Assembly: GCA_030141605.1 (NCBI GenBank)
Contig: JAQGDQ010000091.1
Location: 62,001 to 126,000, forward strand
Length of the DNA stretch: 64,000 bases
Source of the DNA: Tubiluchus corallicola
Taxonomy: Eukaryota > Animalia > Priapulida
Direction of reading: 5' to 3'
Below, piece by piece: positions 1 to 64,000 of this stretch. Under the pieces are notes generated by a model, which was not told the origin of the DNA, made no database searches, and saw only the letters and a list, made by a program, of their open reading frames with translations. The position numbers and the translations under genes were made by a program. Position 1 is the first letter of the stretch, and every line of letters starts with the position of its first letter.

Positions 1-518
1 GCTCGTTTGGTTTTGAGGCTCTGTGATATTTTTCCAGTTCCTAATTGAGAGGCATTCGTGTTTGACTCGTAGTGACCATTGCAAAATGCATTTGGCTGAC
101 AAAGAGGCGCCTGTATGGTTGGGAAGTTGGTGGTGGGTGGACTGGAATAGGCGTAATCATAGTGGCTTTTCGTTTGCTCCTGCCAACTGTCCATTGGGTA
201 CTTAAACTCGCTGTGATGGGGACAAGTCCAATTGGTGGTAACACGGCCATCTCCATCTCCCCATTCTGCAGGGACGTCAGGTGACAGGAGCTGACGCACT
301 AATGATGGACCATGATCACTGTTACAGACTGGTGTGGTGGATACAATCCCAGGCGGGCTACTAGAAACACTTCTTTCATATGTCATCTGGGAACGATGTT
401 CGCCTGGCTCTCTGACCATGCCATGAACGTCATTTACATGTAGATGTTCCAGACTGAATGAATTAAAGTACTCGTCGGCCAAGTCCGCGTTTCCTAGATT
501 TGGCAAAGTCGACTCCAT
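1..518 (-). CDS. N-terminal part of a probable large Maf / traffic jam-like bZIP transcription factor (truncated at window edge)
   Basis: ATG at 518 in a strong Kozak context (ACCATGG), then 172 codons open to position 1 (absent from the ORF track because it has no stop in the window). Starts MESTLPNLGNADLADEYFNSFSLEHLHV, resembling the large-Maf N-terminal LA(D/M)EYxxxFxLxx motif, followed by S/P/T/H-rich sequence. The bZIP is not in the window, so identity rests on this short motif. Confidence 0.55.
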   Translation of the reverse strand, partial: MESTLPNLGNADLADEYFNSFSLEHLHVNDVHGMVREPGEHRSQMTYERSVSSSPPGIVSTTPVCNSDHGPSLVRQLLSPDVPAEWGDGDGRVTTNWTCPHHSEFKYPMDSWQEQTKSHYDYAYSSPPTTNFPTIQAPLCQPNAFCNGHYESNTNASQLGTGKISQSLKTKR

Positions 519-2329
519 GGTAAATTAGGTCGCCAAAACAAACTTCTTGATTTCAGCAGACTCCAAGTAAGAAGTGTAGGAGTAGAAAGTTTTATTTTCG
601 AAAAGCTAGTTCACTCGCAAATGTTATACTCATTTATTACAAACTCATGCAAAGTGTTACGTCAAGCACGTCTGACTTTCTAAAATCTCTGTTTCTCCAA
701 ACAACGGAATCTCCAGGTAAGTTGGCTCACGTGATGCAGGAAAATAGTTAATAAACATTTTCCACCAAGGTTGTATTAAAGTTATCACTTTCACGAAGGG
801 GCGACGATTGGTCTGATGATAATAAGCCCCGATGATGACACTACAGATCAAATATGACTCGAAAATGAACTTTTCATGTGGACATGGAAAAACTGGCAGA
901 CCTGTATCTGGAATAAGTAGCATATGCGGTAAGTTTTTACTGACTGAAATTGCCCACTGAGACGTCCAATTACAAATCAACTTTCAAAAGTTAGATTTCA
1001 AATAATTGTTTTAGAAGTGGTCATAATTAACAAAACTTGGGATCACAACGGACCATTTTCCTACCATAATTCCAACATCAATTCTTCGCTAGGTTAACAT
1101 TTTGCAATGTTTCCGCTTAAAAAGCAGGTTTTAAGTATCAAATTGTTGTTAAATTCACTTGGTATTATCCACTTGCAAACAGTTTTGAGACAAAGCCAAG
1201 CAAAAAATATGACAAAATTTGAAAACAAGTTCACACACACCTTCTTCAAGCTCTTCTGAAGGGCAAATCGACCTTATCTAAACTGTAATCAAATATACAA
1301 CACTAGACCCACCATATGACAAGGTGGTAAAGACCACTGAGAGCCACACAGGGAGGACGTCTCTAAGAAATTTCTTAACGGCTTGTCCAATGACTAAGTA
1401 TATGAGCGCAAGTAAAAGCAACAGTAAGGAATGTGTTCTTTATCAAAACGTTGACATTTTCCTTCGTCAAGTTGTTGTGGAGCGTCAGTGTGGTCTTGAT
1501 TTTGACGATGGGACATACTAACCCCTTTAGATATGTCTTTAAACGCCCTCACCTTCAAGCAAAACCAATATCACGACCTAGAAACTTTGTTACTCTATGC
1601 ACTGTAATTTTGTCGTAAAAACTGTTTGCTTTTTGCACAGCGACTGCCAAAACTTTATTAATGTACAACGTTGCACGACCGAAAGTACAATGTTGCACCG
1701 TCTGGTCTGGGGTTCAAACCTACGTGCACAGACGCTAGTGATAAACTCCACGCTAGTGAACTCACCGACAACGCAATGTAAACAAAACTATAATTTATTC
1801 ATTTGCCTATTTCTTTGTCTACTTTTTTTAATTTAATTGAAAGTTAAACTAGTAAAAAGAAGGTTTGCTTATAAAAAGCAAATTTAAAGCCAAAAAGGAA
1901 TATCGTTCTTGATCAGAAGCTCGCTCTTTCTCACCTTCTTTGATAACTTGGCACATACGAATCTTCTTTAAAAAGTATGCACAAATCAATGTGATAGGCA
2001 TTTATAGCTGAAATCAACTCTAGTTTTTATTATGAAATCAACGTGACATGCAGTTATTTTAGTCACATATTGTCGTATATGAAAAAAGACTTCTTTTAAG
2101 ACGTGGCCAAAATTGCTAAAACAAATAGAAAAAGGATAAAAATTAAAACTTTTGGATTTTAAAAATGCGTTAAGTGTCATAACGCAGTGCTGCAATTACT
2201 AATCGTTTGCTGTGCGAATTTTGCTAATTCTCATGACATCATGTTTAGTACATCACCAACTGCATGCTTATAAATGGTAAATTCTGCAAACCCTGGATTT
2301 GGCCTAAGCTTTGGCTTAATGGTTTCCCT

Positions 2330-2914
2330 CTTAAATATTGTAATTCTTATGATTATTTAGGTTATGTATTCGCTAGTGATTTACGTGATGATGAGGTACG
2401 AAAGCGCAGTTAAAAGGTCTTTATGTAAGGGCAAATACTTTATTGTTTAAGTTCTCTAAATGTTGTATAAATACGAAAATAATGATGTTCAAACCACATG
2501 CGTGTCAATTTTACGGATGTGCCCTGTGATATAACTTTTTCAATATAACTACACTTTCTTAAAGGTGGCTCGCAATAACGCATTTCGTAGGCTCTTTAAC
2601 ATTTTGGGAAGATGTTGCATAAGTGAAAAATTTGTAAATTATAATATTCCTAACTATGATGTTGTTACACGAAAGATAACAAGATGCTTTATATATGGGC
2701 CGGCAAAACTACCTAATGATATAATTGATAATTTATATGTTTACTCTGCGTATTATAACACTGTTATATGGACAAATTGGTACAAAATATGTTTTGCACT
2801 ATGAGATCAACATGCTTTATCATTTTAAAGGTAACTTTTATTAGGTTTTACACCTTTGTGTATTGTACTTTTTAATGATCTGTCTTGTGTATTTATATTT
2901 TCTGTCTAGGTGCG

Positions 2915-2943
<29 letters not shown>
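2330..2943 (+). mobile_element. Degraded 3' end of a CR1/L2-group non-LTR retrotransposon with (ATGT)n tail
   Basis: Broken reading LKVARNNAFRRLFNILGRCCISEKFVNYNIPNYDVVTRK resembles the C-terminus of LINE ORF2. It is followed by an AT-rich tail and (ATGT)n at about 2915-2943. Confidence 0.5.
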
Positions 2944-2945
<2 letters not shown>

Positions 2946-5900
2946 TAATATAGTAAACAATGTGTATATACGGCTTCCAAGTGATAAAATTTTGTCCATT
3001 TTACTAAAACATTTTATTAACTACTAGTCTGTAGCTTTTACTAATATTACAAGTAAATTGTTTGTGCGATAAATGGTAGATAACAAAATGGCAAGGCCTA
3101 CTTGGCAAAATATATTTTATGGGAAAAATAAATACAGGAATAATACGAAACTTATCTTTTTAGTTCAGTGACGGTTCAATTATAATTTTATTTGAATAAG
3201 AGGAAGATTACATTGTATGTATGTGGAGAATGCTCGCTGCTGTTACCGTAAACTGTAAACACTGTAAAGCAAAAAATGTTTAATTTGTTGCTTTTGCTAA
3301 CGAAGTTTGCAAACGACTTTGCGTAAGCAACAAAACTTTCTGGGAAACTCTCGCTTACCTGTAATCCTGTGTGAAGTTCAACCGTTGAGAACGGAAAAAT
3401 GCACACTTTATTTTCTTCAATTTAAAAAAATAACAGCATAAAATTGGGCTCGTCTAAAAAACTTACATTGATAATAACAATTTACAGGTTAAGCGACAAA
3501 TAAAATGGACATAATGACGAGTACCTATTAAAAACGAAAAAAACGCTTTGTGAAATGGGCAGGTTTAGAACAGATATAATATTTACATTTTTGCAAATGC
3601 TTTCTGCCTGGCATTCATTGTTATTTTTGATCTTCACTTGCTGTCTAAAAGCGACATTTTCATTATTGTTTTGTTCTTGTTTCATGTGTACGAAATTTAA
3701 TTATCTAATCTAACTAATTAATGAATTGCACTAGCTTCCAGCCAAACAGCGGATCACTTGTTAGAATAGAATTTTTTCACATATAGCACATTAAGTTGTG
3801 TACACGATATATTTCATAATGTTCGTGGTTGAAAAAAGCTAAACAGGTCAAAAAATAAAACAAATCCTGTCTTTAAATGGTTCTAAAAATTCGGCATCTT
3901 TATTTCCTTGATTTACACGGTACGTTGACTTTTTGTAGCGCACTTTTTTCCACTCTGATTAGTGACAAGTTAGCCATGATTGGTCTTGTTGCGATCAGAA
4001 AAGATGTTGATCGTCAAGATGTTCACAAAGCTTTAATGGAGAAACTTTGAAAGCGTAACCCTAACTCATTCAACGTTGGACAAGATGGAATGCCTCATTT
4101 ACAAGGAACGTATGGAAATTTTGGATTTACCCTTCGTGATGTACTGGCAGTGTCAGGAAAACTATATAAAACCACCGTATTAGAATAAATGCATTAATGA
4201 CTTTAATGATTTTAACTACAACAAATTAGAAGAATATGACACTGCTACAGCTTATGGAAATCTAATAAAGTGTCGAAACATTGGTTTCAAAGTTCGAAAA
4301 CTCATGCACTACACAATTTGAAGTAATTATTGGATATGTTACCCTCTACAAAGATGATCAACATTGCGAAATTGCCGTTTGTACGGAGATGGTGTGGAGA
4401 TTACTCCATTTCTGTTTCCTTTTTAAAAACACATGTTTCAAAAGATATATATAAAATACTAATAGTGAAAAATCTAGTTAACCAAATTCAAGTTTCAGAT
4501 GTTGCAAAGACAACTAGATTAAAAGACGATTACGGAAATAGCATAAACATGTTGTATACTTCATGTTGACGTGAAGGTTGACGTGTTTTTCTCACCATCT
4601 GATATATTATGCTGAATGAATTTAAAATACTTAATTAGTCTAAAATTAGTGTTATTTTTCAGAGAACGCTTTATAAATGGTTTTCTGTTTTTCGAAAGAT
4701 GCAAAAACTATGGTATTAAAAAACGACTACCCATATACTATAGCAACACAGAATAGAAGTTTTGTTGTTCTGACATATAACAAGATGTGTTGATTTATTT
4801 TACATTATTAAGTCTTGTTGCCGCTCATTAACAGATTAGAATCATTAGAAAGTCATTTTGTTCTAAATAAAAAAGCTATTGTGCGAATATAAAAGTTTAT
4901 TATCTCTCTTTTGCGAACTTCATTGGTCGTTTGATAAACCATGCCATTGGCCCCTTTAATTGTGCCCAAATTCCCAAATCCTAGTCTACCCTTACTACAC
5001 GTGAAGACGATAATGATGTTCATGAAAACGAACATTGCAGTGTAGATGGAAAAACTTAATTTTTTTATGATAATGAACAGTGATGCGAATAACAAAAATA
5101 GAAGGCGTTGAATGTATAACAATAACACTTTTCGACTTACCCTAATATGAAACACTGATACTTATGAATTAACTAATATTTAATTGTAAGATTAGGTACA
5201 AAGATGATAAAATATTAACTATTTAGTTAATTATTCAAAACACATTTTGAGAGTAAACAAGTGCCGATTTTAGACTTACAATGCGTCAGTATTAAATTAA
5301 CAAGAGTATTGTTTGGGTTTGTAAAGTTACTTTTGTGGAACATATTTTTAACAACTATACTATTTATGACTTTGGTTGTGCCTGTCTAATTCAATTTAAT
5401 CACACGCAACTAACAAGTGCGTCCTGTTTAACACCATTAGTAGCATTAAAGTGTAAGGTTTGTAACCATTTCATTTTACACAAATATCTTAGCTTATCAT
5501 AGTGTCAAGTAAGAGCGATATAACAGATTTGGGTAGTTTACACTCATTTTGTAGTTTAAACATTAAAGTTTTGATATTGACCATATCAAATGCTTTCGAA
5601 AAGTCCAATAGATAGCAATAGACTTGGGTCCCTTTTTCCAAGTAATAATAGAACCTGTCTTTAAACAAGGTGCATAATCACAAAATTTGTTTACTATTAT
5701 TCAATCAAGAATTTTTGCAATGCATGATGTTATTGCAACACTTCTGTAATTAGTTTTGTTGTTTTGTTAGGCATTGTGTTCTATGCATACATTCATAATA
5801 TTAAATAACTCTAAAACCATAGTACTTAGAGTTGTGAAACTTACCAAATGGGCACCTGTGACACGGGTCAATAGGCACGGGCACACAATTTGGTCAACGC

Positions 5901-7619
5901 TATGGTCGACATTTTTTTTTTACAGTAAACGGCCAATTGAGAATTACATCCAAAAATCTGTACTGGCAGAAATTGCAGATAAAATTAGAATAGGAGATCT
6001 TAATTTTCGACTAGACATAATTTATCTCAAAAAGTGACTTAGTTTTAATCATAATTAGTATAAAACACTTGCTTTCAGCAAATTGTGCGAAATTCAATAT
6101 GAGAAATATTTTGCACGTTACGAAAATAGGGTTAGTAAACGTTAGTGCCGAGTTAGCAAGAAAAGTGCCATATTTAAACTTGATTCCACACCCTTACATC
6201 TAGTGTAACGTGTTTTGCTTAAACTGAGATTAGCCAAGTACAGTATTTGGCTTTCACTAAAGCTTCATCTGCAAAGTTTATCTTACCCCCTACAGTTGTT
6301 TGTTGTTTTTTGCATATTTGATGCCTCATAATTTGCATAGTTGAGGTACCTAATTTACTTTTTTGCCTTGACTAATGGTTCCCATGTTTCACCTTTTCTC
6401 GTAATTGCAGCTTCAATATGTAAAATTTTTATACTGTTCAAATAATTATTTTGCCTTAGTAAAAAGTTAGCTATATCTATAATAAGTAATCTATACAGTT
6501 CGCTATCCATGTCGATGTTAATCAAAGCATGGAAATAAAGAAATAAATTGAAGTTAATTTAAATACATCCTTAAAGCTGGGTCATCGTCTGAAGGCTTCT
6601 CAACTTGCTTTTCTTGTAAGCGTTTCAGACTTGAGGTAAACTCATAAAAACAGTTAATTACACATAAAACCACACGTGAGCCGTCATTTTTATTATTCCG
6701 TGTATCAATTGCTCATTTTGCGAGGTCTGTTCTGGTAACTGTTTACAGACTGGAACATGCAAATACACCGCATCATAAATATTCCACACAATGACGACTA
6801 GTTCGTCAGTTTTGCCATAAATTTACTTTCTTTAAACAAATTGTTGAAAATAAAAATCTAGACAATGTTAAACTGAAATGAACTATATACGATGGTTTAA
6901 TTTCAAGTGGCGTGACGCAAAATTAGCTGGATCAAATATCAAATGTCACTTGTTGCATAATCAAACATTTTTGTGCTCAATTTTCAGCCCTATACGTTTA
7001 TATAGTGTTTGCAGTAAGTCCTAGAGTACAGGCATACTTCGACTGCATCAATTGTTAAGTTTCCTTAGTTAATCAGCCACTCCACTATAGGTCCTGTTCC
7101 TGTTTTGGTAGTTCTGTTTTCACTGTTTAAAATAATGAAGTTGTCCAGACATTTTTCAGACGTCGCTTCCACGCTGGAAAACAATAAAATTATGATCCCA
7201 ATAAAAGGAGGTAGCTTGTCATGTAAATGTATGTTAATCGTTCAGTTATTGTTATTTCAGATAATTTAGTTATTTTAGTTAGTGTAGGTAAGCGAGTGAA
7301 TTAATTAGTCAGTTAGTTAGTTAAATAGTAAGTAAGCAATTAACGTAGTAAAAATGTAAGTAAGTAAGCAAAGAAGAAAGCAAGCAAGGTAGCAGAAAAG
7401 TAAGTTGATTGTTTGTTTGTTTGTTTGTTTGCTTAGCATGCGATGTCTTCTCTTTTACGCTATTTCCAGACAAAGAAGTAGACATAATTTCAGCAAAATG
7501 AAATCACTCTATCGACAGAGTTGTAAGGCACGTTGCAGCTCATTTAAATGCAAAGAAAATCATCTGAATCATCTTACAGAGGCACGATTCAAAAAACCCT
7601 GTTTTTCAATCTCTTCGGC

Positions 7620-7846
<227 letters not shown>

Positions 7847-8429
7847 CTTTATTTGAAAGTGGACAACACTTTAAACGTGTACCGATTATATCTAAAGTGG
7901 TCCACAAGAATACCATGAATAGACTGATTTCGTCATTTGTCGTTGATGTTGCTGAGGATGTGGTTGTTGTAGTTTGCTTTTATCGTCGTAGTCGTTATTG
8001 TCATTATCACCGACGTCGCCATCATTGGTGTTGTATTGTTGTCGCTGTCATTGTCATGATCATTGGTGTGGCATTGCTATTTTTTCGTTGTTACAATTGT
8101 CATTCTTGCTGTTAATCAACCAAAATTGAAATAGCTAATTAAATTTAAACGAAACTTGGCATGTGTTACAGCCCTATGCGATTGTGCTCTCATTTTATCG
8201 TAATATTTAAATTTCTGCAGTTAGGTGTGCTAATTATGCGGAGTAGCGCCAATGAGTTTAATTTTGTATTACAAAGTGAAGTGCTTGTTTTGGTTAACTA
8301 TGTAATTATTATCCCTCAGGTTAGCATAGTAGTGCCATCTACTGTTAACTTTGTTTACTAACAGAAGAAACCAGGCACATGAATTTGACAGGAGAGCAAC
8401 AGGTTTACCTGGAAAACTAGACCACGAGG

Positions 8430-8543
<114 letters not shown>

Positions 8544-9679
8544 CAATATGGTTACTCTACTTGAGGTTTAACAATTTTTGTTTTTGTTTAACGGATAATA
8601 TTGCATTTATTAATGGAACTTCCTCAGCAGAACAACAGTACTTCTGCAATGAGTCTTTGTGATCCTGGGCTGTCCGTTATGTAGTAAGCAACTATAAGAC
8701 CAACTTGTAGTCAGCCTTCCTGTCAATGCCTTCAGGTACTCTGGACTTGATACCGTGTGTTCCTCAGTTGATGGAGTTAATGCCACGTTCGATACCATCA
8801 AGCTGTCAGACTGTCCCAGCGCACGCCGCGATCGACAGCAACAATGATGTAGGCAGTTTCAGCTGTCATTGTGTCCTGGCTATTTATCCTGTTTATCTCG
8901 TTGAGTGTCTGACAACATACATCCTTTATTATTAACTAGATTCCCGTCAAGCCACAATCATCTCTGTTAAGTAGGGCTTGCCACGTTGAGAATGGGCCCG
9001 AGTTTGCAGAATGCCGGTTTACTTAAATTCTGTATTGGTGAATTACACAGAAGTTTCAGTAACTGCAATTTATGTCCGTGGTGCCATCTTTTGTTACTGT
9101 TTAGTACTGCTGTTCGGTCAGTTTAAAGGGCCCAAATCAATTTCTGTTTGTTTCACGATGTTGAATCGAATAATTCGATTAAGTGCAAAATTCAGAATTA
9201 TTGTTTAGGTATTTAAAGCTGTGGCAGAAAAGCGGGAAAACATGAGTACATGTTTCCACTATTCAGTACATTTTAGGCAAGTTAATTCAGTTTTTACAGC
9301 ACAAAGCTGAGAGTTTTAGCTATGTTGTTTTTCAATGTCATTATATTTAATTGCCAGAAATTGGAATACAGTGTACCTGATATTCAATACAAGGGCTCAC
9401 ACCAGCGTCTCTTTCTTCAGTGAAAAATTATCCATAAAATTTTTAAATTTTTTTGGGTATTTTAGGATAAAAGTACCCACTCTCCAAGCCAAGTGATATT
9501 TTAAAATACTTTAAATGAAAGTTGAACATTAATAAATCAAAAATATTCAAACTCATTTGGTAAAACGATGTTTTATCAGCACCTAAAAGGGAACTCCTTG
9601 CAATCCTTCAATTTAACTTAATTCACCTTCACTTCAAACTCATACAGTTAGGCTGAGATTTCAGGTCTATTTTGCCATT

Positions 9680-9750
9680 CGAGCCGATAGCTTAAATTGT
9701 AATGAGTGCGATCTGAAAGTTCCGGGTTCAAATTCTAGTTGGCCTACAAG
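9680..9750 (+). mobile_element. Degenerate tRNA-derived (SINE head-like) sequence
   Basis: A-box-like TAGCTTAAATTG and B-box-like GGGTTCAAATTC at tRNA-like spacing, without a complete cloverleaf. A related copy is at about 43245-43320. Confidence 0.4.
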
Positions 9751-10399
9751 AGCGTCTTCCCTTTTCAATTAATTAGTAAATTGATTGTTGATTGTACATA
9801 AATCGTTAGGTTTATTAATTCTGGCTTATTGCAGTTCAGTATTTAGAAAAGAGCCTTTATTTCTTCTACTTTGTTTAAAAGTTAGGCAGACATGTAACTT
9901 TCAGTTGCGCAATTAAAAGTTGCAAAATCTGTAAATAACTAAAGTGTATGAGAGCGCGTAGACATGCAATTAAATGCTCCGCAAATAAAAGTTGCAACCT
10001 GGGCTCAAACTTTTAATTGCGCAACTGTTTTGTAATGCATTGTTTTCAAAGAGGGCCCGCAGACATGCAATTTTTAATTTGCTACTTTTATCCAAACATA
10101 ATAATTAAGCGAAACAAGAAGGCAGTGTTTTATGAAGAGGCACTATTAAACATGTAATTGAGAGAAAAAACAAATTGATGTTTTTATTTTTTTTTATTTT
10201 ATAATTTATTTTTATCGTCTTTGCTATCTTTTAAGAAATTCAGTGACAAATTCGGAAAATAGAGACTAAAATAACTATGAAGTTTGAACTCTGTATGAAT
10301 ACCCACAGAAAAAAGAAGGTTCACGGTTTCGGCTGATTTTAATATTTTGCGCAGCGGTTTTTACATCTGAAGTTTTGGTACATATGTTTTTAATTACAA

Positions 10400-11180
10400 A
10401 TGGAATAAATATTTTTGCGACAACTAAAGACCATTATGCGAAAAAGTAGCCAAAAGTATAAAACTGTGAAGCAGAGATCAGATAATCAGGTCTTATGTAA
10501 CGACGGTTTCCAAAAGTCATCTGCATCTGCTCAAACGCCGTCAAAGTCGGGTGAAGGTGACCAAACAGAATCGATTATGGAAGTGGAAGTTCATTTGAGC
10601 AACAGAATGGAAAGTGTTGAACAAAGACTGCCTGAATAGTTCTAAGTCGTTTGTTGAGGCGGAGATGTACTTTCAAACTCGAGCTAAAGCAACAAGTTGG
10701 CGAACTGAAGGATAGGAAAAGCTTAGTAGAAAGAGCCAGCCAGAACTCCACGCCTGCTGAAGTAAATTTAGAAACGACTTATCTCGATCGCTGGTAGTTT
10801 TTAATTTGCCTGAATGAAGTAAATAGAGACGGAACTGTTTCAGAAAGCCTAAATTTGATAATAAGTGAGCATCTATCTATATCTTCCTGAAGTAGTGATA
10901 AAGAATGCTAAAAGCAATCTTCGAAAAGGTGACAAGGCAGGTGTGGTTTTTGTTGAAATGCGTTCAAAAAATAAAGACTTAATTCTTCAAAGTAAGTCGA
11001 AATTGAAAAATATTAGTAGGTTCGAAGATGTCTTCATCCAACACCAAAGGCCGAAGCACGAGCATGTTATTTACGCTAACATGAAAGAAATCATAAAGGC
11101 TCTTAGTAAGTCGTACATGAACGGAGACAGAGTCGGGCGATCTGGTCGAGGCGAAGTCAAACAAGGACGTACTTAGGCTA
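10400..11180 (+). mobile_element. Decayed LINE ORF1-like relic (CR1/L2 type)
   Basis: Interrupted reading including SLVVFNLPE and GVVFVEMRSKNKDLILQSKSKLKNISRFEDVFIQHQRPKHE resembles the RRM/CTD region of non-LTR ORF1. Stops and frameshifts are present. Confidence 0.5.
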
Positions 11181-11835
11181 CGTCTGCAAATCCTTTATTT
11201 TCGCATAATGAGTGATCAACACCAGCGTACTTCGCGTAGTAGTTGCAAGTTGACCCGTTCGAATATATAAATACCCCATATTACGATTTTTAAACAATGA
11301 TTTGAAGAGTTGTCATTTTGCAGGATATGGTTTAGCTGCATCAGCAGGTTCAATTCCGATTTTTATAGTTTTCATTTTGTTCTTTTCTTCGTTTAAATTT
11401 TGTTTAGAAAATTTCACGTTCATAATTTGAGTTCACTTCATTTTAGCTTTAAAGTAAAAACTGTAATAAAGGTTTTATGTGCATTCATCTTATCGTGTTT
11501 TTTGGACTATGCGTGGGAACGATATGGGCCTACATGCATTTTTCTTGTTTGCTTTGAGTAAACAAATGGCGCTAATTTTGTTTACAAAGTAAATGGGTGC
11601 GAGTCAATAAGCAAGAAAGACCATTCTTGAATTTCTTGGCTTAATACACTTATGACAGCATTTATTATGCCGTGAATGCGATACTATTTTTTCTGTGACT
11701 GGAAAAAGAACAGTAATTTTGCTGATGTAATGCTTGTAGAGCACAAGCAATATCGTAACTAACTAATACTTATTTTGTAAAATATACAAGTGTTAAAAAT
11801 TGCTTGACCAGTATAATAAACAATCTGTAAACATA

Positions 11836-14800
11836 ATGGATTTATATTATAATGAAGTCAGGGCCAATTGTGATAGACTATACGACATTGATATTAGTGA
11901 TTTGATAAGTGGACAAACAAATTCAGCATATAGTGATCAGGCAGCGTATTGGGACGGCTCTGATCTTCTACAACCACTTAACGAGATTAAATCAGGTAAG
12001 GTAAGATTGCAATAGCGCATTTGTTGTATTCGGCAAGTGAAGTGACATGCGATTGATTTCAGGTTATAGCAAACAGTCTGTCCCGGTGGCTTTCTTGTTT
12101 ATTCACACTTTTCTCTCTCTTCCTCCTCCGCCTTCTTTATTGCCGCTTTTCGTTTATTTTCCTTTTCTTTCTTCTCTCCTTTTCTACGCTGTGCAATATT
12201 CATTCTGTTTCAGATAATTATTTTCGTTTTAACAGATGATGAAAACAAACAATTCTCGTCTGATTTCCAGGAAAAATTATCCAAGAAAGGGACAAGAAAA
12301 AATTCCCAATTATTAGCAACTCTAAACTGGTAATGATTTGTTTAAGATACACTCTGCTAACGGGGTTCCAACACGGAATGGTAGCACACGTAGTGCAGAT
12401 TGTTATGACGGGACGTAACGTAACTCATAAGGATGACCCTGTAACATGAGACACTTAGCTGATGGATTCGTATAGGTCTCACGTTACCGACCAGGTTCGA
12501 CTTGCTAGTCAGTCTGTGACCTCCAAGCAATATATACCAATCAGCGTTCATTCTTGTCTGCTCATTTTGATTGTTACTTAAAGTAGAGGAGTACGGAGCA
12601 GTTATAAGTAATGAAACCGTTTCATTGTGGTGTTTCCTGTAATACCAAAAGGGACTAATTAATTAGGATTTTTCGTTCTGGTTTGGTTTTGTTATACACG
12701 CCTGCTACACAACGCTACTTATGGAAATACTTAGTAAAATTAATGTTAATGAACAATGAAAATCACAAAAATGAATGTTATGAGTAAGTCATTAAGTGGT
12801 AGGCGGGTAAAGTAGTTTAGTAGTCACATTGTAAGACTGGACGAAAACATAACGAAAGTAGCACTTTCAGCGATTCATTGTTTTTCCATGGAAAAATTAA
12901 ATAAAGCTACATTTGAGCTACATTAAGCACATGCCAAGGTGGGGGCCGATATGCTGAATTTCTTATTCGTGACCCAACGGGAAATATTATAGACATGTTT
13001 AAAACTTTTAAGTGAAATTTCACGATTATGTTTACTAAAAAATCACTCTTTTGAGATCAGCTTAGCATGGTATCTATTTTTTAGGTTATCTGATAATTAC
13101 GTCCATGAAGAAGGTGTATGCCTTCCAAGATGCCTCCTTTATTCACACTACTTGATTTTTTGCAAGACTAATTGTTTTAAGCCAGCAGGTGCTGCTACCT
13201 TTGGAAAGGTATGTACATTAGAACGTTTACATTACGACATTCACCTTGTAAGCTTTTAAAGAGGAAAAAGTTGACAGAGTTTGGCACATTAAAGTAAAAC
13301 GATATTAATAGGAATGAATGCTAGTTCCAAACTTCCACGGCAAAATCAGAACATTCCACAAGAGCTTGCTGTACTAACGCTGAGCTATTTTGTACAAACA
13401 TTCTTACAACGTATTGCGTCTTAGAAGACTACTTTTCTTGCTGCTTGCTTTTTAAAGCTTTTTTAAACACTTTCAATGAGAAAGGTGTGCTCGTTATGTT
13501 ACTTGTTTTATCAGAGACGTACATAATGAGTTAGTTAACTGTATATTCGTTACTCCCATCAATAACATTCACACTATCTATGTTTGAAAGCACTGTGCTT
13601 CTTGCTGCTTGTTTTACTAAAGACTTTTATAGCCTGTAAGAAAGCTCTATTTCTCGAGCTGCTTTCTTGTTTTGTCAAATATCATATATTGGTTTGAAAA
13701 TATAAAAAACCAGCCAGTTTATTTCTGGATGCTGTTTATAAATACAGGGACAAATTTACAAACGGTTACTAAATTAACAATACTAAACGTTTTTGCTTTT
13801 AATATTCTGCTTTGACATTTAAATTTTAATAGTGTATGACATGTAGTATAGTGTAGTTTTTAGTGTAAATTTTAACTTTTATGTAGCATTTTCAATGTGC
13901 TGAAATGAACTTTAAATTTAAAAAAATAATAAAATGTTTGTATAATAATTGTGAAAGTTTGTAAATTTTATGTATGTGCACGTACACAAACTTGTGTACT
14001 TATGCATTTATCTTCTTAATTTTAAATTACTGCAACCACCAATCAGAACCTTGTTGTAACCGTACTTTTGCTCATTCGAGTTTACGCTGAATATATCTTT
14101 TTTTAGTCTATCTTATTCTAATAACGTTAAGGGGGGGCGAAAGGGAATTTTGAAGCATGTCTCAAAAACGTACATCCAAAGCTATATTAATTCGCATAAC
14201 GCATATACTGACAAAATAAAGTAGACTATACTTTTGCTATATACTCGCATATAAGCCTACATCGCATATAAGCCGACCCCCTAAAACTGCTTTAAAATGG
14301 CCAGTTTTTGCAAAAACCCGTATATAAGCCGACCATCAACTTGTCTAATTTTACTCCATACCCAATCAACAAAATTGATCCCTTTTTGTCACATTTTGTT
14401 AATTGGGTATTTTTGGTTCATTGAAATTTTTTACTATAAAGATGTAAAATGCTTACTTTTATGTTACATACTAGAAGAAATTATACATTTTGATATGAAT
14501 AAAGAAGAAAATATTTTGTTTTCTATTTATTCACAAAAAATTATAACAGCGATGAAAATGTGTGGCTGGAAAATTGGCATTAGTGTCTGTCCTTGTGTTC
14601 ATTTTGTTTCATGCGCATATAAGCCGACCCCCTGATTTCAGTATTGTATTTTATAGTTCTAAATTCGGCTTATATGCGAGTATATACGGTAGTTAGTTTA
14701 GTGTGTGCAGCGAATGCTTTGACGCCTCTAATTATTCTTTTCGAACTTTCGGTCATTGCGGGAGTTTAAATTTCGAAGTTTCACAGTGTTGCTGCTAATA

Positions 14801-17800
14801 CAAATTATGTGCACAATAAGACAACATGTACTTGATACAAAACTGCAAGCCGATTTTTTGGCTTTATGTAAGAATGATGTTTTCCTGTGCTTTAAATATA
14901 TTAGTCTCATCTTCGTGCGATATTTATTTCAGATAATTCGTCAAAGATTTCCTGGATTAACTACACGAAGATTGGGTACTCGTGGTCAGTCAAAGTAAGC
15001 ATGGTCATTGCTCGTAACCGCATAAAAGATGAGTGATCATTGATTTCTGTCATTCCGTCTTTTTGTAAGCGTTTAAATGACATATTCGCTGTTGGGTTAA
15101 AACGAGTTATGAAACAAAGGAACAAATTATTATGTTAGCTAATCAATCAACAAAAAACATGAACTAACTGATTGACTGAGTGAGTGACGTACTGGTGACG
15201 GATGGGAGGACGAGCGAAGAAAACGTATAAACGGAGTGGACGAATAAATAAACGATCGAACAAATGAACACGCAAGCAAACGATTAAACAAACAACGAGC
15301 AAACGAATGAGTGGACGAATAAACAAACGATCGAACAAATGAACAAGCAGGCAAATGATTAAACAAACAGATGAGCAAGTAAATAATCAAGAAAGCAAAG
15401 AATCAAAAAACGAGCAAACTCGTGCGATTTTCTATATTTGCATGAATTATTTTTGTTGAATGTTGCCTAATAATGATTTGCTAATCTTCCTTTTCCTGTT
15501 AGGTATCATTATTATGGCATTGGAATAAAAATGTCTTCTGCTTACTACCATGCGGTTTACTCGGGAAAGAAACTAACTCGGTAAATATCCTACCTAAAAA
15601 GTAGTAACTACTTAATACAAAAAACCACTTCTATTCTCACTTGCGTAAGTTAGTTGTGCTTTTTAAATTAATGCCAAGATTTGGTGCAGGCAAATGTCGG
15701 CTGTTATTGTCAGCAGATGGCTGATTCAATACAAGTAATTATAATTCTTTATATTGTTTAAATTATAAATCGAAAAAATGTTGTAAACTGTGTTAGAGAA
15801 GCGTGTTCGCCGTTCATTCCATTTGAGAATATCTTCATTCAACGTTTTAAACGTTCTTGTTGACAACTCAAGAATTTTTATGGCTGGAGAGGGTAACACA
15901 CTTGCGGAGATGCTGTATTAATATGTTTTCTGTCAAAAATTCTAATTCGGCTGCCCAGTTCTTTACTTTTTAATCTAACAGCAGTTTTTGACGTTTTGCC
16001 TTGGGTTTTTATAAATAATAATAATTGCTTCGTTTAATACTGACGAATCAGTATGTAATTTTACGATTTCACTATACATGTAGGCCTACATATACTGATG
16101 CATATCAGATACCCAGTTCGCAGAAACAGAGATTAGAATAAAGAAATTAAGTTGAACAATTTTCAGTGCATTTTTTAAGCAGCATTTTGTTTCGATTTTT
16201 TGAACAAAGAAATTTGGAGAAGCCGGAGACAATGCAGTCACTGGCAAAACCCAACTTAGCTGTTTTAAATTGACGTGTGCACGCTGAGCATGCACAGTGT
16301 TTTTAATTATAATGTCAGTAATAATGGTAATAACACTAGTTATTGCCACTGTTGACGTTTGTGGTACATAATACTAGAGGGGTGCTCGTGAAACCCACCA
16401 AGACGATAGCACCATGAACTAGAATAGTGCCCCTTAATGAGCGTTACTGTTATACGATTAGACTAATTAACTCGGCAAACAGTACAAACGAAACATGCAT
16501 TAACCATAGAGGTTTTTATTTTCAGTTTCTCTGGCGCTAAGATCAAAACGGAGGTACGTAAACAGTCAATTGTTTGCTCAATGTTCCTATCTATATCAAT
16601 CGATTTATCTTTATCTGGCAAATAGCTTCATCAACGCGCTTAAATATAACTTTGTTAGAGTATTATTAGCAGTGCGACTTATATGAAAGATAATAGTTAT
16701 TGGCAAACAGTCCGCAATGTTATTCACTTTTTTATTTTCAAAATTCAAAAAATGCTTTAAATCAAATTTTCAAAGTGATTATTCTTTTTTGGCAGTTTTC
16801 TTTTCACCAAGCACCAGCATTATGTGCATTAAAGACAAAAACTATTATCTCCGCTCGTTTCTAAAAATCATAACTTCGAAAGCTATGAATTAGTGATTTT
16901 TTTATAATAAGTTTTCATTACCTATCTTTAGAGTTCACATAAGAAGTTTTGCCTCAGTTCTAAAACAGGGACGCTGCTACCGGCGTTTTCGGTTCCGCGA
17001 AATCTAATTCTTCCAAATACAGACGTAGAACAAAAGGTGAATGTTTTATAACGTGCATACAGGACAGTCAGCAAAATGCATTCTGTGAAACATTTAAAAA
17101 ATCTACAAAAACTTTCATACGTAATCTAAAGATATTTGAAATATTGTGCAAGTCTCGCCACGAGTACCTCACCAAATTAAATAGATAGGCACTGGCAACG
17201 AAACGAAATGTGCATTGGCTTGAAGGCACTGACAAACCGCAGGCCTTTGGTATCAACTTATTACGTGGGCTGTATACATTTTCGCTTTTTTCTTTATTTG
17301 ACGCTGTACAAATTCAAGTTTTTAACGATTGCACTAAACGAAATAAGAGCGTCAAGGTTTACAATGCTAAAAACAGGCTTAATGCAAGAAACCTGTACAA
17401 ACGCTCGGGAGTTGTATTCTTCATAACGTTTAATATAGTCAGTTTAAAAAATGAATGAATTAAACAGATTCTAAATAATTAACGAAGGGATTGTACAATT
17501 TTTTATTTTGAATCAAAACATCCTAACTAATCATCCTACCAAATTTCAACTCAATTAGATAAATACTTTTGGAGTTGAAAGTTTTGGCGGCAGTAGGTGA
17601 GTGAAGGAAACTGGCGGTTTTTTTAGGAACAAAGCTAGGGGTTGCTAGGGGATTTTATTGTGTTTGTCGTGTCTAATCGTTATAATGTCTGTCATTTTAA
17701 TATAGATGCAGACATTTTTAATGATGTATCACACACACTGCCAAAGAATACTGGATTCTGTGGTCAGCGCAAGCTTTCATGAGGTACCACAACTACTTTT

Positions 17801-19477
17801 CAAATTATGACCTAATAAAGATATGCGTTACGTTATAAATACTTAATAGTCATGTAGATTTCGCAGACATGCATATAAACTTTCAAAACCTAAATATTTA
17901 TTTTTGATCATATCTTTGATATTTTGTAAGTGAATAATTTTATTGCTTTTCAGATTCAAAGCTTTTTGATTCATTTTTGGCAAGGAATACCAGATCATTT
18001 ACAAGAGGTTTTGGAGTTAGGTATCACACCAGTTGTGATAAGCTATTTTGACCAACAGCTATACAAAGTATTGACTGACGTGCTCATGCCTACCTCAATA
18101 CAGGACCTGCCAGACAGGTGCAAACAATAGTTAGCATATGGCACAAGAAATTAGTACATATAAGCAAAACGATGTTTATACTTTCTTCTTCAATATACAA
18201 ATTAAAAGTTAAAAGTATATGGATCTAAATTAAATAATGGATCTAGAATAAATTGAAAGCAGCAACATGACGCAACGTGGATCCCAATGGTCTTCTTTTG
18301 CCAATTCTGTTTATTGCCTTCCTCTTGTGTGTGTATTGTGGATGAGCAAATAATTCAAAATACATGCAACGTCATCTAGTATCTTTTAATCTATAATGAC
18401 ATGTATTTAAATCTTGTTGTCGCGTTATTCTATCTTTCAATAGTTTTGTACTGTAAACAAGTTCTTGTTGTTTGCAACGACGGCGCCTAAAACCAGCGAG
18501 CACTAGAAAACAGTTGTAAAACATTTTTACAATACTGGGTTTTCGTTAAACATTATAAAGTTAATGTTAGGTTTACTGTTAATGATATTAGAAGCCCACA
18601 ATTGAATTACGTTTGTATCATAACTGGGTTTTCATGCATTTACTTAGCAACAGTGAATAAGACCTTATATTTTTCTGTGCTAGCCAGCCTCCTATTCTTT
18701 GTTTTTCAGTCTCAACATGGAGATTGAATTTTTTGGAAAAAGTCTGCAATATTGGATAGAAAAAGCCATGGAAGGACTGCCATATGATGTTTGCCGGCAA
18801 AAGATAGAAGGTTCGAAAAGTGAAACTCTTCTAAATTAAAAAGCTTTACATTCGTCACCCCTACTTTACATTTTTCTTCTCTTTGCCTTCTTTCCTCTTT
18901 TCACTGACATTTTCTTTTTAAAGTTTCAAACTTTTCGTAGATTCTTCCTTTATAACCTTTCTCTATAACGTAAAGCTGTTATGACAGTTATACATATGCA
19001 CAAGTGGCTTGAAATGTTGCGCCTGAAAAAACAGAATAATAAGGTCCAAGGATAAAAGGAAAATGGAGATGGATAGCACGGGTGAAGAACATAATTGATC
19101 GCGTGACAAACTGATGACCATTATTAACGATTGCTGTTATTTGTTTGTAGTTGCTGCGGATTTTTACAAGAGCACATCTCGGTTGCTATCATTTATCCGG
19201 TTAGCCCAAACAGCGCGGGGCGCCATACTGAAGCAAGACTCTGTGCAACAAATGCTTACTGATTTAGCAAAGATTAGTTTCGACCAGATTGCCTCTCGTA
19301 CGTGCTACCTCCTTTGCAAAGAAACATCTGTAAAAAGTACCAGCAAAGTGGTGCAAGGTGAGTAACGCGGTTTACAACAACAATGATGATGATGATGATG
19401 ATGACGATGATCATAATAGTAATAATGTATACTCAGACTAGTCATAATATTACTAATATTAATAAAAATACTACAAA

Positions 19478-19554
<77 letters not shown>

Positions 19555-22249
19555 GCTGCATCTCTCAAGAGCCTACGGCAAGCGAATTAGAGCAACGAAC
19601 AATCAGCAAAATGGGTACAAATATTGTCAGTCAGTCAGAACTCTACAGCGGTTGCTTTCAAACGGAGGTTTTGACAACCGTCACCTGGCATGTACTGCTA
19701 CAATACAGGGCGGCAGGGCCCCAGTTCGTTTTGCTTTAGTTGACTGACAATTTCTTTGCTTTCATCCAGTCATTAGTCTTTTTAGCTGTTTGTTTTTGTA
19801 TAATGCCATAACTATAGTGAGTAAATACAGACTAGTCATCAGCAAAATCATGTGTATTGAAGTAAGAAAAGGCAGGTCATCAATATCGATATGAAAAAGC
19901 AGTGTCCCTAGGATGCACCCTTGTGGTACACCACAGGTTAGATTCTGCTTATAAATGCGAATATAAATATATTGTACTTAGAGTTTAAACTGATTATTTT
20001 GCATATTTTTTCAAGTTGAAAGGCAGCCCAAAAATTTTACAGGGCACAAAAAATTAAAACCACGAAGTTCCTGACATCTTTTATTACAATGACTGCGCCA
20101 GTGCCCTAACTTTATTATTTCAATAAAACTTTCCAAATTTCCAATTTGGTTCGCTTTCACTGTTTGAGATGTGATTTATGTCGTTTGGTTTAGCGTTTCA
20201 GGAACTGTGTGCCTTACTTTCCAAACAGACATCAGTTGAGGCACTGACAGAATGGCTTGACAACGTCATAGACGAATATTTATTGGTGGTATGTAGAACA
20301 AGCACTTCACAAAAGGAAAATTGTGAATGTTTTTAGCCTCTACACATATAGGCCTACGTGCTGTTTCTGTAATTGTTTGGAGATCTGTTTAACTTTTGTA
20401 ATATTGGTCTGATCAACTCAAATGAGAAGACATAGGCCTATATGAGTACGTACTTGGTACGTACATATAAGACTGAATGTGAGTACAGTGTGCACATAAA
20501 TATTTCTCTGTGGTGTACGTAATGGTTAGCATAGTTGCTGGGGAAACAGATATGTTCTTATTTCCGCTTGAGTCCCAGTGGAGCTATAAAATTTTTTTCA
20601 GACTTTCTAATTTGTTATTGTTTATTATAAAGTGATGTACATTATAAAGTTTCTATAACTGACTTTGTATACTTAAATCGGCCTTTTACATTAAAACATT
20701 TTGCATTTGAAATATTTGAAACAACTGAAGTGATTTAGTTAGAAACCGTAGACAAAGAGAGAAGTTGGTGAACAAAATTCGAGTAAAAAGTTCCTACTGA
20801 ACAATTCTTTTTGTTTAGGGAAACAAAACATATGGCGCCATTTCCGAGCCTATGTTTTATGGCTGGTCCTACGCGATGTCATCAGTGATGACGGAATTGA
20901 CGCTGATGAGTGCGCCCAGTTTTGGCATCGTGCACTTGTTGCAGACGATGATGACGGAATACATTTTGCTCGCTTTTGAAACAAGCAAGCTGCGAGAGAG
21001 GGAAGAAAACATAACAGCAAATTTTCTGGCCTTTGTAAAGACGGAAGGACCAGGTAACGTGGCCGAAGTACATTTCTCCATAGGGGCTTAATTTATTCTC
21101 TGAGTGTACCAAATTAAAGGGCACCGAGTATATTAACTTAGTTCACAGTACGATTTCATTTCCATGCAATTTCCATTTCATTGCATTTTCATCATTATCA
21201 TTTTTTAATTTTTTTAAAATAACTTTTAGCTTTTTTTCTTCAATTCTACTTATATTACCTGCTTACACACTAATTTTACCGTTATGCCATTTCTTTTCAT
21301 TGCGCATTTCTTTTAGCCTGCCCCTAACACCTAACAACACGCCATGCATTGCAGCTGGGCTTTCCAAGTTCCAGCTTTTAGCTCAGCTGCAAGCAGTTAC
21401 ATCATTTGTTCACTAATAATTGACAAGTAATTGTTGTAATTCTTGTTTTCAGTTTGTATAATTGTATGTAGTATATCTTACACTTGTTGTGTAATTATAA
21501 TGGTGTTTTGCTAATAAAATAAAAAAAAATTCAGATTCGATTCAGATCTTATTAGGATTTAATTTAGTAGAAATATACGCGTGGCTCAACTAGATACGAA
21601 AAAATAATTTCAGTACAGTCGCTGGGATTGCTTGTGTTTCTCTATTTCAGCGCAGTCGTTGATCTAGTAAACAGTGAAACTTTCATCTGGGAGGTTCAAT
21701 GTGGTTACTTAATTCGGGAATTGTGTTTCGAATCTACTCAATGTCGACTAACTAAATATTAAAGTAGAGAAATTGCTGATTATTATCGGAACTGCTTACA
21801 AAACTAAAATCCAATTGTGCCTGAAATAGTTTCTTATTCTTTGTCAATCTCCCTTGCTCACTTTATATCTTTATTTATGTTCTCCTATACCACTCCCCTT
21901 CTTTCTATTTTTTGGACCGTCCACTCATCTTTGTGCCCCATTTCTCTCCTTCCATATCTCCTTCTCAGTCACCTGCAAGTGAGTTACTAACATGGCATTG
22001 CAGATAGAATGTTTTACCTCTAAATTGAAGAAATTTCAACAACAATAATGACGATGACGGAAAAATGCAGTTTATGGCTCTTTCTTACCACAGGTAGTTG
22101 TTCACATTGTATCTATCACAACTTCATCTACATAATTTGTAATTTCAGGTGAGCAACCTGAAGCTGATTCATTAGAAGGGATGACACCTACAGGACAATC
22201 TCCTCTACTTCAGGAAAGTTATCCTCACCTCTTCCTGGCGTACAGCTGA
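11836..22249 (+). CDS. RFX6: RFX6-like winged-helix transcription factor, 14 coding exons, about 543 aa
   Basis: GT-AG exons with consistent phases: 11836-11995, 12236-12329, 13085-13208, 14933-14994, 15503-15580, 16526-16553, 16932-17036, 17706-17783, 17954-18117, 18710-18810, 19151-19357, 20194-20288, 20819-21053, 22149-22249. DNA-binding domain [23 protein letters not shown]...[39 protein letters not shown]6-type [16 protein letters not shown] and SSKTGTLLP, then B/C/dimerization motifs ([37 protein letters not shown]). First and last exons are less certain. Confidence 0.9.
14235..14689. mobile_element. Non-autonomous Tc1/mariner (Tc2/pogo-like) MITE in RFX6 intron 3
   Basis: Inverted ends TATATACTCGCATATAAGCC (about 14238-14257) and CGGCTTATATGCGAGTATATACGG (14666-14689) followed by TA, with internal repeats of ATATAAGCCGACC. 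Confidence 0.75.
19383..19552. repeat. Compound (ATG)n/(ACT)n/(AAT)n microsatellite in an RFX6 intron
   Basis: Directly visible. Confidence 0.9.
19750..19937 (-). mobile_element. Reverse-transcriptase relic of a CR1/L2-type LINE
   Basis: Minus strand reads [22 protein letters not shown], then after a frameshift FADD and a stop. These match the GVPQGSxLGPxLF and (Y/F)ADD RT motifs. Confidence 0.75.
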
Positions 22250-22875
22250 GAGACGTGTAAATGTTATGAGAAAAAATTTAGACTGGTTTTGGATGCTTTT
22301 GACTGTTTTTTGTTACTTGTTTTTTTTATTACTTCAGCCATTCTATTACATACTAACATGCAGCTTTGTTCTGTTCTGAACCGCTGCTTATAATAAAAAA
22401 TTCAATGTTAATAGAGGTATTTTTTGTATAACAAAATTTATAAGCGATTAAAGGTTACAGATACAACAAAACAAATTTACGTGTACAAAGCATGTTAAAA
22501 TAGCTGCCATGAATAAATTCACCAATAAGTCAATCAATCATGAAAAAATAAATGAGGATATCGGTCATCTATTGTACTAATATAAGCGTTGAACAATATG
22601 AATAAGATAAACATTAAAATGAATAACAGATTAAATAAATAAATAAATATGTAAATATACGGTAATACATTGTTTGCACGCTTTTTTGTAATTCTTGGCA
22701 CTGGAGGCGCCTTACAATACTTTGATAGGGCGCTATATAAATGTTATTATTATTGTTGTTGTTGTTGTTGTTTTGTTTTTGGGTATTTCAAAAACAACAC
22801 ACTTTTTGGTCACACGCTCGCAAACTCGCGAAATAGTGTCTCAAATCTATTTTATGGTACAGGTACCTGTAACCT

Positions 22876-23779
22876 CTACGGCTTGTAGTTTTCCAAAATC
22901 CACTGCTGTAGGGCGTTTGCTTGATTACAGGGTTTCATGCTGACATCCCCAGATTCTGTCTCCATCTCCAGGCAAAGTGAGCTTAATTCGTGCAGGATTA
23001 AATAGGTCTACAACAACAATTTTATTAAGAATTTATTATAGATGGTGCTATCACTAAAATAATACAACGTCTGGCATTGATACAAAAGATATTGTTCCTA
23101 TAAACTTGAGAAAAGGTGTTCTAGGCAACACAAAAAGTAGATTTGAAAGGTCGAATTTCGACCAAGAATTCTATTTGACAATTAACTGTGAGATGTACTA
23201 TCTATGCAAATTGGACTGCTTGCCTGTCATGTTCTCCTAGTCATACAAAAATTGTATACTCACTTCATTAAAATAATGAGTCTTTTTGACAGACAGTGCA
23301 ACACTAATTAATTGATTATAAAGTTTTTCACCTTTCAGATTATTCAGCTTCGTAATCTCAAGACTGGGCGAAATTTCAGGGATGTATTTTGAGTCTTATA
23401 AGTGTATCAAGTGTATAAGTATGAAAATTACACTGTTATCGTAGATCCAGAATTGATTTTGTTTTTGACCGTGACATGTAGCAATCATAACATCTTCGCC
23501 TGGGAAATGTAAGCATGTATTGTCTCTACGAATTTCTCCATCTTTGGTTAAATGCCAGAACTAAAACAGAAATTAGGAAAGTGTAAACTCATATAGTGTA
23601 TAATTTATAATTTATTAGTGATAAAAACAGATACAAAACAATAAACAAGACATACATACAATTTCAATATAGAAATATGTCCACATTTTAAACAAGCAAT
23701 TGCTGATAGAACAAAATATATTCTAAAATCACTCCATAAAAATGCATATATTAGGTATAAACTATATATATATATATAT

Positions 23780-23846
<67 letters not shown>

Positions 23847-26800
23847 TATATATATATATATATGCCACAGACCACAGAATAGTGGCAATTTTATTATGCA
23901 CTAGAGGTTGCTTATATAATTATATTAGCAAGCAAAATCAACGCTAAATGGGTGGGCGTGCAGAAGAATTTTACAAGAGCATAACGTATTTAAAAAACGT
24001 CAAAGTTAATTAAACTCCAATAATAGAGTTGCGCTATACTATATGTAATAATCACATATCGAAGTGACAAAAAAAGGTAACCAGTTTTTTTGCTAATGAT
24101 ATTTACAAAAACTTCAATACGGTTATAGTTACATATATAAACAATAAACAAACGTACACCATATGTATTAAAAAAGGACCACGTCTAAAACCAACACAGA
24201 AATAACCCTTAATTACAAAAATGAAACAAATAATAAAAAATCCTATGGTATGCTTAAAGAAATGATAAATCTTGATGTTTCAATGTGTCACTGTATACTA
24301 TATTTAGGTGTTAATGTCTTCAAATAAATTATTACTCCAAAATTTGTTTTCTGTTTACAGCTCTACAACACAAATCGTTTTCTGTAATTGTTTTCTGTTT
24401 CTTCTGACAAGAACCACTTATAGTTTCAATCCACGTTCTTTTCTGCTAAACTCACCACAAAAATTTTTCTTAAATTTTTGGTTATTTATTTGATAAAAGG
24501 TTTATTTTGTTGTGCCATCATTCTTGTTCTCGTTGTTCATGTAATAGTTTTTTAGCTAGTTTTTATATTGTGCCTTGAACGTAGTTTATATATACTCTGT
24601 AGTTTGCATTTTCACAAAAAACGGATTTATGGTGTGCTAAATGACATATCCAGGCATTTAGGACAAAAAACTCAAAAAGTGAGTAACCCAATGCTTCGCA
24701 TTTCGGATTATTTTTCTACATACCCACGGTCTACACCCATTTGCTAGAAATTGTACTTACTAGTACATAACTGGTGTTTTTGCTACTGTGCTGTTAGGTT
24801 ATTTTGTGTTTTTTTTTGTTTTCTTTGCGTTGTATTTGCTTATGCTGTTTCTATATTGTGTTTAATTTGTGAATGTGTTACCGCAAACGCTAGTGTTTTG
24901 GTTGTGTGAATCTAACAGGCTTCAAGCAGTGCAACTGTCAACTTATAAAACGCAACGTGGTGCGTTTGGGCATACTTACCTGGCACAGAGGCTTCCATGA
25001 TCAAGAAGGTGGATCCTCTGGAGCGAGACTTTTCCATTGCACTTCGGTTGACTTGACCCCTGCGATTCCCTCAAATCGAGGAAACTCGGGTGTATAATTT
25101 CTGGTAGTGGGGGGATGCGTTCGCGCTATCCCCTGAAAATAAAATAAAGAGAATTAAGTTGGGTTAGGACTTTCTGTTTAAATGTACATGCACTTGTCGA
25201 CGTTTATTAACTGTTAAACAAGATTGTTTTAGTTAGAATGGGTGTAACATACTCTTACAAATCTCAAATTATACCTGACAACACCATTACAATTACTATA
25301 GACTCTATTGCAGAACATTACCTGGTTATCGCCATAACCTTCACACTTACTCACTGTCACGGGTTTTTCCATATATCGTGAATTAGCGGTGAGGCACCAT
25401 GCAGGTGACCCATTACTTTTGCTGCGAACCTAGAAATGTAGTATGAAGACAATATATGGCCTACAAGCATTTTTTATAACACGAAGAATCAGAGATACAA
25501 AATGTACAGATAAAAGGCATGGATGTATTTTGCTAGGTGCGAGGCAAAAATCGCACAAGAAAAAAATTGCACAGAAAAAAATGGTACACAGGTAAAAATG
25601 GTACAGGAAAAAATGGCACAAATGGAAAAGTAGGTAAAAACGGCACGTGTATAGGCTGGATACAGATAATTTGAATAAAAAGGAAGTAATTAAAATAATT
25701 ATGATGCAACATGTAATCTCCAGTAGACGACTTAAAAGTCACTTTCAGATGAAGTGTTCTTGCAAAACAGAGAGAACTTCAAAAAGAAACCGCTATTCAA
25801 GAGATTAAGTAGCTTCTATAGGTTTAGGCCAAGGTTTAGGCCCATTTTCCAGAAAAAGTGTTTCAGAGTTTTTTTTACAGAACAATTATTCTCAGGAAAA
25901 AATTGGCAGAAAACTTTTTCCTAGGAAAATAATTTTCCTAGAAAACTCGTTTCACAGAAAAAACATTTCTCGATCCTTCTCTCCTTCCCTTCCCCTTTGT
26001 CTTTATTTCTTCCCCCCACTCTTCTCTCTGTTCTCTCTCCCTTTCTTATCCCTCTTTCTCTCTTTTTCTGCTTTTTAATTATCTACAATACTTTGACTAA
26101 AGACTATTAGAATTATTTTTAATTCAATCATGCCAAATGGCACAATGTTTAAAGGACCAACCTTGTTTTTTCTAATTTTGTTTTAAGAAAAATATTTTGT
26201 TTTGCAACTTTCACAAATGATTTTTCTATGAGGTGTTCGATCAAGTTTTACGAAAAAAAAAAACGGCGAAAAAACGCCCATTTTGCCACCCTATACCCCT
26301 TTTTCCACAGTGTCGTGGAAATCCGTTACATAGTTTATGCGTAATAGGCTTACTGAAATAACAGACCAAAAACAACCAACCAACCAAACAAACACTGTCG
26401 AAGTATAATCTCCCTGTCAGAGGTAAAAATAAGTAAAATAATTATCAGTCACAATAACCCTAACTCTAAACTCATATTCTACTAAGTGTGCCACTTTTTC
26501 CTGTGCCATTTTTACCGTGCCCTTTTTCGTGTGCCATTTTTATTTGAGCCATTTTTACCTACATTCATTTTGTTAAAAATGTTATGTAAAATAAATAATA
26601 ATTACACACTAGTATAAAAATAATTTTAAAAATTTAAATTGATCACAAGAATAGTGATTAATAACGAATAGAAAGAATCTGCAGTTGCAGTTTGAAACGT
26701 TTTATTTTTTATTTTTTTCTCGTATTTGAATTGTGGGATTGGTTTAATTTATCAAAATTAATCTAATTACTCTAGCGGAGGCGACCTGACATTCGAAATG

Positions 26801-29800
26801 CTGTACTGGCTGGTCAGCTATAAGGGATTAACTTTGGACTGTCAATATTAGTGAGTAACACAGTGATTTACCAAAAATTACGAAAGTTGTAATGGAGTCT
26901 AGTTAGCGCATCAATTTATGATTTTTGTCAGAGCACTTAGTCTTGTGCATATTACCGCATAATTACCGTCATGTACAAGTGTACACAGCAGTGCTAATAA
27001 GAACGAAACAAAACCAAAGACGCAAATACTAAATTTGTTGTCAGGCATTAGAGCGTTTATTATACAACACAAATACTATTATGTAGTTACCTCACCAGTA
27101 GACACAGTATCATTAGGAATAAATACTTCTGGGTAAACATTCCTTATGAACCAATCGAAGGACTGGCATTTTAAGTTCTCACGCAGTTGCTTCTGTCCCG
27201 GTACGTTAGCAAAATCAGCCTATTTCAAAGCACAATGATTATAAAAGTTTATGAATGAAAGTAAATTTGCTAAGTTAGTTAACATTAATTCTGGGTCCAT
27301 TTTCTTGATATTTCTGCCACTATTCTGCAAAACCGTCACAAAATCAACCGGTTTCTTGATAGTCGTAAAACGACACTTATTGAGAAAACTAATTGTAAGC
27401 AAAGTCACAGCTAGTACCTCTACGATAATAATAGTTCACAAACTTGATTAGTGCATTTTTAATTAATAGTCTGCTTTGACAGTTTTTAACACACACGACA
27501 CAGAAAAGGTTGTAATTCGAAATACAATTAAGATTTAGAAAGTGGTGACTTTATTATTCTTTCTTGTTGGGTTGCGCAACTGTTTTTATTCATTGCAGTC
27601 CAATGTTTACTTTTCAAGTAAATGTTTAATTTTTGTAGCACACACCATTGTGTGATGCGATTAATTTCATATAGTAATTCACGTAAGTTATTTAGTGTGT
27701 TTCAAAAGAGACACTGCACTAATAAATGCTGTAAGCATATCAATGTTAATACTTAAATTACACCATTCAATAAGTGCTGTCATACTTAATACATACTTCC
27801 AGTAGTAATTTTAGTATAACTAGCATTTCTTTGCCATTTAATTAGTATATTTCATCATATTAGCACAATTGTTATTACACTTTTTCTTTTCGAACAACCT
27901 GTATTGCAAATGTAACTTACTATATCATGCCTGACTCGGTCAAGATAATACTTCTTGTAGTCATCTAACCAAACCTCTGCCAATCGAGCTCCGTTCTTCC
28001 TGAGACAATTGATCCCAGGCTTCCATTTATAAGGGCTTCGGTCTCGGAAGATATGTCCCACATGTGAGCAAGGGATAATTTCTAGGCTGCCGCCACACAT
28101 CCATGTCTATATGGACAAATTGGCTGAAGTTTTATGTATATTATTCATTATACTTAGACAAAAAACTCAGTGGTAAAATAAGCCAAAACAAGCGTAATTG
28201 CGAAGCTGTATATTTTGTAAGAAACAGCATTACGATTATGGAAAGTTTAATTTATGTCAATTTAATCTATAACGACTAAATCAAGTGATAACTTTATTCA
28301 AATTTACGAATATTTAATATACCTTGAAGGACAACTCCAAATTTTCCCCACCCCATATTTCAAATCCTGGATCATAAGTTCCCAAACGTTCAAACCAGGC
28401 TCGATCAATGGAAAACAGTCCGCCAGCCATGGTAGGAGATATAAAAAATAAATCGAACATAGAGTGTTATTCACAAAAGATAAATCAGGGTGCGAAATAA
28501 AATCTTCTAGCGAAAAAATATTTGGTTATTTAACAATCAGTTATATAGTCAGGTGAGCAAATTAGGTCAAAATTAGATTCAGTTAGAGTTCTGTAAATGG
28601 GACTCCAAAGCAACGGGCGATGCAGATGCATTGAAAAAAGAAAGCTGGATGTTATAATTCAGTACACACACACACACACACACGCACACACACGCACACA
28701 TACACACACACACACACGTGCGCTCTCTCTCTCCCCGCCCGCATATTCCCTTTTTGTTTTTTCTGCCCCTCGCTTCTCCCCATCTCTCTCTTTCTCCCTG
28801 TCTTTATATTCTCTCTTTCTATCCATCTATCTCCCTTTTTTCTTTCCCCACTTCTCCTCCATCTCTCTCTCTCGCTCTGTTTGTTAACCTTTATATGTTT
28901 AGTTCGATGTTTTTGAGTGCGGTATGTTGTCATTTAACATTATTAACTTGTTTTTGTAATGTTTGCATAGTCAATGTATGTTCCTACTATGAATTCATGT
29001 TTGAAAATAAAATATTAAATCAAATCAATGCTACTTCTATTTTAGCACTTTCAAATAAAGCCTTTAAAAAATAAACAGTTTTCCTAAGAGACTGCTCAGT
29101 AAAGGATGCGCTACTCACTGAAGAGGATCAGCGTCGCTTTTTCTACGATCTTCCTCCCAATGAGGTATGACATGCCAGTTAAACTGCAGATTCCAATCAA
29201 ATCCTCCCACATTCATGGCGGAAAGTTCAATGTGTATATACTCTAATGTATCTTTGTCAATTACATCGACTACAGGGCATACAACAGTAGAAGAATTTCT
29301 AGCTATTCTATCAAGCAGTGGTATAAGCCACCCTATAACAACAAATTAGACGAAGCTGTCATGAAAGATAATTAAGCTAATGAAGGCATTTATTAGACAC
29401 TTTTTATACATGTAATGGCTTCTTCCGTCTGTTAAACTGTTCATCCTAAACAATCTCAATTTTCAATTTTTTGGGAAAGAGTTTGAGAATTATGAAACAA
29501 TGTTCAGAAATTCACTACAGCTAACATCACCAGAAAGCAAAAGAGCAAATCACAGTTAAGTTGGAAGACTATTGTTGATATTACAAACTTAGTGAGACTG
29601 TTCTCTTTGAGGTCTGTATACGTAGCTTTATAATGAAAGGAATTTATCTAGTTAAAATATTAGCTTATTTGATTGAAATACACACCTTCAGTACATTCAC
29701 AGTGACTGTCAAGGTACGTTAGTGTGGTCCCTTTAGCATGAACTGCACCTAGTAAGCGGGCTCTGATAAGACCTTCCCTTTTCTTTGCTCGCACAATCCT

Positions 29801-32595
29801 GACTTTACCCAAAGCTGCCATATATTCCTCTAATGGCTTTTGTAAATGATCTGAAAAAATGCAAAGACACAAACGTAATATTGCTGCAAGTCGTTATGCC
29901 AAGGTCAAAATGTTGCTGAAATGTTGTATCTTAAACCTCTGGCAACCTGATGTGCGCAGAGGAGATGATGAATGAGAGTTTGAAGAGCTATATCACGCTT
30001 CGCGACGTCATGACGAGGTAATGTAGCAATGTAAGTGCATCGCGTATTATTTCCACAATACTTATCCTTGAAAAAAATATTGTTGCCCGTAAAAGCTCAA
30101 TCGTTTAACACTTCTTTTAATCGTTTAATCGTTCTTCAAAAACAATATTCGCCTTTAAGATATTTTAACTCATAGGTCGCTTTTAGTTACGGTCTGAAAT
30201 GAAGTCCTAACTGTTTTCATTTACTCAGAGTTTTATCCAGAAACTGAAAAAAGATTTTATGGTTGAGAGGAGGCATTATAGAGTATATTAGACTGTGAAA
30301 CAGAATATTTTTTGCCGTAGCGAATACCCAAGTGGGCGACCGTAATTGGACAGGAACGTCAGGGGTGACGGGATGTGTGGCTATTGGAAAATGACGTTAT
30401 TTAGGCAATAAATATTCAAATCATTAAATTCCTTTTACATATATCTTCACTTTGTTTAAAAGAGCTTTATGACTACGACTTACTCGATAAACATAAAATT
30501 AATCCACATAGTTTACAGAAAAATAATATTTCAAAGAAAATTCTATCTATACAGTAGGTGTTGTATATGAAAAAGAATTAAAAATGGAAAAATGCGTCAC
30601 TAGAAGACAGCAGAAGAACGGCAAGCGACAACATGTCATATATAATACTGCTACGAAAATGACTTCTAACACTAAGCTTAAGAGGTTATAAAAAGTTTTT
30701 CTTATCGCCATCATTGTCATTGTCATTGACGCCATAATCACCATCATCATCATCATGATCATCATCATAGTCAATATCATTATCAATCGTTATCATTTTA
30801 TGGCAACATTTTACCACTTACCCATGTCTGAATCTGAGAAGTCATCGACTAGAACGATCTCTTTTACCAGTTCTGGAGGTGAACGGTCAAGCACAGAGTG
30901 AACTGTACGAAGAAGAGTAGACCAAGCTTCATTATGAAAACATATAATGACACTGGTGTCGGGAAGTTGAGAGATTGGCAGGTATTCTTGTTCAGCACAT
31001 CTAAAATTCACAGGTACGAATTAAACTCTAAATTATCAAAATGTTAGTAAAATCTCGTATTTCAGGAATATTATCTGCCCTCAGGGATATCAGGACAGAA
31101 ATAATTATACTGATGACTTTAAAATGGTAAGAGTAAATTTTTACAACTGTTTTAAGCTCTGCTAATAACAACAGAACCTTATTAATAAACAGGGCAGAGT
31201 AATTTTGAGAACTTTAATTGAGAGTCTTTTTAATTATTTGGCAGATTTTTTCACTCGTTTTGCATGTTCTTTGCACGAGAATGACCCATTATGTCATTTA
31301 GATGTAAAGGTATACAAAGCTTTTCACGAAACATTGAAGTTGTGTTCTTGAGTGTTTAATACCAGTTCCAGTCTCGCCGCAAACGTCAGTGTTATGGTGG
31401 ATTCTGTTGAGTGGCGTATACTGACCTATACTGGGCCAAAGTGTATAAAAAAAGCTGAAATTTAAAAGTAAATGAGCTTAGTTGCATCTTACCACAGTCA
31501 TTTACTAGCTAGATTAGCTGCAATCTTAATGATATCAACAATCCTGACATTTATTAAATTTTGAATATTAGGTCATAGTGCATAGTGCCTACTCAGGATC
31601 GCGGACATCTGGAAGAGCCCTTTGAAGTGAAACCATGTCACTTGCATAGACGTTAAATGCATGTTTCTGCTCTCCTTCTTCCATTTCTCGTTTCTCTCCA
31701 GCAGTGAGATTATCTAATATGACAGCTACACCCCATTCACCAGGTGCATCCGGATTATGCCTGTTCAAAAGCAGGTATAACACATATAAGGTTTCAGTTT
31801 AATTATTGCAAAATCATGAGTGTCTACCCTTTTGCCATTCTTATTACATATATATATCTTCTAAACTTACGCAAGAAGAAATATTTATTATTAGTTAAAC
31901 GAACAAAATTACTTATTAAGACAATCTGCAAGCTTAATAAAAAAAACTGTTGCCAGAATTTTCCCAACTGACGTTTCTGCTCGTTGCTGCTAATCAGATT
32001 CAGTTTGGTATCAGCCATAAAAGGTTACCAACATGAAGAATTCTCTTAATTAGTATGCTTTCAGACGATTCAGTAGTTTTTTCAAAATTAATCTAATGCA
32101 CATATATGTACTCGAAATTACTTACCCAGGAATGATTTTACAAAAATCTTTCTTGTCATACAAATCTTTTTCTTCTCCTTCTATTTCACTGTCTCTAATT
32201 ATTTCTTCGATGCGCTTAATGATAGGCTTGTGACTAATTGCAATATCAGCAGTGTCATTAGCTGCATCATTTGGCACAGATATGTAGTCCAAATTTCTCT
32301 GAGCCGCTTCTTGGGAGGCAAACTCAAATTGTGACTCTTTTTTCGCAGACTCAAACCACTCATTTTTTTCCAGGTAAGGAGATGCATCTATTAAATTATC
32401 TTGTTTCCGAGTTAAATGAAAACTTTCTGTTGTATCTGAATGAATGCCACAAATGACCACAAAAGAGTCTTCTAGGTCCAAACGTTTCAATTTTCTTTTA
32501 TCATAATATGCAAGTATAGGGACAATAAGAAACCATATTCCTGGATTGAGGACTATTGACCTGAATGCAAAGGACCTTTTTAAAATGATACTCAT
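22876..32595 (-). CDS. Polypeptide N-acetylgalactosaminyltransferase paralog B (pgant9/gly-5-like, CAZy GT27 + ricin lectin), 11 exons, about 665 aa; possibly degenerating
   Basis: Exons (minus): 32595-32126, 31760-31593, 31000-30822, 29850-29686, 29332-29119, 28440-28323, 28106-27921, 27219-27091, 25429-25322, 23560-23432, 23007-22876. Motifs [66 protein letters not shown]. No internal stops in the exons, but the exon 6 acceptor is AT rather than AG. Confidence 0.85.
23763..23862. repeat. (TA)n microsatellite
   Basis: Directly visible. Confidence 0.95.
24972..25135 (+). ncRNA. RNU1: U1 spliceosomal snRNA (full-length gene, variant or retrocopy), antisense in GALNT-B intron 9
   Basis: Starts ATACTTACCTGG; loop I GATCAAGAAG; U1A loop CATTGCACTT; Sm site AATTTCTGG; terminal stem GGGGGATGCG-TTCG-CGCTATCCCC; 164 nt. 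Confidence 0.93.
25536..26566. mobile_element. Non-autonomous Mutator-like (MULE/foldback-type) element with subterminal ~15-bp repeats
   Basis: Left-end arrays (GGAAAAAATGGCACA-like) are inverted relative to right-end arrays (TGTGCCATTTTTACC-like). Flanked by 9-bp near-duplicates ATTTTGCTA (25527-25535) and ATTTTGTTA (26567-26575). Confidence 0.7.
28664..28717. repeat. (CA)n microsatellite followed by a CT-rich tract
   Basis: Directly visible. Confidence 0.9.
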
Positions 32596-33289
32596 TGCGG
32601 ATCCTGTCGAAGTTTCATTCCTGAAAGACTTTAAATGGTCACAGCAAGATTTCTTGTGATAAAATATTTCTATGCTATGTTGGTGGCTTGGTATACAACG
32701 TTTGCTTCTGGAATGACGACGAGTAAAATGATCTTATAATTTTATATATTGGGCTCATACTATAGGCCTAATTTATACCATCAAGTGGGATACTTTTAGG
32801 TCATCTGCAAACATTGGACAATTACAGTAAATATCCTTAAACGGGCTAACAAATGCAGTGACCCGGCTTTTGCCTGGTTTAACATGTAGCCAGAAATCAT
32901 TAATACAAGGTGGTTGCTGCAATTTGATTTTCAATTGGTTTCAAAAGATATTTCACATTGTCAAAAAGTTTGTAAAATCCACAGAATCAATTTTAGCCAT
33001 AAATTACAGCAAAAAGTGACAGAAAATGCTTCAACTGTAAAAAAACCAAATTAACAGCTCCTTAGTTTTAAATGAAAATTGAATATTATTAAATTAATTT
33101 AATTATACGTGTGGTCCTCTTTTGCGGGTCCAAAACTAACCTAGTATAAATAAAAGAGGCTTTACATTGAAGTGAGCTTAGTGAATAATACCCACTAGCT
33201 GTAATATAGCAGGGAGAACATTATTATATTCTTTAAAATTTAATTTTGGTTAGGGCATATGTAAGCAGAATAGGAAAGCACATGAAGTT

Positions 33290-33480
33290 CATACAGAAGA
33301 GTTCGGAGACACACGGACACAAGCCTTGGATGATATAAAAATTGGAAAACTTTCATTAAAAGCAGCTGAAGCTGAGTATAATATCCGGAAGGCAATCATC
33401 CCAATCCAGTTGACCGAGTTAGAGAACCAACTGACGATAAAAACATTAAATACCAGATCTAATACAGCAACTAGCCTGCT
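33290..33480 (+). mobile_element. pogo/Tigger-type transposase N-terminal (HTH-psq/CENP-B-like) relic
   Basis: QALDDIKIGKLSLKAAEAEYNIRKAII...LTELENQL resembles the ALxxIxxGxLSxxxAAxxYxIPxxTL psq-type helix-turn-helix. No intact transposase follows. Confidence 0.5.
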
Positions 33481-36400
33481 GGGATTAGTGGGATACTCAA
33501 AGCATATGTTATTTTGCATTACTGTGTTACAAAAGGTATGGTAATACTGCAGCATTTAGATAGCTAGTAGTAATGAAATAATTAACATATTAGTTGTTTT
33601 TATTTTACATTTATATTTAATCTGCATAATTTGCGTGCAAGAAATGCAAACAGACTTTGACTATTATTATTTTCGTCGCCATAGTGTTACCAGTTAACTT
33701 AGTTATGTTTATCTAGTTGTGCTAGTTACTTGTAGACGGAATGAAAATTTAACTTAATTGTGTAAATATTCACGGTTAGTTTATTTAGTGAGTTCAAATT
33801 TCAACTCCAAAACTGTCTGCTTTGCTGCTTACAACTATTAGCAATACGGGAAACCTTGTCATCTGCTCACCTATTGCAAATAAATGGTTTACAACTTTAC
33901 GCAAAACTGGGCAAACCTGGTGATATCAACAATACATTGTACACGCAAAACTATTGAATTATTAATGCGCGAAAGCTACTGCTGAAAGCAAAACCACTGA
34001 AGGTCTTACTACTTTTCACAATTAATAGCTTAACACATTGACTATACTAATTATTACAAAAGCCATATAGACAATACAGCCATATTCCGTGGCAATACGT
34101 TCTCCTAGATCAGACAGACAATTAAAGTAACTACAACTGTTATAAATCAAAAACACGCCTCAAAATTGCAATGTTAATTAAGTTTCTTATAATTTTCGTT
34201 TTGGTAAAAATGCTTTTTGACGGGACCGATAGTCTTGTGGACAGATCAGCTTTTAATTTATATAATTATGTTGTTACTTCAAAATACATCAAAATTTATT
34301 AGAACTATTTTTGACTATGTGATATTGTATATATGTATATACACATAATATATCTACACAACTCAGTCGACGATTTTGATTACTGCAGTAGGGGAACTTA
34401 AAAATGGTTTAAAGTCCAAAAGTCAGTCTGAAGAGTGATATCTAGCCAAATGCTATTTGGTGCCAAACACCAAGCAAAATGATTCGTTACATCTATAGCA
34501 TCTTTTCCAACACTTTGGCGACGTATTTAATGATGTGGAGACAGTGATTCGAGATAGAAAACCAATGGTTAAAGCAAAAATAGCTGTATCTAGCTAATAC
34601 CAGGTTGGCCTACGCATCGGATTTTTCATTGAATTTCTTTTAGGTGTAGGCTCAAGTGTAGTTAAAAGTCAACGGTCATATTAAAGGTCTAAGGTCAATG
34701 TTGTTGTTGGGTATGACCTTTTGAAAATTAAAAGCTTAAGCCTTAAGGCTTTGGCACTGCAAATCCACAAAGAATCGTCATTAAACTTCAGACGAATATA
34801 CTAAAATGAATTTCACCCTGACTGAGGGAGTGATTGCATTTTCGATCAGACATTTTGAATTCTAGATGGCGGTGGTAACATTATTTTGGAAAAAGCCTAT
34901 GGCTCCATAAATTTGAAACGGATCATAATGAAACTTTAAACCAAAATGAATTCTCTGCATTAACGGACAGTCAGATTTTCGATATACCATCTTGAATTCA
35001 AGATGCAGCATTGATATAGGCGCTTATAACCATAATATGTATATAGCTGCTATTGTTATCATTATCAATTTCTAATATACTACTGAAACTCTAAAAAGCA
35101 TTATAGTGTTGTGGGTAATGTCCACGAAGTTGTCAGTTATCAGAGCAGACTTACATAATAATTTGCAGGTGAACAACAATGTGATTTGGCTAGTTTCTAT
35201 ACACAAGCATAAATGTTTTTATGTTTCGGTAGATTTTTTATTGGTTTAAGGCACATACTGTTCATCCTATACAATTTACAATACCACAAACGAATTACAA
35301 GTACACTGTTTTATTTGCACTGTAATCTGTAACTAAAATTGCCTTAAGTATATCGTTGTAATACCTCCTGGTCCCTTAATTACAGTAGAGTAGTGAAAAG
35401 CATATACTTCGGAATGGCAAACAATTATTGGTACTGTCAATAAGAGTAAAATAAAAACTACAAATTTAAAATAAAAATTGTAAAGTCTTAAAATAGATCA
35501 TAACAACACAAAGAATTTCATAAGTTTTAGTGATGCTGAATGATTTGCAGCAGCATAAAAATTATACTAAAGCCTATTTTCTATAAATAAAATAAAGACA
35601 CTGAATTAAGTAACTGACGAAATGAGGTATACTTGCTCATGCTTGGATACTAAAATTTGCTAGTTAGTTCGGGGACAACATTTTTAATTCTCATTCTTTA
35701 CACCTACATTTGAAGCTATGAAAATAGTTACAGCAGACAGACGGAATAACCTGCAATAAAACAAACTGAATTGCAATCACTAGCTGTGTTTGCAGATATA
35801 AAATTGTATGAAACTTTATAATAAGCATAGTAATACCTAAAGGCCAGCCAAGAACCTGCAAAAGCTTTCACGACAGAACTCATCTATGAGTAAAATGAAC
35901 ACACCCGTTATAGTATTATAGGTGATGTTATTACTTTTAGCAAGCTATAACTGAATATTACAATAGCAGATTTTCAAAGTTCAACATGCACATGTTCTGT
36001 GTGATAATGTGAGCACCAAGCAAATAACTTATACTAATATGTTTTTTTTGATAGCTGTAGTATATGTTATAGGAGCCCAAAATGATGTCATTATGCTTCT
36101 GCTAAAAAGTTTCATTTTTCTGCTTGCAAAATTACATCATGCATTGTCAGTTACTAAATTGATATCTAAAACCAGTCAAATTTAACATACTTGGCAAACA
36201 ACACATATTCTGACATGCAAACTACAAGTATTGGGGCAGAAGTATCTGGAACATTTTAACTCAGTGCAGTACAGTACAAACCCCTCAATGTGCCAAGAAT
36301 GCCACAGAAAGTAAAACCCTTCCACCTACCAAACCACATCAAAACTTATTTACAAGAATTATTCTGGACTATGAGACAAATACTCACACAGTAACCTTTG

Positions 36401-37865
36401 GAATTAACATTTAACTTTAGCACCAAATGTGGTACGCATATAATAAGTACACTGGTATTATTGCTTTAATGAGTTTATAAGTACGAACATTAAACGAATC
36501 AATTTAATAAAGATTCAAAAATTTCATGTGGTACAAGTTACAAGTACCTGTCATGTTTCCCTCTTTAATAATAATATGCTTTTCAATAATATTGAATTTG
36601 ACACTGTTAACATATAAAAACAACAGCTTCAATTAAATATTAGAATATTGCAAATCATTAAAAACCTGTTTATATAAACAGCACAAACAAGAAATTCTAT
36701 AGGAAAGAGACTGCGACGAAATGCCTACTCACACTGAAAGGGCTTACTGTAAGGTACTTAGTCAGTTTTCTTTGGGCACTGCTTGTTTTAATCCATCAAT
36801 TTTTATTATACAAAAATTAATGTATAAGCCTTTTCAGTACTTATATTTATAGAAACATTTAGATTTAGAGAAATGATATTATAAGCTCATTGATCCAAAT
36901 GGGTTCTGCAGTTAGTCTAAACAGCAGCAAAAAGACACTGTCTAATATAGTCTAGTGCAAGTAAGTAAACACTTTTAATGGGAGTAAGCTCGTATATGAC
37001 AAGACGGAGAGACTAGGAATGCTTTGCGCATTGTTTCATAAAACTTATTAAAAGTTAACAATCACTAAGACCATTTTTGAAGAAAAAGTAACAGTGACAG
37101 CCATTTACTCGTCATTAAGTACGAAAATAACATCAACATTACTCCTCTTATTAGACATGCAAAATATTTACATTGGCTTTATTTGTTACAACTTGTTAAC
37201 AAACTAATTCAATATTAGTTAATAAAAACTTAACAACAAAGTGCTGTCAAAATTTTACGGAAAATAAAGTGACAAATTAGTAAATCCTATTTATTTTCAT
37301 AGAATTTCAATACTTTTATTTTTAAATTGATCACTTATGGAGACCTAGCTTTTCTGTTAAAAAACCAATTCAAATGTAATGATGTCTTTAAACACCAAGC
37401 AGTAGTATGCTAATTAGTGATGCTTACATGCAATAATGTGAAAGCGTAACCTGCATCATAACACTTGTGACGTGTTACAAGTTATTATTAATCAAACATT
37501 TTTTATAAACTGATTTAATTTTTTATAAAAAATAGTATAATTGTTTCTCTTGCACTCACCCAAATGCACAGAAGATTGGTTTTTGCTGATAAGCAAACAA
37601 AAGCACTCTTTTTTACAAAAATATTTTACATAGCAAAATATACAAACAACCAAAAGCTGCTCCCAGACTGAAATCCTCTCATTAAAACGACCATCCTTTT
37701 GCAATTTTGAAATCTTCTAGGGCAATGTTTTAATGCTCGAGAGAGATTAGCACAGAACCGATGTGGAAGTTGTAGCAACCACATGCACAACAGGAATACT
37801 TTCTAAATATAAAACCCCAAAACTTATTTTATTGCTCACTACATTTTACTATAAATTATTATTTA

Positions 37866-40800
37866 CTATAACTTCTCGGGTTTGTAGTTTTCAAAGACCC
37901 AAAGCTGTCGTTGATTCGTTTGATCACAACTTTCCATACTGACATGTTCGTGGTCTGTCTTCATCTCCATACACTTTGAACTAGATTCATGGCGGATAGT
38001 GTTTGTCTACAATCAATAATAATTGTTAGTTGGTGATTCATGAAGCTGTTTCTACTCATGAAGTGCAATTAGCATTCATTAATAAAGAAGAAATGCCAAC
38101 CTGCAACAATAACTTGGTTGGCAACTTAAAGATGCAAATGTTAACAGGGATATAGAAGTTCCTTACTTTTAAGAACTAATTCTAGCCTCAGTTTTAACAA
38201 CTAGTTCCTATTCCTAGTTCTTTTGCAAATAAAGCTAATTTCAGTTTCTATTTCTTCCATGACAAGAAGAACTTTCAAGTTCGTAGTTCCTGTGACATTT
38301 CAAAAACTTACATTGTGGTCATATTTCCATAGTTGATTTCCTTTTTGACCATGACATGGGTAAATTATTACATCTTTGCCTGCGAAGTCCAAACAAGCAT
38401 CGTCTCTACGAATTTCTCCGTCCTTACTCAATTGCCAGAACTATAATAATAGTAATGCAACTGTTATTGAAATATTTTTGACTTGCAAGAAAAAAGCCTC
38501 AGTTTTGAGAGTGAATTTTTAATATAGCATCGAACTTAAAACCAATTAAATAATAGTCAAAAGAGTTAATGTGTAATTAATATCTTATGTATAATCATCA
38601 TTATATATACATCAATATATATACATCAATATATATATATATGATGCACTACCAAGTCATATCAAAAACACATAGTGTTAGAAAACCATACAGATTTACT
38701 GTACCATAGTGACAGGTCGAGAGGTTCCTTGTTTACCTGATTATGTCTATCCAGTTTCTACTAGTGCAAAGATGAAAAATGCAAAATGTTTTAGTTTGTA
38801 AATTATGCAGTATGCATCAAGGTAGATTACATTATACTAAATTTGGCTAAGAATATATAAGCAACACTATTACTAAAACTACTGCTTTATTAAAACAAAG
38901 AACATGACATATGAAATCACCACTTTGTTTTATCACTAGGTTTATCATACACTTTGTGCCACATACAAGGTACTGTGATTGTGGGTTGTTTGGTTGGTGA
39001 TTTTATGGTTCTGTGTTTTTTCCTTGTGGTCTTTATTCACTGTGTCTCACAGCCTCTGTGGCTTCTTTTGATACTGTATCCCTATTTAATGGTGACATGT
39101 TTTGGATGTGTTACTAATACGAAAAAAAACCAGAAAAACTAGTATTTACTTTCCCTTTCTTTAAATCTTTCATCTGATGATAAAGCAATAGCAATTTGAA
39201 ACACCATGTTCTTTTTTCTTAATTTGTGGGGTTTTTCATTAGTTGCAGGGAATTTATGACATTAAGAATTAAATTTGTGTTATAACTGAGAAAAGTCTGA
39301 CATATTGCAAGGCTATATAGCAACTTATCAAAACAGCAGGTGCGTAACTTTTACGGCAGTGGTTGTAAAAGAATAAATAAATTCTGATAAATAGCCAATT
39401 TAGACGTAACAAATAAGTTGAAACCTGGCAAAATCGAAACACAGCTATCAAAGTACAATGCCAGCATTATTTTATAACCACATTGTCCAGTGGCATTAAT
39501 TTTTACTAATTCACAAAATTCTCGGAAGTGATTAAATTATACCTTAAATGCGATTTTAAATGTCAAAATTTATATTTATAAAGATTATATTTCAAACTAA
39601 AACTTTCACCGGTTTCACTCAACACTAGCAGCATATCAAAAAACATAGTCAGCTGTTTAGTCATCAATCTGATAGCTGAAAGCCTGATAGCCAGCAATAT
39701 AACAACCTCTACAAAACTGCCTGCAAGGCAAGTCTGTCTTGGCCACTTAAATGTAGAAAAAACTCCAAACCTGATTTCCTTTCAAACCATGGCACCTGTA
39801 GGCAGAGACGGACTGACCTTTTGGCCGAACTACACCATCCAAACACCAAAGACTTCCATCGCCAGAATTTCGGATCTAACAATACCCATTTAAAATCACA
39901 CTCCGGTTTTAAATACTGACTGTGGTGTTCTCAAATAAGAGGAAAAGTGCGGCCTGTTAGTAAGATGTGAACCAGATCTAGTTCTACCTACCAGTTCCAT
40001 GAATAAAAAAATAGTAGGAAGCCGAGAAACTGCCCCATGCGCTTTATTAGGGTCATGCTATGCATGCACTTTGATTGTTAGTGCTCAACCTCTGTTGGAC
40101 ATACCTGGTTGCCACCCTGGCGATGGCACCGATACATTGATACAGGCTTGTGAAAAGCGTGACGATTAGCAGCGCTATCTAGACACCATTGTGACCCGTC
40201 ACCTTTGTTACGAACCTAGAAATAGCAGAACGGTATGAAGACACAAGACAGGGTGTGCTATAAAAAGTGTCGAGTCTATTTTATTGAAAGGAAAACTGGA
40301 CCATCACAAATGATTTTTGTGCTTCATGCGTGCATAGTGAAAAACAGCAAAGCAGAAAAAGATATTTCAATTTATACTACAAATGACTGTTTTTACTGCG
40401 TAAAAAAGATCCTCCCACAGTTTTTTGTTTAATTTTCCTGAAAATTTTTAGGTGTTCAAAACACGAAACTCAAGTGGGAAATAGATGACACTATAAAAAT
40501 CAAACAGTTGCTACAATTATATGTTCATAAGTGAACAAGAAACTGCTCAGAGTCTTCAATAGGAATTTAGAAATATAATAATAAAAACAGCAATCTTTTA
40601 GGGCTCCATTAAAAAATAAAGCGACGGCAGGAGTAATACAATGTTGTGAAACGTAAAATATTTTGCAAAACGTAAAACTCCTGTACAAATTTCCTAAAAA
40701 GTGGAACCATTGTACACCCTGGAAGACTTGCTTGCTTTCTTGAAAGTGCTCATTTCTTATAGAAGTTATTATTATTATTATTATTACAGTAAATAAACAT

Positions 40801-43800
40801 AGTAAGACATTTGCACAAGTAAGAGGATATTAAGATCAACTAATAAGTATGAAAAGAGTTAGTTAACGATTAATGTGATTTTCATGCAAGGCAAGTAGGA
40901 TTGGCTTGACAAGAGCAATTACAGGAAACAATAAATTCGTGCAATTAATGAATTCTGACAAGGCACTCTCCCAGAGGCATCTAATGTAATTATTTTATGA
41001 AGCTTCTCGCCTAATTAGATTTTAATTCATGAGCAAAATTTTAAAATCAAGGTATAACGTGTTAATGAAATTTTAATGACCAAACATTAAACATGAATTA
41101 GGGAACCACAGAGAGAGCCGGAATTTGCATAACGTCACCATGTCAGAACATCAATCAATAATGAAATTAAATGTTTATGATACAAAAAACGTGTGCAATT
41201 TGCATTATGTGACGTAATATAAAATTAATATCTATGCTGTATTTAGTATGTGTACAAAAATTAACCTAGTAACATCGCATAAATTCCACACAAATTTCTT
41301 GCATAAAAACGTCTTTAAGTTAATTCATAGCTTTTCATTCTAATTGTGCAGCTTTCACAGGCCATTTCATCAAAGCTTTTTAAGGTGATTATGCCCAAAT
41401 AGCCTTTATATAGATCAGATCATATAGTTGTTTTAGAGATAAACAGACAATACACCTAGCCTTTCGTAACTTTTTTCAAAAGGTGTAAAGTAAAGAATTC
41501 AAAAAGAACAATACTCATATTGCTTACCTCGCCTGATGCCACAGCATCACCAGGTATAAACTGTTCTGGGTAAACATTTTCCAAAAACCAATCGAATGTC
41601 TTGCATTGTAGGTCCTTGCGCAGTTGTTTCCGTGCTGACACATCACCATAGTCACCCTGCAGAACAAAGAATATGTATCAGTGAGCTTAAAGCATTTTAA
41701 AGTTTACAGTTAACAGTGAATGGAAATCAATATGCAAGAACACCGTTAAAGAAACACAGTTAACACTTAAATACTGCTATTATAGTAGCAACCACTTTAT
41801 AGTGAAAAAATTTTTAATAGACAGAAAAGACTAAACATAGCTGATTTATTATTTAATTATAGCAACACTGGATGTGCACTGGCATTTGATGTAGGCGGAG
41901 TCTTCTTCACATCAGATTTTAGTAATGCATATGACAATTTGGCTTGAAAATTAGTAACAAAATTAAACTGTTATAATAATTAACAAACTTCACAAGGAAT
42001 GTTTTTCCAGTTCTCACATTTCTAGCAATCAGTGGTATACACCAAGAAGTAAATGTGCCTTTGAAATTATACTTAAGAAATTCATTTTTCAACAGTAGAA
42101 TAAAAATGTTTATTGTTTAACGAATCTTAAAGACAGCTGTTAATTTGTATTGTGATAGACAATTTATCATGCTAGAATTACTTCACAGTGCTAATTCACT
42201 AAACAGCTTTGTATACCAGCCACTTACTAGGTCTTTGTTGATTCGATCAAAATAATACGACTTGTACTCATCCAACCAAACTTCTGCTAGCCGTACAGAA
42301 TTCTTCTTCAGAACATTGCTACCCGTTCTCCACTTATAAGGACTTCGTTTTCGGAAGATATGTCCTACATGTGAGCATGGAATAATCTCTAAACTGCCAC
42401 CACACATCCAAGTCTATGAATATAAAAATGACATAGTTATTAACCCACTTGTGTCATGAAACTGAAATATTACTCAAATGAAAACAATGGAAAAAATATT
42501 GTTTCAAGTAAATGACATGACATGCAATGACATGAAATAAAAATGTTTTCCTCCAAAGTTAATCTCATTCTGGTTTAGGCTAGGCAATCTCTTCATTAGA
42601 AAAATAAAAGAAAATATCAGTCATAAAAATGCATATAGTATATAAAAAAAATCACTCCTAAACAAGCACTGTTTACAAAAGTATTAAACAGGCAATATCT
42701 TTATAAAGAACAATGTAAAATTATATTCATTTGGAAAATTAAATTTTTGTAATTACCTTGAAAGATAGCTCTAAATTTTCCCCTCCCCAAATATCAAATC
42801 CAGGGTCGTAAGTACCTAGCCTTTCAAACCAGGCTCGGTCAATTGAAAACAGTCCCCCGGCCATAGTGGGTGATCTGAAATATAAAATAAGTATGTTCAA
42901 TACAACTGAAATAAACAGCTTTGTTACGCTAAAAGCTAACACTTTAATGCCAAATAGCGCAAAAAAACATTAATAACTATTAGAGTTATTACTATGTATG
43001 GTCTAGAAACATCGCAAAGATAAAGCCTTATAAAACTTGTAATCAAAACAATTTTGCAGATTTGTACACTGATTAAGCAAAAAACATTTATCCGGTTGTA
43101 TTTTTAATGTCTACACGTTATTTACGTGGTAATTTTCACATAAAATGGAAATGTCAAAGGTGTTTACTTGAAGTGTCTTTGTTAATGGAGGAATCGAAAT
43201 ACCTTTTAATCGCTCAATGATCAGGCGACTTGCTCTGCTAGGTTAGGCCAATAGCTCAAATGGCAGAACATGCAATCTAAAATTGCAAGGATCTGGGTTC
43301 ACAACTGATTAGCACCTTCGTTCTTCAGAGAAATGACATTTTTGTTAATGTGTGCAGGTGTGTGTGACATTTATCTCAGAATTGATACCAAAGCTAAACG
43401 ATACTCACTGAAGAGGATCAACCTCACTCTTCCTACGCTTTCTTTCTCGAGGAGGTATAGCATGCCAGTTAAACTGCAGATTCCAGTCAAAACCACCCAC
43501 ACTAATGGCCGAAGCACGGCCATAGTGGTACTCCAAGGTATTGTCATCAATGACATCTATGACAGGACACACGACAGTAGAAGAGTTTCGGGCTATTCTG
43601 TCCAGCAGAGGTATTAGCCAACCTGTCGAAGAAAGTACTTAATTATACGTAAGATTTAAAACAGTTTCATTTCTGAATGAAAAATGGATTTACTTGTTGC
43701 ATATATTTTTGGCACCTTTACATCTATAGATTTAAGAAGAACTTTTTTGGATGAAAAAAGGCATTATTAGCTTATGTGGCACATTCTTCAGCCAGTAACT

Positions 43801-45534
43801 GCTTTGACATTAATACATTTTATTATTGCCACAATTATAACGTCAATAAACTAACAATTTCAATTGCACGCAAATAATTATGTAAACAAATGACACTAAA
43901 GATTTTAATTTAAAACAATAATTGCAGAAAGCAATAATTTAAAGCAGCATTTAAAGCAAGAAGGAATGACGGTACTTTCATCTATAGCACCTCAAGTATT
44001 AACTATTCCTACCAGTCATTAAGCTAAGATAAATATTACACTTGCTGTTGACAAAAGAAGTTGAGCATGTGCATTGAAGCTTCAAGAATAACGGTCAAGC
44101 CACTTTTTAAACAAGTCATATAAAGTATTTCAAGCTAAATCTTTAACCAAAAAAATGCAATTATGGCAGCTCAACATAGAAAATAGAGCAAAAATATAAT
44201 TCTTTCATAACACACCTTCACAACATTCACAGTGACTGTCAAGATATGTCAATGTGGTCCCTTTAGCATGTGCTGCTCCAAGTAAGCGGGCTCTGATAAG
44301 GCCTTCTCTCCTTTTTGCTCGTACAATCCTCACTTTGCCCAGAGCTGCCATGTATTCTTCTAATGGCTTTTGTAAGTGATCTGACAAAAATTGCAGAATC
44401 ACCATAAAAATTTCAGTATAAGATGTATAAAGATTGGTTGGTTTAGATGTGGTGTCTGTATATTACAATAAAAACTCATGTAAGTTACACATGTTTTTAA
44501 CAATTAAGTAGAACATTGAAATACCTTTTGAGCAACAGAACTAAGCTATAGCAAGTAAACCAGAAAATCACGAATAATATGTTAGAGGTTAAAGAGATTG
44601 TTGGATCGATTACACCTTTTCAAACTTCGTTTGAATATGTAATTATTGTAATAAAGTCAATAATTACCCATTTCTGAGAAGTCATCTACAAGAACAATCT
44701 CTTTTACCAGTTCTGGAGGCGAACGGTCAAGCACCGAGTGAACTGTACGAAGAAGGGTAGACCAAGCTTCATTGTGAAAACATATAATGACACTGGTGTC
44801 AGGAAGTTGAGAGACTGGCAGATACTTTTGCTCTGAACACCTGAAAATGAGAACATTCAGTTACCATTAGTATCTGTATTCATTATTTCAAAACTGACTT
44901 GTATTATGGCTAGTTCATTGCAGAAATATGATAGAGTTTCTTAGTTCTGTACTGTAAAGCTGCACAATTATCAAATTCAGAGGGCCGCTGCAGACGGGGA
45001 CATAAGTTATAATTTACAGACAGAAAAATCACCCAAAAGAATGAAGCATGTATATATATATATACACACAGTAATAATAACTGGAAGAAACCATAGCTCA
45101 AGTGCATTTTTCTTCACTTGCGTATGAAAGAAAAGTTATCTGAATCCCATGCTATCTCCATCTGTTTAAAGGCTATCGTAAGATGCATTACGATACCTGA
45201 TTCAGTCAGCAGTCTACCACTGCTTTAGTTGAGTTTAACTGAGCAGAAATTTAATTAAGAGCAGAAACACTAGCTAAGTTTAAAATTTATACACTGAGAC
45301 CGGCATTGCACAGTTTCCAACAACCTGTTCTCATAAGCATAAACAATATTTTAAATATATAGGGTGTTTCGTTTTTGCAAGCAAGGTGTTGGATATTTCA
45401 TATGGCATTTCATTTTTTTGGTTTTGTTAACCTGTCTCTTTATGTTCAGAGAAGTTGTACTGCATGTGCACATATTGATGTAAAATAGATAAATATGTAC
45501 GTTCGAATAAATAATAATAATAATAATAATAATG

Positions 45535-45583
<49 letters not shown>

Positions 45584-48500
45584 CAATAATATATATGATA
45601 CAAGTGTATCATTTCGTTTGGTTTAGATTTGACGATGCTTATACTGTAGGCCGTAATTAACGGTCCATTTTATTGGCAAACCAGCAGAAACTTAGCACTA
45701 TTTCCTTCCTAAAGTGGAGAATGATGTAAAATCTTACGCCCGAGCAGCTCACGTCTATAAACCTGTTAGGTCAGCTCCCTCAGCTCAATAAATCTCTGCT
45801 TGATTTTCAGGGTATAGTGGCTTTAGGCTACTGGTAAGGCTACAGCCAATATTGACTGAACAGATCAACCGAGGTTATCATTACGTCCACTTGAACAAGT
45901 GTCAGTTCAGTTGCAACAGAGTCTGATATCGAAACCTAGCAATCTCGAAATGTCGCCGTAACTTCTGAATACGCCATCAACAAATTAAACTGAAGCGTAT
46001 TGAACAAGCATTTGATACATTTTTCGTTTATTGACATGACGTGCATTATCAATAGTTACTGTTTTATTAATGACATATGAAATTAATTATGGTACTGAAC
46101 ATTTTGATTGCTGATTACTTTGAAGTTAGTACGTTTGGTAAAGGCAATAAACCCGAATAATGGATTATGTTATTATTTATTAAAATGGTATTGCTGTAAC
46201 TGTGTAAATTCAAATCAACACAAGGGCAGAAACTCAAGAAATGTTATTAGATATAGCTAGCTATTGAACTATTGAAAGATTTACATTATTTCACAATCAG
46301 ATAAGCTAAAAAGTTTACGCATCTTGAACAAAAATTTTAAATGAAAAAACAAAAAATGTGTTCTCCTACTTTTTTCTCTTTCCTGCCATTTTTCTTGTTT
46401 TCTCTCCCTATCACCTCTCCTCTGTTCTCTCCCCCTTCTCTATTTTTTTGTTAACTTCTCTCTCTCTCTCCCTCTCTCTCTTTCTCTCACCTAGAGCACA
46501 CGGATTACATAATCTAAATTTTGTTCAACTTGTTTTTATTGAAAGATCAATGTGAAAAGAATTCCCGGCAGTAATTTAAATCAATTATCAACATGTTTTA
46601 TTTCATAGCAACATTATGACATTCTTACTGCTGCCAGGTTAAACAAATCAATCACTCATGGACGAACTCAAAATAACCTTATATTAGTACGCCTCCGCCC
46701 TAATCGCAGTCGATAGTACTGCATTGCAAAATATAAAAGGTAGCATTTTTGGCCCACACAAAATGCCTACTTCTGGACCTAGCTTCCGATCATGTACTTT
46801 ATGAAATCAGTGACACGAGGCGTAAAAACTGCGTTTAGACGAATGCCCAGTATTTAATCCAGTGACCATTGTGAAAACGCACCAATTAGTACGAAAATAG
46901 GTCATTTGGATGAAAATGCTTCAAAAAGTGAGCAAGCCAAATACTGATTTTTGTAGGATGGATGAAATTATGAACATGACAATGTTATAACATAAGACAC
47001 GGGAAATACAGAAAGAATAATCAACAACTGTTGTTTTTCACTAGGGTGGGATCTCAAAATTCTCTGTTTTGTAAGAAAAAATTCAAAATATGAAACTTGC
47101 AGGTGCAGCTGAAATTGTAACGAAAGATGTTGATGTTGAAAAAACAAACTGCATGAAAAAAACTCAACTCGCAGTTTGTGTTTCGTCTGCAGTATTTTAG
47201 GCAGTTGGGGCGTAACCAATTAGTTATTCCAAGCGAAATTATATTTAAATCTGAAATTCCAGATTGTACGAAAAAGCATCTTTGAATGTATCAGCAAAAG
47301 CTATTTCTATCTTATCATTTAAATATAACATAATGGTTTTTATCAGCAGGTTAACACACACGCAATAAGAGCAGGTGCTAACTCTATACATCACGCTTTT
47401 GATATCTAACCAAACAAGGGCAGAATGCAATATATCAACAGGCGGCAAAGTTACACATTATCATTACAGCGAGTATTACATTCACCAGTGCATGCCTATA
47501 TATTCATTGATCCATTTGTCTCATGAATTTAGGTCATCTTTTAGTACACTTACATTCTCTCATGCATGGTATTTGAGATAAAACCTTGCGATTTTCAATG
47601 GCAAGGTAGTGAAAGTGAAAGGTGGGCCAAGGAAATACAGCATTTGTTCAACTTTCTTTCAATGAGAAATGTTGTAATTTTTTAAAAGTTAAGCCTCGCT
47701 ATCTATTCAATAATCTACCTACTTAAAAATCTCCTAAGTAGCAGTGAATTGACTGCACAATGCCTTTAACACAATGCTTTTGTTTTATTTACTGCAAATT
47801 TTTATGTACAGAAAAAAGTCTCAAGGAAAATGCAATGGTATTTACTTCAAAAACTGTGATCCACCTGTAATCGCTTTTAACGACAATTAGTTTAGATTAA
47901 ATGGTTCAGATTTTAGCACATACATTTCGGCTCCAGCCGCCCAAAACATTAAAAAGCCTTTCAAGACGAGCAAAAATTGAAAGAAAACGGCGTAAATGGC
48001 CATGAAATTTTCACTAGTGACGCTGCTACAGCGAAACAGCATCCCAAAGAAACACGCACATTCGGACAGCCAAGCTAATATCATGGAGGAAGTCGCCAAT
48101 CAGCAAAAGCCAACAATGCAGACGTAACAGCATTTCCATTAATGTGTGCTTGACTTGCAGCTAATGTTCGGGAAAGTAGTGTAAAAGCCACTAAAGGGGC
48201 TTTGCACTAACGAAGTAGGAAGCCCGGTAATTATTAAGCGGTTCGCAAATACACTTTGAACAACCGACGCATACTAACGACTACTGAAAGATTTTAATTG
48301 ACCATGTGCAATTAGCGTGGCTCCGTAGGCGCAAGGAAGTTGGATGGTGATTGGCGATTAGTAATTATTATCTACGTGTATGCGTTGGTAGTCTGATTTT
48401 TATTTAAATACTCCAAAGAAATTCATATAATAACATTTTAACAACAGTTTTAAATAATCATTTGACTGAGAGTTAAATAATCATTTGATTACGCAGTTAA

Positions 48501-51500
48501 ACATAAATCATTCATTAAAAGCATAAATACAGAAAATAAAATGATAGTCGTAGGTAGCTGAAAACAGAAATGAAAAACGTTTTAGCGTCATCATTATAAA
48601 AACTTCTAGCAATGAAAAATTAAAGTGTCGTTCTCTTTATAGGTTTTAGTTATATTTTCAAAACTTTAGGTTTTTAAAAATACTTTGACTTGCTCCTACA
48701 ATCTTGTATTGTATATTTAAAACCTTGATCTTTCAAGACGCCATACCCCTTTCTTAAACCGTAGATTATAAAACTGAAATTAAAAACTGATACGAAATTT
48801 TATGGGTTTTACCATTTGAGAAAAAGGCATGGTGTCTCTAATTGTTAAACCTTAAAACTAAAGAAAACTCAAGCAAACTTGGCACATTGATGCACTATAA
48901 CGTAGTAACCTATTGTATATCTTATATGAAAGTTAAAATTGTTTTGCACAACATAGGATACCTTTACTTGGCAAAAAACCAGCCTGTGCAAGTTTAGCCA
49001 CCATTTCAAGAAACGAATTGACGAGAGCTATTTCATTCTAGATTTATGCAGCACGATTTTACATTCATAAAACTGCATCTAAGATGAAACTAAGATGATT
49101 TTTATTATTCAGCCTGCTGTAGGAGGTCTCTTTGTCTCTTTCGTCCGCCAAAGAGAATCATCTCGCAAACTGATACTTCCAGAAAGCACTATATACTACT
49201 CTTTGAAACATGTCTGGTCTTACAGTAGCAGCAACTATTGTATATAAGCCAGTCTAGAGTAGGAAATAAGGTCATCCAGGGGCTATGGACCCACAAATCG
49301 GTTTCATTTAGACTTGCAAATGCGTTTAGACTTCAGCTAAATCAATGAAGCTCAGCAGTACACAGCTGGCAACTGTTGATAAAACGAGGGAAAGAATTTC
49401 GAGATAGAGATCTCTTAGACGAGTCAGTTAATTTCATGCACAGTGACTTAGATATTTATATTATTGTAAGCAGTCTCAGTGATTTCAAAGTTTAGATGGC
49501 ATGGCATAACAATTATTTACAGAAGCCATATTAAAATAGTTTACATTAGTCATAATACTGGATTGCTTGCACATACGTTCTATCATCAAGTAAATGAATT
49601 CAAACGTCCCAATTTCCATATAATTCCAACTGGGAACTGGTCAGGCTTTGATATCAATATGCTAATATCTCGTCCTTGGTGGAGGCTCGAATGCTTCTGG
49701 TGAGACACAGACATAGCGTACATGCAATAACGTTATTCCCATGTACTGAACCACTGTTTAGGAGTAGGGCCACAAAGTTTTCACTCAAAAATTTTAGTTC
49801 CAGAGGAGACTTGTGTGATGCAAGGCAAAAACAAGGCAAAAAGTATTACTGTAAGAAAACCTAGTCAACGATTAAAATTTTTTAACGAACAGTCAAAGTT
49901 TAACCTGATATATTGCACAATGCTACAAATAGCCAAGAAGCTGCAATTTCAGCAGATTCAGTCCATTGTTCATCAGCCATCACAATTTTACGATCGTCCA
50001 TAAAATAAGCCCTTAACCATGCTAATTTCAAATAAACCTTTCGCAACCCAACTATAAAACATTTAACTGAGTTCAACATAACCAGAAGTATATTAAAACT
50101 TGCAGCAGCTCGAGCTGTAGAGGACGATTAACTCTCATAAATGCATGCACGGTTGAGCGCTGTTGAAGTGCTGATGAGGTAATTAGACAAATGAGATTTT
50201 CCCCATACGCATTAAGTGCTTTTCATTAAAACGGGTGAAAAGAAGTAAAAAGTTATCAAGGGCAGATTTAATTAATAGTTTTGTATAGGATGGAAGCAAA
50301 TGAAAAAAATATACCCAGGATAAAGTTTGTTTTTCTGCAAGCCATTAAAAGCTGTAATCCATAGGTTTGAATCATTCCCCTTTTTCTGCAACGACCTGTT
50401 TAATCCGTATAACATTGTAATTTAGTGTTAGTAACAGCATTCTTTGTTAGCTACTTTGAAATTACACCTTCTTTGTTACACTCTTTCCTATATAATCTGA
50501 AAAATCTGTTTACATATGGCCTAGCAATGAATATAAAATTTTTTTGCGACTGTTGTGAAATAAACATGTTTTAATTAGAACTTAAAAAACAAACTTACTC
50601 TTAAAAACTTATGCTCAGTTCGTAGTGGTCATGTTTGTATCTAACTAACATTGAGTTAATAACTAGTTAATCACGAGCAAATATCTAGAATAGAACATTT
50701 GACACATTACGAAAATCTTATATTTACTTTGTACACTTCTGAAACTGCAAAAGCTGTAGCCTGTATTTTGGTCATTTTTTACTTACACATTATCTTGGAC
50801 TTGTAGTTCAATTTATAATGATTTTCTTAGAAAAATTTTTAACCATTAGAAATTTTAACGATACTTACTGAGCATCACGTACATCTGGAAGGTGCCGGTG
50901 AAGTGAGATCATATCACTTGCATACTGGTTAAATGCATTTTTTTTCTGACCATCTTCCATTTTTTGCTTCTCTTCTGTATTGAGATTATCTAATTTAACG
51001 GCCTTGCCCATCTCGCCAGGAGCATTGGGGTCATACCTATTAGAACGTGCGAGCATTAATTCACGATTTTATAATTTTTTAACTTGAATGACGGATCAGG
51101 TCATTTACCAGAAGGCTACAAGGTTTCCAGATTTCAGCCTTAAATATGTTGAAGATATACAGTTCTTAGTACCAATAAACTTAAGTTTTCCTTCTCTAAT
51201 CAATATGGATAGCCAAAGCCTGGTCGCTTAATGCTCACTGAATTTAATCGTTATTTACACCATTTATTTTTAGAACAAGGTTGAGGAAGGTGAATGGCAA
51301 CCTTAATATTAATTTGTTACATTTTTACTTGCTGCAACTTAACATATAACTTTTTTACAAGCAAGCTGTACAGCATCATAAAATTACAATGCTGGAAAAT
51401 ATCAGTTGGAAAAATATTGGGCTGAAAGATGTTTTGAGCCAAAAACAAGGAAAGTCATATGCTAACTTACATGATGTGTTATAAAATTTATTATATACAA

Positions 51501-52587
51501 AACAGATTATTTTTAAAAATGACATTTGCACATCAAAAATTGGTGTTCAAACAATTTCTGTACTAAGAGCATGCCAACAACCTACTTTGAAATTTTTTAA
51601 AAAATGGAAAGCTTGGAATTAAAAATATGCTTTTAGATATTCATAGTAAGCCAAAGTAACCAGACAACAAAATAATTTAGATTAAGTCTGTGCATGTTGA
51701 CTAAATTTAATGACTGATTTTATTATTTTATAGTACATTTCTTAATAATTCATTAAAATTACGTCTCGTGGCGAGTTGTGACTGAGTGGATAAGGCACCC
51801 ACACTGTGCAAATGACATGAGTTTGATACCTTCTTTAGATGATATCATTCAAACTTTGTCTGTTTACTTGCAGAGGGAGGACGTATGTACATCCGAATAT
51901 ACACGAAATACACTTGCCAGTCCAATGATTCAGCGTGGAGGGATATCCTTGATAATGAATCAGCTCCAGTCATGCCACAAGCATCTCCATGAATAGGACC
52001 TGTCTTTGAGTGCTTTCTGGCATGTAGTGCACCCACATGTATAAAAAAATAATAAAGAATACAAAGTGGAAGTCGATTGTAAATACTTACGGTTCATCCC
52101 TTGGAATGATTTTGTAAACTTGTTGCTTTCCATGCAACTCTTTCTCTTCACCGTCTATTCCACTTTCTTTTACTATTTCTTCTATATGTTTAATATTAGG
52201 TTCAGGTGCAAGTGGCGGATGTAGCACATTGCCCTTATTTATATTATCAGCACTATCACTAACTGGATTTCGTGGCCCGCTAGGGTCCATATGTCTTTGA
52301 GCAACCTCTTGGGGAGCAGGCCCATCGGGTAACTTATGAATCACAGAATCAGGTTTATCACTTTTTTCGGGACGGTGTAGTGTATCTATTAGATTATAGT
52401 GTTTAGAAGTTTTTTGAAAAATTCCTCCTGGTTGGCCACCACGAAACATGAGGAAAGAGTCTTCACGTTCGGAGCGTCCAAGTTTTATCCGGTCATAGTA
52501 CGCAAGTATTAGAACGACAAGGAACCATATTGCTGGGATCAGGATTATTGCTCTAAATATAAGAGACCGTTTCCTGAAGATCCCCAT
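37866..52587 (-). CDS. Polypeptide N-acetylgalactosaminyltransferase paralog A (pgant9/gly-5-like, GT27 + ricin lectin), 11 exons, about 676 aa
   Basis: Exons (minus, all GT-AG, phases consistent): 52587-52091, 51036-50869, 44840-44668, 44380-44216, 43622-43409, 42874-42757, 42413-42228, 41656-41528, 40215-40105 (or 39875-39771), 38440-38312, 38006-37866. Type II signal anchor, [65 protein letters not shown], lectin CLD...CH..GNQ.W repeats. Confidence 0.93.
39771..39875 (-). CDS. Alternative (duplicated) GALNT-A lectin alpha-repeat exon 9b
   Basis: 105 nt, ag|...|gt, phase 0/0, [35 protein letters not shown]; homologous to exon 9a. Confidence 0.85.
40105..40215 (-). CDS. GALNT-A lectin alpha-repeat exon 9a
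   Basis: 111 nt, ag|...|gtatgt, phase 0/0, [37 protein letters not shown]. Confidence 0.9.
45507..45590. repeat. (AAT)n microsatellite
   Basis: Directly visible. Confidence 0.95.
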
Positions 52588-55422
52588 TTCTGCTTTACCC
52601 TATCACACCAGTTTGCAGAGCTTCAGAGCTTACCACATGCAGAGTTTGGGTAAGGTCACGAGTTCCGGGTGACGACCTTGAAGTTTGCTCCCTGAGTTTG
52701 CATTCTGTAAAAAGAGAAGAAAATAAACAGAAGAAATTTATTGCAAACACTCGTTGAATGCTTTTCAAATTTTGCTTTTACAGCATGCCAGCAGTAAAGC
52801 ACTGCAGCATACACATCGCTCACTTTCTTTATGTTGTGTCTAATGTAAATATGTTTAAGTTTAAAACAAGATGTTGCAACAATTTAGCTTCATAGATTAC
52901 TTACAAGATGCAGTTTATTTTTTCTGTCAGTAGGTGGTTTATAGCTAAAATGATGATGCCAACAAGTGGTCTTGGACAAAAAATAACTGACGAAAGGTAA
53001 AAATTATGAAGGCTTTTGTTATTATACTTCTTTACCTAATAAAAGTATATTTACATATATACATATTGGTGAAAGTGGGCTCCCTCCAGGGGAGAACTAA
53101 CAAACTTGACTGAAATGTATTTGATGATCTAAAATTGTATCAGTTCAACTCAATTAAAGCTTATCTGCACTAATACAAAGAGGTATCATGGCAAAAAACA
53201 CGAGTTATTATAGGTATTACACAGACAAAATATAGAAAAATTAAAATAGTAATGCCTAAGTAACAAATACAAAATTGGGTAAATCAGAACTATTAAGAGC
53301 TAATAAAAACTTAAGTTACATAATCACAACACAAATTAATTATGTAATCAGTTAATCACAACAATTAAACATAATTATAATGCAACTTAATTACAAAATT
53401 ACAAAAGTGGTTTATCCCACACTCATCAGAAGGTTGTATTAGCTATGGGTACATCAGTTAAAACATGTTGCATTTAATTATAATATAAAATTCGATAAAA
53501 ACTTACATCATTAAAACCAGATGTACCTACTCACAGTGAATTAAAATTTGCTTAAAGGAAGACTTTTTTTAAAGGAAGGATTTTTCATATACTACCCCAC
53601 AAAATAACACTATGTACTATTACTACGGCTATGGAGACGGCAACGACTACTACTACTACTACTACTTGCTACTATATGTGAATTTAATAAAGCACAGTGC
53701 AATACAGTGTACGATAAAGTACAATAGAGTGTACGTCAAATGTGTCTGCCCATTAAGAGCACAAAAAAGGCCATTCACTGCTGAAGTTGGGGCTATTTTA
53801 CAAAGCGTCTGGCAGTATAATGAGCGACTAAATAAGCTTCGAACACACATTGTTGTTTTGACAACCTATAGCATAAAGCACTTTGCACAAGAGGTAAATG
53901 ACACTATGAAAATGTTGCTTTAGACACACTGACTGGGGCCAGTTGACAGGTTTGTAAGCAAATCCAGTTGAAAAGTTTTTCAACCCACAATCCATAAAAT
54001 TTTTATGCTAAGACTAAGAAATACACTTTTTGCCTTTTTGGTATTGTATTCTCCAAATACCAAATTTGCAGTAATTGCCTCCTGGAGGAGTTAATCGTCG
54101 CAGACACCACTTGTGGGCGGAGCCTTACTAAAAACAAAATTTTATGTCAAAACAGTCAGATGAAAATTTGATGTGTTCATCAAAATGTCAACCATTGGTT
54201 TTCCTGCCCTGCTGGAACAAAAACCAGCAACCTAAAAGTATTTACTGATACCTATAGTCAGGCAGTCGATCGAGAACAGGGTCCTAATTAGAGCTGTTCT
54301 TTGATCAACAGTTATTAACGAATAATAATCCAATCAGGGTTATCATCTGGCTTTAAACTTAAGTGTATTTATTTAGCATCAGAACGCGAACTCATCTTCT
54401 AGTGAAATAAATCACTGCACTACAGCATATCCACCAAAAAAATTTAAAGTACACCCGCCGAGGTTACATATCGTATTGTCAAATCTTGGGGTTTTGAGAC
54501 CTTTCATCAGAATTACTGTATCATGCTCGTCTACTAGTTCCTGTCAAGTTTAATAAGGATCCCAGCTTACTCAAGGGTAATGAAATGCTATTGAGCATCT
54601 CCGATAATCCCTCTATACAGAGCTCTGCATAGAAATCACAACTCGTAATTACAGCTCGATCGCTTTTCCAGATCGGTAAACTACACAGGGATCACACTAC
54701 CATAGAATTCATCCTAGAGTTAATTAATGACTACGTGCTCAACGAAACAGATGTCCATCAACAGAAGCCATTTGTTAGTCTCGTCTGCTAAATTCAGCGT
54801 TTGGATACTTAGGGTATATTGTGCAGTGTACTGCTTCTTATGGTCATAATACTGGTATTATGCCTAGGGTATACCGCTAATGTATGGGGGGTATATGCTT
54901 TTAATATCTGTATATCTTAACCTCTGCTGTCCTCCTAGTATAAAATGCCATACAGCAATCTGTCTCGAGCAGTTTGTGTTGTTTAGTAAAATATGCAACG
55001 TAGACATTGTTATACCAGCACACAGATGCACTAAAGGTTAACAATCACACGCAAATGCTGGTTCAGTCTCAGTATCTTATATTCATGGTGACTAGTGCAC
55101 TCTTAATAAATGAAATGAGCCACTCTACGACAATCTGAGTCAATAAACTGAATACACAAAATAACCGAATTGGAAACCCCCAACCGAAATTTAAGACAGA
55201 AATATAACAGGGCTTGTGGAACAATCACCAAAAGTATGAGAAATCTAGAATACATTGAAGAACTAGATTGCTTGTTTATTAACAAGTGCAGTCAACCAGA
55301 TGAACGAAATGATTATTTTTAACACCAGCCGAAAACGGTCTTAATCAGGTAAGAAAAGCTGCTCCTCTTATTTTAAATGATGCGTTTATGAATTTCCAGT
55401 GAAATGGCTGCAGTAATATACA

Positions 55423-55956
55423 TTGTTGTTGGCATCCTTCTGTCTCAGAAGACAATGGAATGTGCGCCAAGAGTCCGTTATTGATCACATTGGTGGAGCT
55501 GCAGCGTCGACTGTGGCTGCGCAGTGCGATCCGCGCACGCCTGGGCAAGGTGTATGGAGATCCTGAGTTGCCCAGACAACAGGAGCCCCTCTCTTCCTCC
55601 CTGGTGTAGTCCAAAGGAAAGCGGATGATATGTTTGGCACCAGGTTGGCTGCAGGAGCTGCCGGAGTCAGTGAGCATGCTGCACTGGTCCGCCTTCGGGG
55701 CTCCACTCCTGACTTGGAAGGTTTACTCCTTCCTCTACACATGGCCGTTGGGTCACTTGACCTCCTCCGCCCTCTAGCCGTTGGCTGCTTGTACAGCTCC
55801 TCCGCCTAGTGTCGAGATATAGTGTGGGCATCCCGCAAGCCTACAGCACCTGGTATTCCTAGGCGGTTACCCATCCAAGCACTAACCAGGCTCTACGTTG
55901 CTTAACTTCGGTGATCAGACGAGAACCGGTGTTTTCAACGTGATTTGGCCGTAGTT
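55423..55956 (-). mobile_element. 5S rRNA-headed SINE-like element (SINE3 type) with GC-rich body and (CAA)n tail
   Basis: A 120-nt 5S-like head has no oligo-T terminator and runs into about 410 nt of GC-rich sequence ending GAGACAGAAGGATGCCAACAACAA. The body resembles RTE-clade LINE UTRs from memory, not from a search. Confidence 0.65.
55837..55956 (-). rRNA. 5S rRNA-like sequence (probably the head of a retroposon or a pseudogene rather than a functional 5S unit)
   Basis: CTACGGCCAAATCACGTTGAAAACACCGGTTCTCGTCTGATCACCGAAGTTAAGCAACG...TGGATGGGTAACCGCCTAGGAATACCAGGTGCTGTAGGCTT. Internal control region A and C boxes present; first two bases altered; single copy; no TTTT terminator. Confidence 0.85.
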
Positions 55957-58900
55957 AACGCTATAGCACGCTAAATATTGCTAATTTGCTAACAAAGCAC
56001 CGATAGGTAATCAACGCTATCATGTAAAACCTTGATAACCAACTTCTTAAAATGCAAAACCAATTGTATATTTGCTAATTGTTACGAACATGCAACGGCT
56101 TGTTTTACTTCCGCCACGAGCCTTATAATGCTTCCAAGTTTAAAAAAGTAAAACTGCAAGTCAAACACGTCACAATTCCTGCCAATCGGAAACAGGCAAG
56201 GACAATAAATCGTGAATCAAGTCTTCTTCATGTACAATTCAGAAGGCAAAACCAATATAATTTTCATTATTCTACATCAAAGCAGATTTATGTAGCGGCG
56301 CATAGTTTTCGCTTAGAATCGATGGTAACGCCATTTCAAACGCTTTCAGGCAATAAAGCACGCCCAAAGTGACGTGAAGAGACAGACACTATTGATACGA
56401 GGTTTCTACTTCCATCCACAGCAGAAATAAATGACCAGACAGTTGCCAACACAGGTCTATATGTAGGCTATAAGTGCTCTAAATATGACTCTTCTCACTG
56501 ATGCGAAATAAATACTAGCAAGAAAGATGTTCACAAGGCTAAAAAATCGATATTTTATAATGGCCTAATTAGATGTAAATCAAACTATTGAATTTATAAG
56601 GCTATATGTACTTTAAATAGAAAGAGCCTCTCTCTTTCGAGAAATAAACAATAGCAAAAACAAGAATTTTTAAAATTTACGTCGTAATGTGTTCTACAAC
56701 TACACTGGGAACAAAAAAATGAGATAACACGAATTTCTCACTGCAAATAGAATGCTCTAAATATTTTAATCCGTTGCCGATTCCTATGTTTACACAAAAA
56801 AAAATAAAAGCAGAGATGCTACTGGCATGTTCTACAGTATGCATGCAAAAAAAACAGAAAGCACAATGCCAAAGCACAATTTTTGATTTTATTTTTTAAT
56901 ATAATTCTATATTCAGTAAAATGACAATAAATAGTAACAATTTTCTGACTACATGAACATTAGAATTACGAAATGAACATGTTAAGGGATATCATCAACG
57001 ATAACATTTGTTTTGACCCGTTTATACACTACCTGTGTATAGTTAGTTATAAATGTGTTTAAAATATCTCCAATCACCAACGTCAGTATGGGGCCTCCTT
57101 GTTAACATGTGAGCTAACAAGATACACACACTTCTTAATAAGTTAACATGTGTTTCCCTTCATCAATAATCCACGGCTTCCTTTGCACAAATTGGGTACG
57201 TAATAAGCTTTAGCTGAGTCATTACGTGCAAATCACTAGTAATGAATGAACAACATGATCATAGTTAGCAATGAGACACTAATTGAAACTCACAAGTAAT
57301 CTTTTAACACATGGCCAGACGTACTGTGGTCATTTAAATAGGTGTTTTAATGAAGGCACATGAGTTCGACAGACTTTAGTACATTAATGTTTAATTAGCT
57401 ATCCACTGCATTTGTTTTGAGAGACTAATTAGGAAATATTTTTTGTAAGATAATTAGATCTAGGAACTGTTACAGCAGTGCGCATGGAATGTAATAAAAT
57501 TAAAGAAACAAAATGGGCACCATGTTATATGCGTTTACTGACCATCTAATCAGAAAACTAGCAACAGCAATTATATGTGTTATCGCTACTAACAAATGTT
57601 TGCATTTTAGTAAAGGATGAACCCCAAAAAGTTTCCCACATGAATAAAAATAGATATTCCTATTCGTATTATGATCAATAATGTGTCTTAAATTTCCCAT
57701 AAAACCAAAATTTACTACCAGGTTTGGTTAACCGTAATTCTCAAATTAATTTAACTAAGTGTGCTGTTAAAGTCCAATTTTAAAATCATCTCTAATTTAA
57801 TAGTTCAAGAACTAGGGTTAAACCAACCCTGAACAGCAAAGACCTGCCCCCTTTTATTAAATCTAACAGGTGTAGCGTATAGGTAATAAGTCAGGTGAGG
57901 GCGTTAAACTTGAATAATTTATTATTACGACAGAATTTATATTATACCATTCAATGAAAACAAGACTCTTGGATCAAGAATAATTACAATCGCAGGTATC
58001 TTGGGAAAGACAATAACCAGTCCTGTTGTTTTCAACATACTTTATGGTTTCACCACTGGTCAGCTCATAGCAAAGCAGAGAACAAATTAGTAAGTTACAT
58101 AAGCCAAATGCAGCTGAAAAGACAGAGAAACTGATTTGAACATGTGCAGTAACAATGAATTCAAAATAACGATGACGAATCATCTATTTTATGTGATTTC
58201 TCAGATCGGTGAACCTGCCACATATCAGGAAAAATGAGGTCATATGAGATTTATGTCATTGATCGCCTGAACAAAAGTGTATACCGATATCATGGCAACT
58301 AAATTTTTACCGAAATCTATTGATCCCATACGCTGGATAGCTTGACTATCGTAAATGGTTGAGGGTTACCTTACACTGTGTTAAGCTGTGTATTGGGTTG
58401 AAGTTATTCAGTTTCTTAGCTACTAAAAATTAAGTTACTGTACATAGTTTTACCCAATATTACGAAAAATATTGCTGGAAACATACACTTAATGAAAAGT
58501 TATGATAAGTCAGGCGCCTTTAAATTTTTTGCATTGATCAGATATTCAGGTTCATATATGAAAAAAAACTGGAAATAATTTATTGTTGATATTATATGTA
58601 TTCGTTCTTTACCCAACAGACTACAGATTCGATTGTCAAAATCTACATAACTAGAACTACTCATTAGTATAAATGTGTGCATTGTAGTTATTATCCTGTC
58701 GTGACCTCAAATAAGAACCTGTTTAACAGTTCAAGGCAATAGTGGGTAAGCGCATGGTTACTGTCGTCTTATGAATGTGCTTAAATTGACATTCTCCTTG
58801 TAATATCAATGTGTAAATTAATATTCATAAAACGAAGTCTACATTACAATCTACAAAGTTCGGTGACACTTAAATGCTTCAAATATAAAAATATAGGCTA

Positions 58901-61724
58901 CTAGATGAACTTTGTAGTTATCATGTGAAACTTAGAGTGAGACTTTTTCTGATGACACCAGGTACAGTAAGACAGACCAAAGCTCAGAATAGTATTTATT
59001 GCGCGTCTTAATTAAAGTATTAAAATCAAGACGTCTTGATTATTAGCTAACATATTTTCACTGACGATTCATTTAACTGATATTTCTCTTTCATAACACG
59101 GCGCGAAGAAAGCGATCATAAAACAAAATTAAATACACTGTACTGCTTATGTGTACTTTATACTCTCTGGTGATAATAGGGCAAAATTCAGTTAGAGAGA
59201 AGGTTCTTTTTAAACGCCGATTTCTGTGGTTTACTTAAATAAATTTAATACGAGCGTTAATCTTATTCATCATGAGCTAAATGTAAGAATGGATGAATTT
59301 CTTGCACCGCAATGAAAATGAAAACGAACTGCTATAAATTCTTTGCAGATGATATTCAGCGTATCACTTTAGTAGGGCACAGAAAACAAGCCACTTACTG
59401 TACCAAGGCAAATTCGCCAATTCGAGATTACTACTATTATTAACAGCTATTACTATTAATCCGTCCCAATCCTATTCACCTAATCCGAACATTCTTGTAT
59501 GTGCAACCAAAAAACTAGGTTATAGCGCGTGTAGCCCGGAAAACTGTGTGCTCAACTGTTTTGCTTTATTAAAAGGGAAAGTGTTCGAAAAAAGATGGAC
59601 AACAAACACTTGCAGAATGCAGGCCTATAAGGAAAACAAACGAAAGAAACTGAAATACAGTGTTACATTTATGTGTAAGCCATACAGAACTTCAGCAACT
59701 CAGCAATAGACTGATTAGGATTTTAATTCTGGACGTGTTCAAGAAACTTATTGAAGCATTAAACAATAGACCTAATCGTTTCGAACCACTAATTTGGAAT
59801 AAATCAAACTCTAAGAGGAATATTTTACATTAAGAAAGAGGAGAAATAATTGTGTGATCAACTTATATACAAGTTTAACCAACTGGTCAATATCAAATAT
59901 GAATTAGTGATAAATTTAATCACTCAACATCCATTTCTGTCATTCATCATTCACTTATTTCTTTCCATTACCATTGGTACTTTTTCCTGTCCCATTGTTA
60001 ATTTTTTTAAATACACTTAGTTTGCACTTCAATAGTTAGTAATGCAATTCAACGGAGGCTATATGTACATCCTTGCAACACACTCAGTGTATAGCTTTTT
60101 TTATTTACTGTATATCGTTTACCATTGTGTACTGTAGTATTATATATTATTCATTATTGTGTACTGTACCGTTGGCGTGTTACAATAAATTCAATGAAAT
60201 TCAACCTTATTTTTTTCAAATTTTCTTGGTTTCGACTAAACAAAATTAGGCTAGATTTTCTATTTGCATAGTGCATGACACAAGTACTGAATTGCCTTTG
60301 ATTAACCCCATATAGCGTCGACATGTGTACAAGTAGCTGCTGCAACAGATTTCTTGGGTATTATAAGTTCTAGGAGCAAAACGCATAAAGAACAAATGGA
60401 AAACTCATTTTGGCCCACTTCCTAGATAAACACCAATAAACGATTTCACATTAGGAAACGCAATATGAAACGTGAACCAGAAGAGCCGGATGTACAGCAA
60501 GTTCATAGGAAGACGTTACTGTAGCAACTACTCTTTATGTACTTACACAGAATGCGCGTTATAGCCACTAAGACCATACTACGTGCAACAGTTTTATGCA
60601 CGTTAATTTACGTTAATAGAGTATAAAGCAGCGTGGATACTTTCGCAGAACAAGGTGGCCCAGAACTACTGCACACTACATATTTTGCTAACTACGTTCC
60701 TTTGAATATACCAAAGAAAGTTTTAACCACTACGATATATGATTAAACCTTTTAATGTGTCACAAACATGGTGCAGTAAATTAGAATTAGTTTACACGTA
60801 TTCGTTCTAAAATGTCAATCAACTCAACTATAACCACAAGGATAGTTGAAAATCTAAGCAAATTATACCACTGGCCTTACCGATAAATGCAAAAACAATA
60901 TTTTAAAATATATCATATGTTAAAACAATTGCAAATCAGTTTTAAGTTTTTAATTATCCTTTTCAATACAACCTCACTGCATTGCAAAAGTTTCACTTTG
61001 CCACATTTTGTTTCCGTTTGGACATTTATTGCGTTAATTCTGTCAAAGTGAAAGTTGCCGATTTCATATAGCATAATTTTAGGGTGCTTAGTAGCATCGA
61101 GTTAGCGTATATGCAATACATACCGGTATACGCATTACCAAGCTGCCATTTTAGTCGCTACGTAACACACCTGTACGAATAACACCTCTCTTCGCCTCAC
61201 AAGTTGCCAACAAACACTACTCGATACTTTAGACACGAGCGCAGAAATTTCACTGCCACGAACATGAAGTAATGAACTTCAGATTGGTATTGGAAGCTTT
61301 ACGTACGAAGCGTACGTTGTTCATAGCATTCACACATAGATGGCAGCACATTACAATACCTGTTCTTTATGAGGCACAAGATACATTAGCTATTATTGTT
61401 AAACACATATGTCCGTAAAAAAAGAAATTTTTTCACTTCCGTTTCCTAACTCACATTGAAATACAACATGAATTAATTCCTTCTTAAACAAATGTAACTT
61501 TTCAATTATTATTCTCAACCTTTCTTAGACTACCAATTATTATTACGAATGTTTCGTCCGTTTGATAGTGACTCATGCATATGAACTAGACGCATGCAAT
61601 AGTGATATGTTACATAAACACACAGATAAGCGTAACAATAACAAGTACGATACTAGCAAAAGATTTTTGGACATTGGAATACTAAAATAATTTGTAAAGC
61701 ATATAAAGTATATCTGCTTATGAT

Positions 61725-63195
61725 CATAGGCGTACGGGGTCCCTGAATTGGGGGGGGGCAGAGGATCCTTTGCCTGAATTCTTAGAATTTCACCCGATTT
61801 TTAGGCCCCCGTTTCAACAAGTGCAACCTCACTAAGTTTCAGATAGCAAATACAAAAAGGCATCATTTCTGATGACATAAGACCGAACTCATGAAGCTGA
61901 TCAACATTATTTATTAGCCATATTGAAATGTGATGCACAGCATATGATATGACCTATATGGCCAGATAACTTGATAAGCTGTGCTTGTTTGATTATGCAC
62001 AAGCACCTGGATCATTAGTTTCAAAGATTGTCATAGCTTATGGTATAAACAGTGCCCTAAGAACCAGAAGTGCGGCGCTAACTTCCAGAACAGAACAGTT
62101 TACTTCCAGTGAACACTGAATGACTGAGATGACAGAGCAATGGACCAGTAAAGAGGAATTATCCATATTTCATGACTGATATATGAATCGGTTACATAAT
62201 CTGTCAAATTACCAGGCAATCACCACACAAGATGCAAGAATTAAGAATGCATCTCACGTTGGTTAAATTAGCTCAGAAAAACATGATCTTTTATGCTTAG
62301 AATCAGGTGTCATGACAAATACAGCACTTTCGAAAAACCAAAAATCAACGAATCTAAAACTAATCCAGAAGAAAGAATCCTCCGGCAAGAGATCCCTATC
62401 TGCACATCAAAATCGAAAACAGAAGTGTTGAGCCAAGCAATTTGACAAACTAATTTGACGGAGCAAAACTGAGAACTGACACCATCAACGATAAGCGAGA
62501 AAAGGCCACATTTTGATTTTTGTGCCCCTTTCTGCAAAGATGTATGATGTTTCTGAAATAATTGCGACTCCTTAAATGTTTCAGTTCTCCTTCAGCGCCA
62601 AACAAACGATGGAAAATACGGAAAATCAATGAGCGCACACAATACAGGCGTGAGTCCAGATCCTAAATAGATAAAGGACCAGAAATCGGAAAGCACAAAG
62701 TCGGGATTTTGTAAATAATATGAAATAATGGGGAACTTGTATTTGATAATCGCTGGCGAACAATCAGTGTGCGCGCACCGAAGACAGGAAGCGAAAAGAG
62801 TTTTACAAACAATCGGAGACCTGCAGAGAACCTAGCAACTAGTATATTTTCAATTTTGCAAATGCTAATTGTTTCCAGATCACTCTCACTGTCAGTCCTG
62901 GACCGGGAGTCGGCGTGGACGACACCTCCTGTGAGATCAAAATTCGGGCATCCAGGTGCATGGCATAAATATTGCTCTCCCAAGATTCGGGCCATATTTG
63001 AATTCCAGGAAAAAATAAGGCGATGACGATTGAAATCTCAAAAAATATCAATTTTGAAGTTGAAAAAACCATTTTCTGAAAATATAAAGGGCAGTTCTGC
63101 CAGAGTTCGGCATCAATTTTGCCCGAATTTTTTGAAACCCAAAAATTTAGGGAGGTGCAGTCTAACCCGCCCCCCCCCCACCCCGTACGCCAATG
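61725..63195. mobile_element. Non-autonomous hAT-type DNA transposon, about 1.47 kb
   Basis: TIRs CATAGGCGTACGGGG and CCCCGTACGCCAATG, subterminal TTTGCC(T/C)GAATT repeats, and an 8-bp TSD CTTATGAT (61717-61724) / CTTAAGAT (63196-63203), 7 of 8 identical. Confidence 0.8.
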
Positions 63196-64000
63196 CTTAA
63201 GATATGTGCAACTGTGCATGTCATTAAGGAACAGAGACCTTGCTTTCTAAATAAACACGACTTACGTTCTGCTGCTGAATCAAAATAGCTTCCAAAGCAC
63301 CAAAAATGTGAGCATTTAGCTGTGAGCATGAACATTTAGGTGTACAAGTTTAGCACATCCTTCTGTATGCAGCAAGCACAAAGTACATGAGAAATTATTG
63401 TGCACAGTAAAATATGTGCATTTTATTAAGTACTAGAAGTAATACTAATCAATACATTTTTAAGATTACCAACAAGATATGTGCATAGTTATAAAAAGTT
63501 ACATAAAGATATCTTTTAGTACTTTAGATAAATATAAATTACAGTACTTTATGACCCATTTGTACATACCAGTAATTTAAATGTTCTTTCTGCTATTAAA
63601 AGCTCAAAAGAAGAAGTTTTAGCAGTAACATCATGGTCGAATGTGAGTTATGCAGTATGCAAAGTATACGACCTGTGCCTTTCGATATTCAACAATCATC
63701 AATTTTACACTTTTACTACATAAAATGTGCAATGAGTTCACAGCTTTAATGAAATGATACACACACTTGACTACTTCGGGTGACTGAGAAAGATTATATG
63801 TAAGTCAGTGGCCTAAATACTTCCATATGCTAGTTTAAAGTTACACCATTAATTGATATCCGAAGCAATCTACATTCAGTGGGATGTCTAAACAATATGT
63901 TTACATATGATGATATGTAAAACAACATGTTATTCTTATTTGTAAAATCAACACAGACATTTAGCATCTCTTTAAAATATTGTACACTCGATTTGAAATG

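What the first reader, a model, noticed from the sequence alone, without database searches (positions are those of the whole stretch)
24972..25192. An antisense U1 snRNA copy defines a perfect in-frame poison exon where the paralog has its alternative lectin exon
Seen, on the GALNT-B (minus) strand: branch point TCCTAAC (25169-25163, branch A about 32 nt upstream), an AG-free pyrimidine tract TTCTCTTTATTTTATTTT and CAG (25135-25133) at the U1 3' end, then 153 nt of antisense U1 (25132-24980), then CAG|GTAAGTAT. That donor is the exact complement of the U1 5' end, so an ideal 5' splice site. The cassette is phase 0/0 like its neighbours and reads [43 protein letters not shown], with TGA at codon 44 coming from U1 loop I. 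It starts 189 nt after the alpha exon; GALNT-A has its second alternative exon 229 nt after the homologous exon. An AAGTGCATG RBFOX-type site (TGCATG at 25192-25187) is shared with the GALNT-A intron. Inference: the U1 copy may have replaced the mutually exclusive exon and inherited its regulation, turning an isoform switch into an NMD or truncation switch. The exon RNA could also pair with U1 along its length, and U1 transcription from the opposite strand could interfere.
Basis: partly seen in the sequence, partly recalled or inferred. Interest (0 to 1): 0.88.

Follow-up and report, generated by a model that had tools for sequence, protein, structure and literature searches.

The report
Backwards U1 gene mimics poison exon
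A full-length copy of the U1 splicing-RNA gene sits backwards in an intron of a duplicated sugar-transferase gene of what is likely a priapulid worm; many animal-type U1 genes read backwards spell the same stop-containing exon shape, so this is likely a by-product that may leak into transcripts, not an evolved switch.

Summary
All the signals are at the stated coordinates. The element is a full-length U1 (Rfam 139.6 bits), one of a multi-copy family, lying antisense in intron 9 of GALNT-B, a fast-evolving duplicate of a PGANT9/gly-5-type gene. Most of the 'perfection' is generic: 15 of 17 unrelated 164-nt U1 genes give YAG + 153 nt + CAG|GTAAGTAT backwards, all 15 with an in-frame stop, 12 at codon 44. 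The pyrimidine tract is an A-rich flank shared with other U1 copies. Against a regulated switch: GALNT-B lacks the AG of its catalytic exon 6 here, with no rescue, and the A and B introns do not align. Inclusion is untested. The scan noted the automatic donor before on other DNA (e1-9173747). Verdict: nested U1 copy with an unselected cryptic exon (0.63); co-opted poison exon 0.13.

The parts
24972..25135 (+). Full-length U1 snRNA copy (164 nt): 5' end, U1-70K loop, U1A loop, Sm site and stem-loop IV present; a single-copy sequence variant of a multi-copy family
   Evidence: Rfam RF00003 139.6 bits, model 1-166; own contig 24928-25092 at single-copy depth, other classes differ at 6 of about 60 nt; 6 both-sides changes and 5 broken of 42 consensus pairs
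25136..25152 (+). A-rich U1 3' flank; read on the minus strand it is the pyrimidine tract
   Evidence: three other-copy contigs in run X1 follow the window to 25142, 25147 and 25150; flanks of other U1 genes are A-rich too, 0.42 against 0.29 further out, in 43 of 48
24944..24950 (+). TATA-like TATAAAA at -28 to -22 of U1; function untested
   Evidence: sequence
24980..25132 (-). Predicted 153-nt phase 0/0 cryptic exon, the reverse complement of U1 nt 9-161
   Evidence: same shape in 15 of 17 control 164-nt U1 genes
25001..25003 (-). In-frame TGA (codon 44), the reverse complement of the U1 loop I sequence
   Evidence: codon 44 is a stop in 12 of 15 controls
24972..24982 (-). Donor CAG|GTAAGTAT, the complement of U1 nt 1-11
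   Evidence: top score of all donors and decoys; GT predicted paired in a short hairpin
25133..25135 (-). Acceptor CAG, the complement of the U1 3' end; its G and the first exon bases are predicted paired in the mirrored stem-loop IV
   Evidence: unpaired probability 0.01 or less
25163..25169 (-). Branch-point-like TCCTAAC, outside the shared family flank, kept in the diverged sample X5
   Evidence: CTAAC in 3% and CTRAY in 16% of random 40-nt intron windows; loose end of X5 contig 12
25187..25195 (-). AAGTGCATG, RBFOX-type word (motif label recalled; UGCAUG/RBFOX also in PMC4165533) shared with the GALNT-A alpha1-alpha2 intron
25322..25429 (-). GALNT-B lectin alpha exon (exon 9), closer to A alpha1; sugar-site Asp and His replaced (D563T, H581E in A numbering)
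23432..23560 (-). GALNT-B lectin beta exon (exon 10)
28441..28442 (-). GALNT-B exon 6 acceptor reads AT where GALNT-A has AG; no other AG restores the frame
22876..32595 (-). GALNT-B coding span, 11 exons, 665 aa if spliced like A, no internal stop
37866..52587 (-). GALNT-A coding span, 676 aa, PGANT9/gly-5 type
40105..40215 (-). GALNT-A alpha1 exon (111 nt), the one present in the transcript-derived protein P0007
39771..39875 (-). GALNT-A alpha2 exon (105 nt), predicted mutually exclusive alternative
   Evidence: 51% identity to alpha1, AG/GT, phase 0/0

Best explanation
This is a full-length variant copy of the multi-copy U1 snRNA gene lying antisense in an intron of the duplicate gene GALNT-B, and its exon-like signals are likely an unselected by-product of reading U1 and its A-rich 3' flank backwards. 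Shown: U1's 5' end gives the donor, its CCCCUG end gives the acceptor, 164 minus 11 nt gives the 153-nt frame, loop I gives the stop. Inferred: the copy arose at DNA level with the family flank and is older than the split from the diverged sample X5; it is a weak or decaying variant; if GALNT-B is transcribed the cryptic exon is likely included in some transcripts (I put this near even odds), which would be truncated in the lectin domain and degraded; the cost is tolerated because B is a relaxed duplicate whose lectin sugar sites are gone and which, in this sequence, has a broken exon 6 acceptor. B likely lost the second alpha exon through that relaxation, not through replacement by U1.
For: 15 of 17 control 164-nt U1 genes give YAG + 153 nt, 15 of 15 with an in-frame stop, 12 at codon 44, 10 with at least 18 AG-free nt; one control acceptor scores 11.4 against the window's 11.5. 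With another end rule on all 130 loci, 17 of 76 give the same shape, all with the codon-44 stop. Summed contig depth over U1 is 1711-5604 against 131-159 on the flanks, and three other-copy contigs share 7-15 nt of the flank. 6 both-sides pair changes against the control consensus show selection on the sense structure in this lineage. 47 of 120 C. elegans snRNA genes are nested in introns and only 17% have a C. briggsae ortholog (PMC3342880, passages). B has 80 private amino-acid changes against 13 in A, and D563T, H581E, D605H in the lectin. B exon 6 acceptor is AT; 0 of 55 AGs restore a full frame; skipping ends the frame at 406 aa. Intron alignment is at chance level. Exonization is reported to be commoner in duplicated genes (PMC2231382, abstract).
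Against: The window's acceptor is the best of 29 control YAG acceptors and has the highest pyrimidine share (0.88; next 0.82), and only 3 of 15 controls have a CTRAY word in range. The shared GCATG-containing 9-mer occurs in 0.5-1% of segments. In X5 the two ends of the likely orthologous copy differ at 1 of 34 and 1 of 33 nt while 84 internal nt are replaced by 45 (net 39, a multiple of three) and the branch-point word is kept. dN/dS of A against B is 0.20, so B was under purifying selection for most of its history and the acceptor loss is recent, a polymorphism, or an assembly error.
Confidence: 0.63

Rival explanations
1. Co-opted poison exon: the antisense U1 cassette is kept by selection as an RBFOX-repressed, stop-containing exon that switches GALNT-B off by NMD or lectin truncation in some tissues, in place of the lost alpha2 exon.
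For: Both sites top all real sites and decoys. TGCATG lies 55-60 nt before the acceptor and is shared as a 9-mer with the A intron, which has three GCATG words. X5 keeps both ends and the branch-point word but lost the middle in frame; its alignment starts at U1 nt 3, the +6 of the donor; binomial chance of such ends is 0.04 each at 14% divergence, 0.13-0.14 at 10%. Position 189 nt against 229 nt after the alpha exon.
Against: Shape is generic to U1. The read-laying tool reports only pieces at 82% or better, so conserved ends are selected by the method; U1 function or gene conversion until recently explains them too; an intact 8-mer has 10-43% chance. X5 contigs 11 and 12 have depth 23-29 against 2.6-9.6 for the X5 contigs listed, so they may be multi-copy. 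A stop-containing exon needs no frame. Broken exon 6 acceptor upstream. Acceptor G and donor GT predicted paired.
Confidence: 0.13
2. Insertional knock-down: the U1 copy is included so often (or its donor outcompetes the alpha donor) that it crippled GALNT-B, which then began to decay; the exon 6 acceptor loss is a later step.
For: Donor 11.7 against 7.1 for the alpha donor 342 nt upstream; extension of alpha to the U1 donor also ends in a premature stop; broken acceptor.
Against: The insertion appears older than the split from X5, yet B has no stop or frameshift in 665 codons and dN/dS 0.20; the three X1 differences in the alpha exon are 2 synonymous and 1 replacement.
Confidence: 0.12
3. Processed U1 retrocopy: the A-rich flank is a decayed poly(A) tail and the copy was never transcribed from its own promoter.
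For: Exact full length, A-rich 3' flank; most broken pairs of the 24 aligned U1s (5; controls 0-3; about one is a register shift); neither human PSE nor human 3' box consensus (PMC5493778, passages) is matched by eye.
Against: No target-site duplication longer than 6 nt. The contig break at 25118 and the loose end at 25147 imply that another copy shares the first 12 flank bases exactly, T's included (inferred), which fits DNA-level duplication. Promoter elements are lineage-specific, so the human consensus is a poor test.
Confidence: 0.12

Closest known systems
Intron-nested spliceosomal snRNA genes under birth-and-death turnover (Caenorhabditis, Drosophila; PMC3342880, passages) and variant U1 genes (PMC5493778, PMC4291461, passages)
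   Same: Multi-copy family, one copy inside an intron, variant sequence, likely orthologous copy decayed in a diverged sample.
   Different: The passages seen give no orientation and nothing on antisense splice signals; expression of this copy is untested.
Exonization of antisense insertions such as Alu, commoner in duplicated genes (PMC2231382, abstract; others as search listings)
   Same: An antisense non-coding insert supplies acceptor and donor inside a duplicate gene under relaxed selection.
   Different: The donor here is perfect by construction and needs no mutation; the insert is a spliceosomal RNA gene; no inclusion shown.
Drosophila pgant9 exon 8A/8B (PMC6115407, passages) and C. elegans gly-5 exons 9b/9c/9a of 111/105/102 nt (PMC4165533, passages)
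   Same: GALNT-A has two homologous alpha exons of 111 and 105 nt; PGANT9 is the best PDB match.
   Different: GALNT-B has one alpha exon with degenerate sugar site; alpha2 use in A is predicted, only alpha1 is seen in a transcript-derived protein (P0007).
Regulated poison exons (e.g. SCN1A 20N; search listing only)
   Same: Cassette with an in-frame stop more than 55 nt before the last junction (55-nt rule recalled).
   Different: No shown inclusion, regulation or NMD; conservation evidence is one ambiguous contig pair.

Membership tests
U1 snRNA (Rfam RF00003) | Full-length match above the gathering score | tested here: met
   139.6 bits against 69.5, model 1-166
U1 snRNA (Rfam RF00003) | 5' end, loop I, loop II, Sm site and stem-loop IV intact | tested here: met
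   4 departures in 79 columns invariant in 23 controls, none in these elements' core
Functional U1 gene | Stems kept | tested here: inconclusive
   28 same, 3 one-side, 6 both-sides, 5 broken of 42 pairs; controls 0-3 broken
Functional U1 gene | PSE and 3' box | tested here: inconclusive
   human consensus not matched by eye; family-shared A-rich flank; lineage consensus unknown, no genome held
Functional U1 gene | Transcribed, capped and assembled into snRNP | not testable with these tools
   needs small-RNA or TMG-cap data
Processed retrocopy | Target-site duplication and poly(A) tail | tested here: not met
   longest flanking direct repeat 6 nt; flank shared with other copies
Poison exon | Usable acceptor and donor | tested here: met
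   top matrix scores; predicted partly paired
Poison exon | Premature stop upstream of the last junction | tested here: met
   150 nt upstream
Poison exon | Included in mRNA, regulated, NMD-sensitive | not testable with these tools
   no raw RNA reads were offered
Poison exon | Productive host transcript to be switched off | tested here: inconclusive
   open frame and dN/dS 0.20, but exon 6 acceptor AT with no rescue; base not verified in reads
Poison exon | Conservation beyond what U1 function explains | tested here: inconclusive
   X5 contig pair
PGANT9/gly-5 mutually exclusive alpha cluster (GALNT-B) | Two or more homologous alpha exons in tandem | tested here: not met
   one in B, two in A; the U1 peptide has no Pfam match

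The most novel reading that the evidence does not exclude
A spliceosomal U1 gene has been recruited backwards as a ready-made, RBFOX-gated poison exon that replaced the PGANT9/gly-5 isoform switch in a duplicate gene, and selection now acts on its antisense splice signals: in a diverged sample the copy lost 39 internal bases but kept donor, acceptor end and branch point. More widely, most 164-nt animal-type U1 genes would be pre-built exon-trap cassettes for any gene that hosts them antisense.
Probability: 0.13. Interest if true: 0.75.

Novelty: new member of a known kind. Interest (0 to 1): 0.3.

Why it matters
If the by-product reading holds, the locus is ordinary, but it yields a general and cheaply testable rule: a 164-nt U1 read backwards is usually a complete 153-nt stop-containing exon (15 of 17 controls), so antisense intronic U1 copies should be depleted, silenced or exonized in well-sequenced animals. 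I did not find this stated in seven full-text searches (listings only; open-licence PMC and bioRxiv only). If the co-option reading holds, it would be a new source of regulatory exons, taken from the spliceosome's own RNA, and a change from isoform switch to on/off switch after gene duplication.

Tried and rejected
No genome is held, so other U1 copies could be seen only as contig pieces. No RNA holder listed for 23300-27400; the one guessed RNA run, X6 (13 million letters, contigs), had 0 contigs on 24830-25440 and none on B-specific exons: no evidence either way. No B-type protein at E up to 1e-27 (5 hits of 747 candidates, all insect) and no protein with the antisense-U1 peptide (0 of 2 candidates): weak negatives. 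The base at 28441 was not among the 41 differences shown of 288 and both read-laying runs are used, so it is unverified; holes in X1 cover there prove nothing. A 40-nt alpha2-like match just after the B donor (25315-25278; 1.25% of shuffles, 0 of 121 coding pieces, three regions tested) was not accepted as a remnant: it does not extend and conflicts in order with the RBFOX match. A looser A/B intron alignment was reached by 14.5% of shuffles. The antisense strand has no unusual overall fold (z -0.3). Hairpin masking of the acceptor is not decisive: 3 of 20 real acceptors are more paired. The donor count in controls (68 of 68) is fixed by the search pattern and is no test. Pairing of the exon RNA with U1 along its length and transcriptional interference were not tested. 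Earlier-finding look-ups by place and by sequence were empty.

Full report
Observation. Rfam gives a full-length U1 on the plus strand, 24972-25135, 139.6 bits. On a small matrix from the 20 acceptors and 21 donors of the two GALNT genes, the acceptor (11.5) and donor (11.7) score above every real site (leave-one-out maxima 10.6 and 11.0) and above all 998 AG and 1119 GT intronic decoys. Inclusion after or instead of the alpha exon, or extension of alpha to this donor, gives a stop 150 or 378 nt before the last junction.

Host genes. The window holds two tandem minus-strand GALNT genes with 11 matching exons each. Drosophila PGANT9 is the best solved match and Priapulus caudatus the best named sequence match of an exon (81%; 68% over the whole protein), so the animal is likely a priapulid or near relative (inferred). 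GALNT-A has two homologous alpha exons of 111 and 105 nt, like pgant9 8A/8B (PMC6115407, passages) and gly-5 9b/9c/9a, 111/105/102 nt (PMC4165533, passages). An unnamed Logan protein, P0007, 96% identical to A, carries alpha1. B groups with A (FastTree), has 80 private changes against 13, dN/dS 0.20, and has lost lectin Asp/His residues (D563T, H581E, D605H; their role as sugar-site residues is recalled). B has one alpha exon, closer to alpha1.

B exon 6, which carries the catalytic WGGEN segment, is preceded by TTTTTTAT where A has TTTCAG. A spliced A-type contig in run X6 leaves the window exactly at 28440 and continues into the previous exon's sequence (read by eye), which fixes the boundary. 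None of 55 AGs between 29100 and 28325 restores a full frame and skipping ends it at 406 aa. If the base is real, B transcripts are already truncated two exons before the alpha exon. I could not verify it in reads.

Control: what other U1 genes spell backwards. I ran Rfam on the first 80: 73 full-length U1, 2 cut off, 5 without a hit. Dropping 2 duplicates and 3 with short flanks left 68. Of these 29 have YAG at the U1 3' end; 17 are 164 nt long, and 15 of the 17 give YAG + 153 nt; all 15 have an in-frame stop, 12 at codon 44; 10 have at least 18 AG-free nt; 3 have a CTRAY word in range. With a different end rule on all 130 loci, 17 of 76 give the same shape, all with the codon-44 stop, and the first 17 flank bases are richer in A than distant flank in 43 of 48. 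So donor, acceptor, length, frame and stop are one fact: this is a U1. Against my reading, the window's acceptor is the best of the 29 (next 11.4 and 9.8) and has the highest pyrimidine share (0.88).

The family in this species. In DNA run X1 summed contig depth is 1711-5604 over U1 and 131-159 on its flanks; this shows several copies, not a count. The window's copy is its own contig (24928-25092, depth 131); three other classes (depth 826, 710, 282) differ at 6 of about 60 nt. Three other-copy contigs follow the window 7, 12 and 15 nt past the U1 end and then leave; their later letters do not match this flank beyond chance (6-16% of random places). The pyrimidine tract is therefore mostly family flank, while the branch-point word is particular to this locus. 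Against 23 control U1s the copy keeps 75 of 79 invariant columns, has 6 both-sides pair changes and 5 broken pairs of 42, more than any control: a variant with a history of selection as U1 and some signs of decay. No target-site duplication over 6 nt. Nested snRNA genes are common and short-lived: 47 of 120 in C. elegans, 17% kept in C. briggsae (PMC3342880, passages).

(a) The 9-mer AAGTGCATG is shared with the A alpha1-alpha2 intron, which has three GCATG words; a GCATG-containing shared 9-mer occurs in 1.0% and 0.5% of control segments, though any shared 9-mer occurs in 24% and the introns do not align (73% of random segments score as well). (b) In run X5, a sample with the same species label and none of the sampled words, two contigs that overlap by 30 nt match the upstream flank (24830-24866), both U1 ends (1 of 34 and 1 of 33 differences) and the downstream flank including the branch-point word (0 of 5000 random places score as well), while 84 internal nt are replaced by 45. 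This is likely the orthologous copy, dead as U1, with a 114-nt antisense frame. Caveats: the tool shows only well-matching pieces, the deletion may be recent, the contigs' depth (23-29) is above other listed X5 contigs (2.6-9.6), and one deletion in three keeps frame by chance.

How it most likely works. Shown: an antisense U1 copy supplies strong predicted splice sites and a stop. Inferred: the copy came in at DNA level, is a weak or decaying variant, and its mirror exon is unselected; the mirrored stem-loop IV is predicted to pair the acceptor G and may damp it; any inclusion would give truncated, likely degraded RNA from a dispensable duplicate (exonization is reported commoner in duplicates: PMC2231382, abstract). 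Odds: by-product 0.63, co-opted regulated poison exon 0.13, insertional knock-down 0.12, retrocopy 0.12. Nothing here measures inclusion.

Comparison and novelty. It is a U1 family member by test; a poison exon only by prediction; not a member of the PGANT9/gly-5 alternative-exon cluster. An earlier AI note on a skate intron made the same point on the automatic donor (e1-9173747); I tested that part here and extend it to the whole cassette. Seven searches (listings only) found no paper on antisense U1 copies used as exons; subscription papers are not covered. Papers seen: passages of PMC6115407, PMC4165533, PMC3342880, PMC4291461, PMC5493778; abstract and outline of PMC2231382; no supplements. 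Verdict: new member of a known kind, interest 0.3.

Noticed in passing
window 28441-28442 (minus): GALNT-B exon 6 acceptor is AT, not AG, with no in-frame rescue: young pseudogene, null allele or assembly error.
   Followed up: partly
window 39771-40215 (minus): GALNT-A has a tandem pair of alpha exons (111 and 105 nt) with three GCATG words between them and a CACTAAC about 25 nt after the first donor; extends the pgant9/gly-5 switch to a likely priapulid.
   Followed up: partly
window 30822-31000 and 29686-29850 against 44668-44840 and 44216-44380: Exons 3 and 4 of A and B are 87-90% identical (dS 0.38 and 0.81) against 72-81% for most others: possible gene conversion. B exon 3 has a 6-nt in-frame insertion.
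   Followed up: no
window 55838-55956 (minus): Single full-length 5S rRNA copy (101.9 bits) beside a GC-rich stretch near 55400-55800 with no Pfam match.
   Followed up: no
window 17930-21088 (plus): Three exons match the RFX BCD domain (PF25340): an RFX-type gene converging on the GALNT-B 3' end.
   Followed up: no
window about 24516-24823, 25440-26671: High-copy AT-rich repeats in the B introns on both sides of the alpha exon (summed depth up to 190,000 in X1), with short inverted units.
   Followed up: no
window 28074-28422: Three X1 contigs of depth about 160-240 differ from B at these exon positions: there may be more than two PGANT9-type paralogs.
   Followed up: no
L007, L018, L048, L054, L058, L065, L067, L001, L023, L027, L036, L056: U1 genes lie within 400 nt of U2, U4, U5, 5S rRNA or tRNA genes in these metagenome contigs.
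   Followed up: no
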